A stretch of DNA of 64,000 nucleotides from Cyanophora paradoxa CCMP329 (taxonomy: Eukaryota; Plantae; Glaucophyta), in contig QPMI01000134.1 of the NCBI GenBank assembly GCA_004431415.1, forward strand, positions 46,871 to 110,870, given 5' to 3'. The position numbers were made by a program, and so were the translations under genes. The notes beneath the pieces are model-generated. The model was not told the origin of the DNA and searched no databases. It saw only the letters and a program-made list of their open reading frames with translations. Position 1 is the first letter of the stretch, and each line of letters begins with the position of its first letter. Below are positions 1 through 64,000 of the stretch, in pieces.

Positions 1-24
1 CTTCTGAACTCAATTTCCATCATA

Positions 25-2050
25 TTGGATGATGACGCATGGCGTGGTTTTAATTTTGTGAGGGATCATATTGTGAATGCAGCATCTCTTGAAAACCAGG
101 ATACGCATGGAGTGGTACCGAATGCTAATATGACAGTTGCGGACGCCTTGAACCTGGTGAACAGTACAGTTGAGGATCACTCGCTTGATGCTTTAACCAT
201 ACGTACAAGGTGCTACCGTACAATGACACGTAATGTGATTCCGATCCGAAATATTCATCCTCCCGCGCCTTCTGAAATTTCTCGCTCGTGCCCAGGTTCG
301 AGGAACGGCTGCTTACTGGACAAATGCGCGAAATAAACTACACAGCATGTTCACGACCATTGGTTTCCCTCACATCTACATGACACTATCGAGCGATGAC
401 CTGCACTGGCCTGATCTACTTCGGGCAATCGACCCTGTCAAATTCCAGTCCAGCACCGCCGTATCGGAATTTACAAAAAATCGTGACGACGTTGTGAAAC
501 TGCTGAATGACAACCCGGGGATTGTTGCTGAGCACTTCGATGAACGAGTTCGCGCCATGTTGGAGTTGTTTCAGTCCGAAGGTGGCGAGAGCCTTTTTGG
601 TTGGCCAGTCGTAGATTTTTTTGTTCGGTGCGCTTTGGAATTCATGTACGTGTATTTCGCGTTGTCTCATACGTCTCCGAAGGTATGAGGTTCAGAGTCG
701 CGGGTCGTTGCATGCTCATCTAGTCATCTGGTTAGGTGAACGTACACGGGACGGAGTATCTACCCCTCCCCCCAATTTGGATCCGGCGGATCCCGCCTTC
801 AATGCAGAACAAGTTTGTGCATGGCTGGATACGATCGTCAAAACGGAAGTGCGTTGTAGCTCATGTCATTGGAGTCGTGTTTGCAATCTACCTCTAATCT
901 AGGCTACAGCAACCTCGCACTGAAGGCCCTTTTGCACAATCGTGGGCAACAGAGCGATTGCAGACATATGTTGCTCGGTTCAACCGGCACAAGCACTCGC
1001 ATACTTGTCGGATTGATCCATCGGCGAAGTACAGACACCGTCGCCAACGGAAACTGGCCGTCGTCGACGAGGACGCTGAGCTTCATGATCCTCTACCAGA
1101 TACGGCCCGCAACTCCGTTCTCGAGGACCAGTTGTCTGCAATGGAGAAGGCTGCTCCTTCGGAACATGTAGCCCGTTCAGCCCGGATTGCGAGATTCATG
1201 GCCGAATACAAGGAGAGGTGTAAATGTCGATTTGGGTTCCCCCATGTGTTTGCGGCAAAGACGCACCTTCGGAGTTCTCACGAGGAGCGCTTCATGTGTC
1301 GTGGGGACAGGGAAGTAATTTTTAAACGCACCACACAAGACGACAGATACACGAACAACTTCCATGATATAATAATCCAGCTATGGCAAGCCAATATGGA
1401 TATTCAAGTGGTCACTAACCCGTACAAGATTGCAGCGTACATCTTGGGGTATATGACTAAAGATGAGACAGAGGAGATGAAGGCGGTTGAGAGCGTGCTG
1501 TCTGATTTGCCTGAGGAGGCTTCGACCAACCAAATCCTCTTGAAGGTTCGGTTTCCTTTTACATGACCGGATTAATTGTGATTGGTTTGTAATCGCTGCG
1601 CCGCTCTCCTAGATGCGGAACGCAATGCTGGGATGTCGTACAATGTCCAAGCAAGAAGCGGGTCTATATTGCCTAGGTGGGTGCATTCGTTTTGTCGCCG
1701 GAGTTTGCGTGATGAATACGCACATGTGCCGCTGTGATCGTGCCTGCTCTCATGTATTCATGTGCATGCTGCAGGTCTACCATTGTTTTATTCATCACGA
1801 ACATCCTGTTCAGTTGGGGCGTATCTTCCAGGGAAACGCACGAAGCACCTACGTAAGAAACGGGACCTCGAGTTCCGTGTGCAGCGCAATCCAAATGATG
1901 AAGATGCATGGGCGGATGATCAAGTTGATTATTATACTGCTCGTACTAAGGACCCTGCTGGTACGACATTCACTTTCTCGTTCTCGACGTAAATAATCTG
2001 TGCGTATACGTGCAGGCTCGGCACCTGTTTTCGAGTCCCTAACATTATCT
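25..2050 (+). mobile_element. Helitron/Helentron-type Rep (HUH endonuclease) coding fragment, spliced, 5'-truncated by the window and ending before any helicase
   Basis: Pieces separated by short introns give VRGTAAYW..LHSMFTTIGFPHIYMTLSSDDLHWPDL (motif 1), YEVQSRGSLHAHLVIW (HUH motif 2), HKHSHTC..CRFGFP, ANMDIQ..IAAYILGYMTK (motif 3 tyrosines) and RTMSKQEA..GLPLFYSSR. No Pif1 helicase motifs follow. Confidence 0.9.
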
Positions 2051-2224
2051 TCCCTTTTACCCGAGCTCCATCCCTATATATATAACATTTTAATTGTTTC
2101 ATTATCTTCCCTTTTACTTAATTTGTCAATTCTTCGTACATCTCTATCACGCATTTGGTATACAAAACTTAATTTATACCCATCCTGCCGTAGTGCGTGT
2201 CCCCATTTCAGACCAGAGGCTGCA

Positions 2225-2251
2225 CTGCCCCCGGGGCAGGACTGTTTTTTT
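2225..2251 (+). other. Candidate Helitron/Helentron 3' terminal hairpin followed by a T-run
   Basis: CTGCCCC-C-GGGGCAG palindrome, then GACTG and TTTTTTT, ~190 bp after the Rep homology ends. Confidence 0.45.
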
Positions 2252-4937
2252 CGACTGCTTCTCCAACACTCGCAGCGATCCCACGCGGCAGGGCTAGGAG
2301 GCAGCGAGCCGGGTACAGCAACCGCAGTTGCGACGCTGGGCTCACGCCATGCAAAGCAAAGTCAAGCGTGCAAATCATTTGCGAGCTCAGTGCGCAAACC
2401 ACGGCACACGCACACTGCCAGAGCCTGCGCCATAGTACACATGAGTTCACAGCAATCAAACCGGCGATCGCAATTAACGGTCCGCGGATAGCCGGGGCTG
2501 CAAGGTCCTAGAGGCCGATCGCGATCGCGACTCATGCATATGACGCAATTCTAATTAAATAATTCGATGTGCAAAACCGGATCGCCGAGTCATCTAATTC
2601 GAATGAATCATATATATAGGCAGTTTACTATTAATTTAGCGCTAGCATCACGAGTTCTTAAAATCCGACGCATAATAATCGCACACGCTCGGCTAATATA
2701 TCGCATGTGCATGTAAAATCGAATCGCCGCATCAGATCATGATCATGATCATAATTATAAATAGCCTCCTGTCCCATTTAGAGCATTCTAGCTTTAAATC
2801 ATTAATCGAATCTAAAGATCGCATGATCATGATCGAAGTCAGTTCTCACGCGTGAATCACGGTATAGCTACTATGGCAAGGATCTGGACGGTCCAGACCC
2901 CGCTGTCGGAGCATCTTTGATGTAGCTACCGGGCATCACCGCTGAACCGTTGAACATGCCTGTGAAGCCCAGCTGCAGCCGGCCGTAGAGAGTCTGTCGA
3001 GCCTGAGCGTCCGGCTTGAGCCCTATAGCTAGTACGTAGCGCCCAACTGAAGCCCGTTCAAGCCCGAGTGTAGCTCTGCCCAGCTCAAGCTTGACGGCAA
3101 GTTAGCAGTACTACCGCCTGGCGTCAGCGGTTACAAGTTAGAGTCCAGACTTGAGCTCTAGCCAAGTCCAGTCTGCATCCAAGGCTCCGAGCTTGAGGCA
3201 CTAGTACTGGCACACACAAGTCAGCGCTAGCGCATGAGTTGCGTGTCCCTTACAGTGACCGGCGTTAACGTTAGCAGCGTAGCATTAGTAGCTCAGCGGC
3301 TAGTCGTCTTCAGGCAGCGCGGCTCCGCTGGCCATGGGCTAGGGGCTGACGGGTACAGCTCCGTCCACGATGTGATCCGTCCGAGCGCTAGTTAAAGGGA
3401 TGATCCGCTGAGGCATTAACATTGCTGCTTGAGCCAGGACGTAGACCGGGGCAGTTGCACGATCCACGAGAAGCCATAATTAATTATCGAATACACACTA
3501 CACCCGCCGGCGCCGCCTCCACGCCCACGGGCCGCGCGCCGCCGGGGCGCACGCGCGGCGAGGGCGGCGCCCTGGGGCGGCGGGGCGGCGGAGGGGAGTG
3601 GCGGCGGGCGGCCGCGCGGCGCTGCGGGGCCCGAGCTGCGGGGCGGCCGCCGGGGCCCGGGGGAGCTTTCCGTGCTCCCGCAGGCGCCGGTGCAGAGGAG
3701 AGCGGACTCAGGGCGCGAGGGCCGCACGCAGAGGCCGGCCGCCGCCTCACAGCGGAGCGGCGCCCCGCGCCGGTCCGGCGCGCTGCCGCGCCGGCTCCGT
3801 CGCACTCGCGGCGGTTACTAACTGCAAACGGCCGTTAGGCTAACTGCCGCGCAGCGGAGGGGGCGGCGCTTCGGGGCTTCGGGGCGCACGCTGCTCCTCG
3901 CTGGCGACCGGCGCGGGGCGGCCTCCGCGCCGCGAACCGCGTCACGGGCAGTGCCGAGCCGTGCTCCACGGGCTTCGTGCTCCGCGCCCCACTCGCGGCG
4001 ACTCCGCCCTTCGCCCGCCAGTCCATTCAATCGCGGCGCGGCCATCCGGGGCGACCTGCCGCGGGCGTGCGTCAGCTTCGACTTCGCCGCATGCAAATGC
4101 ACGACGCTGTGCGAACCAATGCCCTCCGCCAAGGCCGCCGCCGCCGCGCCTCCGCCGAGCTCGCGACGACCGCGAGCGGCCATTGCGGCGCTTCCGAGGG
4201 AGGCTGATCGTGCTCCAGATGCGTGGAGGAGCGCATTCTGCTGGCCAGCTGCTCGCCCGCACGCTGTGGAGCGAGATCTCGTCACGATTTCTGTGCCGGC
4301 TTGGGGTACAGCGATCGCCCGCTTCGCCACCTTCGCTCCTCGGGCTTCGATGCGCCTTGCGGCGCGGCGCCGGTATACGTGCGTTCCAACTCTATCGACG
4401 GCATGTGCTGGTCTAACACGCGCCGCTCGCAGCCTTGCGATCTTGTGCGACTCGGCAATGCGGTCGATTGCAGGGATCAGCGCGCGCGCAGGCGCGCGGC
4501 TCGATGCGAGTGCGATGCGATCCCGGCGGCGAGCGGATCCAGGTACGCCGCTCGGCCGCGCACGGACGCGCCTAGGCCTATCCTGCGCGAGTCGCAGGGG
4601 GCGCGCGCGCGGACGATGCGGTCCTGCGGGGCCTCTGCCCGAGCCTGCCGCCTCGGCTCCGGACGAGGCGGCCGGCGTCGCGCCCGGGCGCACGCCGACA
4701 GACGTCCGCCTCGAGCGCCGCCCCGCGGGCCCCTCGGACCCGCCGGTCGCCCCGCGCGAGAGGCGCCCCCGCAGCGCCGCGCGCCGCGCCTCCGCGCGCC
4801 CCTCGAGCTCGGCGGCGGGCGGCGGCGACTCCTCCTCCTCCCTCCCCGCGCGCCCCGCCCCGCCCCGCCCCCGCAGCTTGGCTTACTGAGTCTTTGGCCT
4901 TGGCTCTCTGGCTGTTTGCTCTCCGCCCCGGCTCGCC

Positions 4938-7900
4938 ATGGCGCAGGTGCTGTTCCTGGGCGTGGCCCGCGGCGAGGCGCACGGCGCCAAGAGGCTCGCC
5001 ACGGTGCGCGCCCCTCGTCCCAGTCTTCTATGAGATTCTTCCACAAGAGCCGCGCGTACCGCTGTTTTCATTCTATCCAGATCCAGACCGTTATTCTATC
5101 TATCGGCTCGAAGAGGGTCGCCACGGCCCGTGAGCGCGCCTACGGTCGAGGGCGAGATGAAGCTGGGCGGGGCTCGCGGTCGCTAGGGAGCTAGCCGCGC
5201 GACGCCCGACCCCCGGCTCGCTCGGGAGCCCTGCGCCCGCGCTCGCTCGCCCCCTAGCTCGCTCGCTCACGGCCCCCGAGCCGAAAGCTAGCCGGAACCC
5301 GCGGCTGCTAGAAAGGAAGCTAGCCGCCCCACGCCACGCTTGCGCGCCGCGGCCCGGCCCGCCCCGCCCCGCCCCGCCCCGGCCCCGGCCCCGGCCCGCC
5401 CCCAGGCTCGCTCGCTCGCCGGCGCCCCCCCGACCCGAGCCGACCCGAGCCGCCCCGCCCGCGCAGCCGGAGCAGACGATGTACGCGAAGGAGTACTACA
5501 AGCGGGAGGCCGCCGACGCCCTCCTCGACGTCCGCCGCGAGGTGAGCGGGCGAGGCCCAGCCTCGACGATCCGATCCGGCCCAGCCTAGCCCAGTCTAGC
5601 TAGCCCCCTTCCTAGTCTAGTCCAGCTGGGCCCCTTGTCGTAGCCTGGCTTGCTTTGGCGCCTTGCACCGCAGGTTTAGCTAGCTAAGCAGATTAGCAGG
5701 TTCTCGGACTCCTAGCAGCCACGTCTAGCTTTAAGCTCGGGACCTTAGCTTGCTTGCTTTCTTCCTAGCCACTGCATCAGCCCAAGCTGACTCTCTTTGA
5801 ACAGTTCTCGGGCGCCGATCTGCTCTGGACGGACCACGGGCCCCTCCCGGGCGAGAAGGTCAGGCCCTTACCCGCGGGCCCCTCCCCCCCGCACCCCCTC
5901 GCGATCCACTCTCCCCCGGGCCATCTTCCACGCCGTGCCGCTCCTTATGCGCTCACGCCGGATTCAAATCCGCCGGCCTCCACCCGGGCTACCTACCCAC
6001 ACCCGGGCGCCCCGCGCGCGCCCCTTACGCGCCCCTCACGCGCCCCCGCGCCCGCCCCGCCCCCCAGATCCGGCGGATGCACCGGGAGGACCCCCTCCCG
6101 AACCGGCCCCCGATCCTCAAGTCCGCCCTCATCATCCCGGTCCGTCCGCTCCGCCCGCGCCGCCCGCCCGCCCGCCCTCCCTTTCGCTCGTCTACATTAA
6201 AAGCTTCCTTAGTTTCCATTTCTATAGAGTCTCAGAAGCTTCCATAGCTATAGCTAGAGTCTCGAACAGCGTCAGCGCGCCCTCCCGGCCGGGCCCCTTG
6301 AGCAGCCAGCACGGATCATCTGATCTCTGAACTGGCGCGCAGGCGCCGGCGTGGCGGGTGGCGAACTTCCTGTGGGACCCCACGAGCCGCACAAAGTGGG
6401 ACAAGGTGCACCGGCTCCGATCGTCCTCGAATTTGATCCCTAGATTAGATCTCGTGGAGTCCGAGCCCCCTCAGCGCAGATCTCATAGATCTTAGCTAGA
6501 TTTTCCTAGCTAGCTATAGCTATCTAGCTTCCTTCCTTAGCTAAACTAACGAACTGACTTCGCACCAAGTGGGACAAGGTGCGCCGGCAGGCGGCGGGCG
6601 GGCGGCGGGCGGCCCCGCGCGAGCTAGCTCCGACCATTCTTGAATTTGATCCCTAGATTGGATTCTTTAGAAGATCCGATAGCGCAGCGCTCGTTTCCCG
6701 AGCGCCCTCAGAGTTTCCTCAGCTCAGATCCCATACATCTTAGCTCACCACTCGAGAAGACGCTTAGCTTAGCTAACTGACTCCGGTACCCCCCGCGCAG
6801 CTGGCGCTGCGGTGCGGGGTGGTGGACGAGCTGGAGCGGACGACGCGGGTCGACTACGTGGAGGAGACGAACCTGCTCCCGGGTCACCTCCCCCGCAACA
6901 TGCTCCTCGTCGCCACCGTCCAGGTGGGCGCCAGCACCCGTCTGGCTGCCGGGCTCTGGGGCGAGAGGGCGGGCGGGCGCCGGTCCCGCCGACACGGCTC
7001 CCTCTCTCTGCAGCGCGACCTGCACGCGCGCATGTTCGTGATCGCCTACCGCTCCGTCATCCACAAGAAGGGTGCTTCGCTTAACCCTGCTTCACCCTGC
7101 TTCTCTTTTTCCGCGGAGCTGCGCTGTTCTGAACCGGGGCGCGCAGTCAAGGTGGAGGGGCAGTTCATCCGAGCGCACGTCTTCAAGGGGTGCGCCGCGC
7201 GGCGGGGCGGGGCGGGGCGGGGCGGGGAGCGAGAGGGGCGGGGATACGCCGAGCGGTGGGGCGGGCGGGACGCGGCTATCGATGTCTCCCTTCCGGCGCA
7301 GCTCAGCTTTACGTCTCGACTCAGGAGCGCTAGAACAAGGGCCTTCTGACAGGGCGCGGCGCGGCGCGGCAGGGCTTCATCGTTCGGGAGGTCGACGAGC
7401 GCAGCAGCGAGCTGACGTACGTCATCCAGATGGACGTCAAGGTAGCCTACCCCCTCCTATTATTCCCCTCCCCGTGACGTCACGCCCACCGTGACGTCGC
7501 GCCACTCGATTAGGGCGTCCTATCGCGCGTCACGGCGGAACATTACTTCGCGCGGCGCATGCTGGCGCCGCAGCAGGCAGGCTTTCCCGTACCCCTCTTG
7601 TCTTCCTCCCCGCCCTTCCTCAGTGCCGCCCCCCTCCCCGCTTTGCAGATCGGGTACGCCCTTAGGATCGAGTACCTGTCCAACTGCGGGAAGGTTTGTG
7701 TACCCCGGCCGGGCTCCGCGGGCCCCGTACCCCGTCTCGCGGGCCGCGCTGACGCCCCTGGCAGTGGATCAAGGGCGGGCTCTTCCCCCCCCGCTCCCTC
7801 GTCTCTGAGTCGCGGCACATCCAGGGGGCCCTGAAGAAGGTACGAGCTGGAGCACGCTCTTGTTTGTTCCCGCGCGTTTCCTCGCTCGGGAGCTGACGGG

Positions 7901-10811
7901 TACGCGGCAAGATCCGGGGGATGAAATCGCTGGTGTCGTTCCTTCCGGGGTCCTCTTCGGGGCAGCCGTCGCCCACGGGCTCCGAGGAGGACGAGCCGGG
8001 GTACCCGCGCCCCGCCCCGCCGCACGAGGGCGCGGAGGGCGCCGGGGGGGAGGCCCCGCGGGGGGGTACGGAATCCGAGCCCCACGAGGCGGCGGCGCCC
8101 CGCGAGCCCCAGGCGGACCCCGAGAGGGCGCGCTTACCCTCCCCGGGGCCGGACGCCGACGCGCCGTCACCGCAGCCGTTGCCGGGGCCGCCCGAGTCGG
8201 CGCAGCCGTCGCGGAAAGCGGCGCGGCTCGCCGCGCCGCAGCCGCTCGACGTGGCAGGCGACCGTTCCCCCTCCCCTTCCCTCTCCTCCCCGTCGCCCGT
8301 CGCGGCGGCGGCCGGGGCCGCGCGGGCGGCCGCAGCGAAGTCGCCGCAGGGGCAGGGGCCGGCGGGCCGGCAGAGGGGCCAGCGGTCCCCCGGCCCTGGG
8401 AAGGGGGCGCCCTCGATCGGGAGCGCTGCCTCCCTAGAGGCCGCCCCCGCCTCGGACGCGGCGGGGCTCCCGGCGACCCTCAAGCCCCGCCCGCGCTGCC
8501 GCCCGCCGCCGGAGCCGGAGCCGGCGCCGGCGCCGGGTCCTCCCTCGCCGCCGCCGCCGGCGCCGCCGCGCCCCGCCCGTCAACAACGGCGGCGGCGGCG
8601 TCGGCTTCTCCCCCCGCCGCCGCCTCCGTCCCGGGCTCTCGCCCCGACTCCTTCAGCTGGCAGCAGCCGGACCAGCGGCGGCCCTCGACGAGCGACGGCC
8701 TGGCCGGCTCGAGCCTCCTCCCGCCGGGCGCTGTCATCGCCGGCATCAGGTCCGCCCGTCCGCCCGCCCGCCCGTCTGCGGGCTGCGCAGCGCCGCACAG
8801 GAGGGCTCTCTGAGCGGCGGATACTTTGATATAGAAAGCGGCACAGAAGACGATTTTCTCGCCCTCTACCTGCCCGTGACCCGCCCGCACGCAGGCGGGC
8901 GTCGACGGCGGCGAGCCTGCCGCGCACCTACTCCGGCACCTCCCTCGCATCCACCGTCCTCCTCAACCCGCCCCAAGTGAGAGAATCTGCTAAGCCTGCT
9001 CTAACCAACCCCTTCCTCTCTCTCCCCCCTCTCGAATCTTCTTCCGCCCCTCACGCCTCGGGCAGACGGCGCCGGCGGGCCCGCCGAAGCGGCCGAGCGG
9101 CCTGAGCGCCCTCCAGGTGCGCCCTTCCGAGGGGCCCCGGGCCCAAGAAGCTTGAATCTAGCCGAACCTAGGCCTAGCTGGAACTTGAGACTTGACATTC
9201 GAAGCCTAGAGAACCCAGAGAACGCCCGCCGAGGGGCCCCGGGCCCGGCCCCCCCGCCCCCCGCCCGCGCCCTCCTCCTCATCGCGGGGGCAGGCGCTGC
9301 TGGACGCGAGTCCGGTGGTCTTCGACGCGGAGGAGCTCGCCCGCGAGGAGCGCCGCCTCCGCCGCCGCCGCCGGTGCGAGCCGCCCGCCCCCGCCCCGGC
9401 CCCGCCCCGGCGCCAGGTCGTCGCTAGCTGTATCCATCTAGAGCTACTACACCGTGAATGCTAGAGAACGAGGCCTCTTCTGACGGTGCCGCGCAGGCTG
9501 GCGCGGCAGGCGGCGGCGGAGGCGCAGGCGGACGCGGAGCGCGTCGCCACGCCGGCGGCCCTGCAGCAGCTGCAGCTGCAGCACTCGGCGACGGCCCCGG
9601 GGGCGCTCGCGCCGGGCCTGGCGGGGGCGGTGGCGCAGCTCGCCGCGCGGCGCATGTCGCGGCGCATGTCCCTCATGAAGCTCGCCGAGCTCGCCGCGCA
9701 GGGCGCCGAGGTCTCCGCCTTTCTGAGGTGCCGCCCCCCTCCCTCCGGCGCGTCCGCAGAGGCTCACCTCGTTCGCCGCGGCGCAGCTCGGACGGCTCGC
9801 CGCTGCGGCAGGCGGTGGGCGGCGGCGGCGGGGCGGGCGCGTGGAGCGAGGAGAGCAGCTCGGGCAGCAGCGCGGAGGAGGCGGCCGCCAACTCGGCGCA
9901 GGAGGAGGACGAGGCCGAGGAGGAGAGAATGCGCGAGGCGCGCCGGCGGAGCCGCTGTTTGCTGTCGTTCGTTTCTGTTTGCTGTTCGCTGATGGTGGTC
10001 CCGGGCGCAGGAGACCCGCTGAACCTCACGGGCTGGGCGAACGCTCGCCAGGCCAAGAAGGCGCGGCACCGGGGGGCGGGGGCGGGGCCCGCGGCCCCCG
10101 GGCAGGAGGGCAGGGCGGCCGCCGCGGCTGCGGCGAAAGGGCCGCTCAAGTCGGGGGGGGTGGGGGCCCGCCTCTTCCGGAAGTACATGGCGGTACCCCT
10201 CCCGTCCATGCGGCTCCTGAGGGAGCGCGGCTCCCGCTCCCCCTCCCCGGACTCCCGCTCGGCCTCTCCCCCCCGGGCCCAGACCGCCGCCGGCCGCGTC
10301 CGCGTCTCTACCCCCCTCGACCCCGTCCACCAGGCGGTGCGCGTGCCCTCCTCCCCGCCTTCATCTCGTCCCCACCTTGACCAGGGTACGGCAGGCTCTG
10401 GACTTTGCGAACGCGCGGGCGGAGGCGCGGCGGCTGCGGCACGAGGCTGGCATGAGCGCGTCCGCGGGGAGCCTCTCCTTCGGCGACCTACCCCCTCCGC
10501 CCGGCGACCTCCCGCCGGGCCTCAGATACGTACCCCCACCGCGGAACAGGCGGGCGTCCACGGCGGACGGGGTACGCCGCTCCTCCGCGTCGGGCGGCGG
10601 GCGCCGGAGGAGCAGCATACTGGCGCCCGCCGGATCCGAACCGCCGCCCGCCGGCGCCGGCGCCGGGCTGGGGCCCCAGGGGCGGGGCCAGGGGCACCTC
10701 TCGGTCACGCAGTCGGCCCCCTCGCTCGGGGGCCTGGGCCTGCGCTCCGGCGCCCGCCCCGCGACGGTCCCCGCGGAGCCGCCCGCCCGCACCTGCCCCG
10801 GGGCGGCGTGA
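4938..10811 (+). CDS. Multi-exon START/SRPBCC lipid-binding-domain gene, copy A, with a long low-complexity C-terminal part (boundaries approximate; the tail may be a separate gene)
   Basis: GT-AG exons between 5467 and 7441 give PEQTMYAKEYYKREAADALLDVRRE/FSGADLLWTDHG../..ILKSALIIP/APAWRVANFLWDPTSRTKWDK/LALRCGVVDELERTTRVDYV..PRNMLLV../..IAYRSVIHKK/..FIRAHVFKG/GFIVREVDERSSELTYVIQMDVK. This matches the START pattern (R..WD, SV.H, ltYviq.D.k). Confidence 0.75.
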
Positions 10812-11307
10812 CTCTCTCTAGTACACGAGTGATCCCCGGGGGCGACGTGACTCTAGTGCGATTTCTTGCTCTTCTGTACACTATGGTTTCGTCCTTATTC
10901 TAGTTAGCGTTGAGTCTTATATATTCCGGCATCCCACTGAGCCTGCCCGGCGGCCAAACGTTAACCCGAGCCCGGATCGCGAGCCCGAGCTACCCTCGCA
11001 GTCGATCTCGCCGAAAAACATCGTACAGACAGACTCATGATCAAAGACAGACTCTTAGGCAGCTAGGACAGAACCGCTAGACAAGAATCACAATTTGGAA
11101 AGACAAAGTACGTCCAGCCGCCTGAACAATTCAACCGAATTCGAAGGGAAATTGTAGACTTTGGCGGATGCGGAGCGCGGGGCCTCGCGGAGGAGGGCTG
11201 AACCTCGGGAGCCCCGAGAGCACCCGCGGCCTCCTCGAGGAGGGAGGGAAGGGGGAGGGAAGGGCCGGGGAGGGGGGCGGGCCGGAGCCGGGCAGGCAGG
11301 CAGGCCC

Positions 11308-12925
11308 TCAGCGGCGGGCGCCCTCGTCGCAGGCCTCGAGCAGGAGCCGGAGGCTGACCCGCCGGAAGGTCGCCTCCGCGTAGTACGGGATCGCCTTGCG
11401 CGCGAAGACGAGCCGCAGGTCGGACGGGATCTCCCCCGCTGAGGGGCGATCAAATTCGGTTGGCTGGCGGGGCGGGGTGGTTCTGGGGCGGGGGCGCACG
11501 GGCGGGGAAGCGGCAGGACTTCTCGTCGTGGAGGAGGACGATGTTCTTCCCCGCCCGCGCCGCGTGCCGCACCTCGCCCAGCACGTAGTGGCTCGCCAAC
11601 ACGTCTGCGCGGCACCGTAAGATCAGGCGCCGCCAGGAACGCGGCGGCAGCCTCGCGGACCCTGGGAGATGATGAGGACGACGCTCGCGGAGGCGTCGAT
11701 GATGTTCTCGAGCCTGCGGGGCGGGGGGCCGGCCCGGGTGAGAGCGCGGCGAGCACTCCAACTCGAGAGGGGCGCACTGGTGGAGCTCGAGGCGGGAGTC
11801 GTCGGCGTCGAGGAAGACGCGGAGGCCGGGGCCGGCCTGCTCGAGCTGGAGCTTGAGGGCGAGGGCGAAGTGCCCCGCCGAGGACTGCTTGTGCGAGAGG
11901 AAGACGTCGTACTGGGCCGCTGCGGCGGGGCGTGAGGCGGAGGGGCGGAGGGGCAAACTGCTCCGGAGTGGTGCACGGACCGGGGGCCGGGGCGGCGGGG
12001 CGCGGGTCGGCGGGGCGGGCTGCGGCGGGGCGGCGGGGCACACCGCGGGGGCGGGGGCGGGGAGGGAGCGGAGGGATCCGAGGCGTTCAGGCGTTCAGAG
12101 GGGGTTGCCGCTCACGTCCAGCGTCTGCAGACGGGAGAGGCGGCCGATCTCCGGCGGCAGCGCCGCTAGCTGATTTTTCTCCACGCTCAGCTTCTGCAGG
12201 CTGGAGAGGCGGCCGATCTCCGGCGGCAGCACCGTCAGCTGGTTGCTGCTCACGAGCAGCTCCTGCAGGCTGGAGAGGCGGCCGATCTCCGGCGGCAGCG
12301 CCATCAGCTGGTTGTTGCTCACGTACAGCTCCTGCAGGGCGGCGAGGCGGCCGATCTCCGGCGGCAGCGCCGTCAGCTGGTTGCTCTGCACGTTCAGCCA
12401 CCGCAGGGCGGTGAGGCGGCCGATCTCCGGCGGCAGCGCCGTGAGCTGGTTGCCACCCACGCCCAGCGTCTCCAGGCCGGCGAGGCGGCCGATCTCCGGC
12501 GGCAGCGCCGTGAGCTGGTTGTCACCCACGCCCAGCGTCTCCAGGGCGGCGAGGCGGCCGATCTCCGGCGGCAGAGCCGTCAGCTGGTTGTCACCCACGT
12601 ACAGCGTCTGCAAAGCGGCGAGGCGGCCGATCTCCGGCGGCAGCGCCGCCAGCTGGTTGCCCTGCACGTTCAGCCACCGCAGGGCGGTGAGGCGGCCGAT
12701 CTCCGGCGGTAGCGCCGTCAGCCGGTTGTTGCTCAACCACAGCCACTCCAGGTTCGTCAGCTTGGCGAGCTCGGCCCCCGGGATGCTCGTGAGCTCGTTT
12801 CCCCAAAGCTCGAGCCAGCGGATGTTCTCGGGCCCCGCCGCCGCGATCTCCGCCGCCGGCCACTCCTCCCGATCCTTCCCCCCCAGGTCCAGCTTCCCCT
12901 CCGCCGGGATCCACTCCTTGCCCAT
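11308..12925 (-). pseudogene. LRR-TIR gene 1A: single-exon LRR head (10 x 23-aa repeats after an N-cap) plus spliced SARM1-like TIR, with an in-frame TGA between them
   Basis: The ORF 12925-12095 is LxxLxVxxNQLTALPPEIGRL repeats. Downstream exons give YDVFLSHKQSSAGHFALALKLQLEQAGPGLRVFLDADD..LENIIDASASVVLIISQDVLASHYVLGEVRHAARAGKNIVLLHD..FP..EIPSDLRLVFARKAIPY. The frame reads GNPL*TPERLGSLRSLPAPAPA before the donor. Confidence 0.85.
12100..12750 (-). repeat. 69-bp LRR coding tandem repeat
   Basis: GAGGCGGCCGATCTCCGGCGG recurs every 69 nt. The same array type lies at ~18790-19155 and ~33510-33880. Confidence 0.95.
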
Positions 12926-15389
12926 GCCTGCGGGGGCGCGCGGCCCAGAGCGAGCGATTCGAATTCGTTGGTTCTAGACCGGGATCCCCCCAGCGGCAAC
13001 TAGCAAGCAATCCAGGCCATGCGCCCGCCCGGAGGAGCGCACTTTCGACGGATCGACTTCCCGCAGAAGAGCCGAGCTTTCGGGCCCGACGGAGCCCGCC
13101 CGGTCAGAAATCCTCGCCGGTCGCGTGCTGTCTAGATCTGCTGGACGCTCGCCCGCTGCCCTGTGGAGCTGCGCGCCGGTACAAGCAAGCAATGAGCGAA
13201 CGACAGGAGCGATGCAAGAAACCCGTCGGCTTCGCACCTGCCGCGACAAACACCGCCTACACCGCCGTAACACCGAGGCCTCTGCGGCGTCGTACACGCC
13301 GTCCGAGGCCGTCCGACGCCGTCCGCGGCCGGCCGCCCGAAGCGCCGGGGTACGGGGTGCGGACGCACCTCGGGCACTGCTGCTTCCATTGCTGTGGTAC
13401 CTGTCAGCGCTGCGCATGCCTTTTCACTTCAGTACTTCCACTGCAGACTGGCAGCAGCACGCAGCCGAATCAGCAGCGAAGCTCTGGTCTCCGGCTTCGG
13501 CGACCGGGACGCGGCCGCGGGCGAGACGTCGACTCGGACCCGGCAGCCGCAGCGCTAGCGGAGGCCTATAGCTAGGCTATGGCGGATCGATATCGGAGCA
13601 CAGCGGCGGATATCGATCGGAGCACAGCGCCGGAGCACTCGCGTCGGCCGTCCTATTGGCGCTAGCTATTGAACTATTGACGCCGGCTTCGCGGACGCCA
13701 TGCCGGAGCAGAGCGCCGGCCGTCCGATTGCCAGCGCTAGCTATATATATAGCGGCCGCGCCGCGGTACCCGGTATCGCGTAGCGCTCCGATGGCCTGCA
13801 GCTGCAGCTGCAGCTGCGCGGGCTGCGGCGCGCGCGCGCGGCGGGAAACGGCGGGGCGCCTCCGCCGCAGCGCCGATTGTGAGGGCGGCGCCGGCGCCCC
13901 TATGGCTAGGGAGAGTGGCGGTCGCTAGGGAAGCGTAGCGCGAGGCGGACTCCGGGCCGGGGCAGGGCGGAGTGGCGGCCATCTAACTTAGCACATCGCG
14001 ATCGAGGCGCGAAGCGCGAGCACCCCGGGCACGCCGCCGGACCCGGCCCCTCCCCCTCTCCCTCCGAGACTCCGCGCCCGGAGGAGAGAGGGCGCCCGCC
14101 CCGTACCCCTCCCGCCGGCCCCTCTTCTTCTCGGGACCAGGGCCCGCCTCGCCACACCGTACCCCTTTGTCCCCAAACCCCCGCTTACCCCCTCGCCTCG
14201 CCCCCCCCTCCCCCCTCGCCTCGCCCCACGCCCTCGCCTCGCCCCACGCCCTCGCCTCGCCCCACGCCCTCGCCCGCAGATCGCAGGCTTGTGGCGCCGG
14301 CCCCCGCGCCTCCCGCAGGCCTCGCTGCCCGCTCTCCCCCCGCCGCCCCGGGCCGCCCCGGGCCGCTGTCTCGGGGCCATCTGAGCCGTCTGAGCCGTCT
14401 GAGCCGTCCCGCCCCGGCTCTCCCCGGCCGCCCTCCCTCCCCCCTGCCTTTTCCTGTCCCTCTCGCTGTCCCGCCCCGGCCCGCCTCTCGATCTACGCTC
14501 CACCTCTCTTCGCTCACTTCCGCCGGCCCTCTTCGCTTTCAGCCCCCTCGAGGCTCGCCCGTTTAGCTCCCGACCTCCCAGCTGCAGTCCCACGCAGCCT
14601 TTCGGGATTTCCCCCCAAGCTGCCTCGTCTCCGAGTCGGCGCCTCGACTGAATGTAGCGGATCCAGATCCTCCCACGGAACCCCCCGGGCCCTCTAGATC
14701 CCCCCCCCCCACCCCCCTCCCCCCCCCTCCACGCCGCCTCCGGATCCTGCACGGGCCCGGAGCCTCGGAGGCGACGCGACTCCCTTGCTCTTTATTCTGT
14801 ATACCGTACTATGTTCTTGTACATGTCCTTATTCCGAAGTTCTAGTTGTGTTTTAAGCCTATATATTCTAATCGCGCCTTGTAATTACTCTAGTTGTATT
14901 CTAGATCTGACTCCGGATCCGTGACAGCGCATGCCGCAGTGCAGCCTCGAGATCCGAGAGGTGAACCTGCGAAGCTCTCTGCCGCAGTGCCACAGCTCCA
15001 CTGCGGCACTGCAATTGCTCTGCGCCGGTCCCGGGGACGCTCATGACTCAGCCTGCAGCTGGGGGGTGTGTGATCCGATCCACTGGCCATGGGCCATGAT
15101 CATCGGATGCTCAGCCTGGCAGCTGCAGCCTGGCAGCGGTCAGCTGCAGATCACGATCGCTGCCAGGCCGATCATGAGTCATGAACACGATCCGATGCCA
15201 TGATGATCAGCTGCAGCTGCAGCTCCGAGGCTCGGGATCCTCAGCTATTATTCTAGATATCGTTGACTGTTTCATGATCATGATCATGATTAGCTGCATG
15301 CCCGGATAGCCCAGGTCGGCCCTCGAGCTTGGAGGCTTCCCTTTCTTCCTTCCCTTCCTTCCAATAACACTTCGCGGACACTGTCCTGC

Positions 15390-15570
15390 CTACTTCCGCT
15401 TGGCGCCGGCGGGGGGCGTCTTGCGGGCCACCTCCGAGCGGCTCGCCGGCCGCGTGGGGGCCGCCTCCTTCGGCGGCTCGGGCTCCGCTGGCTTGGCCGC
15501 CTCCGCCGGGGGCGCCGGCGGCGGCGGCGTCTCCGCGCCGGCTGCGACCGGACCGGAGGCGCGCGCGGTT
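15390..15570 (-). pseudogene. Orphan 3' gene fragment (Pro/Ala/Glu-rich, ends PAGAKRK*); second copy at ~37408-37585
   Basis: Coding-like GC-rich stretch cut at its 5' end by AT-rich sequence. Confidence 0.4.
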
Positions 15571-16383
15571 AATTTAACATCTCGGTATACGTACTTGTAA
15601 ATATTCGTGCATGTGTCGCATGCAAGATTATCGTGCATGCGGAGCTAGATAGTGCAGCCTTCGTGCTGCTAGTTGCTAGTGCAGCCTACGTGCTGCTAGG
15701 GCCGACGTCGGCGTCAGTACGCCTCGGCCACCGCTTATTATAGCTACTACGGGTACGCCGGGCCTGTCCGGGTACAGATCACTCTTAGGGATACACTGTT
15801 CTAGAGAATACTACAGAGCGATAGCGATCCCTCGCGATCCCACGCGTCCCGCCGAGCCCAGGGTCGGCAGGTCGCATCCCCGCGTGCCTACACACTAATC
15901 CCGCACGCGACAGGCGCCATCCTGCCGGGAACTGAATCTTGAAGGGTCGCATCTTGCGACACCAGGTCCGATCGCTGCGCCCCCGGCCTCGCCGCGCGTG
16001 CGCCGCGTCGCCAGTAGTGCGTAGTGTGTGTCCGCATCAGCCCACAGTAAGCGGAACGCATAGTTCCGCCGAAAAGTGGGAGCCGCGTTCCGGTATACGG
16101 TTCTGCGTGCTGCACGGGGCGATCCGTCGTCCTGAGCCTGACTGCTCGCCGGCTTCGTGCCGTGCCGCCGGCCTCGCGCCGAGCCGCCGAAGTTCCCCGC
16201 AAGGGCAACTTTGAGCCATCGCCAATCCTAAGCCCGAGGGCCTGGATTGTGCACCGGTGTGCTGCGTAAGCAGCATATCGTCGCCTGTGAAGTCGGAATC
16301 TCGCGGTTCGCGCGAGATCCGGCATCAAAAGAGCTTCGTGCTCAAATTTGATCTGTATTGAAAGTGGTCTTTGAGTGCCCGCC

Positions 16384-17304
16384 ATGTCGCGGCTCCCAAT
16401 GACTGTCACTGCGAGCATGCGCGAGTACATGATCGCTTCAAATGCGATCACTCCGGACTCCGGCATGTCCGTCCAGCAGCTCACTGCTGAGGCGCCGGCG
16501 CGCGACGAGAAAGGGCACCTTATTGTGTCCCTGCTTCCCGCGCGGCCCACGCTGCAAGAAGTGGACGCTTGGCTCGGCCAGATTGGCAACAGTGCGTCTC
16601 AGACGACGAAGTATGCCACCGAGCCCGAGCCGGGGCCCCAGGGCCCGAACTTCGCTAAGGTCGAGGCTCTCGCGGGCCACATGCTTAGCAACATGGCCCG
16701 CGGGCCAATCTCCGACCTCATCGTGCGCCGCCGCGGGCACCTTGACTCGCTCAAGGCTACACTCGCGGAGAAGCGCACCCGTGTGGCCGTGCTGGAAGCC
16801 CTCGATGAGGAGGCGCGCACGAACGAGACCGACGGTGAACTGCTCCTCCTGCAGGACACGATCCGCCGCGTCGAGGCCGAGTTTAACGCCGGCCGGGACA
16901 CGTACATGCGTGCGCCAGGCCTCAAGGCTTTCATTTTGGCGGCCGCCGCGAAGGGCCTGCCGTTTGAGTCTGAGAAGGCGATCCTGGCCCCGTTCACCGG
17001 CGAGGACCCGCTGACGTGGCTTAACTGGATCAATCCGTACCTCTGGCACACGCTGCCGCAGGGGAAAACGTACGCGGAGCACCTGCTCCACGTGCTCAAG
17101 AATGCTCTCGTGCGGCGTAAGACGGGCAACGACCCGCAGTACCGGAACTTCGACGTCCGGTCCTCAACCGTGGCTGAGCGCAATCAGTACACGATGGAGC
17201 GCTTCCGCGACGAGCTGCAGGCTCAGATCGCGCGCCAGGGCGCCGCCTCACGCCCCTTGGGGTTGAACAAAGTCATACGCCTCTCCAAGGGGGGAAGGAG
17301 TTAA
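16384..17304 (+). CDS. Intronless ~306-aa ORF, probably gag-like, of a pol-deleted LTR retroelement
   Basis: The only long intronless ORF of ordinary composition in the GC-rich block. It is helical/coiled-coil-like with an FTGEDPLTWL motif and runs straight into a PPT-like tract and an LTR-like segment. Confidence 0.5.
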   Translation: MSRLPMTVTASMREYMIASNAITPDSGMSVQQLTAEAPARDEKGHLIVSLLPARPTLQEVDAWLGQIGNSASQTTKYATEPEPGPQGPNFAKVEALAGHMLSNMARGPISDLIVRRRGHLDSLKATLAEKRTRVAVLEALDEEARTNETDGELLLLQDTIRRVEAEFNAGRDTYMRAPGLKAFILAAAAKGLPFESEKAILAPFTGEDPLTWLNWINPYLWHTLPQGKTYAEHLLHVLKNALVRRKTGNDPQYRNFDVRSSTVAERNQYTMERFRDELQAQIARQGAASRPLGLNKVIRLSKGGRS

Positions 17305-17568
17305 GGAGGAGTACGCACGTCTCCGCCCTGGAAGCGGCCCCTCCACAACCCCCCCCCCCCCCCCCCCCCCCCCGCCCCCCCGCTCTGTATTGGCTACATT
17401 AAGCCGTATTGGCGTATTGTTAATAGCCACGTTAAGCCACACACATATAAATATCTGTGGAACCTCAGGGGCCTATCATAACTCGAAGCTGAATTGGAAA
17501 GTTACCCCATTGAATCAATATATAAACAGACCAACCAACCAGACGCTCCAACTGGCTTCTCTCCAACT
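17287..17568 (+). mobile_element. Polypurine tract (17287-17298) plus a 270-bp LTR-like segment with AGTT...AACT termini
   Basis: AAGGGGGGAAGG is followed by AGTTAAGGAG. The segment contains TATAAA motifs and ends CTCTCCAACT just after the LRR-TIR2 stop. Copy at 39306-39586. No matching 5' LTR was found. Confidence 0.45.
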
Positions 17569-17584
17569 TGGCCCGCTAGCGCGG

Positions 17585-19331
17585 CTAGCGCCGCAGCAGG
17601 TCGCGCAGGCCGGCGACGAGCTCGCCGGCCGCCGCGTCCGCCGCCGCCGCCCCCTCCCCGCGCTGCATCGTCCAGTTCACCGACGCCAGCATCATCTGCC
17701 GCCGTCCGCGGATCAGGCGAGCGTGGGGCGACCAGGGGGCGGGTGGGGCGAGGCGCGCTCTGTAGTCCACCGGCAGCTCGACCGTCCTGGGGTCGACGAG
17801 CCACACTGCCGCCGAGGGTGAGGCGGGGCGGGCGCTTGCAGGGCCCCAGGGCCCGCGGCACGCACCGGGGAACTTGGGATGCGCAGCTGGTGGTGGGCGA
17901 ACTGCATCTGCGGGGGGTCAGGAACATCGTCGGCCCGAACGTGAATCGGGGGGTCGCGTCGCGCCTCGTCGTCGCAGTTGTGGGAGCGGATGTACCCCGG
18001 TGACAGGAAGCAGACATACGTCCGGCAGCGCTGCATCGCCTCCTGCGCATGCCGCGCGCCCCGCGCGCTCGGCATGCTGGAAGGCGCGAGCGGTGGGCGA
18101 CGCGCACCCCGATCTTGGCCATCCACTTCTGGCCCGCCTTGAGCTCGCGGTCGACCCTGCGCGGGGCGAGGGCGTCAGCGGTGCGGGGCGGGGGAGGGGC
18201 GAGGAGAGGGGTGGCCTTGGAGGGGGGCGAACCATATCTTGAAGCCGGCGGCCTCGAGGGCGTCGCAGTAGCGGAAGACGAGCGTCGCGTCGACGTGGGC
18301 GTAGCTGCAGGCGGCGTGAGCACCGGCAGCGTGCGGCGGGGGCCGGGACAAGCGCCTGACGAAGCAGTCCCAGGCCTTGCCGTCGGCGGCCGGCTGCAGC
18401 GGGGGCGGGTGCTGCGGGACTGCAGCAGGCGCCTGCTGGGCGCGCTGGGCGGCCGGCGGGGAGGGCGCCGCTGGGGGACGGGCTCGCGTCGGGGGAAGGG
18501 AAGCACGGGCGGGGGTACACTGACCGGGGGCCGGAGGGGCCGGGGCGGCGGGCGCAGCGGGGCGCGGGGCGGCGGGCGCAGCGGGGCGCGCGGCAGGGGC
18601 GGCGGGCTGCGGTGGCGGGTGAGTGCGCGGTGGAGGCCGAGGGGTGAGGGGCTGGGAGTGGGGCGCACCGCGGGGGCGGGGAGGGAGCGGAGGTAGGGCA
18701 CGACGGCGGCGCACTGGGCTGTACCGTCGTACATGTTGTCATTAACGGCGCGGCGGACAAGCTCGGGCCACGAGTCCACGACGGGGTTGCCGCTCACGTA
18801 CAGCTCCTGCAGGGCGGCGAGGCGGCCGATCTCCGGCGGCAGCGCCGTGAGCTGGTTGTCACTCACGCCCAGCGTCTCCAGGCCGGCGAGGCGGCCGATC
18901 TCCGGCGGCAGCGCCGTGAGCTGGTTGTCACCCACGCCCAGCTCCTTCAGGGCGGCGAGGCGGCCGATCTCCGGCGGCAGAGCCGTCAGCTGGTTGTCAC
19001 CCACGTACAGCGTCTGCAAAGCGGCGAGGCGGCCGATCTCCGGCGGCAGCGCCGCCAGCTGGTTGCCCTGCACGTTCAGCCACCGCAGGGCGGTGAGGCG
19101 GCCGATCTCCGGCGGTAGCGCCGTCAGCCGGTTGTTGCTCAACCACAGCTTCTCCAGGTTCGTCAGCTTCGCGAGCTCGGCCCCCGGGATGCGCGTGAGC
19201 TTGTTATAGCCGAGGTCGAGCTCGCGGATGTTCGCCGGCCCCGCTCGCGCGATCTCCGCCGCCGGCCACTCCGTCCGCCCCTCCTTCTCCAGGTCCAGCT
19301 TCCCCTCCGCCGGGATCCACCCCTTGCCCAT
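17585..19331 (-). CDS. LRR-TIR gene 2: LRR head (6 repeats plus C-cap) plus spliced bacterial-type TIR_2 domain
   Basis: ATG at 19331 (MGKGWIPAEGKLDL..). Exons give WDCFVSYAHVDATLVFRYCDALEAAGFKIWVDRELKAGQKWMAKIGEAMQRCRTYVCFLSPGYIRSHNCDDEMQFAHHQLRIP..LRDLLRR*, using GC-AG introns at 18305-18355 and 17908-17964. Confidence 0.88.
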
Positions 19332-19744
19332 GCCTGCGGGGCGGTCAGCCGCAGAAGCGCGCCGCGGGGAGCGCGCCCCCGCCCCGCCCGGCGGGTCCCC
19401 AGCCTGCGGGGGGCCGCCCGGCCCGCGCTGAGCCCCTCCCGCAGGGGGCGGTGCACGCGCGCGCCGGGCTCTGCCTTTACCGGCCGCCCCGCCCCGCCCG
19501 AGTCGCGGCTCGGGGGAGCGACGGCGGCCTATGGGAGATTGCACCCCCACGCCCGGGCGCGCGCTGGGTCCTCCCCCCCTCCCCCCGTTCGTGGGTTGGC
19601 GAACGAGGCAGCAAGCGACGCCGGAGCGTGGGGCCCCCCCACAGGCCCGGCCCGTCGACTCGCCCCGCATCTTACCCGACGTCCGCGCGCCCGCCGCGTC
19701 GCTTGGTGGGATCAGTGCGGCCCCTCGCACGCTGCTAGGCGACC

Positions 19745-20110
19745 CGTGCGGCCCAGAGCGAATTCGAAGCGATTCGTAGATTCTAGACCGGCGGGATCCG
19801 CCCAGCGGCAACTAGCGAGCAACCGGCGTTCTGCGCCCGCCCGGAGGAACGCACCTTCGACGGATCGCCTTGCAGAAGCAGAGCCGAGCTTTCGGAACCG
19901 ACGGAGCCCGCCCGGTCAGAAATCCTTGCCGGTCGCGTGCTGCCTGCTGGCTGCTCGCCCGCTGCCCTGTGGAGCTGCGCGCCGGTACAAGCAAGCAATG
20001 AGCGAAGGACAGGAGCGATGCCAGAAACCCGTCGGCTTCGCACCTGCCGCGATGAATGCCGATTCACCGAAGCGCTTGGGTACGGCCACGCCGAAGCGCC
20101 GGGGTACGGT
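19745..20110 (-). promoter_or_regulatory. Upstream region shared by the LRR-TIR genes
   Basis: Clearly homologous to 12940-13360 and 34070-34490 (for example CGGAGCCCGCCCGGTCAGAAATCCT and GGTACAAGCAAGCAATGAGCGAA). Confidence 0.55.
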
Positions 20111-21076
20111 CGCGCCGCAGGCCTCCGCTGCTTTCTTGGCAGGCGGGCGGGTCTGTGAGCTGCATATACCTATAAACGGCGTTCCGGACCGGTGCACTAC
20201 TGCCCGTCCACTTCATCGTGCGCCAGCCTTCCAGAGCGATCATATGCATGATCAGGACGCAGGCGCAGCTGCAGCTGCAGTCATCAAGATGCAGCTGCGC
20301 CTGCGCACCGGCAGCTGCCGCCTGGCAGCCGGGCCCGAGGCCATGGCGGAGCAGAGCGCCGTCCGCGGTGGCGGGTCGACCCGCTCCTCGTTCAGCAGTA
20401 CTTCTGTAAATCCAGCAGCACTCGGGCCGCCTGGCTGTCCGCCCGCTCGCTTTGGAGCGAGATCTTGGCATCATCTTGCCCGGCCTGGGGTACAGCCCGC
20501 TGTGCAGGCTCCTTCTGATCACGGCTTCAGCGATGCTTCTCTGCGATTTGGTACGCTCGCGCTCCTTCTCACTCGGCTCCTGTACCGCTCTGATCGCCGA
20601 GGCTCGCAGAGCTCGCTTCGCCTCGCGCGCGGCGCCGGCACATGTACGACCGAACACGCGCGTGCGAGCGGGGGCCTCGCGCCCGGCGGATCGCACACAA
20701 TCGCCCTCGGTTGCTCGAGCCCCGTCGACCCGCGCGTGCGCGTATGCTTGCGCGCTACGAGCACAGCGGCGCCGGCGCGGCCGCGGGCGGCGCGGCGCGG
20801 GAGGAGGGCGCGGTGCGGCCGCGGGCGGCGCGGTGGACGAAGAGCCTCGGGCGCGCTCCGAGCGGCTCGCTCGGACGAGAATCCTGGAGCACGCCTGCGC
20901 ACTCTTTCTTCTCCACCCAGGCATCAGGCGCACCGCCTCACAAGCGCACCGTCCTGCGCCGCCTCCGCCAGTGCGTTCGGGAGGTGAGGCCGCCCGCCCC
21001 GCGCCCGCCCCGCGCCTTTCCGCCCTGCCTCACCCTAGGCCCGCCCCGCCCCGCCCCGGGCGGCGGGCCCCGCAGA

Positions 21077-23817
21077 TGTTCCGCGCGCTGGCGCGGCTGC
21101 CGGCGCTGCGGTCGCTCTGCGCGGACCGGTCGGGCCTCGGGGAGGAGTCCGCGACGCACCTGCAGGAGCTGGTGCAGCAAAGTCGCCGCAGGGCAGGGGC
21201 AGCCGGCGGGCGGGCAGAGGGCCAGCGGTCCCCCGGCCCTGAGAAGGCGGCGCCCTCGATCGGGAGCTCTGCCTCCCTGGAGGCCGCCCCCGCCCCGGAC
21301 GCGGCGGGGCTCCCGGCGACCCTCAAGCCCCGCCCCGCGCTGCCGCCCGCCGCCGGAGCCGGAGCCGGAGCCGGCGCCGGCGCCGGATCCTCCCTCGTCG
21401 CCGCCGCCGGCGCCGCCGCGCCCCGCCCGTCAACAACGACGACGACAGCGTCGGCTTCTCCCCCGCCGCCGCCTCCGCCCGGGCTCTCGCCCCGACTCCT
21501 TCAGCTGGCAGCAGCCGGACCAGCGGCGGCCCTCGACCAGCGACGGCCTCGCCGGCCCGGGCCTCCTCCCGCCGGGCGCTGTCATCGCCGGCATCAGGTC
21601 CGCCCGCCCGCCCGCCCGCCCGCCCGCTGCGCTGCGCCGCACAGAAGATGCTTGCTGGCCGCTCTGTCTACCTTTCCATCTCTGTCCACCTGTCCTTGAC
21701 CCGCCCTCCCGCCGGGATGCAGGCGGGCGTCGACGGCGGCGAGCCTTCCGCGCACCTACTCCGGCACCTCCCTCGCATCCACCGTCCTCCTCAACCCGCC
21801 CCAAGTGAGACCAACCTTCCTCCATCTAACTAACTAAAAACAGAGACAGAACAGAGGTGATAGGTCTACTGAGCCTCCTCTAACTAACTAACTAATTCAC
21901 CTTGAGACCATCCTTCCCCCACCTAACTAACTAACTCTCTCGAACTAAATAACGAATCTCCCTCTTCTTGTTCTCCCCCCCTCTTCTTCTTCTGCCGCCC
22001 CTCACGCCCCTCGCAGACGGCGCCGGCGGGCCCGCCGAAGCGGCCGAGCGGCCTGAGCGCCCTCCAGGTCCACCCCACCCTTCCCCACCCCCTCCCCCCC
22101 CATCCCCCCCTCCCCCCCTCCCCCCCCTCCCCCCCCCCCCGAGAAGCTTGGATCTAGCCGGACGTGACGCAAGGAGCCTATTGAACCTAGAGAACGCCCG
22201 CCGAGGGGCCCCGGGCCCGGCCCCGCCACCCCCTGGGGCAGACCAGGCGCCTCGCCCCCCGCCCGCGCCCTCCTCCTCATCGCGGGGGCAGGCGCTGCTG
22301 GACGCGAGCCCGGTGGTCTTCGGCGCGGAGGAGCTCGCCCGCGAGGAGCGCCGCCTCCGCCGCCGCCGCCGGTGCGAGCCGCCCGCCCCCGCCCCGGCCC
22401 CGCCCCGCCCCGGCGCCACGTCGTCGCTAGCTGTAGCTGTCTAGAGCTACTACACCTTGAATGCTATAGAACGAGGCCTCTTCTGACGGTGCCGCGCAGG
22501 CTGGCGAGGCAGGCGGCGGCGGAGGCGCGGGCGGACGCGGAGCGCGTCGCCACGCCGGCGGCCCTGCAGCAGATGCAGCTGCAGCACTCGGCGACGGCCC
22601 CGGGGGCGCTCGCGCCGGGCCTGGCGGGGGCGGTGGCGCAGCTCGCCGCGCGGCGCATGTCGCGGCGCATGTCCCTCATGAAGCTCGCCGAGCTCGCCGC
22701 CCAGGGCGCCGAGGTCTCCGCCTTTCTGAGGTGCCGCCCTCCTCCCTTCGGCGCGTCCGCAGAGGCTCACCTCGTTCGCCGCGGCGCAGCTCGGACGGCT
22801 CGCCGCTGCGGCAGCCGGCAGGCGGCAGCGGCGGGGCCGGCGCGTGGAGCGAGGAGAGCAGCTCGGGGAGCAGCGCGGAGGAGGCGGCCGCCGGCTCGGC
22901 GCAGGAGGAGGACGAGGCCGAGGAGGAGCGGATGCGCGAGGCGCGCCCGCCGCTGTTCGCCTTCGTTCGCTTCCGTTTGCTGTCCGCTGAGGGGGGTCCC
23001 GGGCGCAGGAGGACCCGCTGAGCCTCACGGGCTGGGCGAACGCTCGCCAGGCGAAGAAGGCGCGGCACCGGGGGGCGGGGGCGGGGCCCGCGGCCCCCGG
23101 GCAGGAGGGCAGGGCGGCCGCCGCGGCTGCGGCGAAGGGCCGCTCAAGTCGGGCGGCGTGGGGGCCCGCCTCTTCCGGTTGTACATGGCGGTACCCCTCC
23201 CGTCCATGCGGCTCCTCAGGGAGCGCGGCCCCCGCTCCCCCTCCCCGGACTCCCGCTCGGCCTCTCCCCCCCGGGCCCAGACCGCCGCCGGCCGCGTCCG
23301 CGTCTCCACCCCCCTCGACCCCGTCCACCAGGCGGTGCGCGTGCCCCCTCTCCGCCTCCATCTCACTCCCCCCCTCCTCTTGACCTGGGTACGGCAGGCT
23401 CTGGACTTTGCAAACGCGCGGGCGGAGGCGCGGAGGCTGCGGCAGGAGGCCGGCATGAGCGCGTCCGCGGGGAGCCTCTCCTTCGGCGACCTACCCCCCC
23501 CGCCCGGCGACCTCCCGCCGGGCCTCAGATACGTACCCCCGCCGCGGAATAGGCGGGAGTCCACGGCGGACGGGGTACGCCGCTCCTCTGCGTCGGGCGG
23601 GGGGCGCCGGAGGAGCAGCATACTGGCGCCCGCCGGATCCGAACCGCCGCCCGCCGGCGCCGGCGCCGGGCTGGGGCCCCAGGGGCGGGGCCAGGGGCAC
23701 CTCTCCGTCACGCAGTCGGCCCCCTCGCTCGGGGGCCCGGGCCTGCGCTCCGGCGCCCGCCCCGCGACGGTCCCCGCGGAGCCCGCCCGCCCGCACCTGC
23801 CCCCGGGGGCGGCGTGA
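21077..23817 (+). pseudogene. Chimeric paralog: an LRR-like exon fused to a diverged copy of the START-gene 3' half
   Basis: MFRALARLPALRSLCADRSGLGEESATHLQELVQQ joins at ~21180 to sequence homologous to 8338-10811. No START exons are present. Confidence 0.6.
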
Positions 23818-26717
23818 CTCTTTAAGGAAAAAGGGGGGCGGGCGGGGCGGCGGCGGGGGAAAATGCGAGCCGGGGGCGGGGGCGGGGGCGGGGCGGGCGG
23901 GGCGGCGCCAAGAGGAGTGGATTGGAAGCCGCGAGCTGTTGGTGCGCTGCCGATGGCGAGGCTCGGGCCTCGGGTCTCGGGGGAGGCGGCACGGAAGGCG
24001 GGCCGCGGCGCGCGCCCTCAGAGTCAGTACAGGAGAATTCGAGGAAGAGGAGTCGCAGGCTGAAAGGCCGCGATCGGGCGCGCGGGCGCGGGCGGGCCCG
24101 CGCCCCGCTGGCGGGCCCTCGCGCCCTGCAGCTGGCTCCAGATCTCTCATGATCAGTCTACCGGGCCAGTACTATAGCTAGAACTAGTCACGTGCACTGG
24201 GCCACTGCATGGGGAAGGGGAAGGGGGTCCTTCCCCAATGATAGCGCTAGCCTAGTACCGTAGTACACGTATACGTAGCTAGCTATAGCTATAGCTATAT
24301 AGCTATAGCTGCCACGGCCTCAGCTCTTAATTCGGCCCTTCCATTTCGCTGCGAAAATCGGGCGAGTCCCGTCCCGGTTTTTTGTATGGGCCAGTTTGCA
24401 ACGTCAGTGGGCGCCCGCCATAGTAAAAGACCGGGAATTTTCCCGGTTTTTTGTGGTAACGAGCTCGGATCCCGCGGGGCCCGCTTTTCAAACAAAGCCG
24501 CATTCGCGTCGCTGCGCACGCGGCACACGATGCGACGTAGCTACAGCGCGCGGAGAGGCGGTAGAGAGGCCGGGGCGGCGTGCGGGCGGCCGGTGGACGC
24601 CGGCGCAGCGCCCCCGGGGAGCGGCGGGGCGGGCCGGGGCGCGGGGCGCGGGGCGCGGGGCGCGGGCGCGGGAGAGAGGCGGGGCGCTGCTGGGGACGGC
24701 GGCGGCGGCGCGGGCCGATCGGCGGCGCAGCGGCCTCAACCTCCGTCCCCTCCGCCGGGCCCGGCCCGACGCGCCCGCCCCGCCCGCCCCGCGCCAGTCC
24801 TCCTCCCGCGGCTGCGGGCGGGCGGGCGGTGGGCGCGGGGCCGCGGGGCGGGGCCGGTGTCGGGGCGCGCACCGCGGGCGGGCGCCGGGAGGCGCGAGCG
24901 GCGGGCGGGCCTCGGGCTCCGCAGCGGCTACGGTCGCTCCGGCGGGGCGCGCGGCTCGGCCGGGGCCGCCGCGAGGCGCTCCTCCGCCAGCGCGCCCGCC
25001 GGCGGCCCGGAGGCGAGGTCGAGGAGGGCGGGGGCGGGCGGGGTCGGGGGGGCGAGGGCGGCGCCGTCCGCGGGGCGATCGGCGGGGGACGAGGCGGGCG
25101 AGGGCGGCGCCCGCCGGCCGGCCCTCAGCTCCGGGCACCGCCTGCTCCGAGGGCGGCCCTGCTTCGTCCTGCTTCCGCCGCCGCCGCTCCTCCGCCGCCC
25201 CGCGCCCGCGCCGCCGCAGCTCGGGCCGGCGTCCGATGCCCGCGCCTTTGCCTGCGGCCGCTGCGGCGTACGCGCCGGAGAGCCTCGGCCCGCCGGCGCC
25301 GCCTCCGCGCCCACGGGCCGCGCGCCGCCGGGGCGCACGCGCGGCGAGGGCGGCGCCCTGGGGCGGGCGGGCGGCGGGAGGGAGTGGCGGCGGGGGCCGC
25401 GGGGCGCTGTGGGGGCCGAGCTGCGGGCGGCCGCCGGGGAGCGCCCTGTGCAGAGGAGAGCGGACTCCGGGCGCGAGGCCGTACGCAGAGGCCGGCCGCC
25501 GCCTCACAGCTGAGCGGCGCCCCGTGCCGCGCCGGCTCCGTTGGATTCGCGGCGGTTACTAACTGCCGACAGCCGTTAGGCTAACTGCCGCGCAGCGGAG
25601 GGGGCGGCGCTTCGGGGCTTCGGGGCACACGCTGCTCCTCGCTGGGGACCGATGCGGGGCGGCCTCCGTGCCGCGAACCGCGTCACGGGCAATGCCGAGC
25701 CGTGCTCCACGGGCTTCGTGCTCCGCGCCCCACTCACGGCGACTCCGCCCTTCGCCCGCCAGTCCATTCAAGCGCGGCGCGGCCATCCGGGGCGACCTGC
25801 CGCGGGCGTGCGTCAGCTTCGACTTCGCCGCATGCAAATGCACGACGCTGTGCGAACCAATGCCCTCCGCCAAGGCCGCCGCCGCCGCCGCGCCTCCGCC
25901 GAGCTCGCGACGACCGCGAGCGGCCATTGCGGCGCTTCCAAGGGAGGCTGATCGTGCTCCAGATGCGTGGAGGAGCGCATTCTGTTGGCCAGCTGCTCGC
26001 CCGCACGCTGTGGAGCGAGATCTCGTCACGATTTCTGTGCCGGCTTGGGGTACAGCGATCGCCCGCTTCGCCACCTTCGCTCCTCGGGCTTCGATGCGCC
26101 TTGCGGCGCGGCGCCGGTATACGTGCATTCTATCTCTATCGACGGCATGTGCTGGTCTAACACGCGCCGCTCGCAGCCTTGCGATCTTGTGCGACTCGGC
26201 AATGCGGTCGATTGCAGGGATCAGCGCGCGCGCAGGCGCGCGGCTCGATGCGAGTGCGATGCGATCCCGGCGGCGAGCGGATCCAGGTACGCCGCTCGGC
26301 CGCGCACGGACGCGCCTAGGCCTATCCTGCGCGAGTCGCAGGGGGCGCGCGCGGGGACGATGCGGTCCTGCGGGGCCTCTGCCCGAGCCTGCCGCCTCGG
26401 CTCCGGACGAGGCGGCCCGCGTCGCGCCCGCGCGCACGCCGCCGACGTCCGCCTCGAGCGGCGCCCCGCGGGCCCCTCGGACTCGCGAGTCGCCTCGCGC
26501 GAGAGGCGCCGCCGCAGCGCCGCGCGCCGCGCCTCCGCGCGCCCCTCGAGCTCGGCGGCGGGCGGCGGCGACTCCTCCTCCTCCCTCCCGTGCGCCCCGC
26601 CCCGCCCCGCCCGCGCGCCCCGCCCCGCCCCGCCCCGCCCCGCCCCGCCCCCGCAGCTTAGCTTACTGAGTCTTTGGCCTTGGCTCTCTGGCTGTTTACT
26701 CTCCGCCCAGGTTCGAC

Positions 26718-29700
26718 ATGGCGCACGTGCTGTTCCTCGGCGTGGACCGCGGCGAGGCGCACGGCGCCAAGAAGGTCGCCACGGTGCGCGCCCCTCGTCT
26801 CATTCTTCTATAAGATTCTTTTACAAGAGCCGCGAGTATTGCTGTTTTTATTCTATCTAGATCTAGACCGTTATTCTATCTATCGGCTCGAAGAGGGTCG
26901 CCACGGCGCGTGAGCGCGCCTACGGTCGAGGGCGAGATGAAGCTGGGCGGGGCTCGCGGTCGCTAGGGAGCTAGCCGCGCGACGCCCGACCCCCGGCTCG
27001 CTCGGGAGCCCTGCGCCCGCGGTCGCTCGCCCCCGAGCTCCGCTCGCGGCCCCCGAGCCGAAAGCTAGGCGGAGCCCGCGGCTGCTAGAAAGGAAGCTAG
27101 CCGCCCCACGCCACGCCTGCGCGCCGCCCTGCCCGCCCCGCCCCGCCCGGCCCCCGGCTCGCTCGCTCGCCCGCGCCCCTCGAGCCGAGCCGCCGCATGG
27201 GGCGGGCCCGGGCGCAGCCGGAGCAGACGATGTACGCGAAGGAGTACTACAAGCGGGAGGCCGCCGACGCCCTCCTCGACGTCCGCCGCGAGGTGAGCGA
27301 GACCCAGTCTCGATGATCCGATCTGGCCCAGACTAGTCTAGCTAGGCCTATCCAGTCCGGTCCTCCGGTCTAGTCCAGCTGGGCCCCTTGTCTTAGCTTG
27401 CCTAGCATAGCATCTGCCTCTCTTTAGGCCCTAGCTGACTCCTCCTCGCAGTTCTCGGGTGCCGATCTGCTCTGGACGGACCACGGGCCGCTTCCGGGCG
27501 AGAAGGTCAGGCCCTTACCCGCGGGCCTCTACCCCCCGCCCCCTCGCGATCCACTCGCCCCCGGGCCATCTTCCACGCCGTGCCGCTCCTTATGCGCTCA
27601 CGTCGGACTCTAAACCGCGGGCCTCCACCCGGGCTACCTACCCACGCCCGGGCGTCCCTCACGCCACTCACGCCGCCCCTCACGCGCCCCCGCGCCCGCC
27701 CCGCCCCCCAGATCCGGCGGATGCACCGGGAGGACCCCCTCCCGAACCGGCCCCCGATCCTCAAGTCCGCCCTCGTCATCCCGGTCCGTCCGTCCGCCCG
27801 CCCGCCCCGCGCGCCCCGCCCGCCCGCCCGCCTCGTCCTTCCGCTCGCCTCTACATTATATGCTTCCATAGCTTCCATTTAAGCTGGGCTCGGGCGCGCG
27901 TGCCGCGTCAGCGCACCCTCCCGGCCGGGCCGGGCCCCTTAGGTAGCCAGCGCGGGTCTCTGAGCGCGCGCGCAGGCGCCGGCGTGGCGGACGGCGAACT
28001 TCCTGTGGGACCCCACGAGCCGCACCAAGTGGGACAAGGTGCACCGGCTCCGACCATCCTTGAATTTGATCCCTAGATTAGATCTCGTAGAAGATCCGAT
28101 AGCGGAGCGCTCGTTTTCCGAGCGCCCTCAGAGTTTTAGCTTCCTAGCTAGCTTACTTCCCAAGCTCATCTAACCAATTGTTCTCCGGCCCCCCCTCGCC
28201 CGCTCGCCCGCGCGCGCAGCTGGCGCTGCGGTGCGGGGTGGTGGACGAGCTGGAGCGGACGACGCGGGTCGACTACGTCGAGGAGACGAACCTGCTCCCG
28301 GGTCACCTCCCCCGCAACATGGTCCTCGTCGCCACCGTCCAGGTGGGCGCCAGCACCCGTCTGGCTGCCGGGCTCTGGGGCGAGAGGGCGGGCGGGCGCC
28401 GGTCCCGCCGACACGGCTCCCTCTCTCTGCAGCGCGACCTGCACGCGCGCATGTTCGTGATCGCCTACCGCTCCGTCATCCACAAGAAGGGTGCTTCGCT
28501 TAACCCTGCTTCACCCTGCTTCTCTTTTTCCGCGGAGCTGCGCTGTTCTGAACCGGGGCGCGCAGTCAAGGTGGAGGGGCAGTTCATCCGAGCGCACGTC
28601 TTCAAGGGGGTGCGCCGCGCGGCGGGGCGGGGCGGGGCGGGGCGGGGAGCGAGAGGGGGCGGGGATACGCCGAGCGGTGGGGCGGGGCGGGACGCGGCTA
28701 TCGATGTCTCCCTTCCGGCGCAGCTCAGCTTTACGTCTCGACTCAGGAGCGCTAGAACAAGGGCCTTCTGACAGGGCGCGGCGCGGCGCGGCAGGGCTTC
28801 ATCGTTCGGGAGGTCGACGAGCGCAGCAGCGAGCTGACGTACGTCATCCAGATGGACGTCAAGGTAGCCTACCCCCTCCTATTATTCCCCTCCCCGTGAC
28901 GTCACGCCCACCGTGACGTCGCGCCACTCGATTAGGGCGTCCTATCGCGCGTCACGGCGGAACATTACTTCGCGCGGCGCATGCTGGCGCCGCAGCAGGC
29001 AGGCTTTCCCGTACCCCTCTTGTCTTCCTCCCCGCCCTTCCTCAGTGCCGCCCCCCTCCCCGCTTTGCAGATCGGGTACGCCCTTAGGATCGAGTACCTG
29101 TCCAACTGCGGGAAGGTTTGTGTACCCCGGCCGGGCTCCGCGGGCCCCGTACCCCGTCTCGCGGGCCGCGCTGACGCCCCTGGCAGTGGATCAAGGGCGG
29201 GCTCTTCCCCCCCCGCTCCCTCGTCTCTGAGTCGCGGCACATCCAGGGGGCCCTGAAGAAGGTACGAGCTGGAGCACGCTCTTGTTTGTTCCCGCGCGTT
29301 TCCTCGCTCGGGAGCTGACGGGTACGCGGCAAGATCCGGGGGATGAAATCGCTGGTGTCGTTCCTTCCGGGGTCCTCTTCGGGGCAGCCGTCGCCCACGG
29401 GCTCCGAGGAGGACGAGCCGGGGTACCCGCGCCCCGCCCCGCCGCACGAGGGCGCGGAGGGCGCCGGGGGGGAGGCCCCGCGGGGGGGTACGGAATCCGA
29501 GCCCCACGAGGCGGCGGCGCCCCGCGAGCCCCAGGCGGACCCCGAGAGGGCGCGCTTACCCTCCCCGGGGCCGGACGCCGACGCGCCGTCACCGCAGCCG
29601 TTGCCGGGGCCGCCCGAGTCGGCGCAGCCGTCGCGGAAAGCGGCGCGGCTCGCCGCGCCGCAGCCGCTCGACGTGGCAGGCGACCGTTCCCCCTCCCCTT

Positions 29701-32222
29701 CCCTCTCCTCCCCGTCGCCCGTCGCGGCGGCGGCCGGGGCCGCGCGGCGGCCGCAGCGAAGTCGCCGCAGGGGCAGGGGCCGGCGGGCCGGCAGAGGGGC
29801 CAGCGGTCCCCGGCCCTGGGAAGGGGGCGCCCTCGATCGGGAGCGCTGCCTCCCTAGAGGCCGCCCCCGCCTCGGACGCGGCGGGGCTCCCGGCGACCCT
29901 CAAGCCCCGCCCCGCGCTGCCGCCCGCCGCCGGAGCCGGAGCCGGCGCCGGCGCCGGGTCCTCCCTCGCCGCCGCCGCCGGCGCCGCCGCGCCCCGCCCG
30001 TCAACAACGGCGGCGGCGGCGTCGCTTCTCCCCCGCCGCCGCCTCCGTCCCGGGCTCTCGCCCCGACTCCTTCAGCTGGCAGCAGCCGGACCAGCGGCGG
30101 CCCTCGACGAGCGACGGCCTGGCCGGCTCGAGCCTCCTCCCGCCGGGCGCTGTCATCGCCGGCATCAGGTCCGCCCGTCCGCCCGCCCGCCCGTCTGCGG
30201 GCTGCGCAGCGCCGCACAGGAGGGCTCTCTGAGCGGCGGATACTTTGATATAGAAAGCGGCACAGAAGACGATTTTCTCGCCTCTACCTGCCCGTGACCC
30301 GCCCGCACGCAGGCGGGCGTCGACGGCGGCGAGCCTGCCGCGCACCTACTCCGGCACCTCCCTCGCATCCACCGTCCTCCTCAACCCGCCCCAAGTGAGA
30401 GAATCTGCTAAGCCTGCTCTAACCAACCCCTTCCTCTCTCTCCCCCTCTCGAATCTTCTTCCGCCCTCACGCCTCGGGCAGACGGCGCCGGCGGGCCCGC
30501 CGAAGCGGCCGAGCGGCCTGAGCGCCCTCCAGGTGCGCCCTTCCGAGGGCCCGGGCCCAAGAAGCTTGAATCTAGCCGAACCTAGGCCTAGCTGGAACTT
30601 GAGACTTGACATTCGAAGCCTAGAGAACCCAGAGAACGCCCGCCGAGGGGCCCGGCCCGGCCCCCCGCCCCCGCCCGCGCCCTCCTCCTCATCGCGGGGC
30701 AGGCGCTGCTGGACGCGAGTCCGGTGGTCTTCGACGCGGAGGAGCTCGCCCGCGAGGAGCGCCGCCTCCGCCGCCGCCGCCGGTGCGAGCCGCCCGCCCC
30801 CGCCCCGGCCCCGCCCCGGCGCCAGGTCGTCGCTAGCTGTATCCATCTAGAGCTACTACACCGTGAATGCTAGAGAACGAGGCCTCTTCTGACGGTGCCG
30901 CGCAGGCTGGCGCGGCAGGCGGCGGCGGAGGCGCAGGCGGACGCGGAGCGCGTCGCCACGCCGGCGGCCCTGCAGCAGCTGCAGCTGCAGCACTCGGCGA
31001 CGGCCCCGGGGGCGCTCGCGCCGGGCCTGGCGGGGGCGGTGGCGCAGCTCGCCGCGCGGCGCATGTCGCGGCGCATGTCCCTCATGAAGCTCGCCGAGCT
31101 CGCCGCGCAGGGCGCCGAGGTCTCCGCCTTTCTGAGGTGCCGCCCCCCTCCCTCCGGCGCGTCCGCAGAGGCTCACCTCGTTCGCCGCGGCGCAGCTCGG
31201 ACGGCTCGCCGCTGCGGCAGGCGGTGGGCGGCGGCGGCGGGGCGGGCGCGTGGAGCGAGGAGAGCAGCTCGGGCAGCAGCGCGGAGGAGGCGGCCGCCAA
31301 CTCGGCGCAGGAGGAGGACGAGGCCGAGGAGGAGAGAATGCGCGAGGCGCGCCGGCGGAGCCGCTGTTTGCTGTCGTTCGTTTCTGTTTGCTGTTCGCTG
31401 ATGGTGGTCCCGGGCGCAGGAGGACCCGCTGAACCTCACGGGCTGGGCGAACGCTCGCCAGGCCAAGAAGGCGCGGCACCGGGGGGCGGGGGCGGGGCCC
31501 GCGGCCCCCGGGCAGGAGGGCAGGGCGGCCGCCGCGGCTGCGGCGAAAGGGCCGCTCAAGTCGGGGGGGGTGGGGGCCCGCCTCTTCCGGAAGTACATGG
31601 CGGTACCCCTCCCGTCCATGCGGCTCCTGAGGGAGCGCGGCTCCCGCTCCCCCTCCCCGGACTCCCGCTCGGCCTCTCCCCCCCGGGCCCAGACCGCCGC
31701 CGGCCGCGTCCGCGTCTCTACCCCCCTCGACCCCGTCCACCAGGCGGTGCGCGTGCCCTCCTCCCGCCTTCATCTCGTCCCACCTTGACCAGGGTACGGC
31801 AGGCTCTGGACTTTGCGAACGCGCGGGCGGAGGCGCGGCGGCTGCGGCACGAGGCTGGCATGAGCGCGTCCGCGGGGAGCCTCTCCTTCGGCGACCTACC
31901 CCCTCCGCCCGGCGACCTCCCGCCGGGCCTCAGATACGTACCCCCACCGCGGAACAGGCGGGCGTCCACGGCGGACGGGGTACGCCGCTCCTCCGCGTCG
32001 GGCGGCGGGCGCCGGAGGAGCAGCATACTGGCGCCCGCCGGATCCGAACCGCCGCCCGCCGGCGCCGGCGCCGGGCTGGGGCCCCAGGGGCGGGGCCAGG
32101 GGCACCTCTCGGTCACGCAGTCGGCCCCCTCGCTCGGGGGCCTGGGCCTGCGCTCCGGCGCCCGCCCCGCGACGGTCCCCGCGGAGCCCGCCCGCCCGCA
32201 CCTGCCCCCGGGGGCGGCGTGA
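26718..32222 (+). CDS. START-domain gene, recombinant copy (5' part from a diverged paralog, 3' part near-identical to copy A)
   Basis: 25290-28322 is a diverged homolog of 3503-6903 with different introns. From ~28323 exons and introns match copy A except for scattered 1-bp indels. Confidence 0.7.
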
Positions 32223-32717
32223 CTCTCTCTAGTACACGAGTGATCCCCGGGGGCGACGTGACTCTAGTGCGATTTCTTGCTCTTCTGTACACTATGGTTT
32301 CGTCCTTATTCTAGTTAGCGTTGAGTCTTATATATTCCGGCATCCCACTGAGCCTGCCCGGCGGCCAAACGTTAACCCGAGCCCGGATCGCGAGCCCGAG
32401 CTACCCTCGCAGTCGATCTCGCCGAAAAACATCGTACAGACAGACTCATGATCAAAGACAGACTCTTAGGCAGCTAGGACAGAACCGCTAGACAAGAATC
32501 ACAATTTGGAAAGACAAAGTACGTCCAGCCGCCTGAACAATTCAACCGAATTCGAAGGGAAATTGTAGACTTTGGCGGATGCGGAGCGCGGGGCCTCGCG
32601 GAGGAGGGCTGAACCTCGGGAGCCCCGAGAGCACCCGCGGCCTCCTCGAGGAGGGAGGGAAGGGGGAGGGAAGGGCCGGGGAGGGGGCGGGCCGGAGCCG
32701 GGCAGGCAGGCAGGCCC

Positions 32718-34056
32718 TCAGCGGCGGGCGCCCTCGTCGCAGGCCTCGAGCAGGAGCCGGAGGCTGACCCGCCGGAAGGTCGCCTCCGCGTAGTACGGGA
32801 TCGCCTTGCGCGCGAAGACGAGCCGCAGGTCGGACGGGATCTCCCCCGCTGAGGGGCGATCAAATTCGGTTGGCTGGCGGGGCGGGGTGGTTCTGGGGCG
32901 GGGGCGCACGGGCGGGGAAGCGGCAGGACTTCTCGTCGTGGAGGAGGACGATGTTCTTCCCCGCCCGCGCCGCGTGCCGCACCTCGCCCAGCACGTAGTG
33001 GCTCGCCAACACGTCTGCGCGGCACCGTAAGATCAGGCGCCGCCAGGAACGCGGCGGCAGCCTCGCGGACCCTGGGAGATGATGAGGACGACGCTCGCGG
33101 AGGCGTCGATGATGTTCTCGAGCCTGCGGGGCGGGGGGCCGGCCCGGGTGAGAGCGCGGCGAGCACTCCAACTCGAGAGGGGCGCACTGGTGGAGCTCGA
33201 GGCGGGAGTCGTCGGCGTCGAGGAAGACGCGGAGGCCGGGGCCGGCCTGCTCGAGCTGGAGCTTGAGGGCGAGGGCGAGGTGGCCGGCCGAGGTCGGCTA
33301 GTGGAAGAGGAAGACGTCGTACTGGGCCGCTGCGGCGGGGCGTGAGGCGGAGGGGCGGAGGGGCAAACTGCTCCGGAGTGGTGCACGGACCGGGGGCCGG
33401 GGCGGCGGGGCGCGGGTCGGCGGGGCGGGCTGCGGCGGGGCGGCGGGGCACACCGCGGGGCGGGGCGGGGAGGGAGCGGAGGGATCCGAGGCGTTCAGGC
33501 GTTCAGAGGGGTTGCCGCTCACGTCCAGCGTCTGCAGACGGGAGAGGCGGCCGATCTCCGGCGGCAGCGCCGCTAGCTGATTTTTCTCCACGCTCAGCTT
33601 CTGCAGGCTGGAGAGGCGGCCGATCTCCGGCGGCAGCACCGTCAGCTGGTTGCTGCTCACGAGCAGCTCCTGCAGGCTGGAGAGGCGGCCGATCTCCGGC
33701 GGCAGCGCCATCAGCTGGTTGTTGCTCACGTACAGCTCCTGCAGGGCGGCGAGGCGGCCGATCTCCGGCGGCAGCGCCGTCAGCTGGTTGCCCTGCACGT
33801 TCAGCCACCGCAGGGCGGTGAGGCGGCCGATCTCCGGCGGTAGCGCCGTCAGCCGGTTGTTGCTCAACCACAGCCACTCCAGGTTCGTCAGCTTGGCGAG
33901 CTCGGCCCCCGGGATGCTCGTGAGCTCGTTTCCCCAAAGCTCGAGCCAGCGGATGTTCTCGGGCCCCGCCGCCGCGATCTCCGCCGCCGGCCACTCCTCC
34001 CGATCCTTCCCCCCCAGGTCCAGCTTCCCCTCCGCCGGGATCCACTCCTTGCCCAT
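32718..34056 (-). pseudogene. LRR-TIR gene 1B: 6 LRR repeats (four fewer than 1A), SARM1-like TIR with a TAG in its first strand region
   Basis: The LRR array is 276 bp shorter than in 1A. The TIR begins YDVFLFH*PTSAGHLA instead of YDVFLSHKQSSAGHFA. Confidence 0.8.
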
Positions 34057-35154
34057 GCCTGCGGGGGCGCGCGGCCCAGAGCGAGCGATTCGAATTCGTT
34101 GGTTCTAGACCGGGATCCCCCCAGCGGCAACTAGCAAGCAATCCAGGCCATGCGCCCGCCCGGAGGAGCGCACTTTCGACGGATCGACTTCCCGCAGAAG
34201 AGCCGAGCTTTCGGGCCCGACGGAGCCCGCCCGGTCAGAAATCCTCGCCGGTCGCGTGCTGTCTAGATCTGCTGGACGCTCGCCCGCTGCCCTGTGGAGC
34301 TGCGCGCCGGTACAAGCAAGCAATGAGCGAACGACAGGAGCGATGCAAGAAACCCGTCGGCTTCGCACCTGCCGCGACAAACACCGCCTACACCGCCGTA
34401 ACACCGAGGCCCTCTGCGGCGTCGTACACGCCGTCCGAGGCCGTCCGACGCCGTCCGCGGCCGGCCGCCCGAAGCGCCGGGGTACGGGGTGCGGACGCAC
34501 CTCGGGCACTGCTGCTTCCATTGCTGTGGTACCTGTCAGCGCTGCGCATGCCTTTTCACTTCAGTACTTCCCACTGCAGACTGGCAGCAGCACGCAGCCG
34601 AATCAGCAGCGAAGCTCTGGTCTCCGGCTTCGGCGACCGGGACGCGGCCGCGGGCGAGACGTCGACTCGGACCCGGCAGCCGCAGCGCTAGCGGAGGCCT
34701 ATAGCTAGGCTATGGCGGATCGATATCGGAGCACAGCGGCGGATATCGATCGGAGCACAGCGCCGGAGCACTCGCGTCGGCCGTCCTATTGGCGCTAGCT
34801 ATTGAACTATTGACGCCGGCTTCGCGGACGCCATGCCGGAGCAGAGCGCCGGCCGTCCGATTGCCAGCGCTAGCTATATATATAGCGGCCGCGCCGCGGT
34901 ACCCGGTATCGCGTAGCGCTCCGATGGCCTGCAGCTGCAGCTGCAGCTGCGCGGGCTGCGGCGCGCGCGCGCGGCGGGAAACGGCGGGGCGCCTCCGCCG
35001 CAGCGCCGATTGTGAGGGCGGCGCCGGCGCCCCTATGGCTAGGGAGAGTGGCGGTCGCTAGGGAAGCGTAGCGCGAGGCGGACTCCGGGCCGGGGCAGGG
35101 CGGAGTGGCGGCCATCTAACTTAGCACATCGCGATCGAGGCGCGAAGCGCGAGC

Positions 35155-36028
35155 GGGGAAGGATTTGCATTAGCACACAACAACAACTTCTAGGAGTTTC
35201 ACATCGCCCAATTTATCTCTCCGACTAGATAACACTGAGGACCGTCGAGTGCTGTGCTCTGTCTAAGTGATGAGAAATTCTATCTACGTCCTATATCTAC
35301 AAATGGGGCGAGAGGCCGAAAGATACACCTGCAGAAAAAGCCCAGGCCCTACGCAGACCGATGAAGGCAAACAGAGCGCGCAAACACCCTCCAGACGTGG
35401 AAGTCCGCCCTAGGGAAGACCCACGTATAGCGGAGGGCAAGAAAGGCACTACGCCTGACAAGCAAAGGTCGACGGAAAGACCTGAGCTTTCCTGCATGTG
35501 GAAAAGACCCGCCATCTAGCGACTCGACTGCGAGGAGATTAGGAGCGGAACGAAATGAGAAAGCGCCGATGAGCTCCAGCGCCAAGCAAGGGTGCGGGGG
35601 CCGGGCGCCGTCCGCGTGTTAACGGAACACGTCGCCGCGCCAGTGTGCCACGCCAAGGCTGCCGCGCGTTCACTAACGCTGCGGCGCGTGGCGGCGTGGG
35701 CTTTGCGCGAAAGCCGGCCGACTTTGCGGCCAGCCGACGTCGCCGCGGCCGCTCCCGCGGCGCTCCTCGCCGCGCCGGAGACAACATAGAAGCAATCCCC
35801 TAACGCGCGCGCTCCTGAATCTCCTACGGAATGGCCGGCAACGAGGCCCGCCGCCGAGAACGCCAACTCGACACCCATTTCGCGCCGCCGCTCCGCGCGC
35901 CAGCCGCCTACTTCACGCTGGTCACGCTGAGCGACAGCGGCGGCGCCATGGACGGGCCGCAGCCAGCCGCGCGCCGACGCGGTGGGAAATTTTCTCGTAC
36001 CCGTCTCCGATTTTGGCGAAGCGCGAGC
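35155..36028. other. 874-bp segment present only in the second duplicate, bounded by a 13-bp direct repeat
   Basis: GCGAAGCGCGAGC occurs at 35142-35154 and 36016-36028, but only once (14009-14021) in the first duplicate. Confidence 0.9.
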
Positions 36029-38401
36029 ACCCCGGGCACGCCGCCGGACCCGGCCCCTCCCCCTCTCCCTCCGAGACTCCGCGCCCGGAGGAGAGAGGGC
36101 GCCCGCCCCGTACCCCTCCCGCCGGCCCCTCTTCTTCTCGGGACCAGGGCCCGCCTCGCCACACCGTACCCCTTTGTCCCCAAACCCCCGCTTACCCCCC
36201 TCGCCTCGCCCCCCCCCCTCCCCCCTCGCCTCGCCCCCACGCCCTCGCCTCGCCCCCACGCCCTCGCCTCGCCCCCACGCCCTCGCCCCGCAGATCGCAG
36301 GCTTGTGGCGCCGGCCCCCCGCGCCTCCCGCAGGCCTCGCTGCCGCTCTCCCCCCGCCGCCCCCGGGCCGCCCCGGGCCGCTGTCTCGGGGCCATCTGAG
36401 CCGTCTGAGCCGTCTGAGCCGTCCCGCCCCGGCTCTCCCCGGCCGCCCCTCCCCCCCCCCTGCCTTTTCCTGTCCCTCTCGCTGTCCCCGCCCCGGCCCG
36501 CCTCTCGATCTACGCTCCACCTCTCTTCGCTCACTTCCGCCCGGCCCTCTTCGCTTTCAGCCCCCCTCGAGGCTCGCCCGTTTAGCTCCCGACCTCCCCA
36601 GCTGCAGTCCCACGCAGCCTTTCGGGATTTCCCCCCCAAGCTGCCTCGTCTCCGAGTCGGCGCCTCGACTGAATGTAGCGGATCCAGATCCTCCCACGGA
36701 ACCCCCCGGGCCCTCTAGATCCCCCCCCCCCACCCCCCTCCCCCCCCCCTCCACGCCGCCTCCGGATCCTGCACGGGCCCGGAGCCTCGGAGGCGACGCG
36801 ACTCCCTTGCTCTTTATTCTGTATACCGTACTATGTTCTTGTACATGTCCTTATTCCGAAGTTCTAGTTGTGTTTTAAGCCTATATATTCTAATCGCGCC
36901 TTGTAATTACTCTAGTTGTATTCTAGATCTGACTCCGGATCCGTGACAGCGCATGCCGCAGTGCAGCCTCGAGATCCGAGAGGTGAACCTGCGAAGCTCT
37001 CTGCCGCAGTGCCACAGCTCCACTGCGGCACTGCAATTGCTCTGCGCCGGTCCCGGGACGCTCATGACTCAGCCTGCAGCTGGGGGTGTGTGATCCGATC
37101 CACTGGCCATGGCCATGATCATCGGATGCTCAGCCTGGCAGCTGCAGCCTGGCAGCGGTCAGCTGCAGATCACGATCGCTGCCAGGCCGATCATGAGTCA
37201 TGAACACGATCCGATGCCATGATGATCAGCTGCAGCTGCAGCTCCGAGGCTCGGGATCCTCAGCTATTATTCTAGATATCGTTGACTGTTTCATGATCAT
37301 GATCATGATTAGCTGCATGCCCGGATAGCCCAGGTCGGCCTCGAGCTTGGAGGCTTCCCTTTCTTCCTTCCCTTCCTTCCAATAACACTTCGCGGACACT
37401 GTCCTGCCTACTTCCGCTTGGCGCCGGCGGGGGCGTCTTGCGGGCCACCTCCGAGCGGCTCGCCGGCCGCGTGGGGGCCGCCTCCTTCGGCGGCTCGGGC
37501 TCCGCTGGCTTGGCCGCCTCCGCCGGGGGCGCCGGCGGCGGCGGCGTCTCCGCGCCGGCTGCGACCGGACCGGAGGCGCGCGCGGTTAATTTAACATCTC
37601 GGTATACGTACTTGTAAATATTCGTGCATGTGTCGCATGCAAGATTATCGTGCATGCGGAGCTAGATAGTGCAGCCTTCGTGCTGCTAGTTGCTAGTGCA
37701 GCCTACGTGCTGCTAGGGCCGACGTCGGCGTCAGTACGCCTCGGCCACCGCTTATTATAGCTACTACGGGTACGCCGGGCCTGTCCGGGTACAGATCACT
37801 CTTAGGGATACACTGTTCTAGAGAATACTACAGAGCGATAGCGATCCCTCGCGATCCCACGCGTCCCGCCGAGCCCAGGGTCGGCAGGTCGCATCCCCGC
37901 GTGCCTACACACTAATCCCGCACGCGACAGGCGCCATCCTGCCGGGAACTGAATCTTGAAGGGTCGCATCTTGCGACACCAGGTCCGATCGCTGCGCCCC
38001 CGGCCTCGCCGCGCGTGCGCCGCGTCGCCAGTAGTGCGTAGTGTGTGTCCGCATCAGCCCACAGTAAGCGGAACGCATAGTTCCGCCGAAAAGTGGGAGC
38101 CGCGTTCCGGTATACGGTTCTGCGTGCTGCACGGGGCGATCCGTCGTCCTGAGCCTGACTGCTCGCCGGCTTCGTGCCGTGCCGCCGGCCTCGCGCCGAG
38201 CCGCCGAAGTTCCCCCGCAAGGGCAACTTTGAGCCATCGCCAATCCTAAGCCCGAGGGCCTGGATTGTGCACCGGTGTGCTGCGTAAGCAGCATATCGTC
38301 GCCTGTGAAGTCGGAATCTCGCGGTTCGCGCGAGATCCGGCATCAAAAGAGCTTCGTGCTCAAATTTGATCTGTATTGAAAGTGGTCTTTGAGTGCCCGC
38401 C

Positions 38402-39322
38402 ATGTCGCGGCTCCCAATGACTGTCACTGCGAGCATGCGCGAGTACATGATCGCTTCAAATGCGATCACTCCGGACTCCGGCATGTCCGTCCAGCAGCTC
38501 ACTGCTGAGGCGCCGGCGCGCGACGAGAAAGGGCACCTTATTGTGTCCCTGCTTCCCGCGCGGCCCACGCTGCAAGAAGTGGACGCTTGGCTCGGCCAGA
38601 TTGGCAACAGTGCGTCTCAGACGACGAAGTATGCCACCGAGCCCGAGCCGGGGCCCCAGGGCCCGAACTTCGCTAAGGTCGAGGCTCTCGCGGGCCACAT
38701 GCTTAGCAACATGGCCCGCGGGCCAATCTCCGACCTCATCGTGCGCCGCCGCGGGCACCTTGACTCGCTCAAGGCTACACTCGCGGAGAAGCGCACCCGT
38801 GTGGCCGTGCTGGAAGCCCTCGATGAGGAGGCGCGCACGAACGAGACCGACGGTGAACTGCTCCTCCTGCAGGACACGATCCGCCGCGTCGAGGCCGAGT
38901 TTAACGCCGGCCGGGACACGTACATGCGTGCGCCAGGCCTCAAGGCTTTCATTTTGGCGGCCGCCGCGAAGGGCCTGCCGTTTGAGTCTGAGAAGGCGAT
39001 CCTGGCCCCGTTCACCGGCGAGGACCCGCTGACGTGGCTTAACTGGATCAATCCGTACCTCTGGCACACGCTGCCGCAGGGGAAAACGTACGCGGAGCAC
39101 CTGCTCCACGTGCTCAAGAATGCTCTCGTGCGGCGTAAGACGGGCAACGACCCGCAGTACCGGAACTTCGACGTCCGGTCCTCAACCGTGGCTGAGCGCA
39201 ATCAGTACACGATGGAGCGCTTCCGCGACGAGCTGCAGGCTCAGATCGCGCGCCAGGGCGCCGCCCTCACGCCCCTTGGGGTTGAACAAAGTCATACGCC
39301 TCTCCAAGGGGGGAAGGAGTTA
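38402..39322 (+). CDS. Second copy of the gag-like ORF (1-bp insertion near the 3' end)
   Basis: Protein is identical to 16384-17304 up to QIARQGAA. Confidence 0.5.
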
Positions 39323-39602
39323 AGGAGGAGTACGCACGTCTCCGCCCTGGAAGCGGCCCCCTCCACAACCCCCCCCCCCCCCCCCCCCTCCCGCCCCCCG
39401 CTCTGTATTGGCTACATTAAGCCGTATTGGCGTATTGTTAATAGCCACGTTAAGCCACACACATATAAATATCTGTGGAACCTCAGGGGCCTATCATAAC
39501 TCGAAGCTGAATTGGAAAGTTACCCCATTGAATCAATATATAAACAGACCAACCAACCAGACGCTCCAACTGGCTTCTCTCCAACTTGGCCCGCTAGCGC
39601 GG

Positions 39603-39730
39603 CTAGCGCCGCAGCAGGTCGCGCAGGCCGGCGACGAGCTCGCCGGCCGCCGCGTCCGCCGCCGCCGCCCCCTCCCCGCGCTGCATCGTCCAGTTCACCG
39701 ACGCCAGCATCATCTGCCGCCGTCCGCGGA
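39603..39730 (-). pseudogene. Last exon of a second LRR-TIR2 copy, cut off by the insertion at 39731
   Basis: Identical to 17585-17712 (MMLASVNWTMQRGEG..LRDLLRR*). Confidence 0.9.
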
Positions 39731-42034
39731 CACTGGGAGTCGGATTCCTATTACACCCTGGGTGTATGACTATTACACCGAGTCCGCGCACCTATTACAC
39801 CGAGGGGTTCGCCCGGGCTGCCGCCCGACTGCACCAGGACGCGCTGATAAGGGTTAGGATCTCTCAGTTGCATGTTCACGCATCGGCCGACGGTCGGCCT
39901 TGCGTCCGGTGACTCGCTGGAGTGGTGAAAGACCACAGCCAGCGGACGGTCTTGAGCCACGTGGCGGAGCACCGCAGGAATCGTTTCGCCTGACTAAGTA
40001 GCTTGCTTCTAGTACTGTCGACAAGCTACAGACCTCCGGCCGGATTGGCCGGGTCGGTCGGCTCGGGTGCACGGATTTGAAGTGCCGCGCTTCGGAATTG
40101 CTACGGCTGATGTGCAGAACGGTTCTAGCGAAGCTATGGGCCTGGGCAAGCTCAAGCGGCCGTGCGCCGTGGGTCGCTCGTGGTCGGTGTGAGAAGGGTC
40201 GGAGTAATAGGAGAAGGAGTACAAAGATGTTGCAAACTGAACTTTTTTGCGGCTTCGAACCCTGGATACGCCGGCGGGCCACTAGTACTGGGGATCGTCG
40301 GGCTTCAACGCTGAATCCACTGCGTGGCTTCGACGGGATCTTCAGGTGCGCGGCGGCCGCGCTCGCGGATGCACACCTTTCAAACTCTTGTTGACAGCAG
40401 CAAGGCGAGGATATCATCATGTCATATTCCGCAAGCTTGAAGGCGACGAGATCATCATGAAGAGTTGCGGCGCGCAGAAGGGGTGGCGCGCACCCGTTGC
40501 CGCGCGCGAGCGTCTCCCCGGTTCGAGGTGCGTCCCCTCATCCACCTGCCACGCCTTGAATGTCGGTTCTTCTGAAAGATCTGACGCCAAAGATCTCATG
40601 GTTCGGGAGGGCAGGCGCTGATGGGCTGCTCGGCCTTCCTCGGCCTTCCTCGAGGACGGGTTGATCGAGATTTGAAGACGGGCCCTCGGAGTGCGTGTTG
40701 ATGAAGCAAGCAGATCCTCACTACGTCACACTACGGTCTTCCACTTCTTTCACTTCTTCTGGATACGGAGGCCCCTTTTCAGACCCCTTTCCAGAGGCGA
40801 TTGTTAAATGTCAATGGTGCAAAGAGCTCAGCAAGCTTCAGCTCTACGTAAGCATCTCGAGCTCAGCTCAAGGTCAGCAATGGCTGAAGCTCATGATCAT
40901 GTTGGAGAAAAATCGACATCAGTGGTGCGAAATTTCTGTAGTATAAGCTCGACCTTGAATTTGAGTATACGTACAAGAGTTTAACGAAAGGGACTTCCAG
41001 GTACTGCAACCGCTGCCGTCGTTGGGAGTTCGAGTTGTACATACTCAACAAAAAACACGAGCTCTACAGCTCCGTCCTCTTCAATTGCTTTGGTGATTCG
41101 TTCGTTGACGAAATTCCGTCGACGTACGCGTCGCGCGGGCGTCCCTTGCAGCGGTTCAGCAAAACGATGTGCACCGGCATTGCCTCTTCTTGGATTGATT
41201 TCTTCAATCGGTGCGTCCTTTTGAATATCCGCGGCGGCAGGCGAGGGCACCTTGTCCTTCTTGCCCGCTGCAGGTCGCCGAGGGCCCTACGTCCAAGTCA
41301 CCGAGGGGGGTGAGGGCGCGAGGCTCGTTCGGGAGGCCTTAGAGGGCGAACCTGGCCGGCCGGGTGCGTTCATCCGTATCTACTTATCAATATCAAGCTG
41401 AAAAGTCGATTAACTGCGCAGCCCCGTTCGTGCAGGACGGGAGCCTGGCGCTGTCGGCGCACTTCAGAAACGATCGTCGACGTCGGCGCAGTTATTCGAA
41501 GAGGTCATGGTCTGCAACTCGCCTTGACTTGCTGCCGTTTCCGGAGCTCGCGTTCACTTCCTCGACGACACGATCATCGACGTGAAAATCGGCATGGTCG
41601 ATTCCGGCATGCATGTGAGGACGAAGGACGGCGGAGGCCAACGGCTACTCGTGCCAAGCGGCCTCGAGGCTGGTGCAGGACTCCGAAAAGCTAAAGGAGG
41701 TCTTTATCGAGCTGCACGGCCCTCCACATGACATTGTGCGACCTCGAGCTCTTCGCCGTTTTACTCGATGTCGCGATCTAGATGTCGCGATCGTTCCGGA
41801 GAGCGATCTAGATGTCGCAATCGTTCCGGATCCGGCGTCAGCATAATCAGGGCGACCAATTAGAGCGGCGGCGGCGACGGCGCGGCTGCAGGGCGACGGC
41901 GGCGGCGTAGTTTCCCTATGGTAGATAGAGGTAAATGTAGCTTGTGTTTCTGGTAGTTCGGGTGTAGAAATTGCAAAGTGCTGTTTTTCACCACCGGAGC
42001 CAATAGACCTCTGCCACGCTTGATATTTATATTT

Positions 42035-42830
42035 GTCGAAAGCACCCTAAAGCGGGGCAGAGGCTCGTCTGGCCTTCCATTCTCGAAGGCGAGGTCCGAT
42101 GCCCCACTGGGCCAGGCCACCCAGTGACCGTCATTTCCGGGGAAGAGTGCCGGGCGAACATTTATCTTTCTTTTTCTGTTATTCAAGATGCTAATCATGT
42201 TCGAAAGCACCCTAGAGCGGAGCAGAGGCTCGTCTGGCCTCCCATTCTCGAGGACGAGGTCCGATGCCCCACCCAGTGACCGAGCCATCATTTCCGGGGA
42301 GGAGTGCCGGGCGAACATTTATCTTTCTTTTCTGTTAGTCAAGATGCTAATCATGTTCGAAAGCACCCTAGAGCGGAGCAGAGGCTCGTCTGGCCTTCCA
42401 TTCTCGAGGACGAGGTCCGATGCCCCACCCAGTGACCGAGCCATCATTTCCGGGGAGGAGTGCCGGGCGAACATTTATCTTTCTTTTTCTGTTAGTCAAG
42501 ATGCTAATCATGTTCGGAAGCACCCTAGAGCGGAGCAGAGGCTCGTCTGGCCTTCCATTCTCGAGGACGAGGTCCGATGCCCCACCCAGTGACCGAGCCA
42601 TCATTTCCGGGGAGGAGTGCCGGGCGAACATTTATCTTTCTTTTTCTGTTAGTCCAGATGCTAATCATGTTCGAAAGCACCCTAGAGCGGAGCAGAGGCT
42701 CGTCTGGCCTTCCATTCTCGAGGACGAGGTCCGATGCCCGACCCAGTGACCGAGCCATCATTTCCGGGGAGGAGTGCCGGGCGAACATTTATCTTTCTTT
42801 TTCTGTTAGTCAAGATGCAAGTCATGTTTG
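42035..42830. repeat. Tandem array of ~157-bp imperfect palindromic units (about 5), plus one unit at 43678-43850
   Basis: GAAAGCACCCTA recurs at ~42038, 42203, 42359, 42517 and 42673. Confidence 0.95.
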
Positions 42831-44709
42831 ATGTTTATTTTGTTCGTAATCAACCTTGAATGACTACGTGATACAGCCTCCCGATGTTGCGTGATTGTTC
42901 AGCACCCTTCGTCATCACTGCGTTTTGTGAATCAAAAAGAATGAAAATGAAATGATGAATGGTCTCGCCCTGAGATGTTGAAAATGTCCGCAAACGAGAG
43001 ACCTTTTCAAATAAAAAGAAATGCATGAAAACCCACATTGATGCCAAAACGTAAGCAAGACGGACCGGACGGCGCGGTACCAGGATCGTTTTCAACGAAC
43101 ACCTTTTATACTCCTCCGCCATCGTGTCCATGAACTTGCGCTCATCATCATCACCTTCCAAATCTTCGCAATGTTTCCAGTCGGAGACAGCACGCTCCGG
43201 CCTGAAGTCGACCTCTCGTGCGACAGACTCCATGAAAAACAAGACCCAAGGACCACAGTGGCTAGCGGCATCGGATCCGTGCTTGTCTTGAAGGACATTG
43301 TTTCGAATCTCGATCTTGTCTGTTTCGTCGACGATTGTAAAATCACGGAAAGCATCCACAAGCAACGTCTCCAATGCGTTTTCAATCGGGTCTTGCAGCG
43401 AGTCAAACCAGCGAATCCGCCTTGAACGGAAGTCGAAGACGAGAAGACACCAGTGTTGCCAGGCTGTGGATGCGTACAAGCCTTTCCAGACTACAATCGG
43501 CAAGAAACATAGCTTCCACTTTCCACCGATGTTGTCAATGACACTGCGGCTGATTGCAGGGTCTCGATTTGCGAGCGCTTCCATTATCGAAAGCGCATCA
43601 TCGATAGAGAGCGCCCATAGAAGAGCGACGTCCCCGTGCGCAATCAAATCCTTCAAAAGATGGGCTGCAGCGAAGTCTGTTAGTCCAGATGCTAATCATG
43701 TTCGAAAGCACCCTAGAGCGGAGCAGAGGCTCGTCTGGCCTTCCATTCTCGAGGACGAGGTCCGATGCCCGACCCAGTGACCGAGCCATCATTTCCGGGG
43801 AGGAGTGCCGGGCGAACATTTATCTTTCTTTTTCTGTTAGTCAAGATGCAAGTCATGTTTGATGTTTATTTTGTTCGTAATCAACCTTGAATGACTACGT
43901 GATACAGCCTCCCGATGTTGCGTGATTGTTCAGCACCCTTCGTCATCACTGCGTTTTGTGAATCAAAAAGAATGAAAATGAAATGATGAATGGTCTCGCC
44001 CTGAGATGTTGAAAATGTCCGCAAACGAGAGACCTTTTCAAATAAAAAGAAATGCATGAAAACCCACATTGATGCCAAAACGTAAGCAAGACGGACCGGA
44101 CGGCGCGGTACCAGGATCGTTTTCAACGAACACCTTTTTATACTCCTCCGCCATCGTGTCCATGAACTTGCGCTCATCATCATCACCTTCCAAATCTTCG
44201 CAATGTTTCCAGTCGGAGACAGCACGCTCCGGCCTGAAGTCGACCTCTCGTGCGACAGACTCCATGAAAAACAAGACCCAAGGACCACAGTGGCTAGCGG
44301 CATCGGATCCGTGCTTGTCTTGAAGGACATTGTTTCGAATCTCGATCTTGTCTGTTTCGTCGACGATTGTAAAATCACGGAAAGCATCCACAAGCAACGT
44401 CTCCAATGCGTTTTCAATCGGGTCTTGCAGCGAGTCAAACCAGCGAATCCGCCTTGAACGGAAGTCGAAGACGAGAAGACACCAGTGTTGCCAGGCTGTG
44501 GATGCGTACAAGCCTTTCCAGACTACAATCGGCAAGAAACATAGCTTCCACTTTCCACCGATGTTGTCAATGACACTGCGGCTGATTGCAGGGTCTCGAT
44601 TTGCGAGCGCTTCCATTATCGAAAGCGCATCATCGATAGAGAGCGCCCATAGAAGAGCGACGTCCCCGTGCGCAATCAAATCCTTCAAAAGATGGGCTGC
44701 AGCGAAGTC
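42647..44709. repeat. Direct tandem duplication of ~1031 bp (Ulp1 exon plus one repeat unit)
   Basis: 42647-43677 equals 43678-44709 apart from one T. The junction is GCGAAGTC|TGTTAGTCC. Confidence 0.95.
43070..43677 (-). pseudogene. 5'-truncated duplicate of the Ulp1 protease exon
   Basis: Same sequence as the exon at ~44100-44709, lacking the upstream exons, with a 1-bp deletion at the EYKK codons. Confidence 0.8.
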
Positions 44710-45130
44710 CAAATGGCAGTCCTAACCAAGACGAAAGTTAAATGCAGCCAAAAAGAAGCATTGCCGCAAATATTTTGCTGCCCGCACCGTATAACAAGAA
44801 TTGGAACCTTCCGGGAGTCCGTCGTGCGGAAACTCATCCACAAAGCGTTTGGAGTATATGGTGCCAAATGGAGCCCGATCTCGCTGGCGGTTTGGAGTAT
44901 ATTGAACCAACTGGAGCCCGAAAGGACAACGATTGGCAGGTCCCCGCGCTCCAGTCTGCTCATCTAGGCAACGAATACACAACCTGCGCGCGGATCGCAG
45001 TCACAAAGAGCTGCGTACGCGGTCAACCTGGCGGGCGAACCCTTCGTCACATCTCTCGCATTTCAGCACCGCAGCGTTCGAATTCGTGACGCCGCAGACG
45101 GAGCAAGACACCTCTGGAGTTCGCTGCGCG
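44038..45130 (-). CDS. Zn-finger (RING/PHD-like) plus Ulp1/C48 SUMO-type cysteine protease, spliced (ends approximate)
   Basis: Removing intron 44984-45040 gives CSVC-x11-CERC-x4-CIRC..RCPF. The protease part reads YTDCHLDFA..CFLPIV..QHWCLLVFDFRSRRIRWFDSL..LQDKHGSDAASHCGPWV, with the H, D, Q and C catalytic pattern of Ulp1. Confidence 0.85.
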
Positions 45131-45569
45131 TGCACGGGAGAAGCGCGTTAGGAGAAGAGCACGGGAGAAGCGCGTTAGGGAGTTGTGCAGACCGCGCAAT
45201 CTCGGAATGTGTGCTGTTGTGCATGCTGCATCTGTTGATAAGGACGACCCGTACGCGTTGAAGTCGACAGTGATTAGGGGGGTACACACTGAAACCGATT
45301 TGAAAGCCGGCAGCGACGGTAGAAACCGTAGAAAGCCGGCAGCGCGTAGGATCGTGTAGAGTAACTAAGACTTACTTCCAATGCAGCTCCGCGATCGGGC
45401 GAAGCGAAAGTGAGCGTGCTGCTGCCTCTAGATCTGTTCCTCTATCTCTTGTGCCAAAAACGCTGAACAACGCTCACGTGCACGCTCGGGGGGCGCGGAA
45501 ACTCGGGGGGTGGGGGTGGGGGGCGGGGGGGGTCAGACTAGTCCCAGCCTCGCTTTAGAGTGCTTTTGA

Positions 45570-48200
45570 CATTTACAATATATATATATATATAGCTGTT
45601 CATCAAGGTAGAAAGCACCATTAACCGGGGCAGGGGCTCGGCTTGCCTCAATGCCCCACCCAGCGACCGAGCCATCATTTCTGAGAAGAGTGCGGGGCGA
45701 ACGTTTTTCTTCCATTTTCGATTAGTCGTACATCAATGTAGAAAGCACCCTAAACCGGGGCAGGGGCTCGGCTGGCCTTCCATTTTCGCGGACGAAGTTG
45801 ACACTTTCGAGTTGAAATTCGGAAGAAACTGATGGCTGGCTGGCAGAGCTTGACCTCCTTGCGCAAGTCCCCGTCAAGGGCGGCCCATCGCTCGGAGATG
45901 ATAAGGGCAATAGCTTTGTGTGTCTGCCGAGTGAGCTTTCCCTCGCCGATGTAGAAGCCAACGCAGTCTTACAATATATATATAGCTGTTCATCAAGGTA
46001 GAAAGCACCATTAACCGGGCAGGGGCTCGGCTTGCCTCAATGCCCCCCCAGCGACCGAGCCATCATTTCTGAGAAGAGTGCGGGGCGAACGTTTTTCTTC
46101 CATTTTCGATTAGTCGTACATCAATGTAGAAAGCACCCTAAACCGGGGCAGGGCTCGGCTGGCCTTCCATTTTCGCGGACGAAGTTGACACTTTCGAGTT
46201 GAAATTCGGAAGAAACTGATGGCTGGCTGGCAGAGCTTGACCTCCTTGCGCAAGTCCCCGTCAAGGGCGGCCCATCGCTCGGAGATGATAAGGGCAATAG
46301 CTTTGTGTGTCTGCCGAGTGAGCTTTCCCTCGCCGATGTAGAAGCCAACGCAGTCTTACAATATATATATAGCTGTTCATCAAGGTAGAAAGCACCATTA
46401 ACCGGGGCAGGGGCTCGGCTTGCCTCAATGCCCCCCCCAGCGACCGAGCCATCATTTCTGAGAAGAGTGCGGGGCGAACGTTTTTCTTCCATTTTCGATT
46501 AGTCGTACATCAATGTAGAAAGCACCCTAAACCGGGGCAGGGGCTCGGCTGGCCTTCCATTTTCGCGGACGAAGTTGACACTTTCGAGTTGAAATTCGGA
46601 AGAAACTGATGGCTGGCTGGCAGAGCTTGACCTCCTTGCGCAAGTCCCCGTCAAGGGCGGCCCATCGCTCGGAGATGATAAGGGCAATAGCTTTGTGTGT
46701 CTGCCGAGTGAGCTTTCCCTCGCCGATGTAGAAGCCAACGCAGTCTTACAATATATATATAGCTGTTCATCAAGGTAGAAAGCACCATTAACCGGGGCAG
46801 GGGCTCGGCTTGCCTCAATGCTCCACCCAGCGACCGAGCCATCATTTCCGAGAAGAGTGCGGGGCGCTCGTTTATCGTCCTTTTTCTAAAAGTCGTGATG
46901 GCTATCATATTCGCGGAGCAGAGGCTTGGTTGCCCTTCCATTTTCTAGGAAGACGGCCGATGCCCCCCCCAGCGACCGAGCCATCATTTCTGAGAAGAGT
47001 GCGGGGCGAACGTTTTTCTTCCATTTTCTATTAGTCGTACATCAATGTAGAAAGCACCCTAAACCGGGGCAGGGGCTCGGCTGGCCTTCCATTTTCGCGG
47101 ACGAAGTTGACACTTTCGAGTTGAAATTCGGAAGAAACTGATGGCTGGCTGGCAGAGCTTGACCTCCTTGCGCAAGTCCCCGTCAAGGGCGGCCCATCGC
47201 TCGGAGATGATAAGGGCAATAGCTTTGTGTGTCTGCCGAGTGAGCTTTCCCTCGCCGATGTAGAAGCCAACGCAGTCTTACAATATATATATAGCTGTTC
47301 ATCAAGGTAGAAAGCACCATTAACCGGGGCAGGGGCTCGGCTTGCCTCAATGCCCCCCCCAGCGACCGAGCCATCATTTCTGAGAAGAGTGCGGGGCGAA
47401 CGTTTTTCTTCCATTTTCGATTAGTCGTACATCAATGTAGAAAGCACCCTAAACCGGGGCAGGGGCTCGGCTGGCCTTCCATTTTCGCGGACGAAGTTGA
47501 CACTTTCGAGTTGAAATTCGGAAGAAACTGATGGCTGGCTGGCAGAGCTTGACCTCCTTGCGCAAGTCCCCGTCAAGGGCGGCCCATCGCTCGGAGATGA
47601 TAAGGGCAATAGCTTTGTGTGTCTGCCGAGTGAGCTTTCCCTCGCCGATGTAGAAGCCAACGCAGTCTTACAATATATATATAGCTGTTCATCAAGGTAG
47701 AAAGCACCATTAACCGGGGCAGGGGCTCGGCTTGCCTCAATGCTCCACCCAGCGACCGAGCCATCATTTCCGAGAAGAGTGCGGGGCGCTCGTTTATCGT
47801 CCTTTTTCTAAAAGTCGTGATGGCTATCATATTCGCGGAGCAGAGGCTTGGTTGCCCTTCCATTTTCTAGGAAGACGGCCGATGCCCCCCCCAGCGACCG
47901 AGCCATCATTTCTGAGAAGAGTGCGGGGCGAACGTTTTTCTTCCATTTTCTATTAGTCGTACATCAATGTAGAAAGCACCCTAAACCGGGGCAGGGGCTC
48001 GGCTGGCCTTCCATTTTCGCGGACGAAGTTGACGCTTTCGAGTTGAAATTCGGAAGAAACTGATGGCTGGCTGGCAGAGCTTGACCTCCTTGCGCAAGTC
48101 CCCGTCAAGGGCGGCCCATCGCTCGGAGATGATAAGGGCAATAGCTTTGTGTGTCTGCCGAGTGAGCTTTCCCTCGCCGATGTAGAAGCCAACGCAGTCT
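45570..48200. repeat. Higher-order tandem repeat of ~389-bp (A) and ~533-bp (B) units, order A-A-A-B-A-B
   Basis: TTACAATATATA recurs at ~45573, 45969, 46356, 46746, 47279 and 47668, and identical ORFs are offset by 922 bp. Units contain diverged relatives of the 157-bp unit plus a coding fragment. Confidence 0.93.
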
Positions 48201-48860
48201 TGCGCCGTTTGAAGGGCCTTAAAAAACGCCACGCCAGCCGCGTTCGTCAACTGTGACATACCCAATCAACGTACCTGTGACATAATCACCACATGATCAA
48301 CGTTAACGTACCTTGTCATTCTCGCCAACATTTACACCACGGATACAGAGCCCCGGAATTCCGAGAATCGGCAGGATGTACGCCTCAAACGAAGCGTCGT
48401 CCAAGCCCCAGCCGTGGCAGCGAAGAGCGCGCAATTGGCAGAGCTTACTGGCTTGCTTCGTGATGACCGCGAGCAGGCGCTGGAGCTAGAAGTATGTAGA
48501 GGTCAGCAAGGAGAAGCGCCGCGCAAGCTTGCATATGCATGCGCTGGCGTGCCTGATGCTCGGGAATGTCGGTTTTGTGACCAAGCAGCTGGATGGAGTC
48601 AAGTCCTTCTAGATCGTGCTCGGAAGCGATGCGATCGATCAGCTTGTCGAGCTCTTTGTTCGCACGCCAATCATTCCACTTCCCACTCGAGCTGTGCAGA
48701 TCGGCGAGGCTCAGGTCGTTGCTTTTCAGCAGCGCCAGCAGCGACGCCGTGCGCTCTGCAAGGCGATTCAAATTCAAAGCGCGGCAACTGCAGGCGCACA
48801 GTGCCACGCACCACGTCCCCACGATGATGTCCGCGTGACAAGATTCGGTTGCCACTGCGG
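47981..48860 (-). pseudogene. Degenerate spliced gene ending in an HMG-box-like helix; its 3' end seeded the 389-bp repeat
   Basis: THKAIALIISERWAALDGDLRKE resembles the HMG-box pattern isk.ige.W..l....k. Upstream exons are of unknown family. Confidence 0.4.
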
Positions 48861-48960
48861 CCGGTAGGCGGGCTCGTCGACGTCCATGCGGACGGTCTGT
48901 AAAGTACGGTACCCCAACAGCACAGACGGAGTCTGACGGACTTGTACGGTGCAGCTCTCA

Positions 48961-50947
48961 ATGCAGCTCTGCGCTCGAGCGAAGCGAAAGAACGAGCGCG
49001 CTTCAGCTAGCACTTCGTCCGATGACGGGAGAGACTTCTTCGCAATGCTCCCCGACGATCTTGTCGTGCGCATATTTAGCCACGTGGAAGCTATGGAGGC
49101 ATACGATACGTGTCAGCTCTGGCGCTTGAATCGGCGCCTTGGCCGTCTCGTCCGAGACGTGCTGTGGGAACGGCTGCAAATTGACGTAGACATCTTGTGC
49201 GAGCGTACCGCGCCCGCCGCGGAGAGCAAATTGTCTTCTTTTTATAGCACAAACGCAGCGCCGTGGCGTGCACGTCCGCACGCGAGCGCGGTTTCGGACG
49301 AACAGCGGATCGTAAAAGCCCTTTCCCGGCAGCACAATCGAATAGTGGCACTCGTGGAGACCCGAATGTTTGCTGGATGTAGGCGGCTCGAGATATATGA
49401 CGTTCTGGGCTCAGCCGTCATGAACGTTAATCCTCGGTGGTGTCCGTGTATAATGGCAGAGTCTGCCGCAGAGTCGTATGTTCGCCTCATACAGAGTGCG
49501 TCACGAGCGCAATCAATTCATCTCCGTTGCCTGACCGTTGAATGGCAGAAATTATTTCAGCTTTGACGAAGCCCCCCGCAAGCGGCCCTGAGGAATTGTT
49601 CTTCGGTGCAGGCCTCCTAGGATATTGCGGGCAAACTGAATTCCCCGAGAGTTTGGAGTTGCAATCGATTTCCTGTCGTCGGTCACCAGTTCTCCCGTCC
49701 GTACGTTACGGGTCGGCTCAGAACGTCTTTTGCAAGATATCGTGGATGCAGCTGTTCCAGGCTGCGTTCCCACTCTGGAGGATATCAGCGCTGTGATTCC
49801 TCCGGAATTGCATGGAATAGAAATTGCGAATTTCATGGATGCCGCTCTTACCGTGAGCATTATTATAATCGAAAAATGATAATGCTCAGATGCAGTCTAA
49901 TTTCAGAATGCGCAGGAGAAAATGGCACGTTTGTGGCCAGCGCTGCAGCGGCTTCACAGCGGGTTTCGTGGAGGGGAATCCCTGCTAGCACTACTGCCGC
50001 TCCCCTTGACGGACTTAAAAGCGACCATTTGTGGAGCACACAACGCTGCTGAGGCGCAATCCGTTGATAAGGCGCTCGAGGCTCTTAAGCCCAGTATTTT
50101 GAAGTCACTGAGATTCGCTTGCAACACGTATGATGAAATCGTTCTCGGAGCAGCAAGCCCACGTACGATTGCTTCTATTCTTCGTTTTTTGAATCTTTCA
50201 GAGTTGGATATTACGGTCCGTTTGCTGCGAGAAGTATTTGATTTGCGAGATGCTTACTCCTCTCAGGTTTCCGAGAACTCCGGTTTTGGTTTGGCGGAGC
50301 TGGGCGCACTTACAAGACTTCGGAGTATGAGACTCACGTGCGAGTTTAACGTGCGTAATGGTTGTTGCTGGGCAGTTTTTTGGAAGATTCTTGACGTACA
50401 CCGCGATCACAGACCGCTTTGGATTCGAATTCTGGAGCGGGTGTTCTCCGATCCGCTACTACGGGGTTTAGATCGAGTTCATCTCTCAAGTCCCTGGAGA
50501 TCGTAATGAGGATATCCATGCATACGCGCGACGACCACATAATATCAACAACTCTTGAAGACGTCATCCTCGCGTCGCAGCAGTTTTTAACAAAGCTAAC
50601 GACGGTCAACGTTCCGCCGTGGTACCTGCAGGTATGTTTTACTTGGTGCTGATCTCGACTGGCGATTTCACAACGTGTTGCACGCGCAGGCAGCCGTTTC
50701 ATCTCCGAAACTCGAATCTCTAAGTGTCAAATACCCATGGCAAGACGGGACATTGGCACGCCTTTCTGCACTCTCGGCGTTGCGGGGGATTTCGAAAGAA
50801 AGAGCAAGACAGTTTGAGGTCTCTTTGGTCGTGTCCAAGGAGCTTGTGGAGTCAGCGCGTCGTGCTGTGTCATCCTGGGTTGAAGGGCGTTTTACCGTAA
50901 GCGTTGGCGACTATCCTAGCACGCTGTTAATTCAATATCTCGCATAA
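48961..50947 (+). pseudogene. F-box protein with an LRR-like C-terminal region, spliced, probably frameshifted
   Basis: DFFAMLPDDLVVRIFSHV..LWRLNRRLGRLVRDVLW F-box motif. Later pieces WPALQRL, LNLSELDI, LTRLRSMRL and PKLESLSV are LRR-like. Confidence 0.8.
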
Positions 50948-51112
50948 TTTCAATATCTCTCATGAGAAAGACGCTCTTCCCGTGCACTTCCTTAGTTCCC
51001 GGAAATGAAAGCTTGGTCGCGGGCACTGAAAGCTTGGCAGGGGTTGCTCATGCAGTTGGCGACTATCCTAGGACGCTGTAAATTCAATATCTCTCACGCG
51101 AAAGAGGCTCGA

Positions 51113-51980
51113 GAATGGGTCCGTCTTGCTTACGTTTTGGCATCAATGTGGATATTCATGCATTTCTTTGTATTTCAAAAGGTTTCTCGTTTGCGGACAT
51201 TTTTAACATCTCAAGGCGAGATCTCCTCCTCGAGAATGGAAGGCCAGACGAGCCTCTGCTCCGCTCTAGGGTGCTTTCAAACATGATTAGCATCTTGACT
51301 AACAGAAAAAGAAAGATAAATGTTCGCCCGGCACTCCTCCCCGGAAATGATGGCTCGGTCACTGGGTGGGGCATCGGACCTCGTCCTCGAGAATGGAAGG
51401 CCAGACGAGCCTCTGCTCCGCTCTAGGGTGCTTTCGAACATGATTAGCATCTTGACTAACAGAAAAAGAAAGATAAATGTTCGCCCGGCACTCCTCCCGG
51501 AAATGATGGCTCGGTCACTGGGTGGGCATCGGACCTCGTCCTCGAGAATGGAAGGCCAGACGAGCCTCTGCTCCGCTCTAGGGTGCTTTCGAACATGATT
51601 AGCATCTTGACTAACAGAAAAAGAAAGATAAATGTTCGCCCGGCACTCTTCCCCGGAAATGATGGCTCGGTCACTGGGTCGGGCATCGGACCTCGTCCTC
51701 GAGAATGGAAGGCCAGACGAGCCTCTGCTCCGCTCTAGGGTGCTTTCGAACATGATTAGCATCTTGACTAACAGAAAAGAAAGATAAATGTTCGCCCGGC
51801 ACTCTTCCCGGAAATGATGGCTCGGTCGCAGAATTCGAAGTCTATTTCCACCCTCAAATAATGGTGGTGGTCGCAGATGCTGGCTCCGGTCGAGAAAACA
51901 GCACTTTGCAATTTCTACACCACATTCTAGAAAGCCCCTGCCCCGCCGTTCGCCCCGCACTCTTCTCGGAAATGATGGCT
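51113..51980. repeat. Inverted copy of the Ulp1 3' flank and the 157-bp array (about 4 units)
   Basis: 51117-51222 is a diverged reverse complement of ~42963-43068. 51222-51830 is the 157-bp unit in reverse. 51885-51920 matches 41963-42000. Confidence 0.92.
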
Positions 51981-52308
51981 CAATTCAATTGAATTCAAAA
52001 GTGTACGTCAGATGTCCCCATTTGCTTCACATCTTTACTGGCCTGCTCCTCTTTCAGGCGCTTGGAAATGTCCCTAAAGAACTCGATGTCGCAGTTGCTG
52101 AGGCGGAGTCCGCAGATGTCGCGAAGCGCTTTATCCACGGACGGATGAAGAGGATCGCGAACGCGGAACCACCAGAACAGAGCTGAAACATGCGCAGCGG
52201 GCTCTTCGCCACTTGAAAGCCTTCGAGGGTGACCATACAGATGTGCTCCCAGAGTCCCCCTGCGCTCATGATCACTGGCTATGTGAAAGCAGAATTTCTC
52301 GGGGTAAA

Positions 52309-52884
52309 TTAAAACAGAAGGCCATGCGCACTGTTCAGGTCCAGAGGCCCCTCCCCCTCCGACGGCAGAGATTCAATCAGGGTGGTGCAGTAATTCGTGT
52401 CCTCACCTTCTCCTTCGAGATCGCTGTCCTCGCCCGATTGGGGGAGGATGTCGAAGGCCCGCGACTGCCGGTGGAGCTTGGCGATCCGAAGCGCCAAATT
52501 AGCGAAGGGCCGAACGTCCATAGGGATTTCGTCCAAAGTGCTGGCACTCTCGATAGCCAGGATGATGGCGCATATGCACAGTGGGGCTGACGGGTTCTCG
52601 ACACAGGTACGACACGGAAGCTCCTTTGGCCGCTCTTCTGCTGCTTCGTCATCGCTGAGAGCTCTTGCGTCGTTCTTGGCGGCTGCAGCCCGCTCCTCAG
52701 CCTTCCGCAGACGTCGATAGATCTCCGCAACCGCTTCCGCTGACGCTTGCCTCTCGAGCTGCCGCCGCGTCGCCTCATCCACGCTGACGTTTTCGGCTGT
52801 GCGCTCCTCGCGCGCGCGCTTCTGCGCACGCGCCGGGCCGCTTTCCTCTGGTTCGAGCGCGCGTTTCTCCTCGCCGCTCTCCAT
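52309..52884 (-). CDS. Hypothetical protein exon, charged coiled-coil plus CxxC-x8-CxC
   Basis: 191-aa ORF of ordinary composition (MESGEEKRALE..PCRTCVENPSAPLCIC..). Family not recognised. Confidence 0.55.
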   Translation of the reverse strand: MESGEEKRALEPEESGPARAQKRAREERTAENVSVDEATRRQLERQASAEAVAEIYRRLRKAEERAAAAKNDARALSDDEAAEERPKELPCRTCVENPSAPLCICAIILAIESASTLDEIPMDVRPFANLALRIAKLHRQSRAFDILPQSGEDSDLEGEGEDTNYCTTLIESLPSEGEGPLDLNSAHGLLF

Positions 52885-54353
52885 TCTCAACGTATGTCAA
52901 CACACGTGTCGCTGCGAATTCGGAGGAGGTCGATTTCTTTGTGCAAGGTTGCAGGGGTACGCTACCTGCAGGGGTACGCTACCTCACAATTTGAAGACTC
53001 CTACAAGCATGAGCTCTGAAGAGCAGGCCAGCATGCCCTTGACTAGACCATGGGAAGGCTCTTTTAACATGGTGGATGTACAGTGCAAACTGTTTTCATT
53101 GCATGCGTATCGGAATTCCGACTTCGATGCGCACGTTCGTAACCTTGGCATGATTGTGTCACCTTACTTGTGCTGACATTTGAATTTCAGCCAGATGCTT
53201 GCAAAAACTCCAATCTAAACTATTTCCGCTCGTACGACACATCAAGTGCTTCAGGTGTAGTTCCATCCGAGTCGAACATTTTTGTGCGGTTTTTCTGCAG
53301 TCGAACTGCAGTGCGAACTGCGGCGAATAACACATCTGTCCATGACAGATTGTTTTCAAAGGCGAGGGAAGTGTCCGCCTTCACGGAAATGTAACCTTTT
53401 ATTTCAAGGATCCTGATTCTGACCCGTATACATGGAGAGGGAACGCAAGGTAAGGAAACTCGTGATTGCGTTTTTCGTTCTTACCCGCACACTCGCAGCT
53501 GGAAACCACACATCCTTTCTCAAGGATCCGCACTGGATGTAGCCGTCCCTGGTTTTACGATGTTTAAATCACCCAAAACAAGCACAAGGGCAGTTATAAC
53601 AATCGGACTGGGAAAACGGAAATTTGAACTTGAGATCAACGTGAGAACAAGTTCGTTCTGGTTTGAATTTTGTACAGTTCTTTTCAATTTGTGACTTTTT
53701 GTCATTAGATCTTCGAAATCTTCCGGAAAATGTGACGTTAGACGACTCTGTGGTCATTTCGTCAACGGTGCGGTTCATTTCACATCATTTCAATACCTGA
53801 CATATGTACAGGCAATGATAAATGCACTTGCCGGAAAAGAGAAGCGCAGACAAGGCTCGACAAAACGTCTTCTTAAATCAATCCCACGAAGCCCATCGAG
53901 CCATGCGGCGCTTATGTTTTCAGCTGTCAAATCTCTTTTTCAAGCTGGCGAGGCGGACGCCCCAGCAGTGCGCTTCCGCGATATATCTACCGGCGAGGAG
54001 GTACTCGCTCCTCTCTTTTTGTTCTGTGTGCTTTCTCACTGTTTTTCAGTGGACGCTCACAAGACAAGCTGGGCAATATACTTTTAGAGTTGGCACGGAT
54101 ACGTCAAAGAGAACCGGCTCTGTTGACATCGAAGAAGAATTAACTGATGAATAGATAGGCAGGCAGAAGATAGGCAGAAAATCGACAGATTGCATTGTTC
54201 AAGCAAGAAAAGTACATTGCCCGGACCGAAACTACGTGCTAGCGCAGCAGGGCCGTGGAGTTGCGTTCGGTGACTGCTGCGTATCCGATATTCCCGTTTT
54301 CCTGGAAAATGTTTAGGACGTTAATTCAAATCCAAAACGACAAAGGAACGAAC

Positions 54354-55072
54354 AGAAGCGTGAGATGGCCAGATCCAGTAAGCCCAACGTTTGAAGGTGT
54401 CTCCGAGGCGCGAAGCGTGTTGTTACCCACCACAGCTCCATCCCTTCGGGACACAGCTTGAGCAGGACGCAAGCACGTTCCACAGCGGATCCGAACGTTT
54501 CGGTAGAAAGCATATAAAATGGCGTAAGTTGAGTGACTTCACCACTGTCGCAGTGGTCGATTTTCAAGGAAACGCTGCGGTTGGATCGTCAAATGAAAAA
54601 CGGTTCTACTGTCAAAACAATTGTTTCGCACTCTTCACAGCCTTTCAACTTTTTTTCCGTTTCGTTATTATGTTCAAGTTCAATCCGGAGTTGCTTGTCT
54701 TCCAGTTTAGCGTCGTCTCGAATTCGCATTTCTGTTGTTGGAGCTCGAGGTGTTTCCGGTGATTTTGCGTTTTTCTTGGTGGGTCCAGATTTGCTGCGAT
54801 TTGTCAATATTTAACATTTACAGTATATATAAAACGAATCCTCGGCTCACAGAAGGGTCAGAAAACCGCGATCAGTAAGGCCGACGTCTGCAGGTGTCTC
54901 CGAACCGCGAAGCGGTTCCTCATCCCACCACAACTCCATTCCCTCCGGACTCGTCTTGAACTCGATGCAAGCACGTTTCACAGCCGATGCGAATGTCTCA
55001 TTAGGAAGCATTATAAACGGCATTATCTGAGCGACAACGCCACCGTCGCAATATTCGATATTAAGGGTAACC
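54354..55072 (-). CDS. Two tandem SUMO-like (Rad60/NIP45 SLD-type) domain exons of a spliced gene
   Basis: Exon 55072-54851 (222 nt) reads VTLNIEYCDG..FIMLPNETFASAVKRAC..ELWWDEEPLRGSETPADVGLTD. Exon 54574-54354 (221 nt, one G missing near 54427) reads VSLKIDHCDS..ETFGSAVERAC..ELWWGNNTLRASETPSNVGLTG. Both align by eye with SUMO (INLKV..DG..F.I..T.L.KLMKAYC..FDGQPI..TDTPAQLEMED) and have no terminal GG. Confidence 0.7.
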
Positions 55073-55109
55073 CTGTACATATTAATTACGAAATGAATCA
55101 CGTTTGCCT

Positions 55110-55470
55110 AAATGATGGAACGTGGCGCACTCTTCCGAGTCTGTCATTTGCAGTTTTGAAGGTTTAAAAACAGGCGTCAACACGTCATCTGAATCATCCT
55201 CCCTGTATACGTACGTACATGCAAGTTACGAATGATGCGCGTTTACATAAATGATGTAAAGTGGCGCACTCTTCTGAGTCTTTCTTTTGCAGTTTTGAAG
55301 GTTTAAAAACAGGCGTCAACACGTCATCTGAATCATCATTCCTGTACATATAAGTTACGATATGATGTGCGTTTGCGAAAATGATGGATCCCGGAACGTG
55401 GCGCACTCTTCCGAGTCTTTCAGCTGCAATTTTTCTTCGAAGGTTTAAAAAGAGGCATCAACACGTCCTT
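55110..55470. repeat. Three diverged ~130-140-bp tandem units upstream of the SUMO-like exons
   Basis: GTGGCGCACTCTTC..GAAGGTTTAAAAA..CAACACGTC occurs three times. Confidence 0.9.
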
Positions 55471-58400
55471 TGCACGCTTAATGCGTTGCAAAAAGTCCTG
55501 CGGCAACGATGTAACTTCTATGTAAGATTCGCACCCAAGCATCAGCCTCCAAAAGGCAGGGTTCGCACCCAAGCATCAGCCTCGCATTTAGTACAATGAC
55601 ACATTTCGGCGGTTTCATCACACACACGTTTCATCGATGTCGGTTTCGCTGGCTCGAATTCAAACTTCGCAGGCGATAGCTCTGTCAGCTTTAACCGTCG
55701 CAACCACGAGCAAGCGTGAATTCGAATGCGTACCGATCGTTCGATTGCAACCGGCGACATCGTGTTTGGAGCTTGCATCGACATCGTTCCCGCGACAAAA
55801 ACAATGTAGTACCCCCGTCGCATTGTACCCTCAGAACTACCGATGTACCCGTTGGGGTCTACTCTCCCCCGATTTGGTTCTCAATGTTTTGTGGATTTCT
55901 AAATGGACATGCGTGCAGCCCCTTTTCAAAGTGTCGCACGGATATCAAGCAATCCTTTCAACACATCATGCGTTCGCAAAGATTGATATTGTCTTCAAAA
56001 CACTCATATCCTCTGCAGAAGATTCATATAGTGAGGTCTCCCACAAAGCGATTGAATTCAGCATCCTCCAGATCAGCGATTTTCGCTGAATAGAAGACGA
56101 TGAATTTCGCGGAACGATTGACAATGAATATTAAAAAACCGCCATACCGCGCAAAGTTGAAATTTCATCTAGCGTTTGCGTCTAACGTCAATGCCCAGGC
56201 CCCAGAGCGTCAAATCAAAACCGCACAGTGCCTTACCGCGCAGAGTTGCGACTTCATCTATTTATGACTCGACGTAAGAAACACACGTTTTGCGACGGAA
56301 TCTGGAATCGTACCACGAAGAGCTCTCTTCTGAGATTGGAGAGCTGCAATCACAGCTGCAATTCACAACCAGAACTGTTTCAAAACGAGAGTCAAGAAGG
56401 TACCGTTCAGGCGTTGAAGTTGCGTATCGGGACCTGAGTTCGCAGCTGTTTGTGACGGTACCGGTCAAACAATATCGTACGAAAGATTCTGGCTTGCGAA
56501 TTTACATTGCAGCCGCTGAAGCTGGGCGACTAACGAAGCATTCTGAGACTGGACACCTGCAAACGTTTAAAACGAAGAAACGTCCATTCTCGGCTGTTCA
56601 ACCTTGCAGCTGCTGAAGTTGGGTGGCCAGGGAAGTGGTATATGCTTGCATCTGCTGAAGTGTGGCGACAAGAGAAGCATTCTCAGACTGAACACCTGCA
56701 CGATGTTTCAGACAAAAGAAAAGGCTTCGGTTGGTGATCTTGCCTTGCAGCGGGCGATCAAGGAAGCATTCTCAGTTTGGACGCCTGGCAATCTTTTTAA
56801 AAAAGCGAAATAATACTCGGAAAAATCTATTCACCCTCCATCTGGTCTTTTGAGTGTCGCAGAAGTTCGTTCTCATCTTCAAGTAATTTATTCCGATTAC
56901 GCATGTTTTGAACCTCCGCCGAAGCGAGGAAATCTCATGATCTGATGAAGAACCTGCATAAGATGGTTATTAATCAACACGTTGCGCGTTTTAAGACGGC
57001 TCTTTGCGCTCACTAGGGTTCATGTGACTGCGTCCATAGGTCGAGGCCCATTCCGACTGGAGAGTTGATGCATTTTGTGGTCGGACAAACGAAATGGGAG
57101 GTGTCGATGTTTCAATTGCTTCGAAATGGGAGTTGTCGATGTTTGAATTGCTTCCGGTTTGTTAAGGTGCAGCGCAAAGCGTGTGTACTGCAGTTTTTGA
57201 ATGCTCATGCATGCAAAACGAATCCAGCTCACCTCCTTCTCACAGAAATCGAGTATGAACCGCCTGCTCTCCTCCGGATACTGTAAACGTTGTGATGAAA
57301 GAAGGGAGTTTGAACGAATAACGAATTACTCACCCTCTTCACAATGATATGAAGAATCGCGGCTCCCGTATCCAGTTCCGAAAAGCGTACTTGAGTCGGG
57401 CGTTTTCCGCCAATTCGGCGTTCCGATTATCATCCTGCAATTTGGGGTTTTCCCACCCAGTCGTGAAGAACTTGTAATTCGTGGGTCTTTTAAACGGTAA
57501 TGACAGAAATTCCGAAGAAGAGCCTCCAGTCCAGACTTAATCCCCTTTCGTCGTATGTCCTTCTCAAGGTGCCGTCAAGTTTCGCTGCGGTTGCTAGATC
57601 GTCGATCTCGATCGCCCGAAGACACGGCCACTGGATGCTTAGAGATGCACGAATCCGATCGAAGTGCTCCGTTCCGTTGCTCCAAACGCCGCAGTAGACG
57701 ATGCTGGGATCGAATATAGGCAGCAACAATGCTCGATGGTCGTCCGACGCGAGGAAGGTATTGTCGATGCATATCTGGACATTGGGTGACGCGATTCCAA
57801 GGAACGCTATTCCTGTTCTTTCGCCAATTTGAAGGCCACTTCGGACAAATGAACAGAATCGTCCGGTCACCGAGCAGAGAGTTTTTCGAATCCAAAAGGA
57901 GGGCACGGATCTTGTTTCCAACCTGATTTGCAGTCATGATCAGCTGCAAACCGTTTTATGTGTGTCGCAAGGCACGGCACACATCTCCAAGTGCGTCGCG
58001 GTCGGTCAACAGCCATTGTGTGCGCATCACTGCAGGAGACACTTCTCTTCGAACGCCGCTTGAGCTCGGCGATGCAAGGCGCTAAAACTTTCGGTCGAGG
58101 TTTCGACCTGCGTATGCATCCAAAAGGTTGGATGCAAGTTACAGCAGTTCGCAAGTTGCGTTCTACATCGCGCGCACCTTTGCGATCCGAGACCGCTTCG
58201 ACCGCCCTCTCGCTCCACAAGTTGCGAGCGGCGAGCCGAATGGAGGGGTACACTGCAGTTCTCGAACCAGGTCGAAGGCATGGGCGGCAAAGAGACTCAT
58301 AAACGCAAATCGACCGGCTGTCAAGGAGATGCCCGTGCCGATCTTCGGGGCCGACGCAGAACCGGCGTGGACGATCCTTCCAAGGTACGCCGGCCCGTGC

Positions 58401-59559
58401 GGCCGTATGCGCAAATGCGTGGACCGATAAGCACCAGGGAAGCACCGGAGATGCAGGGACGAATCAGGAATCAGAGCGTGCGGAGATCCTCCAACTTGCT
58501 CGTCGGTCGTTAGAAATGGCGAACCAAGTTCAAAGCCTGCTGGCGAAGGCATTGGAACGCCAGGCGGCCGCTTGGGCAACTGCACGCGAGATCTTGAACG
58601 ACATGAATCGTTATGTTCAACACCTGAAAGCGATTGCTGAGATGCCAAAAACGATCCGCACGGTTCGCGCCAAGAGCTTCAAGTGCGCCGCCGGCGCCGG
58701 TGCGCAACTAAGTTTGCAGTCCGAGCAGAAACCGTTAAGGAGCAGTCCAACCAGGAGGACAATGGTTCGCACAAGCCCAATCGCAGTCTTGATCTCCGTA
58801 CTTGATTTTGATTGCACTTCTCTCGAGTGCAGTTACGGAACGCACCAGTCCTCAACCGAAAAAGAGACGAGTGCGTCGTCACAAACGCCAATTCTTCGAT
58901 TTCGAGGACAATAGAAGTAACTGCAAGCACTAGTAGGAAACATAACGTACACATATACATGTATGCGCCCGAAGTGGAAGCAGTAAATTTCGAGCTTAGA
59001 AAAATGAAGCCTGGACCTAGGCCTCATGTCTCATGAAACTTGCAGGGCTTGCATGTTGGTTTGAAAGCGAATGATGAGGATGGTTTGCACAAGCCCGCTT
59101 GCAGTCTTAACTCAAGATCTTTCGCTGAACAAAACTATCTTTCATGCAGAATCTGATTGTGAAGGCCTTACCCAATTGGTTGGAGATGGTTCGGATGTTA
59201 CAGCAGAGAGGCTTACTGCATGATCAAGGTTCGCGATAGAGTGGTCAAGTGCGCCGGCGGGACGCACCTCAAATTTCACAACGTGCCTGCGCAGACCTAT
59301 TCCGGACACTGATGAAATGGCTCGACGTTTAGGGCTGAAAGGCAAAAAGCAAGGTTCGCGCTTTTTGGTATTGCTGAGCCTCCATGTAGACCATTCCGTT
59401 TCAGGTAATGATCAAATGGTTCGCACGAGCCACTCGCAAGCGAAAGCTACGGCAACGCCAAAAACGAGCGGAGGAACGGATCGGAACAAGTAGGGAACGG
59501 AGAAAAGAAGTAGGGACTCTCATACAAAGAAAGAATGTTCTTACATGAGGATAATTTGC

Positions 59560-60470
59560 AGAAGCTCGTAGATACATATCTGGACATTGCAAATGATAAC
59601 ATGTTCTGTCCGTCAATCGCTCCATGAGCTTGAAGCTTTCATGAGGCTTGCATTGAAAGGTTAAAAAGGAGTAGATTATGTTCTGAGCGAATCTGACATC
59701 GCTAGTAATAAATGTTCCGTCCGTTAGTCGCTTAATGTTATGAGCGTCGCTGCCGAAGGCTTCATGAGCCTTAAGTCTTCACGAGGCTTTTATTGAAAGG
59801 TTGCTTATCAACTCTTTAAGCATAAAAAGGGAGTAGATTAATTTCTGAAAGATGAGATGGCCCCTCTGGCTTTATATACATATGTTGACATCGCTAGTAA
59901 TAACATGTTCCGTTGACATCATGTTGACATCAGTCGCTTACATGTTATGAGCGTCGCTGCCACAGGCTTCATGAGCCTTAAGCCTTCATGAGGCTTTATA
60001 ATTATTGAAAGGTTGCTATAAACTCTTTTAGCATCCTCTGGCTTTAGATACATATCTTGACATCGAGTAATAAGATGTTCCGTCCGTCAGTCGCTAACAT
60101 GTTATGACCGTCGCCGCGGAAGGCTTCATGAGCTTAAGCTTCATGAGCTTTTATTGAAGGTTGCTGATGTTTAAAATCTTTAAGCATAAAAAGGAAGTAG
60201 ATTCTTTTCTGAATGATGATATGGCCCCTCTGGCTTCAGATAATATCTTGACATCGCTAGTATAACATGTTCGTCCGTCAGTCGCTTACATGTTATGAGC
60301 GTCGCTGCCGAAGGCTTCAGGAGCCTTAAGCCTTCATGAGGCTTCTATTGAAAGATTGATTATAAACTCTTTAATCATAAAAAGGCAGTAGATTCTTTCT
60401 GAAAGATGATCTGGCCCTTCTAGATCTGGCTTACATACATAAAAGGAGTATATTCTTTTCTGAAAGATTA
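59560..60470. repeat. About five diverged ~180-bp tandem units with twin TCATGA-centred palindromes
   Basis: AGGCTTCATGAGCCT-T-AAGCCTTCATGAGGCTT (59964-59996) and variants recur, with GACATCGCTAGTAATAA and AAAAAGGAGTAGATT. Confidence 0.9.
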
Positions 60471-63400
60471 AAAGGAGGGGTACGCACATATAAGCGGACT
60501 CGTGTGGCGCTTGTAGCGCGTATGGATTTCAAGCGCAAAGCAACTCTCGAGCGTTTGCGCGCGCACAATCGAACGCCATGTATTGCACGAGTGAGTGTTT
60601 TTGCAGTCGAGCGTTCGAGAAGTCGGAGCATGCGCAGTCGCTCGAGCAATAGTATCCGAGCAGTCCGACGGTTGAAATCGCTGAAATCAAAGCCGCGCAG
60701 GCTGATTCCTTTCACGCCGATCTCGATCTGAAAACAGGCCTTGCCCCTCCTTCCAGTCACTTCCGTGCTTCCTGCGGCTTCATCAGTACGCGGAACCCGA
60801 GGATTCGAGGCAGTCTTCATATCACCGCATCAGTTCGAGGCTTGTTCCTGTAGTCTCTTTCTCAGTCTCTCATCGCAAGCATGACGTATCCAGTGTCGAC
60901 TCGCGAGAAGCAATCACAGTGCGCATGGCGTTCGTGGTTCTTCTTATATTGTTGTTGTTTCTTAACTTTTGCGGCAGACGTGGTCCTTCACGCCTTGTAC
61001 ACTCATGATGTAATTTTCGAGACCGACATTTCGCAACGCATTATTGGTGGCGAGCTATTTCCGCCGTCGATGTCACCACGCTTGCAGAGTCTTAGATTCC
61101 ATTTTTCATGACACAAATGCGTGTTTTCCTTCCTGAAAAACGCCGTTTCGCTTCGAACTACTTTGGCCTCCTGTGAACATTGAAAGAGCGCCTCATCAGA
61201 TTCTTCGTTTCGTTCGATCATCTTTCGGAGAAGAGAATATCGTTGTCGACCGGACATTGCAATTTCTCAAGCGAATTCACCTAGATCGATGATAGACCTG
61301 GGTTTTGCCAGGTCAGGAATCTGAATGCCCCAATCGCGCGATTTGACGCATCGTTTAGTTGGAAATTTCGGATCGATCTGGGCTGCGCTGACAAACGGAT
61401 GGATTTGATGCGTAACGCAAAGCGACGTTTTGGAATACCATCAGAGGAAATTCCGCATTTAGTTTAGTTAGAATTCTGTACACATGTATGCAGATTTCCG
61501 TTTTTCTTTATTAGTTCCTAATAAACATCAACAGCCATTGTAGCGAATTGTGGTTTCTGCGACAAAGACAGAACGGAGTCTTCAAATGCTGAGCAAGCAT
61601 GTTTTTTGCGGATGTTGGATAAACTAAAAACGAGCTCTGAGGACAATGAGTGCAGGGCCCGGCCTATTGCAGCTGCATTCCTCGTCAGAAAATAAACACA
61701 AAACTCAAGAGTTGCAAAAGTGACGCACACAGTGTATTTGTAGAGAGTTCATCGTGGCGGTGAACCTCCCGCAAAGCTGGGACTCGTGTTGCGGGAGAAG
61801 GTCATCGATATCCAGACGAGATGTTGGAACTGGACGTCGATTACGCAAGTTTTGAGTCTGGGAAAACGAAGGCTTTCTGCATTCGAATGGCGCTGTGTTG
61901 TTGAAATTTGTGAGTCTCAAAATGTCAGTTATCAATCCAGAAGTTGCTTGAACACATCTCGCATTTCAGAATCGAGAAGTGTCAGTTTGCAAGCCAACAG
62001 GCTCCGATGTACTGGAGATTGGGTGAAGACCGGAATAGTTCTCTCACTCCACAGGCTGCGGATTTGCACAATAGATGCGAAGACCCGTTAAGCGTTCGCT
62101 TGGTAAGTTTATTTCTTTCCCAAGGCTGGATAAGCTGAACGGAGTTGCAGGAGTGTTGTAAACATACAATTTCGAGACACAATGTTGTGGTCTGTTTAAA
62201 TCGTTGGGAGACGTGAGCTGGAACGGTCGATTACAGATCACGTCAAGTGAAACTCTTGCTGTATTGAAAAGAAGACCTTGGTGGCTGAAACTGCGTTGTC
62301 GCCGAATGTCGGATGCGCCAATCTAGGATATACAAAATTACACATGGAAACAACACGTGCTAAATCTTATTCACCTCAAGTACACGTGCTCCTTGTCCAT
62401 TTCTAGGCTTACAGCACGCCAGGATCGACAGAAGTGTTCAAGACGCCATCGCAAACGACAAGATAACCGCTAAAAGATTTCCCTCCAAGTTCAGAAGGAA
62501 GCGGCTCACGGCCGCACGACATGGTATGTCGTCGTAAACTTACCATCGATAGAGAAGTCTGCGGAGAGAAGAAAGGGATACGCAATTGTTTCCGAAAAAA
62601 AGCTTTATTTGCATTTTTTCAGATCAGGGTCAAGAAAACAGTCAGCTTGATTTCTCCAACAACTGTCTGTTTTTTTCTATCTTGTTCTGCCTTTTCTTCT
62701 CCCGATCCCGGTCTGCCTGCTTTTTCTTTCTCTCTGATATCTCTATTGCGTTTGGTTTTTTGTGTTTCGAATGTTTGAGTTTGAGTGTCGATATATGCTC
62801 CTGAACACGTTGTGCTTCGAAAATCCGCCTAGAATTTCGGAATTTGCGGTCTGCGCGCACACAAAATCGTGAAATGCGAGCACACAATCGTGACCAGAAA
62901 AACGAACCGATGAATGCATTGACGTTCTCAATCAATAGCGCCTTGAAATTCTCACTGTCGAAATCAAGAGGGAATAGCCATCGCTGAAACCGGTCGGTTG
63001 TGTCCAGCCTCGTTCCAAAGAACGGGAGCAAGTTTGCAACTGAGGTAGGAACTGAAAAAAGAAGACCTGTGAAAAACATTTAAGCGCTTTCACGAGCTCG
63101 GGGGAATGCACATGCACTGACCGACATTTGAAACACGATCAAAAATTGTACTTTGTATGCTCATCTGGCTGACAGCACAGCTGAGGACCTTGTTCAGGTC
63201 TGCCGACAAATTTTGAATTTTGTCGCGAACGGAACCGAAATCATCTCTGACTGAGACGACGGTGAGATACAACTTTGCAACGTTAATCTCTCGGAATGAT
63301 CGCGCACGTGTCCTGAGTAAAATGTTGGTGAACGAGTGATGAAGAAAGTACGGTGCTGCTGTTACGGAGTCTGGAAAGGCCGGATTCAACGCAGACTTCA

Positions 63401-63559
63401 CAACTCTCTTGCCATACGAAATGTGTGCACCGTGCAATCGTCCATAGAAGGGAAACATTCCGGTGTCGGGAAAAGTATAACGCCACGGATCAAAACCGTC
63501 GTATGAATCTATCTGCAGAGGGAGTCAAAACAGTAAACCTGAAACAAAATTCAAATATC

Positions 63560-64000
63560 GTCAGGCCACCAGCAAGAGCGACGGGATAATGGCTTTTCCT
63601 GTTATAATACCGTGAAATGAAATCGAATCACCCCTTAGAATGGCCACGTCAATGAAGTGCTGGAAGCTGAAGAATGTTCCGGTTCGGAAACCTCCTGCAC
63701 GAGATATCAGGAGACAGTGTTGTACGAAATGTTGCTATCATTATCGAAACAGACCAGTCAGCGATTCGTCGACAAGTATAACAAATTTGTGTTTCGCAGC
63801 CATCAAAGAAAGCTGAACCAGTTGATCGTAAACTGCATAGAGTATTCCATGGTCTTTGTCAAATTTGACAGGCTCCAGGACAATCACGGTCGTCGGTAGA
63901 TCCTTGAACGAATAGTGATCTATGAAGAACGTCGGCTCTTCGGCCATTCGCTTTTTCGTTTCGCACAACCTGCGTTCAATATCCTGTATCCGTTCAATAT
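63560..64000 (-). CDS. Class-III PLP-dependent aminotransferase-like domain, spliced, 5' part outside the window
   Basis: Removing intron 63695-63754 joins VIVLEPV..FVILVDESLTG to GFRTGTFFSFQHF..IITGKA. This matches the class-III motif DEv.TGfgRTG..f..qh..d.i..gK. Further minus-strand exons probably continue towards ~60500. Confidence 0.7.

What the first reader, a model, noticed from the sequence alone, without database searches (positions are those of the whole stretch)
11308..19331. Modular LRR-TIR receptors: one sensor exon family spliced onto two different TIR effectors
Seen: genes 1 and 2 share upstream DNA, the N-cap MGK(E/G)WIPAEGKLDL and LRR cassettes. Both LRR exons end LRSLPAPA|GT in phase 0. 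Downstream, gene 1 has a SARM1-like TIR and gene 2 a bacterial TIR_2-like TIR, with different sequences and intron positions. Neither has a signal peptide, TM helix or NB-ARC/NACHT. Both keep a Glu at the position expected for the catalytic residue (VLGEV at 11573-11575, CDDEM at 17965-17967). Known: SARM1, plant and bacterial TIRs are NADases that need this Glu. Inference: a cytosolic innate-immune receptor family in a microbial eukaryote, in which an LRR sensor exon is swapped among effector domains.
Basis: partly seen in the sequence, partly recalled or inferred. Interest (0 to 1): 0.85.

Follow-up and report, generated by a model that had tools for sequence, protein, structure and literature searches.

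The report
Algal LRR-TIR genes sharing one sensor
The alga Cyanophora paradoxa has an apparently undescribed gene family that attaches one variable leucine-rich-repeat module to several unrelated immune-type TIR domains; the family is real, but one of the two genes shown here has a stop codon before its TIR part, and no function has been tested.

Summary
The window is Cyanophora paradoxa contig tig00000532. The family is real. At least 17 stored gene models carry one N-cap/LRR module, ending in TIR-A (SARM1-like fold), TIR-B (TIR_2/TLR-like), SAM-TIR, RING or nothing. The three TIR types are only 18-21% identical, and LRR trees do not follow TIR type. Genes 1 and 2 share a 202-nt identical LRR tract, which points to gene conversion between neighbours with different effectors. 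Exposed LRR positions vary strongly.

Corrections: gene 1 has an in-frame TGA (12097-12095) 17 codons before the claimed donor. Its ending is LRSLPAPAPA, and RNA-type contigs run unspliced through the last 61 nt of the claimed intron. A third, broken copy lies at 32718-34056. Gene 2 looks intact apart from a probable one-base assembly loss, and its TIR introns are spliced. The genes stop being alike in the second (phase-1) intron, not at the phase-0 donor. Both glutamates are confirmed, but TIR-A lacks the SARM1 Y568, G601 and H685 equivalents. No LRR-TIR joint was seen in reads. I found no paper on the family; the scan noted it before on other contigs (s1-515157, s1-511102).

The parts
12095..12925 (-). 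Gene 1 exon 1 ORF: 56-aa N-cap, 9 full 23-aa LRR units and a last partial unit, ending in TGA; 276 aa
12095..12097 (-). In-frame TGA in gene 1. It stands where relatives with the short C-cap (P0008, P0014) have 11 residues; the frame before and after it is the ancestral frame
12044..12094 (-).
11912..12043 (-). Claimed intron of gene 1: 132 nt, open and in frame if not spliced; its last 61 nt are present in RNA-type contigs
11308..11911 (-). TIR-A of gene 1 in four exons: 11911-11778, 11713-11661, 11604-11500, 11438-11308
   Evidence: exon frames; sister model P0002 vs SARM1 E 2.5e-5, fold Z 19.5
11573..11575 (-). Glu codon of TIR-A; aligns with SARM1 E642
12928..13042 (-). 5' UTR intron (GT..AG, 115 nt) ending 2 nt before the ATG; spliced in a family member's RNA contig
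   Evidence: (joint 12928-13044)
12542..12743 (-). 202-nt tract identical to gene 2 19149-18948 (LRR units 1-4): conversion tract
18669..19331 (-). Gene 2 exon 1: N-cap, 5 full LRR units, last unit and full C-cap ending LRSLPAPA; phase-0 GT donor
   Evidence: EukProt model P0006
18948..19149 (-). Gene 2 side of the identical tract
18525..18606 (-). Gene 2 Pro/Ala linker exon; phase-1 donor whose first 11 nt resemble gene 1 at 11980-11970
17586..18470 (-). Rest of linker and TIR-B of gene 2 in seven exons: 18470-18356, 18304-18233, 18156-18108, 18042-17965, 17907-17866, 17805-17759, 17695-17586; three GC donors
   Evidence: last two introns spliced in RNA-type runs; Pfam TIR_2 5e-18
17965..17967 (-). 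Glu codon of TIR-B; invariant in 8 TIR-B sequences, aligns with the Glu of TLR15/6/1 TIR
17876..17878 (-). C-run one base shorter than in the RNA contig and in P0007/P0008/P0020; probable assembly loss
32718..34056 (-). Gene 3, duplicate of gene 1 (EukProt g1893, P0001): four LRR units fewer, three fewer bases around the C-cap, TAG in the first TIR exon
39604..39730 (-). Last exon of a duplicate of gene 2; the rest is missing, and unrelated low-GC DNA follows

Best explanation
This is part of a Cyanophora-specific family of soluble sensor-effector genes that is born and dies quickly. SHOWN: one cassette (5' UTR intron, N-cap, single-exon array of 69-nt LRR units, C-cap, Pro/Ala linker) stands in front of at least three TIR types of about 20% mutual identity, and a RING. 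LRR arrays change by gain or loss of whole units and by conversion between neighbouring genes with different effectors. Amino-acid change is concentrated on the exposed beta-strand positions. Gene 2 is the likely intact member here; genes 1 and 3 are damaged TIR-A copies, and gene 1 is still transcribed. INFERRED: the cassette was joined to TIR modules that already existed in the genome, by recombination in or near the phase-1 intron after the linker. INFERRED MECHANISM (about 0.5): the LRR concave face binds a foreign, fast-changing ligand in the cytosol, such as a viral or parasite protein. With no NTPase to drive assembly, clustering on a repeated ligand, or through SAM-bearing family members, brings the TIRs together on their flexible linkers. 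The assembled TIRs cleave NAD+, giving either depletion with cell arrest or death, or an ADPR-type signal.
For: Family and domain content. TIR types 18-21% identical, and LRR-bearing TIR-B nested among LRR-less TIR-B genes (99/98). LRR trees reject TIR-A monophyly (p-AU 0.026; 0.003 on repeats 1-3) and TIR-B monophyly on repeats 1-3 (0.038). A 202-nt identical tract against an N-cap that differs at 26 of 168 nt. Quartet: the N-cap groups by TIR type 10:0, units 1-2 group by contig 3:1. Exposed positions have entropy 2.2-3.2 bits; pN/pS is 4.5 (2.6-8.9) there and 0.66 elsewhere. Spliced RNA contigs for TIR-B and the UTR intron. Glu aligned to SARM1 E642 and to the TLR Glu. TIR-A model closest to TIR-1/SARM1, Z 19.5/19.1.
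Against: No read shows an LRR-TIR joint: gene 2's junction lay outside the 6,000 letters allowed, and the output tables were cut. Paralogues on other contigs are known only as automatic gene models. TIR-A has His, Ser and Ala where SARM1 has Y568, G601 and H685; mutating those lowers SARM1 activity (PMC8266388). TIR-B's best PDB sequence hits are TLR and MyD88 TIRs, and some Glu-bearing TIRs are inactive. The pN/pS figures compare repeat units that are not independent. Polishing of near-identical copies could inflate the identical tract. No ligand, pathogen or phenotype is known.
Confidence: 0.6

Rival explanations
1. Same modular family, but the TIRs of genes 1 and 2 are non-enzymatic adaptors. 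They would pass the signal by TIR-TIR assembly to an enzymatic partner (the LRR-SAM-TIR members) or to the genome's membrane TIR receptors.
For: TIR-B's best PDB hits are TLR15/6/1 and MyD88. TIR-A lacks three SARM1 active-site or interface residues. Only the SAM-TIR class is strongly SARM1-like (E 5e-29). Glu-bearing TLR2, IL-1R9 and IL-1R10 TIRs showed no activity.
Against: The Glu is invariant in all 8 TIR-A-like and all 8 TIR-B sequences. TIR-B keeps the SY, the BB-loop Asp and the AG. Many eukaryotic TIRs, TLR4 included, make cADPR.
Confidence: 0.2
2. The family is a by-product of an unstable, repeat-rich region: a mobile promoter-plus-LRR cassette lands in front of various genes, and most fusions decay without an immune role.
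For: Three of the four copies in the window are broken or cut. The region is segmentally duplicated. Several models elsewhere look truncated or frameshifted (P0005, P0009, P0011).
Against: Partners are nearly all TIR, SAM-TIR or RING. LRR scaffold positions and the TIR core are conserved while exposed positions diversify. TIR-B transcripts are spliced in two studies.
Confidence: 0.1
3. Gene 1 is in fact a working LRR-TIR-A gene. Either the TGA is an assembly error, or a cryptic donor in the last LRR (exon end 12133, phase 1) joins the acceptor at 11919 and skips the stop, as the EukProt model of the sister gene P0002 does.
For: The assembly loses single C/G bases often (table 4). Gene 3 is open across this stretch in another frame. 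The phases of 12133 and 11919 match. The TIR-A exons of gene 1 are unbroken and transcribed.
Against: Frames on both sides of the TGA match the ancestral C-cap, so a single-base error does not explain it. The same 8-nt repeat stands in both copies. RNA contigs of two studies carry 11972-11912, which that splice would remove.
Confidence: 0.2

Closest known systems
SARM1 / C. elegans TIR-1 (ARM-SAM-SAM-TIR NADase)
   Same: TIR-A's best sequence and fold matches (E 2.5e-5; Z 19.5, rmsd 2.0, 134 aligned); Glu at E642; cytosolic sensor plus C-terminal TIR. The family's SAM-TIR class matches SARM1 at 5e-29.
   Different: LRR in place of ARM; no SAM in genes 1 and 2; TIR-A only 25-28% identical and lacking Y568, G601 and H685 equivalents.
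Toll-like receptors (LRR-TM-TIR)
   Same: Domain order LRR then TIR; TIR-B's best PDB hits are TLR15/6/1.
   Different: No hydrophobic N-terminus or TM helix, no cysteine caps; a Pro/Ala linker instead. LRR-TM-TIR was reported unique to choanozoans in PMC6040629.
Plant TIR-NB-ARC-LRR receptors
   Same: Cytosolic, LRR plus TIR, clustered, birth and death, variable exposed LRR residues (own knowledge; architecture in PMC7075850).
   Different: No NTPase, reverse domain order, only weak similarity to plant TIRs (E 0.065-0.7).
Brown algal LRR-ROCO and NB-ARC-TPR candidate receptors (PMC3341825)
   Same: Algal candidate immune genes with high turnover and diversifying repeat domains.
   Different: There each repeat is its own exon and is shuffled, and the effector is a GTPase or NB-ARC. 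Here the whole array is one exon and the effector varies.
LRR-Roc-COR-TIR proteins
   Same: N-terminal 23-residue LRRs and a C-terminal TIR in a soluble protein (own knowledge).
   Different: No Roc-COR hit; only about 70 low-complexity residues lie between LRR and TIR.

Membership tests
Toll-like receptor | Transmembrane helix between LRR and TIR | tested here: not met
   Highest 19-aa hydropathy 0.95 in the gene 2 model; 1.57 in TIR-A lies on a TIR core strand
Toll-like receptor | N-terminal signal peptide | tested here: not met
   Charged N-cap directly after the ATG, no hydrophobic stretch; no dedicated predictor was available
NLR / TNL | Central NB-ARC or NACHT NTPase | tested here: not met
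   No such Pfam hit in 10 models; no room for one between exons
SARM1 family | ARM repeats and tandem SAM before the TIR | tested here: not met
   Genes 1-3 have LRR and no SAM; one SAM in P0004, P0013, P0014
SARM1 family | SARM1-clade TIR | tested here: inconclusive
   TIR-A nearest to SARM1/TIR-1 by sequence and fold but at 25-28% identity; no tree with reference TIRs could be built; TIR-B is not SARM1-like
Enzymatic (NADase) TIR | Catalytic Glu on helix C | tested here: met
   Aligned to SARM1 E642 and the TLR Glu; invariant in both alignments
Enzymatic (NADase) TIR | Other SARM1 active-site and interface residues (Y568, D594, G601, H685) | tested here: inconclusive
   TIR-A keeps only the D594 equivalent; TIR-B keeps Tyr, Asp and a BB-loop Gly; other TIR clades differ at these sites anyway
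Enzymatic (NADase) TIR | Glu-dependent NAD+ cleavage | not testable with these tools
   Needs an assay
ROCO (LRR-Roc-COR) | Roc-COR tandem | tested here: not met
Exon-shuffled LRR receptors of brown algae | One repeat per exon | tested here: not met
   All repeats in one exon
   Gene 1: TGA, not met as assembled. Gene 2: open across the junction by model, junction not covered by the one read call

The most novel reading that the evidence does not exclude
A single-celled alga from the earliest-branching part of the plant lineage runs a combinatorial cytosolic immune system without NLRs. Ligand-binding LRR tracts are passed by gene conversion among genes wired to different outputs (NAD+ depletion, cADPR-type signal, ubiquitin ligase), so a new specificity can be coupled to several responses; truncated copies such as gene 1 may act as decoys.
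Probability: 0.3. Interest if true: 0.85.

Novelty: new variant of a known kind. Interest (0 to 1): 0.56.

Why it matters
How free-living microbial eukaryotes sense intracellular pathogens is largely open; a 2026 survey states there is no evidence yet for TIR-driven cell death in microeukaryotes (PMC13142454). A short, soluble LRR-linker-TIR protein with neither NTPase nor membrane anchor would be a minimal receptor design that a glaucophyte reached independently of TLRs and NLRs. The TIR domains can be assayed directly in E. coli. The parts and the logic are known; the arrangement, and the exchange of sensor tracts across effector classes, are what I could not find described.

Tried and rejected
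Exon-by-exon Pfam scan by reference: only the LRR exons hit. The TIR exons are short, and several of my references were out of frame, so those blanks mean nothing. The whole-library profile search was swamped by long generic LRR proteins; a local rescan gave one more family member, P0025. It therefore says nothing on whether the N-cap exists outside Cyanophora. The TIR-B model (pLDDT 74, 8 sequences) gave only generic flavodoxin-like matches and was not used. One search was in the wrong frame and was redone. Paper searches found nothing on this family, nor did the supplements held for two 2026 TIR surveys; subscription papers are not covered. Rejected: TLR, NLR, ROCO and SARM1 membership; TIR-A and TIR-B as sisters; the phase-0 donor as the swap point; leaky read-through of the TGA (no evidence).

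Full report
Source. A search with gene 1's N-cap returned 14 proteins, all EukProt models with tig-type names. P0006 (tig00000532_g1888) is gene 2 and P0001 (tig00000532_g1893) is a third copy in the window. These names belong to the Cyanophora paradoxa genome (own knowledge; earlier scan notes agree). No returned model corresponds to gene 1.

What is in the window. Three genes start with the same N-cap on the minus strand, at 12925, 19331 and 34056. Gene 3 and the last exon of a second gene 2 come from a segmental duplication (6627-14021 vs 28047-35154; 14009-17712 vs 36016-39730). Gene 2 has nine coding exons: N-cap, LRR and C-cap in exon 1, a Pro/Ala linker exon, then the rest of the linker and TIR-B. 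As assembled it shifts frame in a C-run at 17878-17876. An RNA contig reads RIPKFP there, as do three paralogues, and the assembly loses single C or G bases at many other places. I take this as an assembly error, though the contig could come from a paralogue.

Gene 1 is not as described. Its LRR frame stops at TGA 12097-12095, 17 codons before the GT. Relatives with the short C-cap (P0008, P0014) have 11 residues where gene 1 has the stop, and the residues after it (TPERL..LRSL) match theirs in the same frame. That fits a small in-frame deletion rather than a one-base error. Gene 3 has the same stretch with three fewer bases and is open there in another frame, but it has a TAG in its first TIR exon. 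The read tables were cut and do not show the TGA site itself, so it is not confirmed by reads. Two RNA-type runs (X15, X17) have contigs matching gene 1 from about 11830 to 11972 with 1 and 0 mismatches, at depth 12-15 against a background of 2-3. A cryptic donor at 12133 with the acceptor at 11919 would skip the stop in phase, as the model of the sister gene P0002 does, but these contigs speak against it being the only form.

Expression. X15 and X17 behave as RNA. They show the joint across gene 2's last intron (depth 44 and 110, none in the DNA run), and X15 has a loose end matching the exon before. X17 shows a spliced 5' UTR intron ending 2 nt before the ATG. No LRR-to-TIR joint appears in the rows shown. 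Gene 2's junction could not be included within the 6,000-letter limit. Spliced models were searched exon by exon by reference; the joined step was left out, and stored models were used for domain, structure and tree work.

The family. At least 17 stored models carry the module. Their C-terminal parts are TIR-A (P0001-3, P0015, P0016, P0025), TIR-B (P0006-8, P0010, P0020), SAM plus a third TIR (P0004, P0013, P0014), RING (P0012) or nothing clear. TIR-A models with a full C-cap and full TIR exist on another contig (P0015, P0016), so the pairing does not rest on gene 1. The three TIR types are 18-21% identical; A and B align only as profiles (probability 77%), with the Glu in register. TIR-A is nearest to SARM1/TIR-1 and has a 43%-identical relative fused to Vps62 in a metagenome. 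TIR-B is nearest to TLR and MyD88 TIRs in the PDB and to TIR_2 clusters of bacteria and eukaryotes alike, so 'bacterial' is not shown; TIR_2 does not define a subtype (PMC13142454). TIR-B also occurs without LRRs (P0021-23), and the LRR-bearing copies nest among those. This suggests the cassette was added to an existing TIR; the inference depends on the root, which sits on long branches.

Where the swap lies. Genes 1 and 2 stay alike past LRSLPAPA, through the linker, to about 11 nt into the phase-1 intron. The SAM-TIR model P0014 reads through a stretch matching gene 2's phase-1 intron up to its acceptor. So the shared unit is UTR, LRR exon and linker, and effectors begin at or after the phase-1 intron. 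This rests on three genes, only two of them as DNA.

LRR exchange. Genes 1 and 2 differ at 26 of 168 nt in the N-cap but at 7 of 345 nt in units 1-5, with 202 nt identical. Gene 1's units 1-3 match gene 2 at 68 of 69 residues and its own sister P0002 at 61. In the quartet of A and B genes from two contigs, N-cap sites group by TIR type (10:0) and sites in units 1-2 group by contig (3:1). AU tests reject TIR-A as one LRR clade (p 0.026 with the N-cap, 0.003 on units 1-3) and TIR-B on units 1-3 (0.038), though not with the N-cap (0.51). The trees are short and mostly unresolved, and assembly polishing could add to the identity. Among 78 units, 77 are distinct and variation peaks at exposed positions 4, 5, 7, 9 and 10; in the window's 13 distinct DNA units pN/pS is 4.5 there and 0.66 elsewhere (uncorrected, units not independent).

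Mechanism. Shown: anatomy, modularity, variability, transcription of TIR-B and of part of gene 1, both Glu codons. Inferred: ligand binding by the LRR face, clustering, TIR self-assembly and NAD+ cleavage. SARM1's TIR gains activity on assembly and needs E642, while Y568A, H685A, D594A and G601P lower it (PMC8266388). A Glu alone does not guarantee activity (10.64898/2026.04.20.719644).

Verdict. The family is real, modular and apparently unpublished, and the scan has noted it on other contigs. This locus adds evidence of LRR tract exchange between effector classes, but it holds one probably intact gene among four copies. New variant of a known kind; interest 0.56.

Noticed in passing
window 41900-51900: Low-GC element bounded by inverted arrays of a 156-157-nt unit, with two Ulp1-type peptidase C48 ORFs (42850-43656, 44038-44712) and an F-box-like ORF (48949-49566); the duplicate of gene 2 is cut at 39730 just before this low-GC region.
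   Followed up: partly
window 11830-17825: The assembly lacks single C or G bases in runs at many places (13278, 13437, 16194, 17245, 17734-17811 and others), so frameshifts in this genome need checking against reads.
   Followed up: partly
window 16375-17304 (+), copy at 38393-39499: 309-aa ORF between genes 1 and 2 with no Pfam hit and little RNA coverage.
   Followed up: no
P0013 and P0023: The same SAM type (42 of 64 identical) stands before the SARM1-like TIR in an LRR gene and before TIR-B in an LRR-less gene: a second layer of shuffling.
   Followed up: partly
P0015, P0025: Models with two or three complete N-cap/LRR/C-cap modules in tandem before TIR-A; real tandem modules or merged models.
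   Followed up: no
window 33305-33279 vs 11895-11869: Eight substitutions in 27 nt in gene 3's first TIR exon, in otherwise near-identical DNA; the variant resembles P0003, suggesting conversion from another TIR-A copy.
   Followed up: partly
P0017 (JGI contig, 1017 nt): TIR-A-like domain fused to a Vps62 domain in an unnamed metagenome contig.
   Followed up: no
window 14630-14829: Summed contig depth 33,250 in the DNA run and 46,493 in run X20; probably a G-rich or high-copy repeat.
   Followed up: no
window 18355, 17964, 17758: Three of gene 2's eight introns use GC donors; the last is supported by an RNA joint.
   Followed up: partly
P0010, P0020: Two TIR-B models end in CSVQ, a possible prenylation motif that gene 2 lacks.
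   Followed up: no
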